Positions 1 through 64,000 of a stretch of 64,000 nt of DNA are shown here, in pieces (position 1 is the stretch's first letter; each line of letters begins with the position of its first letter). A program made the translations under genes and the position numbers. The stretch covers positions 310,001 through 374,000 of the forward strand of contig OZ287085.1 of the NCBI GenBank assembly GCA_965645245.1, read 5' to 3'. This DNA comes from Massalongia carnosa (Eukaryota). The notes beneath the pieces are model-generated. The model was not told the origin of the DNA. It was given only the letters and a program-made list of their open reading frames with translations, and made no database searches.

Positions 1-879
1 GCGCGCGCCTCTGTAGTCTCGTATATCATCCTTTCCTCTAAGGACTTTAACAGAGCCTGGCATAGAGAGCATTACTCCAGTTTCGTCATATTATATATAT
101 TTTCTGCCAGAATGGCTGGATCTTGTAACACCGGTTCAATAATCTCAAACCAGTGCGTGATCTTCTCAAAGGTGTCTTCTCGTGACGCTTCCAGTCTAGT
201 GCCCTTACTCTTCTCGCTTGGAGTTCTGGATAGCGATTCTCCAGAGCCTTGGCCCAATTTTTGCTGGGAGGTTTAGGTGGTCTCTCCGACGCAGGCCGCT
301 GGCGGGTGGCACTAAAGGCAATCGAAGGTATATGCTTCATTCGCACGGGGTTGTCCGAGGTGATACATTTGTAATAAAAAGTCAATAACGGCTTTAACTT
401 CAGATGGGGTTAGATACTGTTGGCTTTGGGCCTTCTCTTCAATGGACCGTCGTCCGTGTGCACGATGATAGAGGGTAGTGTGAGCGACCTTGCCATGATC
501 TGCTAGGGCACGGTATGATTTAGGAACGCCAGGAGGAACGCCTTGTGCCAGTACCTGACTGGCCTTGTCCATGTTAGCTTACTGTGGTGTTGGTGTTGGG
601 GAGGAACGGGTGACAGCAGAGGGTCAGGCGCGATCTGAGGTGGGAATGACCTGGACCCTGAAGAAAGGCCCATTTTTGGGCCTTTCTATTTTTATCCGCT
701 CGCAAATCTCGAATTCTTAAGGCATCGCTGGACGGCAATCGAGGACAAGCTCCTGGGCGACTGTACAGTAGGACTTGACAATTTGCAAGATCAGAAATTC
801 AAGATTCTTTACATTGACTTGTGAAATCAGTGTCGGGTTTTTCCTGCACGCGCGCTTTCTCTGCACGGGCTCGACGGTT
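1..879 (-). mobile_element. Fot1/pogo-like DNA transposon, 5' part, frameshifted; runs off the window start
   Basis: ORF fragments 572-312, 385-86 and 257-72 join into a pogo-type N-terminus (TTLYHRAHGRRS..QQYLTPSE; KNWAKALENRYPEL; ENIYNM). The right boundary is approximate. Confidence 0.75.
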
Positions 880-1351
880 TAGTTACTTGCACTTTATCCA
901 GCCTCGTATGGGCACCTGGGGAGGTCATTATCATGTCCATCAATACAATTCTAGATGGAGAACCAATTTTTTTTATGAGAATTTGACTGCACATTCAAAC
1001 TTCGTGCCTTACAGTACATTCGACATAGCATGGAATGGTCTCAAGTGATCCAGTCTGTTCTGGCTGCAAGCACTCGTGTTGTGGCGTTTCAACCGCGGCT
1101 ACCTCCCTCTAACACCAGGGTCGACCACATCTTCGCGGGATGTCGTTGATCAAGGAAAACACTCAAAAGAAGAACTTATACAGAAAAACACAGTTTATCC
1201 GATTGTTCTAGAATGTGATAAAATAGAGACTTCCCAGTGAGTCAAGTAGACAATTCTTGCGATCAAGCAGAAGCTAAAACTTGATTAGACCTGCGGTTGC
1301 GTTCGCCGCATATCGCTCAATCTACTAAAGATATCTCCACATTCAGCTGCT

Positions 1352-4300
1352 ATGTACCAGTCCGAACAGATATATACCCTTCAAGTCACAGCGTTATCCA
1401 GCTCTCAGAACGGAGCGAATACAGCGTGGACCACTTGCATAAGTTTGAATGATGCAGTAGTAGCGCAAGACGTTGCGCTTATCGACCCTTATAATGAATT
1501 TGAAGCAGCTGAATGTAGGTGGTATCTCGAAGACTTTGCAGCAGTCTCACCAGACCAAACTGGGCGTGAAAAGATGGCAGCGGCCGACATCGATCGGTAT
1601 GGAAGGTCATTAGAAAGACAATTGCAATTGGGGAAGCTCTTGGATGATGGGTTGAAAAAGAGGGAAGCGAGCGATGTTGTGATTGAGATCGTCGTTCAAG
1701 ACGGTGGGGACTCCTCCAATCGGTCTAACAGTTGTAGCATTCACCGTCTCTACTGGGAGTGCCTCGAAAATCCTGATTACTGGATAACATCGACTCCTAT
1801 GCGAAAGATCATCGTGCGACGTCAGATCCACCAAGCCGATCAGAATGCGGGAGATCCTGAGACCCCGAACGAAATGAAGCGCCTCGGTCATTTTCTGTTC
1901 TTCTAGTAACTGCTCGGGATTGCTCAACAACAGCAGCTAGGAAACAGGAAATTGACCCGTTTGCGATTATGTCCATTCTACTCCATGTCAGGACTTGTCT
2001 TTCGGAGTCTGGTCATCACGAAGCATTCAATGTGGAGGTCGTCCGCCCCGGAACTTTCACCGCATTTGAGAGTCACTTGCATCGCAAGTTCGACCTCGTC
2101 CATTTTGATCTCCATGGAGTAATTCGGAAACGCAAAGGCAAAGATGTGGCGTGTTTGAAGTTCGCCGCGGAAGACTCACCAGAGGATTTGATACCGGTAT
2201 CCGCGGCAAAGATTGCGACGCTGTTGCGCAAGCATCACATTTCTCTCGCTGTCTTGAACTCCTGCAAATCATCCCAAGCCGGTAGCAGTGACGATGCCAA
2301 CCTCGCAAAGGATTTTGTAAGAGCTGGCATCGCCCAGGTTCTTGCCATGTCAATGTCAGTATCTCAAACAGCTGCCTTGATATTTGTACGCACTTTCTAT
2401 GGTTCCATGGTCTTAGGTCATCGTGACTTTATCCATTCCGTGTCCAATGGCCGAAAAGCACTTCGACAACAGACCCAGCGCCCGACGAGATTTGGGTATC
2501 ATATGGAAATAAAAGACTGGATCATTCCAACTTTGTACACGTCTGAAGTGGTTTCCAAACAGGACGTTCTGGGTAATCTTCGTCCGAGTCTCTACAATTT
2601 ACACCATAGCATCTTGGGAAATTCTCAAAGCACAGGACAGGCTCATCTTAATGGTCGGCATTTTGACATTTTACGCGTGGAACGTCAGATGCTAGAACGC
2701 CAAATCATTTTCTTGACCGGGCAATCCGGTGCTGGAAAGACTGCTCTTCTACAGACAATGAAGAATCTCTGGGAGTCAACCAGTTTCGTCAATTGGGTTT
2801 CAAATATTGACTTTACAGCCAAGATATTCCCTTCTGCAGCCTCGGTTTTTACGGAAATGCTCTTACAATTGGGACTTGATGCCGACAGTGCTTCAACGTA
2901 CGAAAGTACTCCAATCCCAGAGCTCCAACATGTTTTAATTGATGCAATATTCAATTGTAACTACGCTATACTTTTTGATGGTCTTCAAATTTCCCACTCT
3001 GCCCTAGGAGAGACCTGGTTCCATCTGTGTTTTCACAAGAGGCACGGAATATGTTCAACAGCTTCGTGAACGAGTTGGCTCAAAAGAAGACACGTGACAA
3101 AAAGCGATACCCTATAATCGTTCTTGCTGGAAGAGAAGCTGATATTTAATTGTGGAAACGCCATCTGAATCCAGTGGATTGTACGGACGAGGCTCTCTAC
3201 TACCTGGACGGCCTTGACATGGCATACGCTATCCCAATGGCGCGCCAACTATCTCTGATACAAACACCAATTCAAGATGATCCGGTATTCATTAGAGACG
3301 AAACTCTTGAGTTAATGGTACGCTTGTTACAAGGGAATCCGCTCTCGCTACTCACGATCTGCCCGCTCATTAATCTGACTAAGAAGGCGACTCTGCAAGA
3401 GCTTATTTTCGAATCGGTGCCGGCCCTTATACCTGCATTCCAGGATAAAGGGAGCGTATTTATGTGTGAACTTCAGCACATCTGCAGCATGATGGACGAT
3501 GATCGTGGAGTAATTTGGAGATCCTTGACGTTTTTCTAGCACGAAGGGCCGCTGGTAAAGCCCTGGGTTGAAACTCTGGCAAAGTTATCTGGCTTCGAAC
3601 TTGACAATCCCGAAATGGCTGAAGGGGTCAGCAACGACGTTGTCCGCGCGTTTCTGGCTGCTTCTGATCGAGGATTGTTGGGGCTCGTCTCCTGGAAAGT
3701 CAAGTGGATCCACCCTCTCTTCACGATATACCTTCGACTACTATTCCTTCAAAAAAAAAACAGACAGCAGAACCCAAACCCAGAGGATTGATCGAAACGG
3801 GAGCTCAACTATATTGAACGAATACAACCGTCCACTGCATGAGGCTGCGGAGCTATGAAAACACATTCTTAACGCAATCCAGGAGCGTCTCGTAGTTGAC
3901 CTCGAAGTTAGTAGACGGACAGGCGCCCGATTCGAAGCTACATGCAACAAGCTCAAAGTAGGGGCTTTCAATTTCTTCACCTGCATTAGAGCATGCACTG
4001 AACGCTCAGACGGCCAACTGCAGCTTGATGACTGTCCTCTTGCTGGAATAAGCTTATATACACAATTCAGTCGACAAATTCTCCTGTCTTCAGAGCTATC
4101 GTACACCACCAATTTGTTCAAGTCAGTTATCAATCGACTCGTAGACGAGTTTGATAGATTAGCTATACCTCCTAAATTACAGCTACTCGCACTACAAACA
4201 CTCAATCACCTGGCCGCTGTCCATGCACATGAGATGCATAGACCGGTTGCAGAGGCTATGGTGTATCTTAACAGATCTAAGAATATTATTGAGGCTTCGG

Positions 4301-6126
4301 AGGCCGCGTTCGGACCCATGGAAGGATATCTTGTGCTCTGCCACAAATCACTTTGCTTTAAATACCGAGCATTTTTCCTCCTGCGTGAATTCAAGGAAGA
4401 GGAAGCAGAAAGCGCATGGAATGACATGTTGGAAGTTGATCGGGTTATCTACGATGAAGTCTTGTGTGAGTCTAATTCATCACAACCTCATTCTGGTGGC
4501 GTGGATGTGACCGTACATGTTTCTAACACCGATCTGAAACCGACGGGAGATGACATCAGAGCTGTTCCCGACGCATGGCGGGAACTTAAACATAAGTCAT
4601 GGAGGGATTTGAAACGAATGTTCTCGGCCGTGAATATCACAGAGTTCTCGAGTGGCCTGGGTCTCAATGATATTGCCGATTTTACAGATTCAAGTAGAGC
4701 ACTACACGGCGTCGCGGAGGCATTCAAAGAACAAGGTGTTCACGGCTTTTCAGCAGACCCAAGATGGTGGCCGTCAAGATTCGACATCAATAGGATGCTC
4801 GCACACTCCGAAGACCGTGCAAGTCGACTAAATGCTTTGCAGACCGCGCGCAGCAATGGATCGTGGTCAGAAGCTGCAAAGCATCATCTCTGGCTCGCAA
4901 ACACTGCACAAAGAGAAGCAGATGTTGATGTTGCGCTCCATCACTTGGAGGAATGTGTAAAACTACGGCAAAAGCTGAACGGTGACGACGAGGATCTTCC
5001 AGACCTTGAGAAACGAGTGGTGCTCTTAAAAAGCTTTCAGCAATGTGCAGAACTAGCGAACACGATGGATAGCCATGGCCTCGCCAAAGATTATGACAGC
5101 GCTTTAAGCCTGTATGACGAATTTGCACGTTTGATTGACTCGGTCGACTGGGGCTCGGAGACAATCAGTGCACAGTTGAAAGAGCAAGCAGAGGTGCAGA
5201 AAGATCATCATGAGTTTCTGGCAAGCACGCAGAAATGCCTTCTAGGGAACTCTAGCGACCCTTCCAGCACCGTCGATGCTGACGAAAAAGAACGTCAGCA
5301 CCGCAATTACCGCGTGATATATGCTCAAGTAGGCCGACAAATAGGCTTCGCGCCCCGCAATGCTTGCACCAGTGAGTACAACAAACGCCTCCAGCGTTTG
5401 CTCACATCTTTGCTGTCAGAAGATACCAACGAGATGCTCCAAGCGTCGGATTCTCTGCTGGAGATGAAAGAGACACCGTTGTTTTCCGCACTTCAGAAAC
5501 TACCCCATTGGTCGAAGCAGTTCAAGGCCTTAGAAGATATGCACGTTCACCTCCGGAGGGCCAATGCTGCCGCAGAAGAAAGATGGGAAGAGGCGGTAGA
5601 ACTTGCAGAAGAAGCCATTGCTGCTTTAGATGACGATGCTCCAGAGAGCGTGAGGCTCGAGTTGCCCGAAGAGTGGAAGGAACACTGCCAGAAGCGGAAA
5701 GAAAAGATTAAAGACCTTGATAGGCTTCGACTAGAAGCGAATCGCGACCAGGATTGGGCTCGGGCCATCAGTCTCACAGAAGATCTTTTGACACGAAGTG
5801 AGAGCAGGGTTGCCGACCCAGCGATGCGTATTTGGACTTTGCGAGAGATGGAAAGAACACGCATCAACATGCACCAGGCTTCCTTCAACGAAGCTCGCAA
5901 CTCCAATGATTTTGGCAGCATGCTAGAACATGCGAAGGCTCTCAAGCTTATTGCGGAGTCGCAGCGTTTGCCGGAGAACACAACACCAGACGATGAAAAG
6001 CTGGATACGGACGAGACTATCAAGGTTGAGAAATCGGTCGAGAGGGCGGTCGAGTTTCTACGAGTTGTGCAACCCGTGGGCGCAGAGGCCTCAACTTTCG
6101 CACAGGCACAGTGTAGTTTGCTCTAA
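1352..6126 (+). pseudogene. NLR-like CHAT (caspase-family) protease - STAND NTPase - TPR-like helical repeat protein, ~1590 codons when reconstructed, disrupted
   Basis: CHAT motifs FSVLLVTARD, VVRPGTF, VHFDLHG (His 2113) and AVLNSCKS (Cys 2263). Walker A GQSGAGKT (2719-2742), Walker B-like YAILFDGL, GNPL and IHPLF motifs, then a long helical C-terminus. Frameshifts at ~1865, ~3010 and ~3755; in-frame stops at 3147, 3537 and 3856. Confidence 0.85.
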
Positions 6127-6180
6127 AATTTGAATCATGATTATACGGATCATCCGGCCGAACTATCCCAAAGAAATAAA

Positions 6181-7082
6181 CTACTGCAGTTGGTAATCCG
6201 CAAGCAAACGCTTGTCCAGTCCGCTTTCTGTGAACAGTGCCTCGCTCCCTGAGCTATTATCGTTGGGATCCGAACTATCATCATCGTCGTCGTCATCGTT
6301 ATCGTCGCCAGCATACAGTTCATGTCCATCCTCGGCCCTATGGATCCTCCCATACTCGGCCTCTGGCTCTCCTCTTGACCATACCCTCACCCCTTTCAAC
6401 TTGATCACTCGATACCTCACGGCAAACACAAACTCGCCATTTGCCGCATGCCGCTTAAACCAACCTCCATCAAACGTCTTCTCACGGATCCTCCAGGGTT
6501 GAACAGTTCCGGCGCAACTACGGGTGACAGCGGTGCCGCACTAGAGCCAATAGCTGCCTCATTCGCGATCTCAGCTATCGGCAGTTCTGTATCCAACTTG
6601 ACATGTTTGAATAGTCCCTGGTTGACAGCGATCTGCGCATCCACCAGCGACTTCACGCCAACGACCATGTAGCCCTTTCTCTTCGCGTTTTTTCTGCTCA
6701 GGAGCTTCAGCACCTCATGCCGTGCCTCGCCCTTGACAACGGCATCAAACACGTCGCGCTGCTGCTCCAAGCTCCGCGTAATGACTCTCTTCCCCCTCAT
6801 CTCTCGCGTCAGGCCTTCGCCCCGCTCCCGACTCAGCCCGATTATCTTCCCCAGATGGCCTCCCACCCCGCTGCCGCTATTGGCATTCAGCGTGATCTCG
6901 ACAACTTCATCGGTGACTTCGATGAGACTGTCGTCGACGTCGACGAGCGTGGAGATTCTTGGCGCGAACTCCTCGGGCGGCCAGAGAGGGTCGGCGACGA
7001 TGCGCCCGAGGAGTTTGGACGTGTAAGAGGCCGGGAGTCGGTCGTTGAGGAGGATATACGGCGGTTTTGACTCGTCGGACAT
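6181..7082 (-). pseudogene. Fungal gasdermin-like (RCD-1/HET-Q1-type) pore-forming protein, 300 aa when one frameshift is repaired
   Basis: ATG at 7082 in caaaATG context. Motifs LLGRIVADP, YMVVGVK and, after a -1 frameshift at ~6483, GEFVFAVRYRVIK, followed by an Asp-rich linker and short tail. Size, motif order and protease neighbour fit fungal gasdermins. Confidence 0.75.
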
Positions 7083-8090
7083 TTTGTTTCCTTGGTACCT
7101 TCGAGGGACTGTTACGAGCAGGTATTTCACCTTATGAAGCTTGCCTAAAGCAAGAGCTTTTGGTGACCTTGGAAGTTGTAGATAAAGGTGAGGAAGAAAA
7201 GCTTCCAAAGCTACTCTAGAAATATTATCTATGAAGGTGTTCAGCCCTATAAGATTAACGTTTCTCCGATAGGGCTGCTTGATGATCGTCGAAGTCCCTG
7301 CCGACATATCCACTCCCTTCGACTACCTGACGAACAGCGACAGAGTGCCTGGTTCTCAAGTCCGACTTCTGGCTGCATCTGTACGAGACGGCTGTGTTGT
7401 CAGATGGTAAGGACTACCATCATGGGCATTCATCTAGTGCTTATCTTCGGCGACTCTACCACGGGGACCGAGGTGACTTCCGGGGACCGAGATTCAGTGG
7501 ACCGGCTGACTCCTTATGAAAAGGGTCGCCGAAAGGTCTCTAATGTGACTGCTATATAATGAAGTAGATAGCTCACATATAACCCATACCTTTAATGACA
7601 ATCATGCTATTATACCTACACGTGAATTTTACTATTCATCATGTGTACCCCGCGAATGTACGGACACACACACACGGGTGGGATGTCGCGAGCTGGCGAG
7701 GGAGTGGAGAGTCGAGACGGATTGGGAGATGAAAGAACCGAAGGAGCCCAAGCCTGCTCCAGGACAGAATGGTATTACGTCGAGCAACGAGTAGGCGACG
7801 GGGGTATAGAGTTTTCAGACGAAGTCGTTACGTTTGGTGACAGCGAAAACAACACGTAGCAAGTAGGGCCAGGTCATAGAACTACTAGATATTCACGATG
7901 TTTTCACTTGGTCCGTGCGACTCTAGAAGACAAATCAAGAAATTTGTCACTCTTCATGCCTCGCAACTACAGATTGTTAGTTGCCACCTTCAAATGCAAC
8001 ACAACAACATCAGATTTTCCAAGACGACTGCCGCCTTAACCATCAGCCACTGCAACAACTACCCAACCACGAAACTCAAGTCCTACGGCC

Positions 8091-8699
8091 CTACTTTCCT
8101 TGCTCCTGTTCGATATCTGCCTCGGCTTTCCGATAGACTTCCATGGTCGCAATAGCATCTTCTACGCTCGACACCCGACCCTGCTTAATCGGACGACCCA
8201 GCACCTCCAGCGCCAGATTCTTGAGACTTGGGCCCTGGTGGGAGCTGCGATTGGCGTATTGGCGATACCTACTGTACTTTTGAGTGTCGCGGACTGTTAT
8301 GTCGAAAGTGACCGGAGTGAGCCGCAGAGCAAAACCTTGAAGCCGTAGGATGTGGGAAGGCAAATCCATTGAGATGACTTTTAGATCTTTTTGAATATCG
8401 TGGCCGATCACAATGCGATCGCGGAGAAGCTCGACCAGATGGGCCTGAACTTCAGAAAAAGGTTGAGCGCCGTTCTGCGGATCGATGTCGTTCAAGTCAA
8501 TTCCGGAAAACTGTTCGTTGGTGTTTGTAATAGTGATGGGCTCGGGGTAGCATACAAAAGTGTCGAAGATGGTTGCACCTTCGTAATTGACAACAGAGAC
8601 GCGGCCGAGGACCTGACCGATGTTGGACTGCATCATTTCGCAGTCAATGGCGATTTTTCTCGGTGAGGATGTCATAACCTGGGCCTCCTGGCTTATCAT
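8091..8699 (-). CDS. REX4/ISG20-like DEDD 3'-5' exonuclease domain protein (202 aa)
   Basis: ExoI IAIDCEM followed by GRVSVVN, ExoII IGHDIQKDL, RDTQ, PSLKNLA..VLG, and ExoIII SSVEDA. The ORF is uninterrupted. Confidence 0.85.
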   Translation of the reverse strand: MISQEAQVMTSSPRKIAIDCEMMQSNIGQVLGRVSVVNYEGATIFDTFVCYPEPITITNTNEQFSGIDLNDIDPQNGAQPFSEVQAHLVELLRDRIVIGHDIQKDLKVISMDLPSHILRLQGFALRLTPVTFDITVRDTQKYSRYRQYANRSSHQGPSLKNLALEVLGRPIKQGRVSSVEDAIATMEVYRKAEADIEQEQGK

Positions 8700-10820
8700 T
8701 TGATCTCGTGCCCTTTCGTTAATCTTTATATTCAGAATCTCATCGATATTCCGAAATTTGGAAAAGGCTCAATCGGAAGCGGTGAGTCGACAATTCATCG
8801 TCCTACTATGTCGTATAATTGTAATACCACATTGTACACTAAGCAAATGACACAAAGCCACCAGTGATACTTGACCGGAGCACGTGATTTGAAGTGTGAA
8901 ATGGATCTGGCGAAGCGCTTTGGCAAACTGTGGCTGGGAAATCAAACGTCGCTTGTAGTGCGCCACAGTCTTCTAAGATAGGTATGAATTCGAAATATAA
9001 TACACGCTTAGTACGAAATAATGTAATCTCGCTAATGCACGCTAATTTACGCTAAATTATCACATCACTGTCGCCGGGCGAAACTCCCAGGACGTATGTT
9101 TCCGAAATCAGAATATCTTTAAATTTTAGGGCAATAATTATTCTTTTCTAGTGACACTTTCGTGTGATGGCTCTGTAATTTAAAAAGTTATAGATGGTCG
9201 TGATTAAGCAGGGGGGAACCGCTGAAGTAGTTCTTAACGCCAGCAACGGAATGATCGACCGCAAGATAAAAACCCCGGTATTATTTTATTGCACATTGGT
9301 ATCGGGTGTAGAAATAGCTGTAGAACAGAACATATTAAATGAAATTTTATAGACTTGCATGTTAAAGACTTGAGATACCTAAAATATGAATTTGTTTCTT
9401 GACAGGGCGCGTTTCTCGATGCAGGGACGCACGTTACCTCAGGACAACCAATAAGATGTGAACTGATTCCATTGCTCTAAACATATAGACAAGAATGATC
9501 TATAACCATAAAACACCATCCGTCAGCGGAACTCAACCCGAATCTCCATGCTTATATTGTGACGATCAAATGACCAATCAAAGCTAGTCCAATCGAATGC
9601 TAATCTGACTTATAGAAGGATATCTCTGAAGTGTATAGAGGAGCGCTTCCGTCTGCTTAGGGAGCCATAGTGAAATTTGCTTTCCCACTTCCCCGAGTAG
9701 GCACATTCGTAGGAGCGACATCGAGTGGCGATGTTCGAGACGGCATATCAGAAAGCATGTCGTACTCGTCAAAGAGGTGTGGGAACTTGCGGCGCAGTCA
9801 CCTGCTCAATGGACTTCTGACAGGTTTGGGGGGACGTCCGTTGGATAGTCTTCGTTGAAAATTGATAATAAGGCAAATGATTCTTAGGCCTGCTTTGCTG
9901 TTATCTTGAATTGATAGTTCTAGCGCTATTGCTATAATGAGTGGGACTTGCCAAAACATATATGGAAGCTTCCGGTCCTCATATACTAATCATGGGTGCC
10001 GCCATTTCTGGATACCACCAGCTGTGGATGCCTCCATTTCTGGATACATACAGGATGTTGCCAATTGTGGATGCCACCAGTTGTGGATGCCGCCATCTGG
10101 TTCGCCTTCTAATAATGCAGCCAATTCCGAAGTGCCTAACAATAGTCCCTGATTATCTTATATCGAACGATCCTAGAGACATTACACGAGGTTATCAACT
10201 TTCTCACAGACAGCGCAAAAGTATAGGCAGCATGGCGATAGTGAAAAGCGAACGGCTCCTTTGAGAAAAGCTTCGCAAGCGGACAACAAACATACAAATC
10301 AACGGAAGAATCGAACTGGCCTCCTCCCGAAAGAGAATTGTGAGTACGCCTGGTCTGCGGTCAGACCAGTACTGGAGATAACAGGGGATGCACGGCCACC
10401 AGTGACACGGATGTCCTGCAGATTTTCACGGTCACAAACCTCGGGAAACTTAGAGGATGCAAAAAGCCAATCAACCTGATAAAAGCCAAGTCGGCTTCAG
10501 ATTTCTCGATAAGGTGGAACACAATAGTGATCGCGCCCTTGCTAACAGACGTACCTTGACTGCAGCCCAGAACAAGTCATTACTGCGAGGAGGGTTGGAA
10601 GGCATGAAATTTATAATGATAATGTGGCTGGGCTATTTGATAGGCTCGCAACGGGGAGATTGAAAGAAGTCTGGGCATGGATATCTAGGAGTTGTGCTAT
10701 AATTGCCTTGATAACGTCAATTGTAAAACACTCAGTCTCTCTAACTTTTGGGTCATAATCGCCTCAAGAGCAAGATTGAAGAATTGTGAAGACATACTCC
10801 CTCATTTTCCTAATATGCAA

Positions 10821-12566
10821 TCACTTCTTGCCTTCCCCCTTTGGTTTCTTGAACACAGGTTCGGAGGTCTGAGATGACGGAAGTTCCGGTTCTGTCTGTT
10901 GTGAGTACGAGGTGGTCAGTTGGCTGTTGTTCTGTTCGGAGGACTCAATATTTGATTGCTGCGAGAGGGGCTGCACAACAAAGACTTCCGGGTCGGGTAG
11001 CTGATCAGCTGCGGAAGTGATCCTTTCGTGGTGGATTCGACGAAAGTCGTGATAAACGCTCAGTGTGAACTTGTAGGCCGTCCATCTTTCCTCTCCGTCT
11101 CGGCTAATAAGACTGAAATGATGAATCAGATGGCGGTAGAAGGTGGTCTCCTTTCCTTTAATCAGGGCATAATGGCCATAAATCTTCACAGCCTGATGAT
11201 CGTGCGAGACTGAGAAGGTAAGGATCTTTTGATGAAGCTCATCTTGACGCGACACCAATCTATATAGCTCGACGACGGCGTTTGCGGCAACGGCGGCGCT
11301 ATGAGCGTTCTGTCGATCTGCGACGTTGAGAGCTTCGTTACCGCATTTCACCTCCGCTGTGAGGAATGGGAAATACATCTCATCTGTAGCCACCAGACGA
11401 GATGTAGTCTGCCAATCACCAATAGAGGGTTGCAACTTCTTGAGTTGGTCAGAGGTGAATGCCGACGATTTAAGTCCTACAGCAAAGTCGGGCTGCGGCC
11501 GAGGACCCTTAATAAGAGGGATGGATTTGATCCAGCTTTCATCGACGGTTTCGATCAAATGCTTAAGATGTGTTGCCCCACGACGAGCCAGTTCTTCTGG
11601 AGCAGGAACGATCAACCGACCAATATCCTGAATAACTCTTGCCTCGTTTCGGTTTGATATATCTTCCAAAGTCCATTCAAATAGATTATCGTTAAACAGA
11701 GAGTCTTTGGGTACTGGCTGTTCTTTGTTGAGTAATTCTCGGCAAAGAGCTTTGTCAACTTTGGTCGCTCGCAAGTGCGGTTCAGGCTGGCCCATGTAGA
11801 TGCCGACGGATTTAAGTATCTGCTCATAGCGCCGACTCTTGACGAGAGGATTTTTTCCTTCTCTTAAAGACACGCCGCTAATATCTGATTCATGTTTGCT
11901 GAGAGACGGAGTCGACCTCTTCCGGGTAAGTGAATGGGTCATGCTGCTGTCTTGCTTGAAATTTGCTCCAGACCAGCTTCCTTCTTCGATCCAACGACGG
12001 ATGGCGTTGGCGTCGTTATTCTTGGTGTTGCTACGAAGATCTGTAAGTGTTGCGCCTTCAACAGCACGGTTTGCAGGTGAGGTTCGTTGACGTTTTCGGG
12101 TAGGCCTTTCCTGGGCTTGCAAAGGTGTACGGGCAGCTCTTTTGGCCTCAGGTTTGTGATTCTGCCCAAGCTCTTCACTCCGCTTCCGCTTTCGACCTAG
12201 ATTGGAAAGGTTGACTGATTCCTGTGGGCGCTTTGGCCTGAGTCAGTGGTCGCAGTTGTACAACAAGGGATTGTAGAATGTACCTCTTTGTCAGGCGTGA
12301 TACTGGTTGGAGAAGGAAGTTGAAATAGTTGCTCTTGAATCTCCGGTTGCTGATGGAGACGTATACTCTTTTCTAGACGTGCACTCCTACGAACAGATGT
12401 AAGAGGCTCTTTTTTCCCAATACCGCGTGGGTGTGCCGCTACGGGCTGTCAGCTGAAGAAACAATTATGCATGTGTGGTAGCAGTTTTACCTTGGTTTTT
12501 CAATGGGTCCAGCAAAAGTTGCCGCCCATATCTCTTGACATCTGACTTTGCTCGTGGTGGGGACAT
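10821..12566 (-). CDS. Fungal PD-(D/E)xK restriction-endonuclease-like protein (DUF7924-like), predicted 3 exons, ~546 aa
   Basis: Exons 12566-12491, 12438-12284 and 12230-10821. The 52- and 53-nt GT-AG introns have CTGAC branch sites and keep frame. Motifs PQPDFAVG, FPFLTAEVK and ADRQNAHS, with a basic RRSARL/KRKR-rich N-terminus. Confidence 0.7.
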
Positions 12567-12829
12567 GATGATTGAACGAGGGGACGAGAGGCACACGTCT
12601 TTATTGCGTAGTAGGATGGTGTGTAAAGAACAGCAGGAGGTGTGGTGGTTAGCAGGCAACGAAGCCTTGGCGGCGGCACAGTCTTGGGGCTGCGGCACTT
12701 ACTAACCTAATTGGTCCATGAGTCATCGGGATCACCCGCCGCCAGCCTGAAACACATCGTTCAACTTTTAGATTGATCAGATCCCGAGGAAAACGACTTG
12801 CATGAGAGATGGGAGTCAATGAACAATTA

Positions 12830-14204
12830 CGGAGGATGACACGAAAAGTCCTTGGATGCGCTATGACACTAAGAATTTAGCGTAACGCCACCACACCACC
12901 CGTTTTGACCCCATCATCAACCTCATTTTCAAAGAAAGACCTCATCAACCTACATCACTGTGATCAATGATGTCTTTACGATAGCGACTGCGACGATCTT
13001 CGGAATTATATGGCCTAATCACACCGTTGTCTCGACCCTCTCTATACTCGTTTCCTCCGTCCAAAGCAATGATCTCCTGTATATGTCTTGGAATTCTTTC
13101 CATCCAATGCTGAATTTGTTCCTGTTTCAGACTTTTTGTCCAGCACTGTGTCCATGCTTTGATGGCCGTAATGCGATTTCGAGGTGCTCCTTTAAGTGTG
13201 GTTTCTTTTTTCATTCAGTACCAACATTGCTCGATCATGTTCAAATCGGGAGAATTACCCGGCCACAACAAACGCAGGACTCCTGCATTCATAAAGACGA
13301 TGTTCTGATGTTTAGAAGCATGACAGGGAGCCTTGTCCTCCTGAACAATAGTACCGGGACGATCTTTCATACATTCTTTGGCAAAGGGTAGAAGTTTGGG
13401 TAAAAGAATGACCTTCTGATAACAGTACCAGTCGATGCCCCCTTTGCCTTTTCGGACCACTTTTCCATGCGTTTCATTCCACCTCCAGGCTGGTTTTCGA
13501 CCTCCTTTCGTACGCAGTCCCATTCGTTGCATGCCCGTTTCCAACTCCCAATTCTCTTTCGCTACGGGCTCCAATATCTCATTGATTTTGTCAATATCTC
13601 TCTGAGCGGCGTGTTTTTCTGCTGCTGTCTCCGGCTTCCATATATGAAAAGGTCCTTTCTTTTCATACGAAAAACAACCCCGAAACATGAACTCGGAACA
13701 TCCTTTCCATCTACGTCGGACGCACGATTGAGCATATTTTTCGTTTGGAGTTCGCCATTGAAGTCTTCGTCCACGTCGAGAGTTCAACACGACACTGGTT
13801 TCATCGCTCCATATAACATTCTTCCAATCATCGAGAGTCCAGTGTTGATGACGCAAACAAAATTGCAATCGAGCATCTTTCATCGCTGAATCAAGACCTG
13901 GCTTCATGATAGATTTGCAGGGACGAAAGTTATTGCGTCGAAGAAAATTGAGAATGGTTGTAGATGAAACTCCGTGCTCATATCCCAAAACGGCTGAGGA
14001 TTTTTCTCTCCTATTTCGATCATGACGAACATTGTTTAAAATGGCCTGTTCTACCTCAGGCGTCACTTTGGTAGGACGTCCTGAACGAGGTGCATCTTGC
14101 ACGTATTCTACCTTCAATATTCGTGAAATAGTGGGATCATATTCTCGATCTCGTGCCTTACGTTTGAGATAGCTGATAGATTGGGTGGAAACTCCGGTGA
14201 CTGC
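12830..14204 (-). mobile_element. Tc1/mariner transposon, defective, 5' end lost at the hAT junction
   Basis: APRSGRP, IWSDETS, QEDKAPCH and SPDLNMIE motifs, with a premature stop at 13215. The left boundary is inferred from the TA at 12828-29. Confidence 0.8.
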
Positions 14205-14792
14205 TACGCCGCGGAATGGGTTGGGTTGGGTTCGGGTTGGGTTATTGTTGGGTTGGGTTGGGTTCGGGTTGGGTTTTCATTGGGTTACCCAAATCACATG
14301 CTTAGTAATAGTAATCAATAACCTTGACTTATCAACGTGGCGATCGGCGTTAGTATCTTATGTATTCTCAACTATACCATCTACTTACCACCAGGCATAC
14401 TCTTCCTGGTGGTTGGTTTTCTTATCGCACCAGTTCTGGCACCTGGTCCGGGTATTCTATCGAGTGTTCGGTTTGGAATTCGCGCGGGTTTGCGCGTACG
14501 CTTGCGCGGAGTCTTCGGTGCCATATCTAAAAGCAAACAGGCAAGCAGACAGGTTATCAGTGGTCGCGCGTGGCAACTAGGTTAGGTTCAGTATGACTAG
14601 GTTGGGTTGGCTAGTTTAGGTGGAATATTTATGCATGCGTTGAATTTGACTGAGTGTTTAGAACGTAAACGTAGTTATTAATGCTTTATCGCAGCATAAT
14701 CTAGTCAATGAAGTTACATTCCTACAGCTACATTCCTACTGCTACATCCTATATATACATTCCTATATATACAATCCTCGTCATTCGCAACA

Positions 14793-17725
14793 ATGAGCAG
14801 CTCGCAGATGATAGATTCAGAGATATACGATCTTCAAGTTGTGGACACACCCACCAGATGCTACGCATATGTGGCCGAGAAAAGCGAGGAGTTTATGGAA
14901 TGGTGGCGAAGTACGAGATGGCATTTTGCTAATGAAGAGAAGAGTAGAAAGGCGATGAAGAAGATCGATTGGGGATCGACCAAAAGAAAGGCGGCGGAAT
15001 GGAAAGAGTTTCAGGAAGGCGCCACTGTGGGCGATGGTAATCCCAAAATAATCTGCTCGCGATGCTCCCTGGTCTTGACTCATCCCTCACTGGGCTCCGG
15101 AAATAACTGCATGACTAATCACATAAATTCCGAGTCCTGTAAAAAGACGTCGACATTGAAAGGAATGAAGCAACTTTCCTTAAAGGTTGGATATCGTGCC
15201 GAAGTATGACTACCACAATGACTACCACATTACGTGCTTTGCTAATCAATATTAGATTGAAGCAAAAAGACAAGAGGCCTTAACTCTCAACGGGCGTAGA
15301 CTAAAAAAGGATGATTTCACGCCTCAATTGCTTCGTATGATTGTTGCTCTTGGGCTACCGTTACGAAGTGTCGCCAATGTCGAATTGCAAAGAGCGTTCA
15401 ACTGTCTGCTCGATAATGTACAGTTTCCTTCACCATCGACAATCAAGAATCGCTTGATGACCCGAAGTCAAGAGATTATTCCGCTTTTGCTCGAGAGGCT
15501 ACCTAGGGGTAGTTCAAAGGTCTCTCTGGCTTTGGATTGTTGGTCGTCATTTAATCGTCAAGGTTATCTGGCCATCAATGCTTACTTCATTGACGATAAA
15601 TGGAATTATCACGAAGTGCTTCTTGCCTTCGAACACGTTGAAGGCTCACACACGGGAATAAAACTTGCTGAAGTATTGAACAGCGTTTTAATCAGACATT
15701 CTATTGAAGATCGTGTTTTGGCATTAACCACGGACAGTGCATTTAATAACACAACGATGGTAGATGAGTTGCGACGAATGATACGAAGCAATCGAGCCTT
15801 GGCACTTCTACACACTGATGCTAATGAGATACAGCGAGTGCCTTGTTTATCGCATGTAATTCAACTTGCTGTGAAACAGCTACTTGGGTGTATTCACATT
15901 AATCCCAAAAATGCCGATTTCAAAACCAGCTGGGATGATAAGCAAGATAGACGGGATTTCGAAAACCCGACACCTGGAGTTCCCCTTACGCTAGCTAAGG
16001 CAAGATTTATTTTGTGGTAGTCGTTGTGGTAGTCGTTCTAAATTTCGATTAGGTTCGAGCATTAGCTGTTTACATTAACAGTAGCAATTTACGTAAGGAG
16101 AACTTCTACGCTGTTCAACGAGCATTAAATGACGAAGAGAGACGCACTGGAAACTCGGTCAGCGGTACAGTACTTAAGCTTTTTCAAGATGTAAATACTC
16201 GATGGGACTCCACATGTCACATGTTAATTCGAGCGCTCAAGTTGCGACAAGCGCTGAATAGATATCATGATAAACATGAAGCCGAGTATTTGAGATTGCT
16301 CGACGTGGAATGGTCACAGATAGAATATCTTATCGATTTAACGAAGCTACTCTGCGTCTTCACAAAGATGATTGGTCAATCAAAGCAACCGACCATTCAT
16401 CAGGTGTTCGAGATCTACAATAAGCTGTTCGATCATCTGGACAAGCTCGCGCAAGATTATCTCGTAAGCGAGTATCGTGGAAACGGGCGCTATTGAATGG
16501 CATCGAGGCGGCTGCAACGAAATTACGTCAATACTATTCTAAAACTCAGGGGTCATTAGGTTATCTATATGGAAAGGCGGCATTGCTATCTCCCAATAAG
16601 AAGGACCTAATTTTCAAGGGTCTCAATTGGGATGCGCCCTATGGGGAAAGTCGATGGGAAGATCAATATTGGCAATCTCTGGAAGCGGAATTCGATATCT
16701 ACGAGAATTCTCAAACCTCACAAGTACGCGGGCGTAATGTCGCGGTCATTCGAGACTTGAATAATCTGGAGCTTCTTCTGAGTACGAATAATGCTACTCC
16801 GCTCGCTCTAGATGACGAGTTCAACTGCTATCGTCAGCGAGGTAGGTTAACTGATACAATAAATCAGGTCTTTTCTCATTGTGTTCAACTTATTTAAAAT
16901 ACACAGCGATGCATGATCGTTCGGGTCCTATTCTACAACAGTGGAAAGATCTCGAGCCGGAATTTCCACAAATGAGTATGGTTGCCAGGGACATCCTTGC
17001 TGTACCAGCCGCTGGCGTTGGATGTGAGCGCGTTTTTAGCGTTGCGGGAGCCCTTTACGATCATCGCAAGAATTTTCATCCGGATACATTCTCCGCGATG
17101 ATGATGGTTCGTTTCTACGATCAGAAGGAGAATGCAGATGCAAGTTTACACGTAGATTTGGAAGAAGAAGAAAGCATGAGTCTTGAGGATTTGACTAATG
17201 AGATGCAAAGGCGACATGAAGACCTAACACAGGTTTTTCAGAAGGTCTACATTAGTGATGAAGAAGACGATAACAATGACGAGGACCAGTTAACGCAGAT
17301 CGGGTCATCGCAGGTTGAGCAGGTCTCAGCGCGAGATGTAAGCATCGAGTCACTTACTTCCGTGTCTTCTTGAGCTAATTATTCTACAGAAAAGTAAGAA
17401 ACGAACTTACAATAACAGAAACTCCATTTCCGAGCAACGCGATAGGAATAAGAGGATTGCAACGCGCACAAGAAGGGGTAGGCTTCCATCAAGCGAGGAG
17501 GTGAAGGAGGGTATGATAGAGGAGGGTGTGGTGGATGAGGTGGAGGAGGAGGAGGAGGAAGAGGGTGTAGTGGATGAGGTGGAGGAGGAGGAGGAGGAGG
17601 AGGAGGGTGTGGTGGAGGATGAGGTAGAGGAGGGGGGTGGAGAGGGTGGGGGTGACAAGAAGGTGGAGAGTAAAGGAAGAGATGGCGAGAGACTTTCTTT
17701 ACGAGTTTTGAATAGGAAGCGATGA
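14793..17725 (+). pseudogene. hAT-1 transposase, multi-exon, disrupted
   Basis: BED-like C-x2-C..H..C finger, LALDCWS, TTDSAFN, CLSHVIQL, QDVNTRWDST (joined through intron 16000-16052) and dimerisation motif ARDILAVPAAGVGCERVFS. Frameshift near 16440 and a Glu-rich tail. The end is approximate. Confidence 0.85.
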
Positions 17726-17833
17726 ATGGGCGACATACTTCGATATTCGATAGAAGATAGCATATGAATTTGTGATAGTCTTTATGGTAGTTTGACGTCA
17801 ACGAAATAAATGTTTTATCTATAATCTATATTT

Positions 17834-19234
17834 ATTATTAAATTCATACTCGTTGTGACATCAGCTACAGCCGACCCATGCGAGAAAAGCTATCAAAGTT
17901 TCAAAGAAGGAAAACCCTCATCGAGGGGAAAAAACCTTCATCTGTATACCTACACGTGATCGCTCGACCTCACTTCGCGAATGCTACGTTTCGCTAGCGC
18001 CACGTCTACGACACACATGCGTATCAAGAGACTACCTTCTGCCTCTGTTATAACTAGAGTTTGTGACTATCACTACGCGACAGTCAGGGGGAGGAAGAAA
18101 GACACTCTACAGCTAGCGAAAACTGTGTCAGTAGATTAGTCCGCATAAGCCAGCGAGCGGAGGCTCGTAAGCCCTTTTCGGTGGTTAGAAGGCGGCGATA
18201 ATCCGTCGTTCCGGCGTCTCTGCACATGTTGCTTCGGCCGTTAACAAACCTGGGGCAGCTGAGTAGCACATGCTTGAGCGTCTGGCGTGCCCATCCACAG
18301 CTACACGCCGGCGAAGCGAACGTGGGAACTCGACGAGAGAAGAGATAATCCGCCAAGCCAATACGCTCAGTACGCATTTGAATGATGAGGCTGCTTTCGG
18401 ATTTGCTGAAGTTCTTATGTAATCCCAGTCTCTTTATCGAAAGACCCTCAGTAAGCGCAGCGCAGGGAAGACGCTGATGAGCCGCCCGATACGCGCTCCA
18501 GGTCTGTTTCCACTGATTGTTGAAGATCTTGGCTAGCCCTCTGTCCGTCGGAGTGTCCTCTATCATGTCAGCAGGCCGGACTCGAGCAATCTGCCTCGTA
18601 TACCAGTCACGCTTACGCTGAGCCGGCGTAGCGTTAAGGGCGCGCCGTCGTCTACCGCGCGAGGCAGTCAGCTTGCGCTTGATCTTCTCACAGAAAGCGG
18701 AGATGCGTTGATCGTGTTCATGTTCTTTAAGACGTCGTCGTGCCTTCGCCTGCAAGTGAGCTAGATGCAGCTGAATTGGAGAAACGTGAGTTTCGGCTTC
18801 GATGATGATTTGCGGAGTAGCGCGAAGTCCTCCGCTTATCACTCGCAGACACTCTCGCTGTATGTCACCGAGCTGTTTGTCGATCCTCTGCGTGCCGTCG
18901 GGACGGCCATATGGCGAATGCCAGACGGTAGAGCCGAAGGTAATCGCCGGTCGCACGACGGCGCTATAAACGTGTCTCGCCTTCGTAAAGCACGCTCCCC
19001 ACGTAGAAGCCGTAAGCCTGGATAATGCCAAGGTCTGTGTAGCCATTTTGCCCTGTATGAACTTTAGATGAGGGCCCCATTTAAGCTTGGAGTCGATCTG
19101 AATTCCAAGCACTCGCACCGACGGCGAAGGCGTCTTATCCACGCCTCATATGCACACGGCAGCCGTCATGTCGAAGCGACGATCATTTCTGGCGAGATGT
19201 AGTAGCTCGTATTTAGCAGGCGCGAAGTGCGCTC
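17834..19234 (-). mobile_element. 5'-truncated Tad1-type LINE
   Basis: RT C-terminus (RVLGIQIDSKLKW) and C-terminal CSCG..HVLLSC knuckle, (TAA)n tail. 15-bp TSD ctataatctaYattt at 17819-17833 and 19235-19249. Confidence 0.9.
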
Positions 19235-19600
19235 CTATAATCTACATTTTACTTTGTGATAGTCATTAAAATAAATCTACAATTATTGAAAACCCTAACT
19301 CATGTGATAAATATTGCATTCGTGTTTTGTGGTAGTCATGCTAGTAGTCATCATTTACACTCGCAGATTTTTTCTGTTGGGTAACCCAACGATAACCCAA
19401 CCCAACCCAGAACCCATTGGGTTGGGTTCTCATTTTAATAACCCAACCCAACCCAACCCATTCCGCGGCGTATTTGTGTTATGGTGCGAATAAGGATAAT
19501 CTAGGAAAGGTAGTCATAAGAAGGTTGTTAAGATAGCTAATTGATACCCCTGACATTTAGCGTCGAGGGAGGTAACGCATTGGGTTTAGTGGGAAGCTTA

Positions 19601-21781
19601 CGGGATTTCCCGGTGAAACGCCGAACCCGGTGAGAACGCCGAAATTTCTAAATTTCGGCACTTTGCTATTTTTTGCTACCTTGCGACAACCACCACGATT
19701 GATACACTGAAGCTTTGGTAAATTGTACATAGAAGGTGTCCAATTTGATGTATAGAAGAAAAATTCTATTCGCCAAAATGATTTGGCTTTCGCACCTCTC
19801 TCCCCCTAGATGTACGAGAAATTATCATTTCCACTCCACCAACCACCTCGACATCATCACTTTGCTCCTGGGACTGCTTTCGACACTTTGGCACCTGCTT
19901 TGGCCCTGTAGATGTCGATTTCAACCTCATCGATAATTCAGAAGGCTTAGTACTTGCGGTTTTCAATTCGTTTTGGGCCTGCTTTTCGACCGCTTTAGAC
20001 TGCCTCGCCTCCTCGATCAATCGTTTTTTTTCTATAGCAACTAGGGCCCGTTCTTGCTTTTCTTTTTCCTTCAGCGACTTGTTAAAAACTAATTGTGCCC
20101 GTTTTTCAGCGAGATCCTGTTGCCGTCGTGTCTTTTCGTCATCTTTTGAAGCCTGATAGGCTCTGGCCGCTGCCACCCTACCCGGACTGAAAAATTGAGG
20201 CCCAGAATCTTCTTCACCTAGCAAATTCAGGCGTTTACCACGTTTTCGTCGTTTCTTTTCCTATTTAAGTGCCTCGCATAGGCCCCTAATTACGTGTTGA
20301 TCAATAGAACGATTAGCTGCGAGACGCTCATTTGCAGCAAATATCTTGGACAACAAAACTCTATTTGGCTCTTTTACGTAGGCTTTTTGTATGCGACGAA
20401 CCGCCCGTCCCGTCATAGGTGTCTTGGGTGCTTGTGTGACGTTAGGTATCTCCTCTGGTGAAGGCGAGTTGGTGATTTTATCTAGTAGGATGTTTGGATT
20501 GTACGGCCATATGCCTGTCTTCTCAAACCCAGAGTTTATGTTCTTTTCATTGAAGGCCTTCTGCCAGGCAGGTCAAAAAACACCCCAGAAGACTCTTTTT
20601 GATATGTTCACTGTGCCCAATGAGTTAAACATCATATCATTGAGGCCATTCGTATAATACCGGGCCAGGGGGGCAAACAATGAAACATCTAGGGGTTGCA
20701 ACCGGTGCGTAGTATGCGATGGTAGAATCATCAATAGAATTCGTAGTTCATCGCATTTATTGATGAATTTCATATTGACGTGGCTAGAATGACCATCCAC
20801 CACCAGCAACCGCCTTCTATGCCCCATTTGCTTCGTACATCGTTCAAAAACACGCTCAAGCTAGTTCAGACCAAGCAGGTCACAACTCCATCCATTGGAG
20901 GAGACCGCGAAGAAAGCTTGCTGATCTACACTCCAATCTTCTAACCATGTATCCTGAAGTGTCTTTGAATCGCCTCTATAGATCAGCGCGGGTGGTAAAG
21001 CGGTACCGTTTGCGCATATGCAAGCCAGTAGACTGATGAATTCACGACTTCCATCTTGACTCGCATGGGTTATGCGCCCCGATTCTAGAGCTTCAAGAGT
21101 CATTATTCGCTTTACGGCAGAGGCCATGCCAATTAAAAAGCCCTTTTCGTCCCAATTATAGACGTTATCTGCTGTGATGTTATATTTTTCGATGCCCGCG
21201 ATCAACTAGAAGAAATGTTGACTATTAGGCACAAATGCGACGCAATTAGGGGCAGTTATATTGCCAAAAGTACGGACCTGATCATAGAATTGTTTGAATG
21301 TAGGTGCATACTCAGACTTTATGCGTAGACTGTCCATGTTGCGTAAATATAGACTTTTAAGTCTATCTTGATTTCGCTTAGTGAATTCTCCCGCCCAGTT
21401 CCTACCTACTGACGACTGGATCATTTCTTCTGCCAAATTGCGCACAATTGTAGGGGTAGGAGGTATTCCTCTGTCGGTTAATCGATTGATTTGTGAGATT
21501 AGAGCCTCTTCTTGGACCGTTGTGAGGCGTTGCTTATGTGTGGATGAAGCCTCCCGTCGGGAGACCGATTGGCCTTTCCATCGCCGCCGAAGAGTACTTT
21601 CGACTAGGCCAAATTTCTTAGCAGTTGCAAGTATATTTGGTCGCTCTTGCGATTCTAAATTAGCAATTGCTTGGTCAATTGGCGCGGTGGTGGTAGTGTT
21701 ATTCATGGTTGAAGAGGGTAAGGTGGTGCGGAGTAATTTTCTAAAATTCGGGCGTTGTCAGCGTTTCACCGGGAAATCCCG
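19601..21781 (-). mobile_element. Fot1/pogo transposon, copy A, inserted in the Gypsy 5' LTR
   Basis: TIR CGGGATTTCCCGGTGAAACG with TA duplication. Transposase 21706-19766 has an intron at ~21206-21277, motifs NWDEKGF, VDGHSSH and LQPLDV, and stops at 20861, 20573 and ~20261. Confidence 0.92.
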
Positions 21782-22084
21782 TACTTCATCAAGGTTAGTG
21801 AAGGGGTTAAGGAGTTATAAGAAAATCTCTGCAGCAATTGCTGCTTTCTTCTTTGTGTTCGTCTTGTTTATTTAGAATAGCTATTAGCTAGCCATCAAGA
21901 CCATCATCACCACCACTTGGTTAGGCCTTTTATTGCCCACCCGTTACATTACGAACATGTCGGACTAACGGCAGAGATCATGTAATAAGCGAGACAAGCT
22001 CATCAAAATTCTCTTCTTGTAAATTTAGGCTTAGAGGATTCATCATAAATCCATTAATAAATCAATCATCTATTTCACTATCAA

Positions 22085-25000
22085 GTGATATTCTTCTGGC
22101 GTAAATATAAATTCATCATAGAGCTCATTGTTATCATACACTCAGCTCAACAGAACACCACTCCCATACTTCAAGTGGTCCTTCGTCCGCAAGTCCTTCT
22201 CCCGAAAAGGATAACCTCCAGCTCCTCCGCCGTGGCATCCTCCCCTCTCTCCGAAGGCCAGACCTTCGATCCTCCGCCTCCGGACTTCAAAAACGAAGCC
22301 TCTCTTGTGCCTCACGTCATCACGCCTGATGCCTGGAGCCACTCGATCCAGAAATTTCCCCACGAGTGGTACAATTTTCTATTCAAAGCTGCCAATCAGA
22401 TCACGTCGCTCTTGAGCTCCCTGGACATAAGATCGAGTCAGTGCGAGTCTTTAGAATCGGAGCGTGATCAAATCCGCCGTCAGCTGCGTGACTCCAATGA
22501 CGAGCTGATCGCGGCTCGAGCCTTGATCATCACCCTTCGGGGACACCCATCCCCCATCGGCCACGCAGACTCCCGATTGGAGAGACTCCCGGACATTCCC
22601 AAGTTCTCGGGAAAGAAGGAGGATTTACGTTCCTGGACAACCCGACTGCACTTGAAACTTTTCGTCAATAAAGACCGCTTCACCGGAGAAAATCATGACT
22701 CATCTATGCTATCAGCCGATTGGAGGGGCGTGCGCTCTCCCAGGTACAACCCTATGTCAAGTCACAGCACGAGATCTCTCTGCCGGATGTACCGTCCCTC
22801 CTGGTGCTGTTGGAACGTGCGTTCGGGGACCCTGACCGAAAGGCCACCGCGCAGCGTGAGCTGCGTGCCCTTCGTCAGGCAAATCGAGAGTTCCATGTGT
22901 ACTTAGCAGATTTCCAACGCATCGCCCCGGACACCAATTCTGAGGAAGCTCAACGCGCTGCCCTGCAACAAGGTATCAGCGAAGAACTTCAACAGCTAAT
23001 GGTAACGCAGCAGGTCCCGGAGGACCTCAACGAGCTGATCTCGTTACTGCAACGGCTAGATACTCGCTAGCACAATGTTAATGCCCTGCTCCGGAAGCCC
23101 TACTCGCCCCGGTCCGCCCCATCTTCTTCTGATGCGGGGACCACACTTAATAATCCTCCGTCTGGGGGGGTTGCCCTATCCCGAACCGTCTCCCCCACCG
23201 CCGTCGCTCCCGCCTCGCCTCCAGACGCCATGGACCTCTCCGCCTTCTCTCGAGGCAAGTTGCCCTCGGCGGAAGTAGCTCATTTTATGAACGAGGGGCT
23301 GTGCTGTTACTGCGGGGAGTCCGGGCACTTTGCGGCCAACTGTCCCAAACTGGCACGAGGGGGGAAACCCAAGCCGTCACGACTCAACGAGTCTACCCTT
23401 GCGGAGTCGAAGGAAAACGCAGTGTCTTCGAGCTAAGTCGCTCTCGAAGACCGACGGAAGGATTTCCTATGTCAATTTCGGCTTTTTCCATATCAGAAGA
23501 CTCGTTAGATGGTAGACATTTCGTCGTATCCATAGAACTCTCCGTAGAAAATCGCGTTTTGCACACACATGCTTTAATAGATTGCGGTGCTTCTGGCTAT
23601 GCAATCATTGATTCGTCCTTCGCGCAAAGAAATTCCCTGCCTCTCACCCCCCTTGTCCGCCCTCGCGTTCTCGAAGTTGTGGACGGCCGACCAGCCGCGG
23701 CTGGTATGCTCACACACCTGGCCAAGTTGAAGATGAACGTCAACGGGCATCACGAGCACGGCTCATTCCTTGTGACCCAGTTGGGTCACTATCCCGTAGT
23801 CCTGGGAGTCAAATGGCTCCAAATTCACGAGCCTTTCGTCAGCTGGTCTCGAAATACTCCGACCTTCTCGTCCTCGTATTTTCGTCTGGGGTGTTTGGAG
23901 AATAAACACGTCCCTCTTGTTATTCCTGGCCTTTCTGATCTTTCGGAAGAGTCTCCTCCCCCGGAGTCTGCTTCCTCAGTGCGTCTTGACCCTCCTGAAA
24001 TCCGTGAGAACAAGTTCTCTCACGCGAATCTTGAATTCTTGAAACCCACCGAGTTTATTGAACATCCCGAGCCCATGATCCGAGTCCCGAGTTCACGTCT
24101 TGAACCCTCGAAAATCACCAAGTTCATTGAACACTCTCAGCCTCCGAGTCTCGTCCTAAAACTCAAGAAGTCCAGCGCCTTTCCCATAAAAATCTGTATG
24201 ATAGGAGCCGCGCCATTTTCCACCCTGATGAAGGATCGAAAGAACGAAATCTTCACTGCGTCCTTGTACGAGATCGAGAAAGCCATACAAGCCTTGAAAA
24301 ATCCGAGCAACCTCAGCCTTGCAGCCGCATCTCTGGATGATGTGGCCAAATCCTTGAAACTTAAGAGATTCATCGATCCTGCTACCGTAGTACCCGAGGA
24401 ATTTCATGATCTCCTGGACGTGTTCCCCAAACAAGAGGCCGATAAACTGCCTCCGCATCTTTCATACGATCACAAGATCGTGTTGATGGAGGGCGCAGTT
24501 CCTTCTTCGGGTCCTCTATACAAGATGTCAGCCCCCGAGCTTTTAGTTTTGCAGAAATCTCTCAAGGAAAACTTAGCCAAGGGATTCATTCGAGCCAGTT
24601 CCTCTCCTTGTTCCTCGCCGGTATTGTTCGCACGGAAGCCTTCAGGCGGACTGCGATTCTGTGTCGATTACAGAGCCTTGAACGATATCACCGTAAAGAA
24701 TCGCTACCCAATACCCCTGATTCAGGAGACTCTCGATAGGCTCCCAAAAGCCGTTATATTCTCGAAATTTGATATTTTAGCGGCTTTCAATAAGCTGCGC
24801 ATGCAGAAGGGACAGGAATGGATGACGGCCTTCAAAACATGATATGGGCTTTTCGAGTATGATGTTCTTCCTTTCGGATTGTCTGGAGGTCCTGGATCCT
24901 TTCAGCATTACATTAACGATGTACTCCGCGAATATCTAGACGCCTTTTGCACCGCGTACATCGATGACATCTTGATTTACAGTAAATCGAGAAAAGAACA

Positions 25001-27419
25001 CAGGATCCACGTAAGAAAAGTTTTAACAGCTCTACGAGATGCGGGGTTGCAACTAGACATTGAGAAATGCGAGTTCTTCGTCACCGAAACAACATATTTG
25101 GGATTGATTATCTCCAATAAAGGAATAAGAATGGATCCTCGCAAAGTTCAAACCATCAAGGACTTAATCACGCCCAAGAATGTTAAAGATATTCAAGCCT
25201 TTGTAGGATTCGCGAACTTCTATCGCCGTTTCGTCAAAAACTTCTTCGCCATGGCCGCACCCCTGATAAAGCTGATAAAGCTGACTCGAAAGAGTGTGAT
25301 CTTTTCTTGGAATCAGGAATGCGAGACCGCATTTCAAAGATTAAAGGACGCGTTCATGAGCGACCTTGTTCTGATGAATTTTAATCCAGAGAAAAAGATC
25401 GTTGTAGAAGTTGACGCCTCGGATTGGGTAGTGGGGGTAGTACTCTCGCAACATGACGACGAAGGAATTCTAATACCTGTGGCATTCTTCTCAAAGAAAC
25501 ACTCACCAGCGGAAGTAAATCATGGGATTTATGATAAAGAGCTTATGGCTATGGTTCGTGCCTTTGAGGAATGTAGAGCTGAACTCGAAGGAGTCGCATT
25601 TCCAATACAAGTAATTTCCGATCATAAGAATCTGGAATATTTCATGACAACGAAGCAATTGAGTAGAAGGCAAGCACGCTGGTCCGAATATCTTTCTCGG
25701 TTTGATTTTCAGATTGCGTACCGCCCAGGGAAGAGTGGCGGAAAGCCCGATGCCCTTACCAGAAGGTCTTAAGACCTACCTGAGGGGGGGGATGATCCAC
25801 GAGTGAAGATCCAACATCAAACGGTCTTGAAACCTCGAAATCTTGAACTTCTAGCGAACGGATTAGCAAAGAAATTTTCAGAAGAGAACGATATTGAATC
25901 AGGTTCAGATCAAGAGGAAGTCAAGACGCTGGAAGAACTATGGCAAAAGGCTCTGAAAAATGATCATTACCCTGTCAAGATACTGAACCTGTTACGGTCA
26001 GGAGCAAGGCACTCCAAGGATATCTCGTTAGCGGAATGCACGGAAATCGACGGTCGATTACACTATCGAGAGAAAATGTTCGTTCCCGACTCTCATGCTT
26101 TGAAAATGAGGCTCTGCGAGTCTGTTCATGATAGTCCAGTGGCAGGTCACCCCGGCCGAGCCAAGACCTTTGATCATTTACAGCGCCACTATTACTGCCT
26201 CGATTTTATCAGTTCGTAGCGAAGTATGTACAGCACTGTCAAGTATGCGCACGAAGCAAATCATCTCGTCAAGGGAAAAGGGGAGTTCTCAGACCACTGC
26301 CCATTCCCGAGTGTCGCTGGTATCTCAATGGAATTTGTCACTGGACTGCCGGAAAGCAATGGATTCGACGCCATAATGGTCGTGATAGATCGTCTGTCGA
26401 AAAGACGTCACTTCTCTCCATGTCTCACCACAATCAATGCTCAAGAATTGGCTGAGCTCTTTCTTCGGGATATCTGGAAACTCCATGGACTACCAAGCAC
26501 CATTATATCAGATCGAGGAGTGCTTTTCGTGGTGGAGTTTTGGAAAAAGCTGTGTCAAGGGTTGGGAATCAAGAGTCTTCTATCGACAGCCTTCCATCCA
26601 GAAACAGATGGGCAGACGGAGCGAGTAAATGCCTCCATGGAACAATACCTTCACAGTTACAGGGATTATCTTCAGGATGACTGGGCAAATTGGTTGCCCA
26701 TGGCGGAATTTATAGGAAATAATGTCGTGTCCGAAACGACTGGGTGCAGCCCTTTTCTTGCGGAGATGGGATACCACCCGCGTTTGGGCTTTGAATTAAT
26801 GGAACCCTCAAGGTCCCCGGCCAGTTTGAACGCAGGGGAATTCGCCAAGAAAATGCAAGATATCACGATCGTGCTGCAAGAGGAAATGAGTTTCGCGCAA
26901 GCACGATACGAAGCAGGGGCCAATGAACATCGCGTGCCAGCACCGGTTTATCAAATAGGAGACGCAGTATGGCTAAGCACAAAAAACATACGTAAACAAG
27001 GAGACGCAGTATGGCTAAGCACAAAAAACATGCGTAAACAACGACCCGCTCGAAAGCTGGATTGGAAGAATCTAGGCCCATTCAAGATATCTAAGGTGGT
27101 AAGCAAGTATGCATATCGACTCGATCTCCCCATCGGCATGAAGATTCATCCCGTGTTTCATGTATCTCTTCTCTCGCCCGTGCCTCAAGATTCTCACCCT
27201 GATCACGTTCCACCTCCTCCTCCACCAGTCGAAGTTGACGGCGAAGAGGAGTATGAAGTGGAGGATATCCTCGATTCAAAGAAGTTCCGGAATCGCTTGA
27301 AGTATCTGGTGTAGTGGATCGGTTGGAACGACCCCACCTGGGAGTACACAGAGTACGTCATCAATGCCAACGAAAGAGTAGCAGTCTTTCACCGACGATG
27401 TCCAGAAAAGCCCCGATAA
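22085..27419 (+). pseudogene. Gypsy gag-pol (zinc knuckle, protease, RT, RNase H, integrase, chromodomain), disrupted
   Basis: [60 protein letters not shown], and EYEVEDILD chromodomain. Several stops and frameshifts. Confidence 0.93.
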
Positions 27420-27496
27420 CTCACACCAACCCTGAAGCAATTATGCCTGCGTGGAATCAGGCCTGAAGGAGGGAGCTACTGTCATGGTGCGAATAA

Positions 27497-29346
27497 GGCC
27501 CCGTTCGGTAACCTCCTTACTGTTAATAACGAGCCTCCTTCTTGAAAATATGGAACCTCTTTATAATGAAAAAGGCCTTGCGTTCGGTTCGGCCATTTCC
27601 GTATTTTTTAAGGAGTCTCCTTCGCAGCAACTTCTATAATTGGTATATTGCAAAGGGTCTGCAGGGATTGTTGCAGGGGGCCAAAAAAAGGTGGTCGCGA
27701 GGTCCTTTTTTTATAAAGGAGGGTTCTATTTGCCTCTGTATTCGACAATTGTATGTCTTTTAAATATGGAACACTACTTGCAGCGACGATCGCAAACAGC
27801 GACGGTTATCAATTAAATCTTGATGAGAATTGTTCCCAATCTAACTCTGACTACTCAGCATGAATCGAATAGAGGCAAAGAATATACGACGAGTTTACTT
27901 GTCAATAGCTTCTTATTGTAGCCGCGAATAAGACGCTATAAAGTACTAGGCCAAAAGTCTGCGGCCCCGCACCCCACCAACATTTCAATCATTCTATTCA
28001 ATCAACAATCAACTACGTCAGGATTGCTGAAATGTCTTGAAACTTTACATAATGATTACATACATACTAAACAAGAATTCCTCCAAAAATTGATTTTTAA
28101 TATTTAGTATACCATCCTTCCTACACTATACACGCTTGTATCCTCCTATTCATGCTCTCTATTAACCTCCTCATCATTTTCACATCTATCAACGTCCAGG
28201 CTTCTTCTAACGCTTTCCAAAGTACTTCACGAACAGTTTCATCACTGCCGATCACCAAATCTATTTTCGGGTTGACTTGATAGACGAGCTTTTTGAGCAC
28301 ATACCAAACGTGCTCGATGGGATTTAAATCAGGTGAATAGGGGGGCCAATCGATGTCCTCTATGCCGTTCTCATTGAACCATTCCATCACCTTTTTAGCC
28401 TTATGTATAGGTGCGTTTTCCTGCATGAAAATAAGGCCCGGTTGCCAAATTCCAAGCAGATTATCGTTCAATAATTCCATATATGAGTTCGCCGAGTACC
28501 CCATCTTCTTCGCAGCAAAATCACGAGCCAATTTGTAAAGATCTGACCTGTCATCTCCCCAAAAAGCTGCCCAGACCATGACACTGACTCCTTTGCCTTT
28601 GGGGACAGGTTGTATCATCTCTTTATTCCATTTTTCTTTCGGCAATCTGAACACCTACTGACGCTGTTTTCCTGACCCCTTTTCCACCGAGCACTCATCT
28701 GACCATATAACTCTTGACCACTGCTCAAAAGTTCACTCACGCCGCAGCAAGCACCAATCCAATCGTTTCTTGGCCACCTTAGGCGTCAATAAAGGTCGTT
28801 TTTTAGCCACCCAGTTGGTTAAACCATACAGTTTGAGTGCCCGATAAATGGTCGTACGACTGCAGCCGAGCCCCACTTCTAGTTTGATTTGTGCATAAGT
28901 GATTCGTGGATTGATTCGTGCATGCTTGATGATATAACGTCGATCGCGTTCTGACAGCACTTCAGGCCGTCCAGAACGTGATTTAGACACGCCGTCGTTG
29001 CGAATTGAGTGCTTCTGAATGGTGCTCTGCACGGTCGATTTAGTGAAATTAAGAGTCTTCCCAATCTCGGTCGGTGTGTGCCCCAACGCCTGGGCCCCAA
29101 CAATCATACCACGTTGATATGGCGTCAATTCAGTGTTACGAGGCCGATTACCACTTATGGGGGTCAGAGAAGCACGAAGCATGGTGAAATGATGAGGTGG
29201 AAGATGGGGGGTTGATGAGTTGAAAACGCGAAATCACGAAAATCACGGGTTGGGCCGCAGACTTTTGACACGGGACTGTAAACGCACGGACACGAGCTTA
29301 TTCAGGGGTGCAAAAAGGAGCAGTCTTAATGTTACCGAACAGATCC
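27497..29346. mobile_element. PIF/Harbinger-like non-autonomous element in the Gypsy 3' LTR (~510 bp net), hosting a Tc1
   Basis: TAA duplicated at 27494-96 and 29347-49. Imperfect TIRs GGCCCCGTTCGGTAAC and GGATCTGTTCGGTAAC. The empty site gaaTAAggataatc is seen in the 5' LTR. Confidence 0.75.
27941..29278 (-). mobile_element. Tc1/mariner transposon, defective
   Basis: Imperfect TIRs sharing CAAAAGTCTGCGGCCC, with TA on both sides. Transposase 29182-28097 (RSGRP, IWSDECS, QENAPIH, SPDLNPIEHVW, GWYTKY) has three stops. Confidence 0.9.
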
Positions 29347-29462
29347 TAAGGATAATCTAGGAAAGGTAGTCATAAGAAGGTTGCTAAGATTGCTAAGCGA
29401 TACCCCCAACATTTAGCGTCGCGGGAAACTAACCTCATCAAGGTTAGTGAAGGGTTCAAGGA

Positions 29463-29613
29463 TACGCCGCGCAACGGGTTGGGTTTTCGCCACAAAAATG
29501 CTTTTTCGCCACCGAGTTTTCTTTCAAAACTCAACCCGGACACCAAAAATCATAGGGTTCGCCATAAACGGGTTGGGTTTTTAGTAGAGAAACCCGAACC
29601 GTTGCGCGGCGTA
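29463..29613. mobile_element. 151-bp hAT-type MITE, copy 1
   Basis: TIR TACGCCGCGCAACGG and 8-bp TSD ttcaagga/gtcaagga. It is absent from the 5' LTR. Confidence 0.9.
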
Positions 29614-29996
29614 GTCAAGGAGTTAGAAGAAAATCTCAGCAGCAATTGCTGCTTTCTTCTTTATATTCGTCTTGTTTATTTAGTATAGCTATTAGCTAGC
29701 TATCAAGACCATCATTACCATCACTTAGGTAGGCCGTCTATTCCCCACCCGTTACAGTTTGATTTTATTATCGAAGCTCGTTTTCGAAACAAGACGTTGA
29801 TGATGATAATGATGATGTATTCATACTCCGATATGACACCGGCCGTAGGCCGGCCCATGCGGGCAAAGCTATCTAAGTTATGTTACATGGAAAACCTTTC
29901 ACAGGTGTAAAAAGCATATCCCTTGATACCTATCCGATGTGACTACGTGTCGACGTCGGGCGGGAGACGCAGTACAAAAGACGTGTGGGAACAGTA

Positions 29997-31797
29997 ACGT
30001 AATTGGCACCTATTCGGGCCAGCCACCTATTCGGGCCGGCCACCCGCAAACTCCACCATCATCACCAAATAGAGAAACACCATCAGCGCATTACCTCTAT
30101 CAACATCAAAACTAGCTAAAAACATCACTGTCCATGGCCAATTCCTTCCAGGCAATCTTCGCGAACTTCACTTCCCCATTTAAAGCATGATATCGTGCCT
30201 TTTTGTTGGCCAATGCTTCATCCTTTTGCCTCTTCTCCTCTACCAACTCTCGTTCTTTACCCACCGTCAGCACTTTTGCTTTTCCATGCCCTTTTCTAGA
30301 CGTCTTTTGACGTCGTTGATCCTGTTTGGCAATCAATTCCTGATTGGTATGCTGTAAAATAGTTCTATCAGCAACAGCATTCAAAGCGGTTGTTTTTAGA
30401 ACATCAACATGCGCGCGGAGAGACGGAGTCATACGAGTCAACAAAACGTCGCTGGCCTCTTGAATCCGTTTGGTCGTTTTGGGAGTGTCATTATTGACGT
30501 CGCGACAAGATGGAGGAGTGACTGGTCTAGGTAATTTGTCTATAATATGCTGAGGATTGTACGGAACCAGACCTGTTCCTCGCCAGGCACTCAGGATGTT
30601 GGTGGTGGACATTGCCTGTTTTCTTGCGACCTGAATTAGATTTAGAAATTCCACCTTCGAGACGTTTACGGCCCCGTAACGAGATCTGCTAGAAACTAAT
30701 TGCTTGTAGGCCTTACCCAATGGTCCAAAAACACCCACGTCCAATGGTTGCAATAGATGGGTGGAATGAGGAGGTAGACACAAGGGTACAATCTTGTTTT
30801 GATCGCAGAACTCCATGAATTCTATTGTGATATGACTGTCATGCCCATCGACAATCAACAGTCTATAAACCCCTTGAGTGCGACTTATTTGTGGATGGAA
30901 AACTTCTTTTAACCAATGCAAAGCTATTTCCCGGTCCGTCCATCCATTGGGACTGACCCGAATAGTTGTTTTCTCATCCGCAATGGCTGCATACCAGGCT
31001 TGCTGAATCTGAGCACCTTGAAAAATAATATAAGCAGGAAGAATACTCCCGCGAGAGGATGTACACTCAATTAAAGTGACCCAATCCCTGTTTCCTGGAT
31101 GCACATTGAAAGGTGCTGTATTACCTCTTATTATGTATGACCTTAGAACTGTCCGCAATGCCCATGGCAAATCCTTTTTCATCCATGTTGTATATATCTG
31201 CATCTGCGACACCGTATTTCTCGCGAGTGGTCATGTACAAATCAAACTAATCCTTCATGATAACAGGGTCGCTGGCGTCTTTTCTGACCTGATCCAAATT
31301 TCTATTGTATTTTAACTTGAATTCAGGATGTCTGTTCAAAAAGTTTTTATACCAATAATGTCCAAGCGCTTTTCGATCCCCTTTGGCCTCCATCAAACTC
31401 TTAGCCATGCCTTCAAGATGTATAATTCGAGGGGGCCAGCCCCATGCAGTCATTCTTTCAATCCATGTAATCAGTGCTTGTTCCTCCTGTACGGATAGTC
31501 TTTGCATAGTTTGATGATAGGATTTTGCAGGTTGTCTCCCCCGTAAACGAGCTTGAAGCGTCGATCGAGAAATGTCATAAACACGGGCGATTTCTCGTTG
31601 TGATACATTAGGATTTTCCCGCAAATATTCAACAGCTAATTCTAAACGAGTATTAGAATCTGATATATCTAATTTTGAATTCATTTGATTATGGTTGGAT
31701 GGTGGTGATAAATGATAATGGAAAAGAATTAGGTGGCCAATGGATTTTGATGGGGCGGCCCGAGTAGGTGGCTGGCCCGAATAGGTGGCAATTACGT
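29997..31797 (-). mobile_element. Fot1/pogo transposon, defective
   Basis: TIR ACGTAATTG.CACCTATTCGGGCCAGCCACCTA with TA duplication. Transposase ~31684-30112 (NGWTD, VDGHDSH, LQPLDVG) has a stop at 31247 and frameshifts. Confidence 0.92.
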
Positions 31798-31849
31798 TAA
31801 TGCCTTGTGAAAAGAGAAGAAAGAAAGAAAGGTTCAACTATTGTTGATT

Positions 31850-34800
31850 TTACAATAATGTTGATTCTAGTGAGAATTGATTCAATAAGCCTGTTTTCAT
31901 TAGCCAAGCAGTTAGTATCTTCAGAGTTTTTGATGATTTGGTCAGCTGCTGATAGTCGCTCGTGCCAGCGGCGCGAAACATCTGTTCTCTATTGTCAATA
32001 AGTCTGCAGAACATGATTACATGTTCTGGAGTTTGTCTGTGCCAGCCACATGAGCAGGCCGGTGAGGTGACGGAGGGCACCCGTCGCTTGTAGAGGAAGT
32101 CAGCTAACCCGATCTTGCCTGTGCGGATTTGAGTTGTTAGAGCGCTTTCCGCCTTTTTTAGCTGCGTGTGTATTTTCAGCCGTTTTTTGCTCAGTGGGAC
32201 TGATTGTGCTATGGAGGGTTCGATGACGCGATTTTGATATGCGCACCACGAGTCGTTCCAGACCTTTAATTGTCGTGCTTTGATTGTTTGCATCTGCTTG
32301 TGTCGGGCCGTTGCCGCAACGGTAGCTTCGCGGTGCCACGCCGGGTAGACTTCGAATCATGGTGGGTGTGCCTTTGGTGGTTGAACTATTTTTGAGTCGA
32401 TCAGTAGGCTTTTGGCCCAGATGTGTTTCAGCTCTCCCGGGGTGGGCTTTTGAAGTCGTTAGCGACCTGTCTTGCCTCGAAGTTTATCAGCTATTTTGTT
32501 GCATGCGGAGGAGATGCTCTTCAATTGGCCTCCGGCTCGGAGCCGGTGCCTTGCCTGTGCTTGTAGCATGTCGAGATGCGTGTCTATGGGCGCTATGAAT
32601 GTCTCTGCTTCTAGTACTGAGATGGGAGTGGCTTTAAAGGCACCGGCTATGGTGCGAAGGCAATTGTTTTGCATGACGGAGAGCTTGCTCGTTGACGTTT
32701 TTGACTTTTTGACTTCTTTGGGCATGTGCCATACGGTTGACCCATATGTCATGGCCGGACGCACCACGGCACTGTAAACCTGCCTTGCCTTGGCGAAGGT
32801 GGCACCCCAGGTTGATGTGGAAATTTTTGTCAATGCCATGGATTGTTTGACTATTTTCTCTTGCGTTTTGCGAACGTGCGGTCCCCATTTCAATTTGGTG
32901 TCGATTTGTAGGCCCAATACTCTGATGTCCGTTTTAGGTTCAATTTCGGTGCTAGCAATATTGATGGATGCAGTCATGTTGAATCTTTTGGGATTTCTGG
33001 ACAAGTGTATGAGTTCGTACTTCGTCGGAGCGAATACGGACCCGTGCCGGGAAGCCCACGTCTCACATTGTCTGTGTATTGCCTCTAGAGTTTGGCAGTT
33101 TTCCTCGGTGCATTTTCCATATGCCAAAATGATTGCGTCGTCTACGAATCCTATGGCACTTGTGTTTTTGCCTGGTCGATCACATATTTCCAATAGATCT
33201 GCATTGTAAAATAGGTAAAGAATGGATGACAGGGGAGAGCCCTGCGGGATACCCGTTCTTACCGCAAACCGCCCAGTGACTTTTCGATTTATTGCTAAAG
33301 TGGTGCTTCGATCGCTCATAAAGCTGTTTAACCAGTCGGTGATCCATTTTGGAATTTTTCTTTTCCGTAAATTGTGCGTTAGTCGTTGATGTGATACTGT
33401 ATCGAACGCGCCGGCGACGTCTATGCTTAGCAGTGTGGCTACTTTGTCTTTTCCCTGTCCCCAAATCGTGTATCTGCCCTTCCTTGCTCCCATCTGGGTA
33501 TCGGGTAGGTGTAGGTGTTTTTCCGCCAGATAGGTTATTTTCGATCCAATGATGGATTCCATAACTTTACTGAGCGTGTTGAGTAGTGCAATTGGTCGGT
33601 AGGCTTTCGGCGTGGTATAGTCTCCTTTGCCTATTTTTTTCAGCGCTATTGTGTTTGCCATTTTGAAGGCCCGCGGGTGGTACGAGTGTGTGACGCACGC
33701 CTGAAACAGAGGTGTTAGTAGTTCGACAAGTATTTCGCTGCATGCTTTGAGTATTCTGTTAGACATGCCGTCTGGGCCCGGTGCCTTATCGGACTTGAGC
33801 CGACTCAGGGCCGTCGATACTTCTGACTTGGTGATGATTATTGGGCAGTGCGGTGATGTAGGATAGAAGGATCCTTCTATGTCGCTTAGGTCGGCCGGTG
33901 ATGGTGCGGGAAAGAAGACACCTTTCAGCATTTCGGCTTTTTGGTCAAACGTGTCTGCTACTTGGTCATTGAATTTTAGCATCGGCATTTTGGATACTTC
34001 TCTAGATTGATGACTTTTGTCTTTGGCCCATTTCGCTAGCCGCCATAGTCCCTGAGGCGTTTCGTTGGCCTTATTGATTTCTTGACGAAAGTTTGTTCTC
34101 TTTGCCTTTTGAATGATTTTCTGTTTTTTATCATTGGATTTCATATAGTTAGACCAGTCCGTTAGGTCTAACGTGCTGGACCATATGCGGCGTAGTTTCC
34201 GTGTGGCTTTGGTGGCAATGCTGCATTCTTCTATCCAGAATGGCTTAGCATATTCGCTAGATTTTGCCCATGGAACTGCTTCGTTGATGATATTTTGTAG
34301 ACATTTTTGAATCGATTCCGTGTACGCATCAATCTCGGCAGTGGTACGGGGAGACTCCAGTATAGGGGCGTGTCGTTCGGCCTCCCTTAATTTTTCCAGG
34401 TTTAGAAGTTTCCATGCTCTGCGTTTGATTTTCGGTTGCGGCTCGCTTCCGAGTAAGATGCGGGTTGATATCGGCACGTGATCGGACGATTGATTCAATT
34501 CTGGTCTGGACATGCAGTGTTCGAGTCTTTCGACTAGGTATTCTGACATGAAAACCAAATCTATCGTGCTAGACGTGTTTCTTGCTTCCCATGTTACGGT
34601 GCCTTTCGGCAGTGTCAACGAAAGATTATGATCATCGATTATTTCCAGTAATTGATCAGCAGCAGCGTGTTGTGTGGGTCTTGAGGGACCATTCCAAAAG
34701 GGATGATGCAGGTTGAAATCTCCAAGTAGTATGTGATGCGCATCGGTGGTAAGCATGCTCCGAGCCGCCGGTAAGGTCGTGGGACTGTCAGTGGATGAAT

Positions 34801-35164
34801 AGGAAGCGGAAGAGGGGTTATACATATCATGGACGTGAATTGTTTCCATAACGCCTTCGGTGTAGGTCTTTATTTTCAAAGTGCACATGTCGGCCGAGGT
34901 GAATTCCACCTCCCAGCTGTCAGTGTCTATTAGGTCGTTGACATAAAAGCACACTCTGGTGTCACCTCCTGGGCGGTATAGGAGGTGAAAGCCGCTTTGA
35001 TGAGAACTAAACGATGTGGGGGCGGATGGATTGCGCCACGGTTCCTGTATTGCAATAATATTATAGTCCTGGGTGTTTGTGTCTGCTAATAGGGGTATCA
35101 TAGTACTCACTCTGTTATTTCTGACATTATACTGCAATATAGAGAGGGATTTTGTGTCCCTCAT
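31850..35164 (-). pseudogene. LINE ORF2 (AP endonuclease, RT, C-terminal CCHC)
   Basis: IAIQEPW, LGDFNLHH, SDHVPI, KAPGPDG, GIPQGSPLS and FVDD motifs. Same-frame stops at 32459 and ~32357, and a 39-bp in-frame deletion near 33470 relative to the copy at 49150. Confidence 0.92.
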
Positions 35165-36648
35165 AGGATTTCCATCGTTTCGGCCGCTGTTTTCGATGTG
35201 ACCTGAGTTCCTGCCGTTAATACTACGGAATCTGCACGAGGCCTACCCAGCACTGGTTTTGCTAAGGCCTTTACCATATTTTCAGGATTCATGATGCCTA
35301 TATTAGCCCAGGTAGGTGCGTCGTCTCCCCGATGAGGGCCCGGGGGTGTGCCGGATGAGGGCGTAGCGTTGTGTATTTTTCTTTTCTTGCCGTTTACTAT
35401 CTTCCACGTTGACGGAATTTCGTCCGTTTGTGTGACTGTGGGTGTCGACTCTCGTTGAAGTTGAAATTGAAATGAGGGCGGCTGTGATTCGATTGCATAG
35501 AGGGGGGCGCGGTTTTGCATTGCTATTTCAGTTTTTCGCTTTTCAGCTAATCTGACTTTGCATGCTGTGGACCATGCTTCGTGTCCCTTCTCTCCGCATA
35601 CGGCGCAACGGCGGTATTGCCCCGTTGTCTCCAGATTGCATTCTTTGCTTTGATGTCCACCGGCGCAGTGACCACAGGCGGCGGGATTGCGGCATGCTCT
35701 ACCGATGTGTCCGTATTTTTGGCAGTTGAAGCATTGAGTCATGGTGCAACCACGTGTGAAGCGCTCGCAGTCCTTTATTTCGTAGCTTTCCATTAGGCCC
35801 TCGGTGATGAGCCGGTTAGCCATCTCGGCGGTGGCGACCTCTATATGAAGCGTCGAGTACGCTTTTTTCTCTCTAATAGCCTTGATTGACCAGGCTACTT
35901 TGACGATCTTCAGGTTAGGGCGCAGGCGTGCGTTAGTGGCCTGAAGGTAGGTGATAGCTGTTGATTGATTGGCCACTTTGATCTTTTCCACCCTGATTCC
36001 ATTCGCTCTTACGGTAAAGGTGCGGGTGTGCACCGCAGCTGAGGCGGCCACCATGCGGGTCCAATCGGTCTTCTCCTGCAGGGTCTTCTTTGCTTCTAAT
36101 GACTCTGCGTGAATCCTGATGTCGCCGTTTAACAAACGCGACACTCCCCTTATTCCTTCAGCTCCATTTTGTAGTGTTTCTACTAACTCCTTGGTTGGCA
36201 TTAGCTTCATTTTTTCCTTGTCCGGATCCTCCGTGATGTGAACGGTGATTTCCCGGGCACGTCGCGCTTCTCTTGGTGTGGGTGCTTTGTCTTTGCGGGC
36301 CTGTTGAGGCTTGACGTTTTGGTTCTTTGGGGGTGCGGGCTCATCTCGGCCTTGCCTTGTGGCAGCAGCGGCATAGCTGCGAGGAGTGGTCTCATTGGGC
36401 TCTATGCGTGTCAATAATTGTTGGATTGCCTGTAATGTGTCACCTATGTTGTTGGGAGTTTCTGCAACTTTGTCATCGACTAGATTTTGCGCTTGCAAAA
36501 TTTCCGCTGAGTTTCTCAGCAACTGCAACGCCTCCGAGTCACCAACGGTGCCCACTCGATCAAGATACTCCTTGATCTTTACGTGTAAACATTCCCTCCT
36601 TTCGCTGTGCGCTCTCGAGAGCGCGTTTGTTTGTTCGAGTGTAGTCAT
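35161..36648 (-). CDS. LINE ORF1 gag-like protein (495 aa), intact
   Basis: Three CCHC knuckles: CFNCQKYGHIGRAC, CGHCAGGHQSKEC and CAVCGEKGHEAWSTAC. The stop overlaps the ORF2 start (ATGA). Confidence 0.9.
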   Translation of the reverse strand: MTTLEQTNALSRAHSERRECLHVKIKEYLDRVGTVGDSEALQLLRNSAEILQAQNLVDDKVAETPNNIGDTLQAIQQLLTRIEPNETTPRSYAAAATRQGRDEPAPPKNQNVKPQQARKDKAPTPREARRAREITVHITEDPDKEKMKLMPTKELVETLQNGAEGIRGVSRLLNGDIRIHAESLEAKKTLQEKTDWTRMVAASAAVHTRTFTVRANGIRVEKIKVANQSTAITYLQATNARLRPNLKIVKVAWSIKAIREKKAYSTLHIEVATAEMANRLITEGLMESYEIKDCERFTRGCTMTQCFNCQKYGHIGRACRNPAACGHCAGGHQSKECNLETTGQYRRCAVCGEKGHEAWSTACKVRLAEKRKTEIAMQNRAPLYAIESQPPSFQFQLQRESTPTVTQTDEIPSTWKIVNGKKRKIHNATPSSGTPPGPHRGDDAPTWANIGIMNPENMVKALAKPVLGRPRADSVVLTAGTQVTSKTAAETMEIL

Positions 36649-37176
36649 TTTCGCGACAAGTTTATGATAGTAATTGAAATGATAAGACTAAGTCTTTCCT
36701 CTATAAGCCCAGCACCATATATGATGTGCAGTTGATATCTCGGGGTTGGAGGATAATTTAACAAGATAAATTATTTATGTGAAGTAGTTATCTCTGTTTG
36801 TGTGGCGCAACGGGTTTTAGAGCACCCAATATCTCTTCAAGGGTCAAATATTCGACCACGACTGATTGCATGGACAGAGGCGAAGGGGTTATGTAAAGAA
36901 CCACACGAGACGTTGATAGTTTGATAAATAAAGAGTCGCAGTTCTTTTTGTGTTTTTTTTTTTTTGAGATCATTGAAAATCCACTACAATATAATAAAAA
37001 TCGTTTTTATATCGAAAAGAACGATATTTTCATTTATTTTAAATAATACTGCAGTTGTTCCAATATTTTCTTTTTCAAGTGATTAAAGACATAAGCGAGC
37101 TTGCTTTGCTCGGTAAAATATTAATTTTTATTAATTTTAATTTAATTCGAAGTTGTGTTATTAATTTTTTAAATTC

Positions 37177-38100
37177 TGAAACTGGGAGACCTTCTCCCAG
37201 CAGAAATTCACTACTGGAAGACGGGATCTACAGGGGCTACACAACGTGATTGTTACAATAGAGGTACAAATAGGTTGGGTCGGTTCAAAGGGTAGACTAA
37301 ATGCTTCCCTTTTGAAGTGCTTGATCATTGATCTATATTATAACGGTTCGACCAAGCGTGGTGCGGATGGCAGGACCTACAGCGAACATAGCAGGAGTCC
37401 CAGTTATAGTAGAAAAGAGCTTAGTCTGCGGACTTAGTATTGTGCCTTTTGGTCGGGAAGGACAGGTGGCGCAATGGTAGAAATCTATTCACTATCTCGC
37501 TTCGTCACATATATAGGATAGGACAATCTACAACCTAAGCTCTTCTTCCGTACCTTGCCCATACTACCTGGTATTTTCGGTCTCCGAAATAATTCGGTCA
37601 CCGAAAGACACGGGTAGATGAGACTAGGCAGGCGAGCTAGGGGAGGTGAGGCGAGGCGAGGGGATACTGCGCGTACTACGAAAACACCTCTGTAATAAGT
37701 TAAGTCCCCACACTATGCCTAACTGGGTTAGGCGGGACCTTATTGTGTTGGTGGTTGTCAAGGACTGGGTTGGGAATTGAACTAATGTTCCTAGGAATTG
37801 GATTGGATGATCAAGATGTCTTTATTAATGAGGCTATAGCTAGGAGGTGGTTTGCTATACAAGACGTCGGACGAGGAGTCAGCTATCTACTGGATATGTC
37901 TTCTTTTTATACCTGATCCAGCCCCTTCTTTCTCATGTTTTACCTTCACCCTAGATGAAAGATTTTGGTGATGGTGGCGGCGATAAGGTGGAGCGATAAG
38001 TGGGCTAGTGGATGTGATCGTTCTAGCGATAAGAGGGTATAGTGGAGTGAGGAGGGGTTTATTCAGACTCATACCGAGGATGAATCTGAATAGGATTTCA
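37177..38100. repeat. Non-coding LTR-like dispersed repeat, long copy
   Basis: 37177-37735 aligns with 47549-47933. It starts TGAAA and a possible end TTTCA lies at 38100. No TSD was found, so the right end is uncertain. Confidence 0.5.
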
Positions 38101-40450
38101 GGTGGCTTTTACCTCGAGCGCCGCTTGGCGGTTCGGGGTAATCAATTAGGTTTTAACTCAAACTTTATTTCATGACAGTAGTTGTTTTGGCTGTACGTAT
38201 CCCACATAGCCATATAGGTCAGTCTTACGTTCAACGAACGCATACTAGGCCTACCCTATTACAAATTATGCTTTATCGTCATTAAAGAAAAATTAAAGTT
38301 TGGTAAAACGATGCAACTTATTAAACTGTATAAAGATATCGATCAAATTGATGCGAAAATCGGTTATGAAAACTTTTTCACCAATCCTGATTATTGGATT
38401 CTCGAACAGAATGACGTTAATCTGTTCAAGAAAAGATCATGCGATTGCTTTGTCAATTTTTAAGAGGATAATGAGTTTTTAAACATTGATCGAAAAGTTG
38501 ATGACGCGAAGAAGAAACTCTAGTCAATTCTGTTATTGTTATTACACGACAATACTCAGTTCGTCGATATAATGGGGTACGAGACCAGTAAGCTAATCAC
38601 GAGCGACACTGATCTCGAAATGGGAAATGCTCAACGTGAGAGGTGGAAGATAGCTACTACGTGCTGGTCTCCGAGAGTGTACGTGATCCAAAGAACTAAT
38701 GGATGTGAAAGTGCTTAGACCAAGAGATCTCGTCCGAGACCCAAACGTAGGTTGTTCATAGAATAAAGACTAATTGCTAACGAATACTACAGGATTCGTT
38801 CTGGTATTTATCCTACTCACCCCAAGCCTATAGCCTTGGGAGCCTTGGAACCTTAGGAGCCTTGCAACCCATATCTTACCTTATCGCCTTACATCTAACC
38901 ATCCCTCAGGATCCATCTACGAACTCGACGATCGCTGGATCATCTAGTGAGCCTCGAGCAGCCTTCTAGATCTTCCCTTGCAAGGTAGAACAGTTCTACC
39001 TCCGGCTAGATCCCTCGCCACATTGCTAGCCCGCCTCTAAACATAAATTCTAGACGCCGAGGCTATGTAGCTTCATTTCGCCGTCACCACTACCAACGTA
39101 GCGGTGGAAGGTTACCTTCGACTGAATCTCTGTCTATACTGCGGACCTGCCTCTAGACACAAGGTCTAGACCACAAGGTCATGTAGGTTCATTCAGCCGA
39201 CATCACTACCAGCGTTGCAATAACGGTGGAAGCTGAAGTTTACACCGGGGAGGCCGTGCTCAAGCTGCGTCCAGCTAGCCGTGCCTCCTGCTACAACTCT
39301 TGATCCATCAAGAGATCGAATAGCTCCGAGTAGGCCAGTACATTCCATATAGAGTTCACGGCTAGTCTCCACAGGAGTTCGCCTTACACTCCATGGCAAT
39401 CTACCACCGCGGCCTCGACAGGTGTTTGATCTGTAAGCAGTCTAGAACGTAGTAACAACTAATCCGAAGTTGTGTGGCAAGATAGCGATGTGTCAAGGTG
39501 GCGATGTGGCAACCTCGACGGCTATGCGACTTCGTACTACGGCTTGGCTCATGCTAGTTAATCCCGCAACCGCCCTAGGCGATCACGTATCCCTCTAGCG
39601 CCATCCGTTTTATTGGCGATGTTAATAAGGAAGATAAAAGAATCGTGCTTAATGAACATGATAATAATAAATCAAATAAATAAACTTATCGAACGTAATG
39701 TCACGATGCGAGAACAAATAAAGTTTTTAATAATGCACACGTATTTCTTGAATGTTTAATTAATTGACCAAGATATTTGAACAAAAGAAAAAGAAACAGA
39801 AAATTAAACGTAAGCGAGTATAAGACTCTGACGAACGAAACTAATCTTAATTCAGTTGTTGATTTAATTTATTTTAAGTCTCTGAAATAAAACTATCGTC
39901 ATGACAATATTGAAAGTCGAAACATGTTGAATATCCAATTCCTACCAGCACAATGAACACCTATCAGTACGATGAACATAGCACCTACGGCTGCCCTAGA
40001 TGGACAGATCATCTACGGAAACCGTAGATGCCGCATTAGGCTTAGTCCTATGATAAGATATGATCACCTCGCTTAGAAGGGGGTGACCAGTAATAGGAAA
40101 AGATTGCTGCCTAGCAACTCTTCATCCTTAACATCACGGTCATACATACCTTTATTATTACATAGCCATATAGCCATAGTCATATACCTATTTCAACAGG
40201 TTATGAGCCCGGAAGGGTGCTATCGATTTAAACGAATCGAAGCTTTTAATCCGCAGCATCGCAGTGCAATCAGCTAAGCATCGTTCCTATTCAATGAATC
40301 GTAGACACATGACTAAAATCTTTCTGTGTCTTTAGAAACGATCCCTTAAATCACATCAATCAGTTCTCTCTTCTGTACACAGCGATTTCTTGTCAGAAGC
40401 ACAAAAACTGCGTGTTAGAAAGAGCATGAACACATTGATCGTACTACACC

Positions 40451-41555
40451 GAAGCCCTCGGACACCAAAGAGCTTGCTAAGCTCGATGGTCGAAGGCAAT
40501 CAAGGCCTCGGACACCAAAGAGCTTGCTAAGCCCGATGGTCGAAGGCACTCAAGCCCTCGGACACCAAAGAGCTTGCTAAGCTCGATGGTCGAAGGCACT
40601 CAAGTCCTCGGACACCAAAAGAGCTTGCAATGCTCGATGGTCGAAGGCACCCAAGTCCTCGGACACCAAAGAGCTTGCTAAGCTCGATGGTCGAAGGCAC
40701 TCAAGTCCTCGGACACCAAAGAGCTTGCTAAGCTCGATGGTCGAAGGCACTCAAGTCTTCGGACACCAAAGAGCTTGCTTAGCCCGATGGTCGAAGGCAC
40801 TCAAGCCCTCGGACACCAAAAGAGCTTGCTATGCTCGATGGTCGAAGGCACCCAAGTCCTCGGACACCAGAAGAGCTTGCTATGCTCGATGGTCGAAGGC
40901 ACTCAAGTCCTCGGACACCAAAAGAGCTTGCTAAGCTCGATGGTCGAAGGCACCCAAGTCCTCGGACACCAGAAGAGCTTGCTACGCTCGATGGTCGAAG
41001 GCACTCAAGTCCTCGGACACCAGAAGAGCTTGCTACGCTCGATGGTCGAAGGCACTCAAGTCCTCGGACACCAGAAGAGCTTGCTACGCTCGATGGTCGA
41101 AGGCACTCAAGTCCTCGGACACCAGAAGAGCTTGCTACGCTCGATGGTCGAAGGCACCCAAGTCCTCGGACACCAGAAGAGCTTGCTACGCTCGATGGTC
41201 GAAGGCACCCAAGTCCTCGGACACCAAAGAGCTGCTAAGCTCGATGGTCGAAGGCACCCAAGTCCTCGGACACCAAAGAGCTGCTAAGCTCGATGGTCGA
41301 AGGCACCCAAGTCCTCGGACACCAAAGAGCTTGCTAAGCTCGATGGTCGAAGGCGCTCAAGTCCTCGGACACCAAAGAGCTTGCTAAGCTCGATGGTCGA
41401 AGGCGCTCAAGTCCTCGGACACCAAAGATCCCGCTAAGCTCGATGGTCGAAGACACCGAAGTCCTCGGACACCAAAGAGCTCGCTAAGCTCGATGGTCGA
41501 AGGCACCGAAGTCCTCGGACACCAAAAGAGCTCGCTAAGCTCGATGGTCGAAGGC
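40451..41555 (+). repeat. Tandem array, 22 copies of a 49-51 bp unit, in the Copia leader
   Basis: Unit ~CGAAGGCACTCAAGTCCTCGGACACCAAAGAGCTTGCTAAGCTCGATGGT. One more degenerate copy lies near 41660. Confidence 0.95.
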
Positions 41556-42048
41556 AAAAAAAGTATATTGCTGGCCCTGAGCGCCCCATTGGTTCAAAAA
41601 TCATCAAAGCGTCAGTTTCACCCGTAGTTGAGTTCTGGACACGCAAAAAATACAAAATCCCTCGGACATCAAAGAGCTTAGTAAACTCATTGATCGAAGG
41701 CACAAAGACCTTTCTTTTTGGCAATTATGCCTCCTTAAGGCACTAGATGAGATTGTGCGGCAGTTGCCTCTTATTATTTAACCGGCCTAAGGCCGGTTAA
41801 ATCAAATTGGAATAACCCTGCGCTCAATTTGCTATTGGTCAATTGGACCCTTGAAAAAGCCGAAGTTGAAATTCTCATCATGGCAAACAAGCATGTTAAG
41901 CAAACAGGTTTCTCTGTTGAGACATCAGAGTAGACACTGGCTAAGGAGGGACTGTTTTTTCCTTGTCTATAAGAAAGGTCACAGATCCACATTCTTTCAG
42001 TCACTACTAAGTTTCTCGCCTTGTTCAATTGCTCCCCATTCTCCCATT

Positions 42049-45000
42049 ATGTCTATCATAGATACGTCACATCTTTTGGAGAAAGCCGAAAGATATTCGG
42101 CATGGGCAAGCTATACGAAGGGCATTCTGCTCAAGAACAACTGCGAAGGAGCCATTCTGGAGAATCGATCAGAAATCACCGCTGAAACCATCAAGGAAGG
42201 TTTAATACAAGCAGGCTTCGACGCCAAAGGTCTTTCAGTCAGCATCTTGGTAAAAGAACTGCGTGACTAGAAAAATAGAGAGAAGGCCGAGATGACCAAG
42301 GCTATAGGAATCATTCACGGATTAGTTGCGGAGTGCCATTACAGCCTCATCGACAACAAGAATGTGGCAGAAATGTGGAAAATCCTGAAGGATTGATTCC
42401 AAGATATAGCACCAATGAGCATCAGCGACATCATTCTGAAGGTTAGTTCCAAGAAGATGACCGACTTCGAGACGACCAGTCTATACTGTGCATATTACGA
42501 GAGCGCTTTAAACAAGATTAAAGGAATGCTGGACGACAAGGCCAAAGTGGATGTGCATACCGTGGAGTTTATGCTTAAATGAATGATGCTGGGTAACACC
42601 AGACGTCTATTCCCCATTGATAGCCCAACTTCGACGAGATTGAACATACGAAACCACAAACCTGTCGGAAGCAATGAAGACCATTATTGCTTATTATGTC
42701 AACATGAAAATCACCAAGGCACTTCATATCAGCACACCTGACTCGAGAGGTCGAGCCCCATCAGGGAACTGCACCTTCTCTTAATGTGTCAAGAGAAAGA
42801 ACACTCATCATTGGCTAGATACCTGTTTGCAGAAGTTTCCACAGTTAAAAAGACTTAGAAGTTCGCTCGAATCCGGAAGAGCAAAGGAACAAAAGACTAC
42901 CTCGTTAGAAACGAAGGCGGACTTATCTCATAAATCAACCAATATTCCAACGACCATTGACACTCCAGATTTGAGGATGCATTTGAGCAAAGTGGACGAG
43001 GACACCTATCAAGGACTGGACGTCATTATCTGTCAAATCAAAACTCACTACATGGCTTGGAAGGCTTGGTCATCTCAACATAGCAACGTGTCGAAAATAT
43101 CTGAAAACGCTAGACATAACGTACGATGACGATATCAACCACGGTTGGTTTTGCCATGCATGCGAAATGGGAAAAGCCAAAAAGATATACAACCGAACAC
43201 GGCAAGAGAAGGCCACAGAGCTCTTTCAAAAGATAAACTCTGACCTAGTGGGACTAATCAAGCCATCAGGACTTCTTGAAGAACTTTACCTCTTCACTTT
43301 CACCTGTGATGCTAGCAGATACACTCATGTCTATACCGGACACAAGAAGAGTGAATGGTTTGATCACTTGTTGACATACTACAGCATGGCTCAAAACAAA
43401 TCCGGAAAGGCTAAACTCATAAGCAGTTTTCGCACTGACTTCGGCACGGAGCTTCGCAGTCACAAGTCAGACGTTTGGTCCTTGGAACAAGGCATAACGT
43501 TTGAAACAGCTGCTCCATACTCTCAAGATGAAAACGGAGTCGCGGAACGAATGGGCAGAACCATCATGGACATGACAAGATGCAGTGTCATTGCCGGAGA
43601 CATTCCAGACTACTTGTGGGCAGAAGTGGTTCTAGCCATGGTTCACACCAAGAACGTCAGACCAACCAACGCCTTAGCAGGTAAAAACCCGTATGAGATC
43701 TTCGAGAAGAAGTCACCTAAGCTGGATCACCTGAGAATTCTCGGATCTACAGTCTATGCATTAATTCACGAAGAAGAGCGAAAAGGAATAAACAGCAAGG
43801 CTGCTAAATTTTCTCCGAGGGCTCAGAAAGGAATCCTGTGTGGATATGACAGAAGCACCATCTATCGCGTCTTTATGGAAAAAGACTACAAGGTCATCAG
43901 GGTCAAGGACTTACGAATTCATGAAGACGCCACATTCAAAGATGGGACCGATCTACCCACGTACGACTCAACATATCATCAAGCAATGAACTCCAAATAC
44001 GCAAACGAATGGAGTCAGTCTGGGTAATGGATGAGATCAAAAGTCTGCTGGAGAATAAAACCTGGGATACATTACCTACCGAGTCCATGGAACCCGGACA
44101 TATAGTCTTAAGTGGCAAATGAGTATTCAAGCTGAAACGGGACGTAAATGAAAAGATCGTTCACTTTAAAGCCAGATGGGTTGTCAAGGATATCTCCAAC
44201 AATACTGAGTAGATTTCGATCAAACCTTTGCATCTATGGTCAAACAATGGCTTTTCGCTTGCTATTCGCGTTAGCTGCTCATCACTATCTGCACATCGAG
44301 CGACTGGATATAGTGACAGCTTTTCTGAACGGTCTCATTATCAACTCATCTATGTCCACATGCTGAAAGGATATGACACAGCTGGCATGGTGTGTAGGTT
44401 GAACAAAGCCCTGTACGGTTTGAACAGTCTCCGCGTCCCTGGTATGAACGACTGTCAGCTTTTCTATTGAGCAAATTAGGATTGGAGAAACTCCACGCAG
44501 ATCATAACATTTTCGTAACACCTCAAGGGATAAAAGGACACATTGTTACCTCTTTCGTTGACGATTTGAACATCATAGGCCCAAAGGGTTCCCCGATGAT
44601 CACCGAAGTCAAGAAACAGCTCAAGCTAGCTTTCAAGATGGTAGACATGGGACCAATCAGCTACTATCTAGGCCTTAAAGTCGAACAAGATCGAGTCAAC
44701 AAAACCATAAAGCACTCCCATGCGAGAAGGCTGTCTCTTCATCAATGAATTTCAGGACTCCGACAAGGACATAAAGCAATATCAAACCATGGTCGGATCC
44801 ATCACGTTCGCAATGATAGAAACCAGGCCAGACATAGCTTTCGCAACGTCCGTAATAAGTCGAAATGCAAAGAATCCAGGCAAAACACATATGGAAGCGG
44901 CCAAACACATTCTCAGATACCTTAGCGGTACCAAGAATAGAGACATCACCTTCGACAAATAGCAGCAAAAATCCAACTGGGGTTATGTGTTCATGCTGAA

Positions 45001-45429
45001 CAATGGACCAATAAGCTGGTGTTCCAAAAGACAAACAACCGTCACATTGTCATCAACCGAAGCAGAGTATATGGCACTCACCTAGCAGCAAAGGAGGCAA
45101 CATGGCTACGTTTACTGATGACCGAACTCGGATTGATGACTTCTGATGACGGATCCCCGACATTAAACGTGTTAAGAGGAGAAGGCACAATTGCATTGAA
45201 AGGCGACAATCAATGCGCCATAGCACTGGCCAATAACCCCGTATTACACTCCAGGACCAAGCATATCGACATTCAGCACTACTTCATACGGAACGAGGTG
45301 CTAGAAGTAAGAATCGACCTCACCTATGTTCCGACCGAAGACATGATTGCAGATGGACTGACAAAAACCCTCGCGCACGTCAAGTTCTTCTCCTTTATCA
45401 GACAGCTCAACATGGACAAACAGACATGA
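42049..45429 (+). pseudogene. Copia gag-integrase-RT-RNase H, heavily disrupted
   Basis: RTDFGTE..ENGVAER integrase, LDIVTAFLNG, LNKALYGL, FVDDL, TRPDIAF, and GDNQCAI..HSRTKHIDI. Many stops, frameshifts and apparent deletions. Confidence 0.9.
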
Positions 45430-46202
45430 GAGGTAAAGAAGTTCAACCGCGGTTGAATCCACGAGGGAAACAAGTACTGGTAGGACTTGAGGGGGGGTGT
45501 TGAATATCCAATTCCTACCAGCACAATGAACACCTATCAGTACGATGAACATAGCACCTACGGCTGCCCTAGATGGACAGATCATCTACGGAAACCGTAG
45601 ATGCCGCATTAGGCTTAGTCCTATGATAAGATAAGATCACCTCGCTTAGAAGGGGGTGACCAGTAATAGGAAAAGATTGCTGCCTAGCAACTCTTCATCC
45701 TTAACATCACGGTCATACATACCTTTATTATTACATAGCCATATAGCCATAGTCATATACCTATTTCAACAAAACACTTATCTTTATTTTAACTTAATCG
45801 GATTAAGCTTAATTTGTTTCGAGTTGATTAGTCAACTAGTGCTTCGTTTCAGCAGCTAAGATTGATTCAATCAACTAAAACTTATTTAACGAATTAATTG
45901 TCAGATGCTCAGTCACCTATTAACAATTGATTTAGTTTTCACTAACCTCAACATTATTGTACAATTTAAAATAGTTGAAAATAATTTTCTTTCTCTTCTT
46001 TTAATAAGACATTACAGTCTTTACACGTCTTTCGTAGACTAGCAAACGGTTCGGATTTCGGACAAAATTGGATGTCCGATATATCCGTCGGCGTCCGAGA
46101 GGGTTAGACAAATCAGGCATAGCTGCCCGAACCCTCGGGAGTCTGCCCGTCAGGTTTAACCAGATCGTTTATTTTCTTACTCTAAAGTATCAAAAATCTA
46201 AC

Positions 46203-46898
46203 CGGCTCATGGAGCATCATATGAAAATATGGAAGTCAACATGGGCAACTTGTCAAAATCGCATTCCACTCCCCACCGAGGCTCAACAAGCTTCGCTTGA
46301 CAGTAAGAGATTAAAAATTCACAGTAATTTGGCAAAAGCGGAGAGTTTACTAGCAACGCAAATTCGCACGGAGAAAATCGGGCTAGCCAACTTTCTTTTC
46401 AACCGAAGAGTACCCAATGTAAACTCACCTGCGTGCATATGTAGATGGCTAAGGCAGAGGGCCAAACACGTCATCATGCACTGTCAGCTGATAGACGGAA
46501 GAAATGAATTATTTAATCAAGTGAAAACTAATAATTATCGCACGATAATTGAAAATTCCGCAAAATTGAAAAAGCTGACAGCATGGTTAATGCGGGCATA
46601 TATACTAAAACAGTTTTCAATTGCAGCGACCATGCTGTACGGATAGTTCCCGTCGACACAGCATTTGAATGTTTGCCTTCTTCCCCTTTTCTTTCGTTCT
46701 TTTCCGTTTTCTTTCAAGGACCTTACAGATACACGTTATTAGGTACACTGAGGGGTCATGGGGATCCCGCAGGCGATAATTTTGGTTACTAGGTTTTTAT
46801 CCCTTAAAAGGTTTTCCTATTACAGTAGTCATATAGAACCACGCCCGCATGGGCCGGCCTTCGGCCGGTGACATATCGGTGTAAGAATTTATTATCAT
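46203..46898 (+). mobile_element. 5'-truncated Tad1-type LINE, divergent subfamily
   Basis: QIRTEKIGLANFL..CIC..HVIMHC C-terminus. Perfect 15-bp TSD tatcaaaaatctaac at 46188-46202 and 46899-46913. Confidence 0.88.
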
Positions 46899-47214
46899 TA
46901 TCAAAAATCTAACTGTTTATCACCTGCATCTGTACCTACATTATTACCTAGTGGCTACCTGAAATGCATAATTTATAACCTCGGTCAAAATATTCAAATA
47001 ATGCAAAAATAGAATCGCTTTTAACGATGATATAATGATTGAATTGTCATAAGGTCGAAATCAAATAATATACGATCATATATGATAAAAATCAATAATT
47101 TCTAAATAAAGATTATGTTAAATATGATAGTATTAAGAAAGCTGTATACTTTTAAGTAATTGCAAATATTGCGCCAGAAGGGGCTGAAGTTATTCGAAAA
47201 TCTGACGGTACTTC

Positions 47215-47365
47215 TACGCCGCGCAACGGGTCGAATTTCTCTACTGAAAACCAACCCGTTTGTGGCGAACCCTATGATTTTTGGTGTCCGGGTTGAGTAT
47301 TCAGAGAAAAGACCAGTGGCAAAAAAGCAATTTTGTGGCGAAAACTCAACCCGTTGCGCGGCGTA
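47215..47365. mobile_element. 151-bp hAT-type MITE, copy 2 (inverted relative to copy 1)
   Basis: TIR TACGCCGCGCAACGGGT and perfect 8-bp TSD ggtacttc. Confidence 0.92.
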
Positions 47366-47548
47366 GGTACTTCTCTCTCACCTGCCCCACAATTACAATC
47401 TAGTTACTACCGTTTGCTAATAATTTATAAGCTGATAGAGATCAATTAGCGCCCGAATGATGTAGAAATAAGCAATATCAAGTCACTTTTACAGAAGTTC
47501 TACTGGTTTAAAGTTGAAAAGGCCTTCAAATTGTGACCGGTAGAAATT

Positions 47549-47933
47549 GAAACGGGGAGACCTTCTCCTAGCAGGCATTCAATACGGGAAGACGGAATCC
47601 ATAGGGGCTATACAACGTGATAGTTACAATAGAGGTACAAAATAGGTAGGGTTGGGTTAAAGGCTAGACTAAATGCTACCCTTTTAAAGTACTTGATTAT
47701 TGATCTATATATGATGGGACAATCTACAACCTAAGCTCCTCTTCCATACCCTGCCTATATTACCTGGTATTTTCGGATTCCGAAATACTTCGGTCACCGA
47801 AAGACTTGGGGTAGATTAGAGTAGGCAGGCGAGCTAGGGGAGGAGAGGCGAGGCGAGTAGATACTTCGTGTACTACGAAATTACCTCTATAATAAGTTAA
47901 GTCCCCACAATATACCTAACTGGGTTAGGCGGT
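47549..47933. repeat. Truncated, internally deleted second copy of the 37177 repeat
   Basis: Colinear with 37177-37735 but lacking ~175 bp near 47710. Confidence 0.75.
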
Positions 47934-48252
47934 GTGAAGGGATAAACTGGGTGGTGGCGAACGATAGAAGGATGAAACAAACAAACAAATGACCGAATCA
48001 ACAGAGCCTCACTGCATCGATGAATTAATCGTCATGCCCATCAACGGCCGACTAGCTGTATGAATGAAAGTGTCTATGATAGCTGTATGTGTTGATAGCA
48101 GTATGATCCGATGATGGATATCCCGAAAGATGAGAAGGAAAGTTTGAGAAAAAGAGTCATATAACCGGAACGCCAAGACGCCAGCACCCGACCACATGAC
48201 CAATCACCTGACTCATTACCTCACTTGCCACCGACCCGGTGGAGTTCCACTC

Positions 48253-51200
48253 CACCCCTCTACAACGTCTCCCTATACACCTACCGAGATCGATACGTAC
48301 ACAGAATCGATTCAAAAATTCCTACAAAATGTCATTAATACAGCCGTTCCGTAGGCGAAACTTAGCGAATATGCTAAGCCTTTCTGGACAGAAGAATGCA
48401 ATATTGCCACCAAAGCCACACGAAAATTACGCCGCATATGGTCTGACACACGAGATCCAGCGGACTGGTTCAACTACATGAAATCTAATGACAAGAAACA
48501 GAAAATTATCCAAAAAGCAAAGAGGACAAATTTTCGTCAAGAGATTAGTAAGGCTACCGAAACGCCTCACGGTCTGTGGCGGCTAGCGAAATGGGCCAAA
48601 GACAAAGATAACTCAGCTATAGAAGTACCCAAAATGCCGACTTTAAAGTTTAATGATCAAATATCGGACATGTTTGATGAGAAAGCCGAAATGCTGAAAA
48701 GTATTTTCTTTCCCGCACCACCACCAGACGACTTAAGCGATATAGAAGGATCCTTCTATCCAGCTTCGCCGCACTGTCCAATGATCATCACCAGGTCAGA
48801 ATTGTCGAAGGCCCTACATCGGCTCAAGCCCGATAAAGCACTGGGTCCTGACGGCATATCTAATAGAGTACTCAAGGCATGCGCGGAAAAACTTGTTGAA
48901 CTATTAAAACCTCTATTTCAGGCGTGCGTTACGCTTTCGTACCATCCCCAAGCCTTCAAAATGGCAAACAAAATAGCATTAAGAAAAATAGACAAAGGGA
49001 ATTACACCACTCTAAAGGCTTACCGACCAATTGCATTACTCAACACGCTCAGCAAAGTAATGGAATCTATCATAGGATCAAAAATAACCTATTTAGCGGA
49101 AACAAATCGGCTCCTACCCGACACAAAGATGGGAGCGAGAAAGGGCAGATCTACAGAATCAGCTCTGGAGTTGTTAACCGAACAGTTTCACACGATTTGG
49201 GGACAAGGAAAAGATAAAGTAGCCACACTTTTAAGCATGGACGTCGCCGGCGCGTTTGATACAGTTTCACATCAAAGAATAACGCACATCTACGTAAAAG
49301 AAAAATCCCGAAATGGATTACTGATTAGCTAAACAGCTTTTTAAATGATCGTAGCACAACTCTAGCTATAAATCGAAAAGCGACCGGATGATTCGCGGTG
49401 AGAACCGGCATACCACAGGGCTCCCCTCTCTCATCCAACCTTTATCTATTCTATAATGCAGACCTATTGGAAATATGTGAGCGACCAGGCACAAACACAA
49501 GTGCCATAGGATTTGTAGACGATGCCAACATTTTGGCATACGGAAAAAGCACCGAAGAGAATTGCAAGACTCTAGAGTCAATACACAGACAATGCGAAAA
49601 GTGGACTTCCCGACACGGATCTCTATTCGCTCCGACGAAGTACGAACTCATTCACTTGTCTAGAAATCCCAAAAGATTCAATATGACTGCATCTATCAAC
49701 ATTGCATGCACCGGAATTGAACCAAAAACGGACATTAGAGTCTTAGGCTTGCAAATTGACACCAAATTGAAATGGGGACCGCACGTTCGCAAAACGCAAA
49801 AGAAAATGGTTAAACAATCCATGGCATTTACAAAAATCTCCACATCGACTTGGGGTGCCACCTTCACCAAAGCAAGGCAAGTTTACAGCGCCGTTGTCAG
49901 TGTTCGCAATGGAGTGACTGGATTGGATTGGAGTGGCGCTCCAATCCAATCCATTAAGTCTAGACCTATATGGATTGGAGTCCATTAAGATTAAACCTTA
50001 ATGGATTGGACTCCATTAAGGAATATATTTAATGGATGGAGTGGATCGGAGTTCATGGATCTCCAGTGGAGTTAATCCATTTAATCCATGGACTCCATGG
50101 ACTCCACTGAAGTGCAGTGCGTACAAACCTTTCCGGAACCTCCCTCGAGCGTAAAACCACTTTGTAGTAGATATAAATTGCCTAATCGAGACGACGACCC
50201 AGCTAAGCGAGGACGACGACCTTTGTGTTTTGATGATTTTGGCTGGATTTTCGCACCTTCCATGGCCCGGTAAACCTCGGCTAGGGGGTAGAGTCTGAAA
50301 TATAGGTGGTAGATTGAGGTTGCGATGTTGAAGTGATGAGGAAGGAGTGTTTTTGCATTTGTTCTCCACGAACTCAAAGTAGTTTTTGAACCTTTCAACT
50401 AAAATTAACTAGGAAAAATTCAAAAGATACCTAAAAGAACCTTTCCAGCAATGCCAAATTTGCTATCAAACATAGCAAATATCAACTTCTAGTCCCCTTG
50501 GCAACCATGCACTCATCCCACCTCCTATGGGTTCCCTTGATCCCCGAACTTCTCTCCTGCCTTCTGGTACGCTGGTAAGTACTCGAAATAGTCTCCTAGA
50601 ACTAGCCCACCCATGGCCCAGCTTCTAATACACTCTCCTGCCTCAATAAAGTCGGGTTTTAGACGATTCCTATGATCTGGAATCATCAATTTGGACGAAG
50701 AGAACAAGCGTTCGACCTTTGCACTCATGCCAGGCACAGAGAATATATCCCTGGCCATTTGAGCTAGTCTAGGATAGTGAGGCTCGTGAGCTTTCCTCCA
50801 TTCTAAGTGGCCAGAGAACCCGCAACCATCTTCATCAACTGGTTCTGTATTACAGTACCGTCTATATTCATCTCTGACAGTGGATTTAGCTTTGTTTGTA
50901 CTCCTTTTAAGGTGTTCCTTCAAAAGGGAGGGCTTAGCGTGCTACAAATATAGTTAGCCGTGTTTTTATATTAATAAGTGTTAATATACCTTATTATTTT
51001 GACTTCCAGGTGACGGTGTATCATCTTCAGCAACCTCTATATTTGCATATAAGTCTTGCCAAAGTTTTTGGACCTTCGTACGAGCTTGAGCAAGGTCACT
51101 AGCACTCATACTATCCTCAAAATAAGTCCACTTATACCAGGGCATCAGGACGACGGCCACTAAATAAATAGGGGAAGTGAGTAGTTGACGGTATTTCTCT

Positions 51201-54200
51201 AGCTTTTGCATGGCGTTAATAATGTTCAGTTCCAGTCGTTTACTAGCTAGTTCCTGTGGGTTTGACTGATCGACTTCATCAAGCTCAAAGCCAAATAGCT
51301 GCTCTTCCATCCCCTTTTTTATTAAATCATATGAAGGGAGCACTTGGTGAGCGTAACCATTATTTCCTATTAAAAGCTTAGTGATTATCGAGTTATTTAA
51401 AGCTTATATAATATACCAGACATCTCTCTTCCTTGTAAACTCATCATAAGCTCTTCGAGTGGTTCCATAAAAGCAATCACTTCCTTGGCGTAGTTCCAAT
51501 CGTCAACCGTCATTTGCGAATCAAAAAGAGTCTTCTCAGTAAATGATTGCTCAGAGTTACGATGGACGAATAGTTCAAGAGAGTCTTTGATTTGAATGGC
51601 CCGTCGAAGCATATTAAGAGTTGAAAACCATCTAGTGATTTGCTCTTTAATTGGATGCAAGAGAGGGTCTTGAATCGTCTTATTAATCCCTTCAAACTGC
51701 TCGATCCTTTGAGCGGTGGCCATTATAAAGACAGTAATCACATGAAGCTTCGTAATAGCATCTATTGGACGTTTCCAGACTGCCTTGGGCTCCCCTGGGA
51801 GTCGTTGACGCGCTTGCTTCGTAGGTTTGTTCTCTAAGAATGCAGTTGCCACGAGATTAACGATATGGCCGAAACAACGTAGTCGGTGAGTATCAGCGTC
51901 CCACCTAACTCCCTGCAAAAGGAGATGTTCCTCGACTGCTCTCAAGCAAGTGTCATTATCACCGGCATTATCCAAAACACAGTAGCCGAGCCTACCCCCT
52001 AGTTTATAAACTTCAAGGGCCTTGACTATTAATTTTGACATATTCTCTCCACTATGGGGTCCAATAAGACGCTTCATGCCAAGAATCACTGTACGTGCTT
52101 GCCAGGAACGATCAATAAAGTGACAGCAAAGACCTAGCATAGAGAAATTATTAGGAGACGACCATAAGTCAAAGGATATATGGACTTGGCAGTTGCTTTC
52201 CACTAATAACTGAATCAATACAAGTTGACAAGCTAGAAATATCTCTAATAGTGCAGCTTTAATGGAATTGCCCGACTTGGGGAGTGTATCATTGCCTCGT
52301 AAATACGGACTTGAATATAAAAGCAGGTCTCGAAAAGCACGCTGCTCTACAATGGCAAAAGGAATATGACAAATACAAAGAAATCGTAAGAGCTTTTGTC
52401 GAAAGACTTCTGGACTAAAAGGAGCAACTACTACCCCTTGTTGAAGATGTTCAACAACAGAGATAGATGCCCTAGCAGCTGCTTCCTTAGGTGGAACAAG
52501 ATTATGGTCCTTTCGTAAGTGCTCTCCATATGAAGCAGTGCCGTTTGTGATCATATACTCAGTATTAGAACCGTCTGCAACACCTGTAGTTAATTAGCTT
52601 TAATAATCGTTAATATAAATTAAATAGATATTGGACAAATGTATAGTACATGTCAAAATGACAACTCGATGGTTCGGTACATATAAAATGGGCGGAATTA
52701 CACTGAGTTCTATACAAATTTTCATAGCAAACATGGCAAATAAGTATAAATCTGGTACTTTACATTTGTTACACACCCAATAGGCCTTGCCCTCCCTCTC
52801 TGCCTTGGTGCCCCAATCCCATATCCAACTACGGCTCGCTCTAGCTCTCTTTGAAGCTATTCCACTTGTAGGAGACGAAAACCGGCCACCAATAACCCTG
52901 CCTTCAATAGAGGTTATAGGTGACGGCCTAGAAGGGCTGCTGGAATGGTTACCAGGAGCGTTCCTGTCGTTCTCAGAGTATATAGTGCCGCTCAGGATGA
53001 TATGGGGACGCTCCGTAGCTTGGGAAGTCGTGGAGGGTGCAGGGGAACGTCGAGAAAAGCTCAGGGCTGACTGGGATGGAGACCTCTGCCATATATTAAT
53101 ATATAAGCTTGATTAAATAAAGGATATAGATCAATACTCTTGAAGCTTCATTCCCAAGCTCTGCTGAACCAACCGTACGCTTTCTGCCACGCGTAATACG
53201 TTCAGGAACGTCGATATCACATGCTCCAGGAAGCTCAAATACTGACTCTGTCTCGCCAGGGTCGGGGCGGGTTGTAGTTGTATCGTCACTAATATCAGAT
53301 ATCACTGCAAGTACGGTTCGGGACGGATTTTGGTGGTTTCTAGTTTAAATAGAAGCAAATTCAGTCCATAGCAAGTGATATTTGTAGGTTGACACGAATA
53401 AAAGCAGTAAAACAAGTGAAATATCACTTAAAATGTGGGAATTACCATAGCTTTAAGGCCCCTGGAGCTATACCTAAAACACCACCTATTTTTAGGCCCT
53501 AATCCATTGGACTCCATGGAGTCCACTCCATTAGATAAATCCTTATTGGAGTGACTCCATTAAGCCTAAAACCTTATTGGATGGACTCCATTTAAAAAAA
53601 AAACCTTTGGAGTGGATTGGAGTGGATTAAATGGAGTGGATATCCATTAAGAATCACTCCATTGCGAACACTAGCCGTAGTGCGTCCGGTCATGACATAC
53701 GGGTCAACCGTATGGCACATGCCCAAAGAAGTCAAAAAGTCAAAAACGTCAACGAGCAAGCTCTCCGTTATGCAAAACAACTGCCTTCGCACCATAGCCG
53801 GTGCCTTTAAAGCCACTCCCATTCCAGTTCTTGAAGCAGAGACATACATAGCACCCATAGATGTACACCTCGACACGCTATAGGCGCAGGCCAGACATCG
53901 ACTCCGAGCCGGAGGTCAATCGAAGGTCATTTCTTCCGCATGCAGCAAAATAGTTAACAAACTTCAAGGCAAGGCAGATCGCAAACGCCTTCAAAAACCC
54001 ACTCCGGGAGAGCTGAAGCACACCTGGGCCAAAAATCTACTGATCGACGTAAAAATCGTTCAACAACCCAAAGCACACCCACCATGGTCCGACCCCTCCC
54101 TAGCTCATCTCCGCGAAGTCTCCGTAGCAGCGTTGGCTCGTCAAAAACAAATGCAGAAAATTAAAGCACGACAGCTGAAAGTCTGGAACGACTCGTGCAG

Positions 54201-54833
54201 CGCATATCAAAATCGCGTCACTGAACCCTCCATAGCCCAATCAGTCCCACTGAGCAAAAAACGACTGAAAATACACACGCTGCTAAAAAAGGCAGAAAGC
54301 GCCCTGACAACACAGATCCGCACCGGTAAGATCGGTCTAGCTGACTTCCTCTACCAGCGACGGGTCCCCGCCGTCACCTCACCGGCCTGCCCATTTGGCT
54401 GGCACAGACAAACTCAAGAACACGTAATTATGTTCTGTAGACTTATTGACAATAGAGAACAGATGTTTCGCGCCGCTGGCACGAACAACTATCAACAGCT
54501 GACCGAAAGATCAAAAACTCTAAAGATATTAACTACTTGGCTAATGAAAACAGGTCTACTGACCCAATTCTCACTGGCATCTACACTATTGTACAATTAA
54601 CAGTAGTTTCACTTCTCTTTTCCTTCTTATCTCACAAGGCGTCACAGTTCTCACATGATTTTCGCTCTGCGTCTCCTGTCCGACGTCGACCCGGTGTCAC
54701 ATCGGACAGGTATCAAGGGATATGGTTTTTACACCTGAAAAAGGTTTTCCATGTAACATAACTTAGATAGCATTGCCCGCTTGGGCCGGCCTACGGCCGG
54801 TGACATATCGGAGTATGAATACATCATCATCAT
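48253..54833 (+). mobile_element. 5'-truncated Tad1-type LINE (same family as 29802-36904), split by hAT-2
   Basis: RT fragments at 48478-49897 resume at 53674 (YSAVV|RPVMTYGST). (CAT)n tail near 54820-54833, with stops and frameshifts. The start is approximate. Confidence 0.88.
49898..53673 (-). mobile_element. hAT transposon (hAT-2) with multi-exon transposase
   Basis: TIR YAGTGTTCGCAATGGAGTGA and 8-bp TSD gccgttgt/gccgtagt, with TGGAGT/ACTCCA subterminal repeats. Motifs ISFDLWSS, LDNAGDN, RCFGHIVNL, TRWFST and ARDIFSVPGMSAKVERLFS. Confidence 0.92.
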
Positions 54834-55001
54834 GACTACTCTGATATCGGTATCTGCAAGTACAGGACGAGTCGGAAATGTGTAACTCGACGGACAAGCG
54901 ATGACCACATAGGATGAAGTAAGACGAATGAAGTTTATTGAATATTAAGAACACATCAGCGTTGATTTAGAAAAACAGTGATCAGACGAGTTTAAACGTT
55001 A

Positions 55002-57730
55002 TGTTACGTAGACGCACCCTGAACACGGCGGTGGCAGACCTGGAGGATGGGCAAGAGCTGGGGATACGGCTATAACGTAATTCACTAGTCAACGGGACAA
55101 ACCGCTCAACGGGACTAAGAAAATCCGAAAATATCAATTTTTGGACTATCTTACATGTTGAAGCCTTTTTATCATACATTTTCCATACAAAAGTAGCTTC
55201 AAATAATAAAACTAATCAATATCATCTTATTAAACAGTATAATAATGGCTGTTTGTAAAAAATCCACCTCTAAAAAAACTTCCAAGCTTCCTTCTTCCCA
55301 CCCCACCTCCGCGTATCAACAACGATTACAATCAGCTTTTCTGGCCTGGAAACAGACCGACAAGACTCTTTCTATCACGAAGGCAGCTGCTCTGTATGGC
55401 GTTTCAAAGTCCACCCTTCATGCTCGCATTCAGGGTCGTCAACCACGATTTTCATCCGATCAAGTCAGACAGCTGTTGACACCCGAAGAAGAGGACGCTT
55501 TGAAGGACTTAATTTTACAATTGTACGCCTGGGGCTGGCCTGCTAAAGTCGCTCAATTGCGTCAGATGGCTATCGAATTATTGCGAGCAAGGGAAATCAT
55601 ACTGCCCTGGGAGTTAATTGGCAACAGCATTTTTACATCGTCATCCCGATTTGCAGGCCAAATATAGTCGCACATTGGATCAAGAACGATTATTTGCGGA
55701 GAACGAATAGATTTTTAAACATTGGTTCGAGCTTTTTCTTTCCGTCAAACAAAAACACGGAATTCTTGATTAAGACATATACAATATGGATGAAAAAGGG
55801 TTGATGATAGGGGTAGCCGCTAGTGCTAAAGTGGTAATATCTAAGCACGAAAAGCAGGCCTTTTCAGCACAATTAGGTAATCGAGAATGGGTGTCATTAA
55901 TCGAGGCCATTTCTGCTACTGGAAGCAGTCTACCCCTCTTCGTCATTTTCAAAGGGGTAAACAAACTGAAGGCCTGGTTTGATGTTCTGGAAGATATTCA
56001 CAGCGAAATCGCCACCAGCGAAAACGGATGGACAGATAACGAACTAGGTGTCGATTGGTTGAAAAGATGTTTTGAACCTGCTACTGCAAAATATTTACAT
56101 CGTGATTATCGACTTCTGATGGTAGACGGTCATGCTTCTCATATTTCTACTAATTTTATCAAGTTTTGCAATGAAAAGAAAATAATTCCTCTGTGTCTAC
56201 CTCCTCATACTACACATTTACTACAACATCTAGACGTGATCGTTTTCGGTCCCCTGTCTCGGGATTATAAAAAACAACTGGAGGCCGTCACTCGATTCAA
56301 CGTTTGTTCGATTGACAAGGTGGACTTTTTGAAGATCATACAGAAAACAAGAAAAGAAGCAATCAACACAAAAAACGTGCTCACTACGTGGAGAGTCACC
56401 GGATTAGTGCCATACAATCCTTCTCTAGTTCTTCAGAAACTCACTAATAAACAAACGGTGTTGCGAAAGACTGACAGCATAATTACCACGACCATCACCA
56501 CTACTACCACCACCACCACTTCCACTTTTACGAATGTCGGAATTGATCCGGAGACCACGTCGGTCTCTGACCCTGACACTCCGATAATTCAGAATTCTGA
56601 GAAAGCTGTCATCGAGGTGGAAAAGACACCTGCAAATATCGATCAATTAGATCAATTGATTCGTCGAATTCGATCTGATGAGAATTCAGGCTCGACACCC
56701 GCCCGAGCGCTAAACAAATTGATAAAGAGGGCCAAATACGCCTTTGCCGACTCTACCTTGCTACGAATTACCAACAACGAGCTTCTTCAGGCCAATTTAC
56801 GGCGGCATCATCGAGCCAATCGTAGCGGGGCTCACTATGGTGGAAAAGCTCGAGTCCTGAGCCTCGAAGACGTTCAACAAAGACAGCAATGGGCTAAAAA
56901 TCAACAGAAGATGAAGGATAACAAAAAGAAGGCCGCTCAGTTGAAACGAGCGGAGCAGGATCTTATCAAAACCTTTAGAGAAATGTGTCGATTTGGGCCT
57001 GATTTACTAGGACAAACGTCTACATCCCCTACGAAAAGTCCTCCAAAATTCCCTGTAATTCACAAAAGAAGGCCTGTAAGTCCTTCAAAACAATGTTTGT
57101 TACCCCCCTTCATGCTTCATCCAATCACGGAGGTGACAGAGACGGTGGAAGGGGCAAAGGAGGTGGTAGAGGTGGTTGAGGTGGTGAAGGAGGTTGAAAC
57201 TACCAGACGAGGTCGTATTGTTCGTCCACCACGTAAAATGTGATTGTTTTAGTAAACTTACATGCAGATGATCATCACTTTTACAATTATTAGACATTGA
57301 AGCCGAAACTGTATGTAAAATGGGTGGGAGGGAGGCTTCAAGAATTAAGCGAAATTTAGTTAGTCCCGTTGAGCGGTTTGTCCCGTTGACTAGTGAATTA
57401 CGTTAGATAAGATGAAGGACGTCATGTGACTAGGGGCACGCTAGTCTGGATCAAGACACCAAGTGGCCGCCAAGACCACTAGAGTGACCATGGCCTGGTT
57501 ACCAGTGACCGCTTGGTCACCAGTGACCGTGGCTTGGACACCAGTGACCAGTACTGGAGACCCCCAGTACCCATCATGTATATAAGGAAGCCTATCTTCC
57601 CCTCAGCTAGATTCCTCGCGGTTAACTCACTAGTAATCCAGAAGGGGATATTCCAGATAATTCTAACCCAGTTCATACTTGATTGCCCATGCACCTCTAC
57701 TGACTATAGTGACGTTACACTGACGTTACA
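55002..57730. mobile_element. Solo LTR (~398 bp net) interrupted by a Fot1 element
   Basis: TGTTAC..GTTACA ends and a perfect 5-bp TSD cgtta at 54997-55001 and 57731-57735. Confidence 0.75.
55075..57403 (+). mobile_element. Fot1/pogo transposon, defective
   Basis: Perfect 44-bp TIR ACGTAATTCACTAGTCAACGGGACAAACCGCTCAACGGGACTAA with TA duplication. Transposase 55245-57243 (NMDEKG, NGWTD, VDGHASH) has frameshifts and stops at 55590-55773. Confidence 0.93.
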
Positions 57731-58479
57731 CGTTATCAGTCTATCTAAAGGGAAAAGTTATCGCGATAGATTTAGCGATACGAAACATCGCTGCGATCGA
57801 CACATTTGATTATCTTCGATCACTTCTGATCATCTGTAACCGTGTGAACGAGGAAACCCTATTTTAATGATAAACCGCACCCGGAGTTACGCTCCGGATG
57901 CGGCTCACCTGCCTGACGCTATCATCTCTATGACACAGTTTTAAATAATTTCTACGGCAAATTACTGAGATGACCCCCAAATAACCCCCCATCTTGCCTG
58001 GGGGTTATTAGGGGGTCAATTACCGTAACATACACCTAATTTTGCTTCTGGCGCTGTCACGATGACCCCCAAACTGTAATTAATTGAAGGGGGTCATTTG
58101 GGGGTCATTTGGAATATTGCGACCGCACAGTTAAATGGCACGCACGAGGGAAAGTCCATTGAGCATCGGCTACCAGATAAAAGCCTTGCTACTCCAAGAA
58201 AGAAGACATAATTACAGCGATATAAACGAGCGACTAGATATCTGTAGCCCGATGATCGTGCGATATCGGGGGGTCAATCATAGGTGAAGTGACTGAACCT
58301 ACAGATTTCAGTTCTATAACTTTCTGCTTTAAGTGCTATAGTCCAATGAAACTCCATAGAATGCTTAAACAAGGCATTGGGACTACGTGGCACTCGGGCT
58401 ATCTAGCATTAACTCGGGACTTATTTGTGCATATCTTCGTTCATCATTTCTGCATACTTATGTCTCGTTCAATCTCACT

Positions 58480-61219
58480 ATGGCCGAATCATCAAAAATG
58501 TTGCTCTACGTCGGTCAAGAGTGGGACGATAAATATGAGACAAGACAGGCGATCACTAATTGGCTTGCAAGCAAGGGCGAGTCATGGCGTGTTGAGAAGG
58601 CCGAGAAGAATAGATATCTAGTTAAGTGCGATCATTGTGACTTTCAAATCAGAGCCAGCTTGTCCAACAAAACTGGGAGATGTAATACTTAAATGTATAA
58701 GAGCTAAGACAAAGAAATACTGACATTAGATCAGGGAAACTCACTAAAATGATCTCTCATACCTGTGCCATATCGAACCACTCCGGCCATTCAGGTAGCA
58801 ATGCTGTTCAGTATTTAGCCACCAACAAGACAAATCAAGCGCTTGTGCAATCTGATCATCGGGTTAAATCGAGGCATTTAATGACCGTCGAGACTTCCAG
58901 TCGAGGAAACAACACAAACTATATGGCGACGTGGCGCACAAAAGAGTTTCTCAAGATTTAAGCGGTTTGGCAATATTAAGCAAAGCTTTCAATATATACC
59001 TGCATTCTTGTCAGCATGCGAAGAACAAAACAATACACGAACAGCATAAACAAATCTGGAGCTAGATGAGAACGGTTTTTTCAAACGATGTTGGGTACTG
59101 CGAAAGGCGACTGAGCGTGCTTTTCGTCATTGTCGTTCGGTGCTTCAGTCTGATGGTACCGCTTGCAAGACATCGGACGGGCTGTGATCTTGTCTCTTGT
59201 TACTCAAGACGGTAACAATCAGGTATTGGAACTGGCGTAGGCATTGGTCCTAATCGAGAGCAAAGATAACTGGATCTATTTTTTACGGGCAATGGCATTA
59301 TATATTCGATTTCGCTCGGGACGACAAGCAGTGATTATTAGTGATCGCAACAAAGGTATCAAACATGCAGTCTCTGATCATTTTCCTGTCGCTTTAAGTG
59401 CTCATTTTTGCAAACATCTCGGAGACAATGTCGATAAAAAATGGAAGAAGACATATTGGAATCTTTTCTGGGATGCGGCCAAAGCTAAAACACAGGCAAA
59501 ACTCGTCACTATACTCAACAGAATTAGAGCGACGAGACCTAAATGCGCGGGCTATATTGAAGACATACCTCCAGAGCAGTGGGCTGTATATGCTTTTCCT
59601 CATCCTCGATATGGTCAATTATGTTCTAATACTTAAGAGTCGCAAAATAATATTTGGCTGGAGGCACGTCACATGCCCGCATTGCTTTATCTTTGTAAGG
59701 AAGCTGTCGTCGATTCTAATCAACCGCTATTAAACTAAAATTTATCTACAAAAGAAGAAAAGAATTATTGTGCGCGACTCGCTAGAAATATCTGCACCGA
59801 GTGTCGCGCTAGCCTCGTGTGCTCCCGTGATCCCCACTTCCATCTCAGCCTTATGTCAGGCTAGGACCTTGACAGTCTTCACCAGATTTGGATCAATGCA
59901 TAGACAAACTTTATGAACGGCACAAGCTTGAACACAAGACAGATAGAGTCACTGATTATGCCTGGAGATGGATTCAAGATGGGCGGAAACAATCTGCCGA
60001 GTATACTGTTCAAAATTCTCGTCCTTTCTGCGGTATCATCACTACTGATACTAGAAGTCATCACATCGTGGATCTGGAAGCCAAGACGTGTACTTGCCAT
60101 GATTTTCAGGATTATGAGACGCCATGTGATCATGCCGTTGCGTTGTGTATGTATAAAGCAAGAAAGAGAACCAGAGGATTTTGTCAGTCCCATCTTTACA
60201 ATCGCTGAGTACAAGACAACATACCAGTCATTTTTACAACCTATTGATCTCAATGTTCTCGCAGCGGCCGATGTTAAACCACCAGAATTTGTAGTCCAGG
60301 CTGGTCGCCCAAAAATCAGACGTGAGAGAAGAAAACGATTTGATTTATCAAATCCGCGAGTGACGTTTCTGCTAGTACTGCAAGTAGTAGATCCAAAACT
60401 GCTTCTGTCTCTCAATCTAGTCACTACGAAGATGAAGTTGATAAAGAGAATGACAATGACAATGACTCTAATGACAATAATAGCGACAGCAATCATGACG
60501 GCGAGAGCGACAATATGAGAGTTCATACTGACATAAGTGACTGGAATGGATTCAGTGATCGTTCTTTTGTTTTTAGGTCTCGCAGATTCTCGGCTCAAAA
60601 CGATGAAGATATTGCGACCGAGAGTGACAAGAGTTTTACATCTCATCGCGACAAAATTATTACCCTCGAGAGTGAAATGAATTCCTTATCTCGATCTCAA
60701 TCGTCGTCAATTGTAACAGACTCATCGGAAGAGACTAAGGAAGAGCAGAAGAACTATGCTCGTTGGGCTATTGGATGGTTAGACATGGACGAGGCACAGT
60801 TACAAAAATTTCAAAGGTTTGATATGAATCAGTCGTTTGCTGGAACACTACAGGGACATAGAAATTACAAACGTCGCTTTCCAGAGGCGGCCGAAGAAGA
60901 TGCTCGCAAAAAACAATACTTTATGCTAAATAGGTACGTACTCACCTTAATATTAATTCAAGGCTAATCATTGAGAGCAGGGTCGAAGATATCTGACAGA
61001 GCGACAGTATCAAATTATCGTTCCTCATTTCGAGCATATAGCTCCCGCTCCATCGTCGCATACTTCAGTTCTTAGAAATTTTTTCACCCGCCCATTATAG
61101 ACGTATCCTCAAAGACGATGTCCTCTTCCTCTACGCATTCCATTAGGAGAGCCAACACCACTTTCGGAAGGGGAGAGAACACCTGTGGGCTATGATTCTG
61201 ATGACTTTCCGTACGAGTA
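58480..61219 (+). pseudogene. Mutator/MULE transposase, multi-exon, disrupted
   Basis: MuDR-like N-terminus, SDGT, DGNNQ, ESKDNWIYFL, IISDRNKGI..CKHL and SWIM finger CTCHDFQDYETPCDHA. The element probably starts near 57955-58030 and is cut by Fot1 at 61220. Confidence 0.82.
59694..59874. mobile_element. 181-bp solo LTR inside the MULE coding region
   Basis: TGTAAGG..CCTTGACA ends and TSD atctt/gtctt. Removing it restores ALLYLHQIW. Confidence 0.8.
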
Positions 61220-62070
61220 CGAGATTTCCCGGTGAAACGCCGAACCCGGTGAGAACGCCGAAATTTCTAAATTTCGGCACTTTGCTATTTTTTGCTACCA
61301 TGCGACAACCACCACGATTGATACACTGAAGCTTTGGTAAAATGTAGGTAGAAGGTGTCCAATTTGATGTATAGAAAAAAATTTCTATTCGCCAAAATGA
61401 TTTGCCTTTCGCACCGGTCTCCCCCTAGATGTACGAGAAATTATCATTTCCACTCCCCCAACCACCTCAACATCATCACTTTGCTCCTGGGACTGCTTTC
61501 GACACTTTGGCATCTGCTTTGGCCCTGTAGATGTCGATTTCAACCTCATTGATAATTCAGAAGGCTTAGTACTTGCGTTTTTCAATTCGTTTTGGGCCTG
61601 CTTTTCGACCGCTTTAGCCTGCCTCGCCTCCTCGATCAATGGTTTTTTTTCTATAGCAACTAGGGCCCGTTCTTGCTTTTCTTTTTCCTTCAGCGACTTG
61701 TTAAAAACTAATTGTGCCCGTTTTTCAGAGAGATCCTGTTGCCGTCGTGTCTTTTCGTCATCTTTTGAAGCCTGATAGACTCTGGCCGCTGCCACCCTAC
61801 CCGGACTGAAAAATTGAGGCCCAGAATCTTCTTCACCTAGCAAATTCAGGCGTTTACCACGTTTTCGTCGTTTCTTTTCCTCTTTAAGTGCCTCGCATAG
61901 GCCCCTAATTAGGTGTTGATCAATAGAACGATTAGCTGCGAGACGCTCATTTGCAGCAAATATCTTGGACAATAAAATTCTATTTGGCTCTTTTACGTAG
62001 GCTTTTTGTATGCGACGAACCGCCCGTCCCGTCATAGGTGTCTTGGGTGCTTGTGTGAAGTTAGGTTTCT

Positions 62071-62786
62071 TGTCAGGCGATTAGGGGTCACATGACCCGC
62101 CATGGGTCACATGACACACGAACCCCTATGAGATATCCCTTTTTTTTTTTTTTTTTATTAATTCATTAAGCGTATGCATCCTAAGGATATGACGCTGTGA
62201 CTGCTATTTATGTACATAAACAACAGTCAGGAAGTGGAAACCTGGCCCCCAGGGTAAAACCACTCCCTTGTTCCATGTTGAACGCAACGAGACCGTCCTT
62301 CTACCACGCGGTGCGTACACCCAGATCTTCAAGCGCTAGGAATCCTATAAACTCGATGAACTAGACAGTGTATTTTCACACGTTCGACGAACGTTTTCTC
62401 TCTTTAAACGTTTTGATTCAATGGAGGAAAGACTGGCCGTAATCGAGGGCAGATCGCGGTGTCGTATAAATGAAGGTGTGTAAGTGTGGCCATTCTAAAT
62501 GAATGGGCTTTTTCGATGTGGTGAAAGGCTTCCGCCTGAGGGGTGTGGCCATTCCGAATGAATGGGCTTTTTCGATGAGGTGAAAGGCTTCCGCCTGAGG
62601 GGTGTGGCCATTCCGAATGAATGGGCTTTGTATGTGTGCCTTCGAGGTGACGAATGATCAGTAGAGACGTTGATCGTTCAAATGGCCACCTGAGATATCC
62701 CTTAGTTAGCTAGCCTAGACCTCCCATATATCAATACACACCACTCCTTTTCACCCATATTCCACATTAGCCCATACAGCTTGATA
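62071..62786. mobile_element. Short solo LTR (~154 bp net) hosting a SINE-like insert
   Basis: TGTCAGG..CTTGATA ends and 5-bp TSD tttct. The empty site is present in copy A near 20447. Confidence 0.75.
62142..62690 (-). mobile_element. SINE-like non-coding poly(A) retroposon (549 bp)
   Basis: 13-bp TSD tgagatatccctt at 62129-62141 and 62691-62703, a poly(T) run on the + strand, no ORF, and an internal 59-bp repeat of ~2.5 copies. Confidence 0.85.
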
Positions 62787-64000
62787 TTTCTCCTCTGGTG
62801 AAGGCGATTTGGTGATTTTATCTAGTAAGATGTTTGGATTGTACAGCCATATGCCTATCTTCTCAAACCCAGAGATTATGTTCTTTTCATTGAAGGCATT
62901 CTGCCAGGCAGGCCAAAAAACACCCCAGAAGACACTTTTTGATATGTTCACTGTGCCCAATGAGTTAAACATCATATCATTGAGGCCATTCGTATAATAC
63001 CGGGCCAGGGGGGCAAACAATGAAACATCTAGGGGTTGCAACTGGTGCGTAGTATGCGATGGTAGAATCATCAATAGAATTCGTAGTTCATCGCATTTAT
63101 TGATGAATTTCATATTGACGTGGTGGCTAGAATGACCATCCACCACCAGCAATCGCCTTCTATGCCCCATATGCTTCGTATATCGTTCAAAAGCACGCTC
63201 AAGCCAGTTCAGACCAAGCAGGTCACAACTCCATCCACTGGAGGAGACCGCGAAGAAAGCTTGCTGATCTACACTCCAATCTTCTAACCATGTATCCTGC
63301 AGTGTCTTTGAATCGCCTCTATAGATCAGCGCGGGTGGTAAAGCGGTACCGTTTGCGCATATGCAAGCCAGTAGACTGATGAGTTCACGACTTCTATCTT
63401 GACTCGCATGGGTTATGCGCCCCGATTCTAGAGCTTCAAGAGTCATTATTCGCTTTACGGCAGAGGCCATGCCAATTAAAAAGCCCTTTTCGTCCCAATT
63501 ATAGACGTTATCTGCTGTGATGTTATATTTTTCGATGCCCGCGTTAACTAGAAGAAATGTTGACTATTAGGCACAAATGCGACGCAATTAGGGGCAGTTA
63601 TATTGTCAAAACTACGGACCTGATCATAGAATTGCTTGAATATAGGTGCATACTCAGACTTTATGCGTCCATGTTGCGTAAATATAGACTTTTAAGTCTA
63701 TCTTGATTTCGCTTAGTGAATTCTCCCGCCCAGTTCCTACCCACTGACGACTTGATCATTTCTTCTGCCAAATTGCACACAATTGTAGGGTAGGAGGTAT
63801 TCCTCTGTCGGTTAATCGATTGATTTGTGAGATTAGAGCCTCTTCTTGGACCGTTGTGAGGCGTTGCTTATGTGTGGATGAAGCCTCCCGTCGGGAGACC
63901 GATTGGCCTTTCCATCGCCGCCGAAGAGTACTTTCGACTAGGCCAAATTTCTTAGCAGTTACAAGTATATTGGGTCGCTCTTGCGATTCTAAATTAGCAA

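Follow-up and report, generated by a model that had tools for sequence, protein, structure and literature searches.

Within the window, the 64,000-nucleotide stretch of Massalongia carnosa DNA that was analysed, a plus-strand gene for a CHAT protease with a P-loop and an all-helical domain (1352–6126) converges with a minus-strand gasdermin gene of the HET-Q1/RCD-1 type (7082–6181), and both are pseudogenes. Their stop codons, TAA at 6124–6126 and TAG at 6183–6181, leave the 54-bp spacer described in the initial annotation (Table 1). Transposons are abundant in the region, and no RIP signature is present in it.

Table 1 Features of the convergent gene pair, with the state of each lesion in contigs from other sequencing runs.
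Feature	Position	Strand	Basis	Other contigs
het-Q2-like pseudogene: N-terminal region, CHAT protease, P-loop NOD, all-helical C-terminal domain	1352–6126	+	tblastn with P0004, Pfam CHAT	
Frameshift 1, frame 2 to frame 1	1864–1867	+	tblastn pieces: one ends at 1867, next starts at 1864	Same in X1, X3, X4; 0 gaps
CHAT (caspase-like) core	2029–2475	+	Pfam PF12770 covers residues 21–169 of ORF 1969–3069	
P-loop NTPase core	2719–2985	+	Walker A GQSGAGKT 2719–2742; Walker-B-like AILFDGL 2965–2985	
Frameshift 2, frame 1 to frame 3	3012–3015	+	tblastn pieces: one ends at 3012 (query residue 556), next starts at 3015 (query residue 558)	Same in X1, X3, X4
In-frame stop TAA, opposite orthologue Thr	3147–3149	+	tblastn vs P0004	X4 without difference
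1205-bp stretch absent from X4 allele (not a multiple of 3)	3362–4566	+	X4 contig joins 3361 to 4567, 4 bases of microhomology	
In-frame stop TAG, opposite orthologue Trp	3537–3539	+	tblastn vs P0004	X5 record 12 spans 3496–3731; 0 other letters, 0 gaps
Frameshift 3, frame 3 to frame 1, at ~3746–3748 beside ten-A run (3751–3760)	3746–3760	+	tblastn vs P0004	X3 and X5 identical to window
In-frame stop TGA, opposite orthologue Gln	3856–3858	+	tblastn vs P0004	X5 record 13 spans 3707–4144; 0 other letters
C-terminal all-helical (TPR-like solenoid) presumed sensor domain	3859–6123	+	AF2 model; longest piece still open	
Spacer	6127–6180	.	54 bp between both convergent stop codons	
HET-Q1-type gasdermin pseudogene, 300 codons with read-through	6181–7082	-	Homologue alignment, profile	
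Gasdermin C part, 101 codons, frame B	6184–6486	-	51% identity to P0002	
Break: codon reduced to 2 bases, opposite one residue in homologues (NPG-x-x-x-x-[KR]TF)	6487–6488	-	Alignment with P0002, P0003	Same in X1, X3, X4
Gasdermin N part, 198 codons, frame A	6489–7082	-	58% identity to P0002	

With read-through, the protease gene comprises ~1590 codons. The 1579-aa protein P0004 of Xylographa trunciseda is colinear with positions 1352–6054 in four tblastn pieces of 42–56% identity, and no intron-size gap interrupts that alignment. ORF 1969–3069 matches the Pfam CHAT model with E 1.4e-14 (54.7 bits; cutoff, 24). Its catalytic dyad consists of the His of HFDLHG at 2113–2115 and the Cys of LNSCKS at 2263–2265; across 35 aligned CHAT segments H84 and C134 are each 97% conserved and the adjacent G85 is 100% conserved. 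All Pfam scores of the P-loop region in the window lie below cutoff (AAA_22, 24.4 bits vs 27; NACHT, 19.2 vs 26.7), and the orthologue P0004 exceeds it for AAA_22 (31.5 vs 27) and NB-ARC (24.0 vs 23.5). The AF2 model of the C-terminal 755 codons has ~30 helices and no sheet (pLDDT 72.7, pTM 0.41). In Foldseek this model comes closest to TPR solenoids (TTC7B, Ctr9, P58IPK, LGN), though the matches are weak (E 6e-4 to 1e-2, TM 0.1–0.3), and Pfam TPR matches are sub-threshold (E 0.05–0.23). These data support the reading of the large protein as a CHAT protease with a His/Cys dyad, a P-loop and a helical C-terminus, as first proposed in the initial annotation.

The small gene had been proposed to be split over two frames and to encode 300 aa once repaired. 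The length stands (198 + 1 + 101 = 300 codons), and the break is now placed at 6488–6487 instead of ~6483. Homologues set the start at the ATG at 7082, and not at the GVG start of the ORF from 7313. The previously listed motifs were all located in this gene: LGRIVADP (7010–6987) and YMVVGVK (6671–6651) in the N part, and the core strand FAVRYRVIK (6426–6400) and the acidic tract (6306–6268) of a poly-Asp tail in the C part, which ends in KRLLADYQLQ (6213–6184). Tyr|Ala at 6315–6310 is the predicted cleavage junction, which would leave a tail of 43 residues, similar in length to the 40-residue inhibitory peptide of HET-Q1 (PMC13475620). Among 99 family members, the junction column holds F/Y/M/L in 96 and the next column G/S/A in 92, and the acidic tail is conserved across the family.

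Searching 1.84 billion representatives with a profile returned 362 relatives at E<=1e-3, mostly 280–320 aa long. Compared with the PDB, the 99-sequence profile matched RCD-1-1 (8jyz_A) with E 2e-6, the HET-Q1 pore (9uv9_A) with E 1.3e-4 and RCD-1-2 with E 0.0046, and fungal gasdermins were the best five of the 12 chains listed. The fold evidence comes from P0002, an intact orthologue with 56% identity, and not from the window's own product: its AF2 model (pLDDT 81.2, pTM 0.71) gave ten Foldseek matches at E<=1e-3, all gasdermin oligomer or pore assemblies (best, the RCD-1 pore, E 6.4e-10, TMt 0.60), and gasdermins filled the top 13 rows in VIA-align (best 8jyz_B, Z 12.8, rmsd 4.9, 195 aligned). 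Pfam gasdermin models had no match in the window pieces, in P0002 or P0003, or in the 99 family members, and the only named lead in the ESM Atlas was a cluster containing Bact_GSDM (0.94, 13% of members). That the small protein is instead another beta pore-former of the MACPF/CDC kind is scarcely credible: cholesterol-dependent cytolysins and MACPF pores do occur further down the structure lists (Foldseek E 1e-3 to 5e-2, Z 5–7.5), but they rank under every gasdermin, with rmsd up to 16 A and TM 0.1–0.2, and the profile sequence matches are to gasdermins only. The assignment of the 300-codon gene to the fungal HET-Q1/RCD-1 type of gasdermin, which the initial annotation had suggested, is thus well supported.

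The protease gene had been taken to be intact, but relative to P0004 it is interrupted by three frameshifts and three in-frame stops. Its lesion density is 1.26 per kb, and that of the gasdermin gene is 1.11 per kb. Four runs were compared: X1; X3, from another sample; X4, from another study; and X5, of low depth and from a third study. Agreement was judged from contigs, in which minority alleles are hidden; on that basis X3, X4 and X5 have no indels at the covered lesions and no base changes at the covered stops. X4 additionally lacks 1205 bp (Table 1). Because this stretch aligns with the orthologue, X4 has lost it by deletion and the window has not gained it by insertion; two different decayed alleles exist, with and without the deletion. 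The gasdermin break lies outside any homopolymer. It is shared by the contigs of other runs and recurs in P0001, a gene caller's product elsewhere that is the same truncated 221-aa gasdermin at 99% identity, so it is real DNA and neither a slip of the assembly nor an artefact of gene calling. The earlier picture of a working system hidden from gene callers is not supported for this genome: both genes are pseudogenes.

Could the module nevertheless be alive, its breaks being assembly or sequencing errors or unrecognised introns, as the initial annotation held for the gasdermin and by implication for the protease? Long open stretches remain in the pair, the catalytic dyad and Walker A of the protease are intact, and one of the seven lesions, frameshift 3, lies beside a ten-A run. 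None of the others has a homopolymer context; a sequencing artefact common to the runs could account for frameshift 3, but the other five protease lesions are not explicable in this way. Three of them are substitutions to stops, the frame changes come with no gap fit for an intron, and the gap-free alignment of homologues through the gasdermin break leaves an intron no room there. The contigs of three other runs, from two further studies, match base for base at the covered lesions, and one of them adds the deletion. A live module with artefactual breaks is therefore largely refuted by the shared lesions, the stop substitutions and the lack of intron gaps, and we consider it highly improbable. 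Also highly improbable is the idea that the cell still produces the truncated form (198 gasdermin and 23 out-of-frame residues), which would serve as a decoy or dominant-negative, or that ribosomal frameshifting bypasses the break. The N part does retain its start codon and its similarity to P0002, and the C part stays open past the break. However, the truncated form lacks the near-invariant GE-x-[IV]-F-A-x-x-Y-R strand, which lies in the second hairpin of the model, and everything downstream; no slippery heptamer was noted at the break site (...ggaggatccgtgag...); and the cognate protease is dead.

A further alternative is that the window holds a null allele of a polymorphic locus, with intact alleles or a paralogue persisting in the species, as at het loci with functional and non-functional or idiomorphic forms. 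Polymorphism is described as frequent at fungal gasdermin and het loci (PMC8851545), two decayed alleles exist here, and nine of the 21 X3 contig pieces are only 90–95% alike, which may reflect related copies. On the other hand, the lesions are shared in all four runs compared, and a word-based search found three gasdermin relatives only and no intact near-identical form. We regard this alternative as unlikely, although it deserves consideration. The locus is very probably what decay has left of a two-gene, CHAT-type pyroptosis module resembling HET-Q1/HET-Q2, in a probable lichen-forming ascomycete; the family assignment holds, and no live or new system is present at the locus.

Linked orthologue pairs, anticipated in the initial annotation, are found in other genomes. 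P0003 and P0004 of X. trunciseda are neighbours on a single contig of 35,780 bp and have successive locus tags and accessions; this pair (MMC11_007600/007601) is an example of the intact form. A CHAT homologue adjoins the gasdermin match in six of 23 metagenome loci and CHAT or Peptidase_C14 in four more (L011, L018, L019, L021), so that 10 of the 23 have CHAT or caspase-type neighbours. These observations support a recurrent gasdermin–CHAT pairing across other genomes; the genes are divergent in all six metagenome loci with a CHAT neighbour and convergent in the window.

In the intact form, the large protein would act as an NLR-like sensor whose C-terminal helical solenoid detects a cue. Oligomerisation, driven by the P-loop NOD, would then activate the caspase-like CHAT domain that the same chain carries close to its N-terminus. 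CHAT would cut the neighbouring gasdermin after the conserved aromatic residue (G-x-G-V-[FY]|[GA]) and free an acidic C-terminal inhibitory peptide of ~45 residues; the released N-domain would oligomerise, and its two long beta-hairpins would enter the membrane, resulting in cell death. In the window this mechanism is impossible, because the protease has three frameshifts and three nonsense codons and the gasdermin frameshift precedes the last core strands.

One of the closest parallels is Q1-6/Q2L-6 of Podospora anserina, where Q2L-6 is het-Q2-like and which likewise pairs a HET-Q1-family gasdermin bearing a short C-terminal tail with a multidomain CHAT protein carrying helical repeats; there, processing of the gasdermin Q1-6 by the CHAT domain of Q2L-6, leading to cell death, has been shown experimentally (PMC8851545). 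In that source, the TPRs of Q2L-6 are N-terminal and its CHAT domain is C-terminal, with a NOD not mentioned, whereas in the window an N-terminal CHAT is followed by the P-loop NOD and the helical domain, and the genes are convergent and both broken. HET-Q1 of the P. anserina HET-Q1/HET-Q2 pair belongs to the same gasdermin family. Its tail follows an aromatic and a small residue, F238|A239, where cleavage removes ~40 residues (PMC13475620, PMC8851545), compared with Y|A in the window. HET-Q2, however, is a serine S8 subtilisin without a NOD or sensor domain, and the window protease is of the cysteine CHAT class. The best structural and profile matches, RCD-1-1/RCD-1-2 of Neurospora crassa, form pores when the two allelic gasdermins heterodimerise, without proteolysis or an inhibitory tail (PMC13475620), unlike the window family with its conserved acidic tail and protease neighbour.

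Bacterial gasdermin (bGSDM) structures match the P0002 model at Z 10.7–10.8. Johnson et al. reportedly described a bacterial gasdermin accompanied by a CHAT or caspase-like protease that has an NTPase and repeats, for example in Runella. The point of likeness is a short-tailed gasdermin lying beside a protease of the CHAT type to which an NTPase and repeats are fused (PMC13475620). Unlike these systems, the window module is eukaryotic, it has no match among the PADLOC models, and a sequence relation is detectable to fungal members only. The proposed order also parallels mammalian NLRC4/caspase-1/GSDMD (sensor, NOD oligomerisation, caspase-fold protease, gasdermin cleavage, pore), but the fungal type holds sensor, NOD and protease in one polypeptide, an arrangement for which the term contracted pathway is already in print (PMC10197012), and its gasdermin repressor is a short peptide rather than a large C-domain.

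The CHAT-activated type is better known than the initial annotation supposed. Clavé et al. (2022) count CHAT genes next to 353 of 1,884 fungal gasdermins (PMC8851545), and a 2023 review treats dozens of CHAT-bearing NLR-like proteins in gasdermin clusters as contracted pyroptotic pathways (PMC10197012), so that clusters of this kind are, according to these sources, already published and tested. The similar lesion load in the two genes, about one per kb, is as expected if selection was lost on both together, and we infer that the protease and gasdermin genes were released from selection jointly. The 101-codon open C part and the 755-codon open stretch of the protease indicate that the decay is recent, and the still-open fragments of either gene could retain some residual use. 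The locus thus represents a pseudogenised member of an already described fungal cell-death module, in which a gasdermin is paired with a caspase-like sensor protease.

The gasdermin and CHAT protease genes near the start of the window, whose character is eukaryotic and fungal, form a pair of pseudogenes that is fixed or common. Among 680 candidates, three proteins were returned by a word-based search with the N-terminal part of the small gene: P0001 (221 aa, 99% identical, cut short in the same way, out-of-frame tail included), P0002 (300 aa, intact, 56% identical to the window gasdermin) and P0003 (331 aa, 48% identical; MMC11_007600 from Xylographa trunciseda, a hypothetical protein). Both P0002 and P0003 align to the window gene gap-free across the junction (NPG-x-x-x-x-[KR]TF). 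The break is therefore a 2-base remnant codon at 6488–6487, with no space for an intron, and the site lies outside any homopolymer. The motifs LGRIVADP, YMVVGVK and FAVRYRVIK and the poly-Asp tail that the initial annotation had read in this gene are each found in the sequence. The frameshift precedes the GE-x-[IV]FA-x-xYR strand, and no intact frame for a pore-competent protein was found.

Using a profile built from four rows, we obtained only chance matches in the PDB (RelA/SpoT, E 0.44) and no gasdermin. The same profile, run against 1.84 billion representatives, returned 362 relatives at E ≤ 1e-3 (114 at ≤ 1e-10 and 11 at ≤ 1e-30), nearly all of 280–320 aa. From the 150 listed relatives we retained the 99 that were roughly full-length (~250–330 aa), leaving out fragments and longer forms. 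Searched against the PDB, this 99-sequence profile matched RCD-1-1 (8jyz_A) at E 2e-6, the HET-Q1 pore (9uv9_A) at E 1.3e-4 and RCD-1-2 at E 0.0046, and the best five of the 12 listed chains are all fungal gasdermins.

The window product is broken and not foldable as one chain; the fold evidence comes from the orthologue P0002. Its AlphaFold2 model, based on the 99-row alignment (pLDDT 81.2, pTM 0.71), has four very long predicted strands resembling pore-state hairpins and, beginning at residue 258, a tail that is disordered (pLDDT < 50). With Foldseek, 10 PDB matches were obtained at E ≤ 1e-3, all of them gasdermin oligomer or pore assemblies, with RCD-1 best (8jyz_A, E 6.4e-10, TMt 0.60), followed in order by Trichoplax, bacterial, GSDME, GSDMD, GSDMA3 and GSDMB structures. 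The top 13 rows from VIA-align are likewise gasdermins (8jyz_B: Z 12.8, rmsd 4.9, 195 aligned). Cytolysins and MACPF pores, the other folds considered for P0002, rank under the gasdermins and superpose poorly. The ESM Atlas yielded no more than a lead: the recognition score was 1845, under the 2300 level, and the Bact_GSDM cluster (0.94) has that family on only 13% of its members. Pfam matched no gasdermin model in the window pieces, in P0002 and P0003 or in the 99 family members, and PADLOC gave no match; this reflects model coverage of the clade and is not enough to override what the profile and fold searches show. The small gene is a gasdermin of the fungal HET-Q1/RCD-1 type, with its fold predicted through the orthologue, and the clade to which it belongs, with 362 representative sequences, is unseen by the Pfam models as judged from the 99 members run.

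A search with P0002 for longer, fused gasdermin forms covered 4,961 candidates and had no match at E ≤ 1e-3, a result of little weight. One metagenome contig (locus L010, 7052–10705, + strand) has a stop-free frame of 999 codons in which an Ank_2 match (E 4e-38) is followed by an acidic/poly-Gln linker and next by a gasdermin-like domain (10001–10678). A P-loop ORF matching NPHP3_N lies at 7052–7657, just upstream of the ankyrin/gasdermin-like frame, which may represent either a fusion of the NACHT-ANK-gasdermin kind or a gasdermin beginning at an internal Met.

The large gene encodes the remains of a CHAT / P-loop / helical protein. Pfam CHAT (PF12770) matches the ORF at 1969–3069 with 54.7 bits against a cutoff of 24. 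In an alignment of 35 CHAT segments, conservation reaches 97–100% at the HFDLHG His (2113–2115), at its Gly and at the LNSCKS Cys (2263–2265); the His and Cys we take to be a caspase-type catalytic pair, on the pattern of clan CD. A Walker A motif, GQSGAGKT, is located at 2719–2742, and a Walker-B-like motif is present too. P-loop Pfam matches in the window are all under their cutoffs, while the best relative among 34 matches, P0004 (1579 aa; MMC11_007601 of X. trunciseda; E 1e-104, with 55% identity across the query), narrowly passes AAA_22 and NB-ARC. The last 755 codons were modelled as ~30 helices (pLDDT 72.7, pTM 0.41). Foldseek likeness of this domain to TPR solenoids is weak, with only 2 matches at E ≤ 1e-3 and TM 0.1–0.3, and no Pfam repeat family is above threshold in the window gene or in P0004.

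Features of the gasdermin/CHAT module and of the transposon remains (window coordinates)
Feature	Position	Strand	Remark
Gasdermin gene	ATG 7082 to TAG 6183-6181	-	open in two frames
Gasdermin N part	7082-6489	-	198 codons, one frame
Gasdermin C part	6486-6184	-	101 codons, another frame
Spacer of convergent stops	between TAA 6124-6126 and TAG 6183-6181		54 bp
Protease gene	ATG 1352 to TAA 6124-6126	+	series of open stretches
Protease frame changes	~1864-1867, 3012-3015, 3746-3748	+	tblastn with P0004
Protease in-frame stop TAA	3147-3149	+	opposite Thr of P0004
Protease in-frame stop TAG	3537-3539	+	opposite Trp of P0004
Protease in-frame stop TGA	3856-3858	+	opposite Gln of P0004
DUF7924	10824-12242		
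Tc1-type DDE_3 (two)	13218-14276, 28124-28654		
hAT dimerisation domain	16855-17370		
Gypsy-type RT-RNaseH-integrase	23154-27311		
Pogo-type DDE_1 (four)	30115-31230, 55774-57240, 62754-63563		plus HTH pieces
LINE endonuclease-RT	32462-35242		with zinc-knuckle ORF 35164-36687
Further RT pieces	48355-49985		

The initial annotation did not notice the six lesions of the protease gene, three frameshifts and three in-frame stops. Searched by tblastn, P0004 is colinear with the window over 1352–6054 in four pieces and three frames, with no intron-sized gap in the alignment. Introns are ruled out as the cause of the frame changes in either gene, as the homologues align gap-free across every break. 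Decay by RIP was rejected as well: TpA/ApT (0.54–0.79) and (CpA+TpG)/(ApC+GpT) (1.03–1.44) over 1–8 kb are the same as in the remaining window. The protease carries 6 lesions in 4,775 bp (1.26 per kb) and the gasdermin 1 in 902 bp (1.11 per kb), a near-equal density that fits joint neutral decay of the two genes.

The lesions are real DNA, common to several sequencing runs, as seen when contigs of four runs were compared with window positions 1300–7400. Contigs of X1, the run from which the window may derive, are identical over the whole interval, and contigs of X3, from another sample of the same study, tile all of it without a single difference or gap. X4, a lichen metagenome from another study, has 14 base differences, no small indel and an unchanged stop at 3147–3149, so the gasdermin frameshift and the first two protease frameshifts are kept there. 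The X4 allele is without 3362–4566, exactly 1205 bp of the protease pseudogene, and is joined with a 4-base microhomology. Since this segment aligns to the orthologue, its absence is a further deletion, and at least two decayed haplotypes therefore exist. X5, from a third study at depth 2–7, is identical over 3496–3731 and 3707–4144, thereby covering the stop at 3537–3539, the third frameshift and the stop at 3856–3858. Because contigs hide minority variants, an intact minority allele may exist. At the poly-Asp tract (6268–6306, GAT/GAC-rich), additional high-depth contigs from X3 and X5 have A>G at 6295; they probably stem from unrelated acidic repeats rather than from alleles.

Linked and intact orthologues were found elsewhere by database and tblastn searches. 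P0003 and P0004 are numbered consecutively, by locus tag as well as by accession, on a single contig of 35,780 bp and form a pair in X. trunciseda that is both linked and intact. Scanning metagenome contigs with the 10 closer gasdermin rows yielded 23 loci, and tblastn with 34 CHAT proteins placed a CHAT gene directly upstream on the opposite strand in six of them (L002, L003, L004, L005, L007 and L008). They account for six of the eight closest loci, and the two that remain, L001 and L006, lie on contigs of 1.1–1.6 kb. All six pairs are divergent, whereas the window pair is convergent. In 13 further loci we collected 71 open frames of at least 180 codons, of which 30 frames from 10 loci were run through Pfam; those left out overlapped the gasdermin match, were shorter antisense frames or belonged to L015, L016 or L017 (by coordinates, L015 and L017 resemble copies of L012). 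CHAT with AAA and TPR was matched in L018, and Peptidase_C14 in L011, L018, L019 and L021. A caspase-fold protease, CHAT or Peptidase_C14, thus neighbors the gasdermin at 10 of the 23 loci (the six CHAT cases and four more), and five of the 13 loci without one are contigs of < 2.3 kb.

The distant gasdermin-like matches in L012, L015 and L017 cover query residues 75–174 only. Near them are a HET-domain ORF (L012:12546–13793, E 8.5e-23), an APH kinase-like ORF and a SET-domain ORF, and no protease was found among the frames scanned.

By analogy with published work, an intact module would combine sensor, NOD and protease on one chain, which would free the gasdermin N-domain. In the passages on Podospora HET-Q1 in PMC8851545 and PMC13475620, the protein is cleaved after F238 (VLF|AG) with loss of ~40 residues, and HET-Q1(1–238) is toxic. 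According to PMC8851545, the gasdermin Q1-6 is processed by the CHAT domain of Q2L-6, which causes barrage. In our 99-row alignment, 96 of 99 rows have F, Y, M or L in the column of P0002 F255, and 92 of 99 have G, S or A in the one that follows; the tail after this junction has a median of 51 aa and, in 96 of 99 members, carries a net charge of −5 or lower. The corresponding window junction is ...GHELY|AG..., followed by a 43-residue tail ending KRLLADYQLQ. Given the conserved junction and tail and their match to the HET-Q1 precedent, we propose the Y|A junction as a candidate cut site, judged from sequence.

The remainder of the window (10824–63563) consists nearly throughout of transposon remains, copia-like pieces among them, and strong AT skew at 32–36 kb and 40–50 kb coincides with transposon elements. 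The sole ordinary-looking host gene near the module is an ORF of 202–225 codons at 8094–8768 (− strand), with sub-threshold 3'-5' exonuclease matches (DNA_pol_A_exo1, E 3e-4; RNase_T, E 2e-3).

The idea of a gasdermin paired with a CHAT-bearing NLR-like protease is already in print, in a 2022 census and a 2023 review. In the census (Clavé et al., PMC8851545), a CHAT-type gene is found no more than 10 kb away from 353 of 1,884 fungal gasdermins (19%), NLRs occur among the het-Q2-like proteins and one CHAT pair is proven by experiment; the CHAT-activated type, earlier described as less characterised, is therefore a catalogued one. The relevant part of the review (PMC10197012) counts dozens of NLR-like proteins bearing a CHAT protease in gasdermin clusters and names these clusters contracted pyroptotic pathways, with the caspase as part of the receptor. 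Supplementary file 3 of the census contains two Lecanoromycetes rows, both Lasallia, with zero gasdermins (PMC8851545). The relatives found here come from X. trunciseda, Puttea exsequens and lichen metagenome runs. Our literature searches found no report pairing gasdermin with Lecanoromycetes; among the matches listed, gasdermin with lichen gave only lichen planus or other unrelated subjects, and gasdermin with lichen-forming co-occurred solely through a reference title.

A proposed aromatic-then-small cut site before an acidic tail, conserved in a family whose proteases are of the S8 as well as the CHAT class, makes convergence on one site conceivable. We put forward, as a tentative and rather doubtful joint proposal, that gasdermin/CHAT-NLR modules occur in lichen-forming Lecanoromycetes (X. 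trunciseda, Puttea exsequens, M. carnosa) and were lost in M. carnosa across all sampled individuals through parallel decay of both partners, and that unrelated S8 and CHAT proteases may converge on one gasdermin release site.

The family assignment of the initial annotation, confirmed by the RCD-1 and HET-Q1 profile matches and by the Foldseek ranking of the orthologue, stands, as does the linkage. The working, inflammasome-like system that repair of a hidden frameshift was expected to recover does not: the copy here belongs to a known kind of system and is pseudogenised, both genes being decayed and the lesions common to other runs. As the pair is a fixed or common pseudogene pair, a repaired copy would not reveal a working system of M. 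carnosa. The consequence for new biology is small, gasdermin clusters with CHAT/NLR-like genes being known in fungi. The locus is a recorded case of an executioner and its activator decaying together at equal lesion density, and the intact P0003/P0004 pair from lichen-forming fungi provides material for study of the N-terminal CHAT / NOD architecture.
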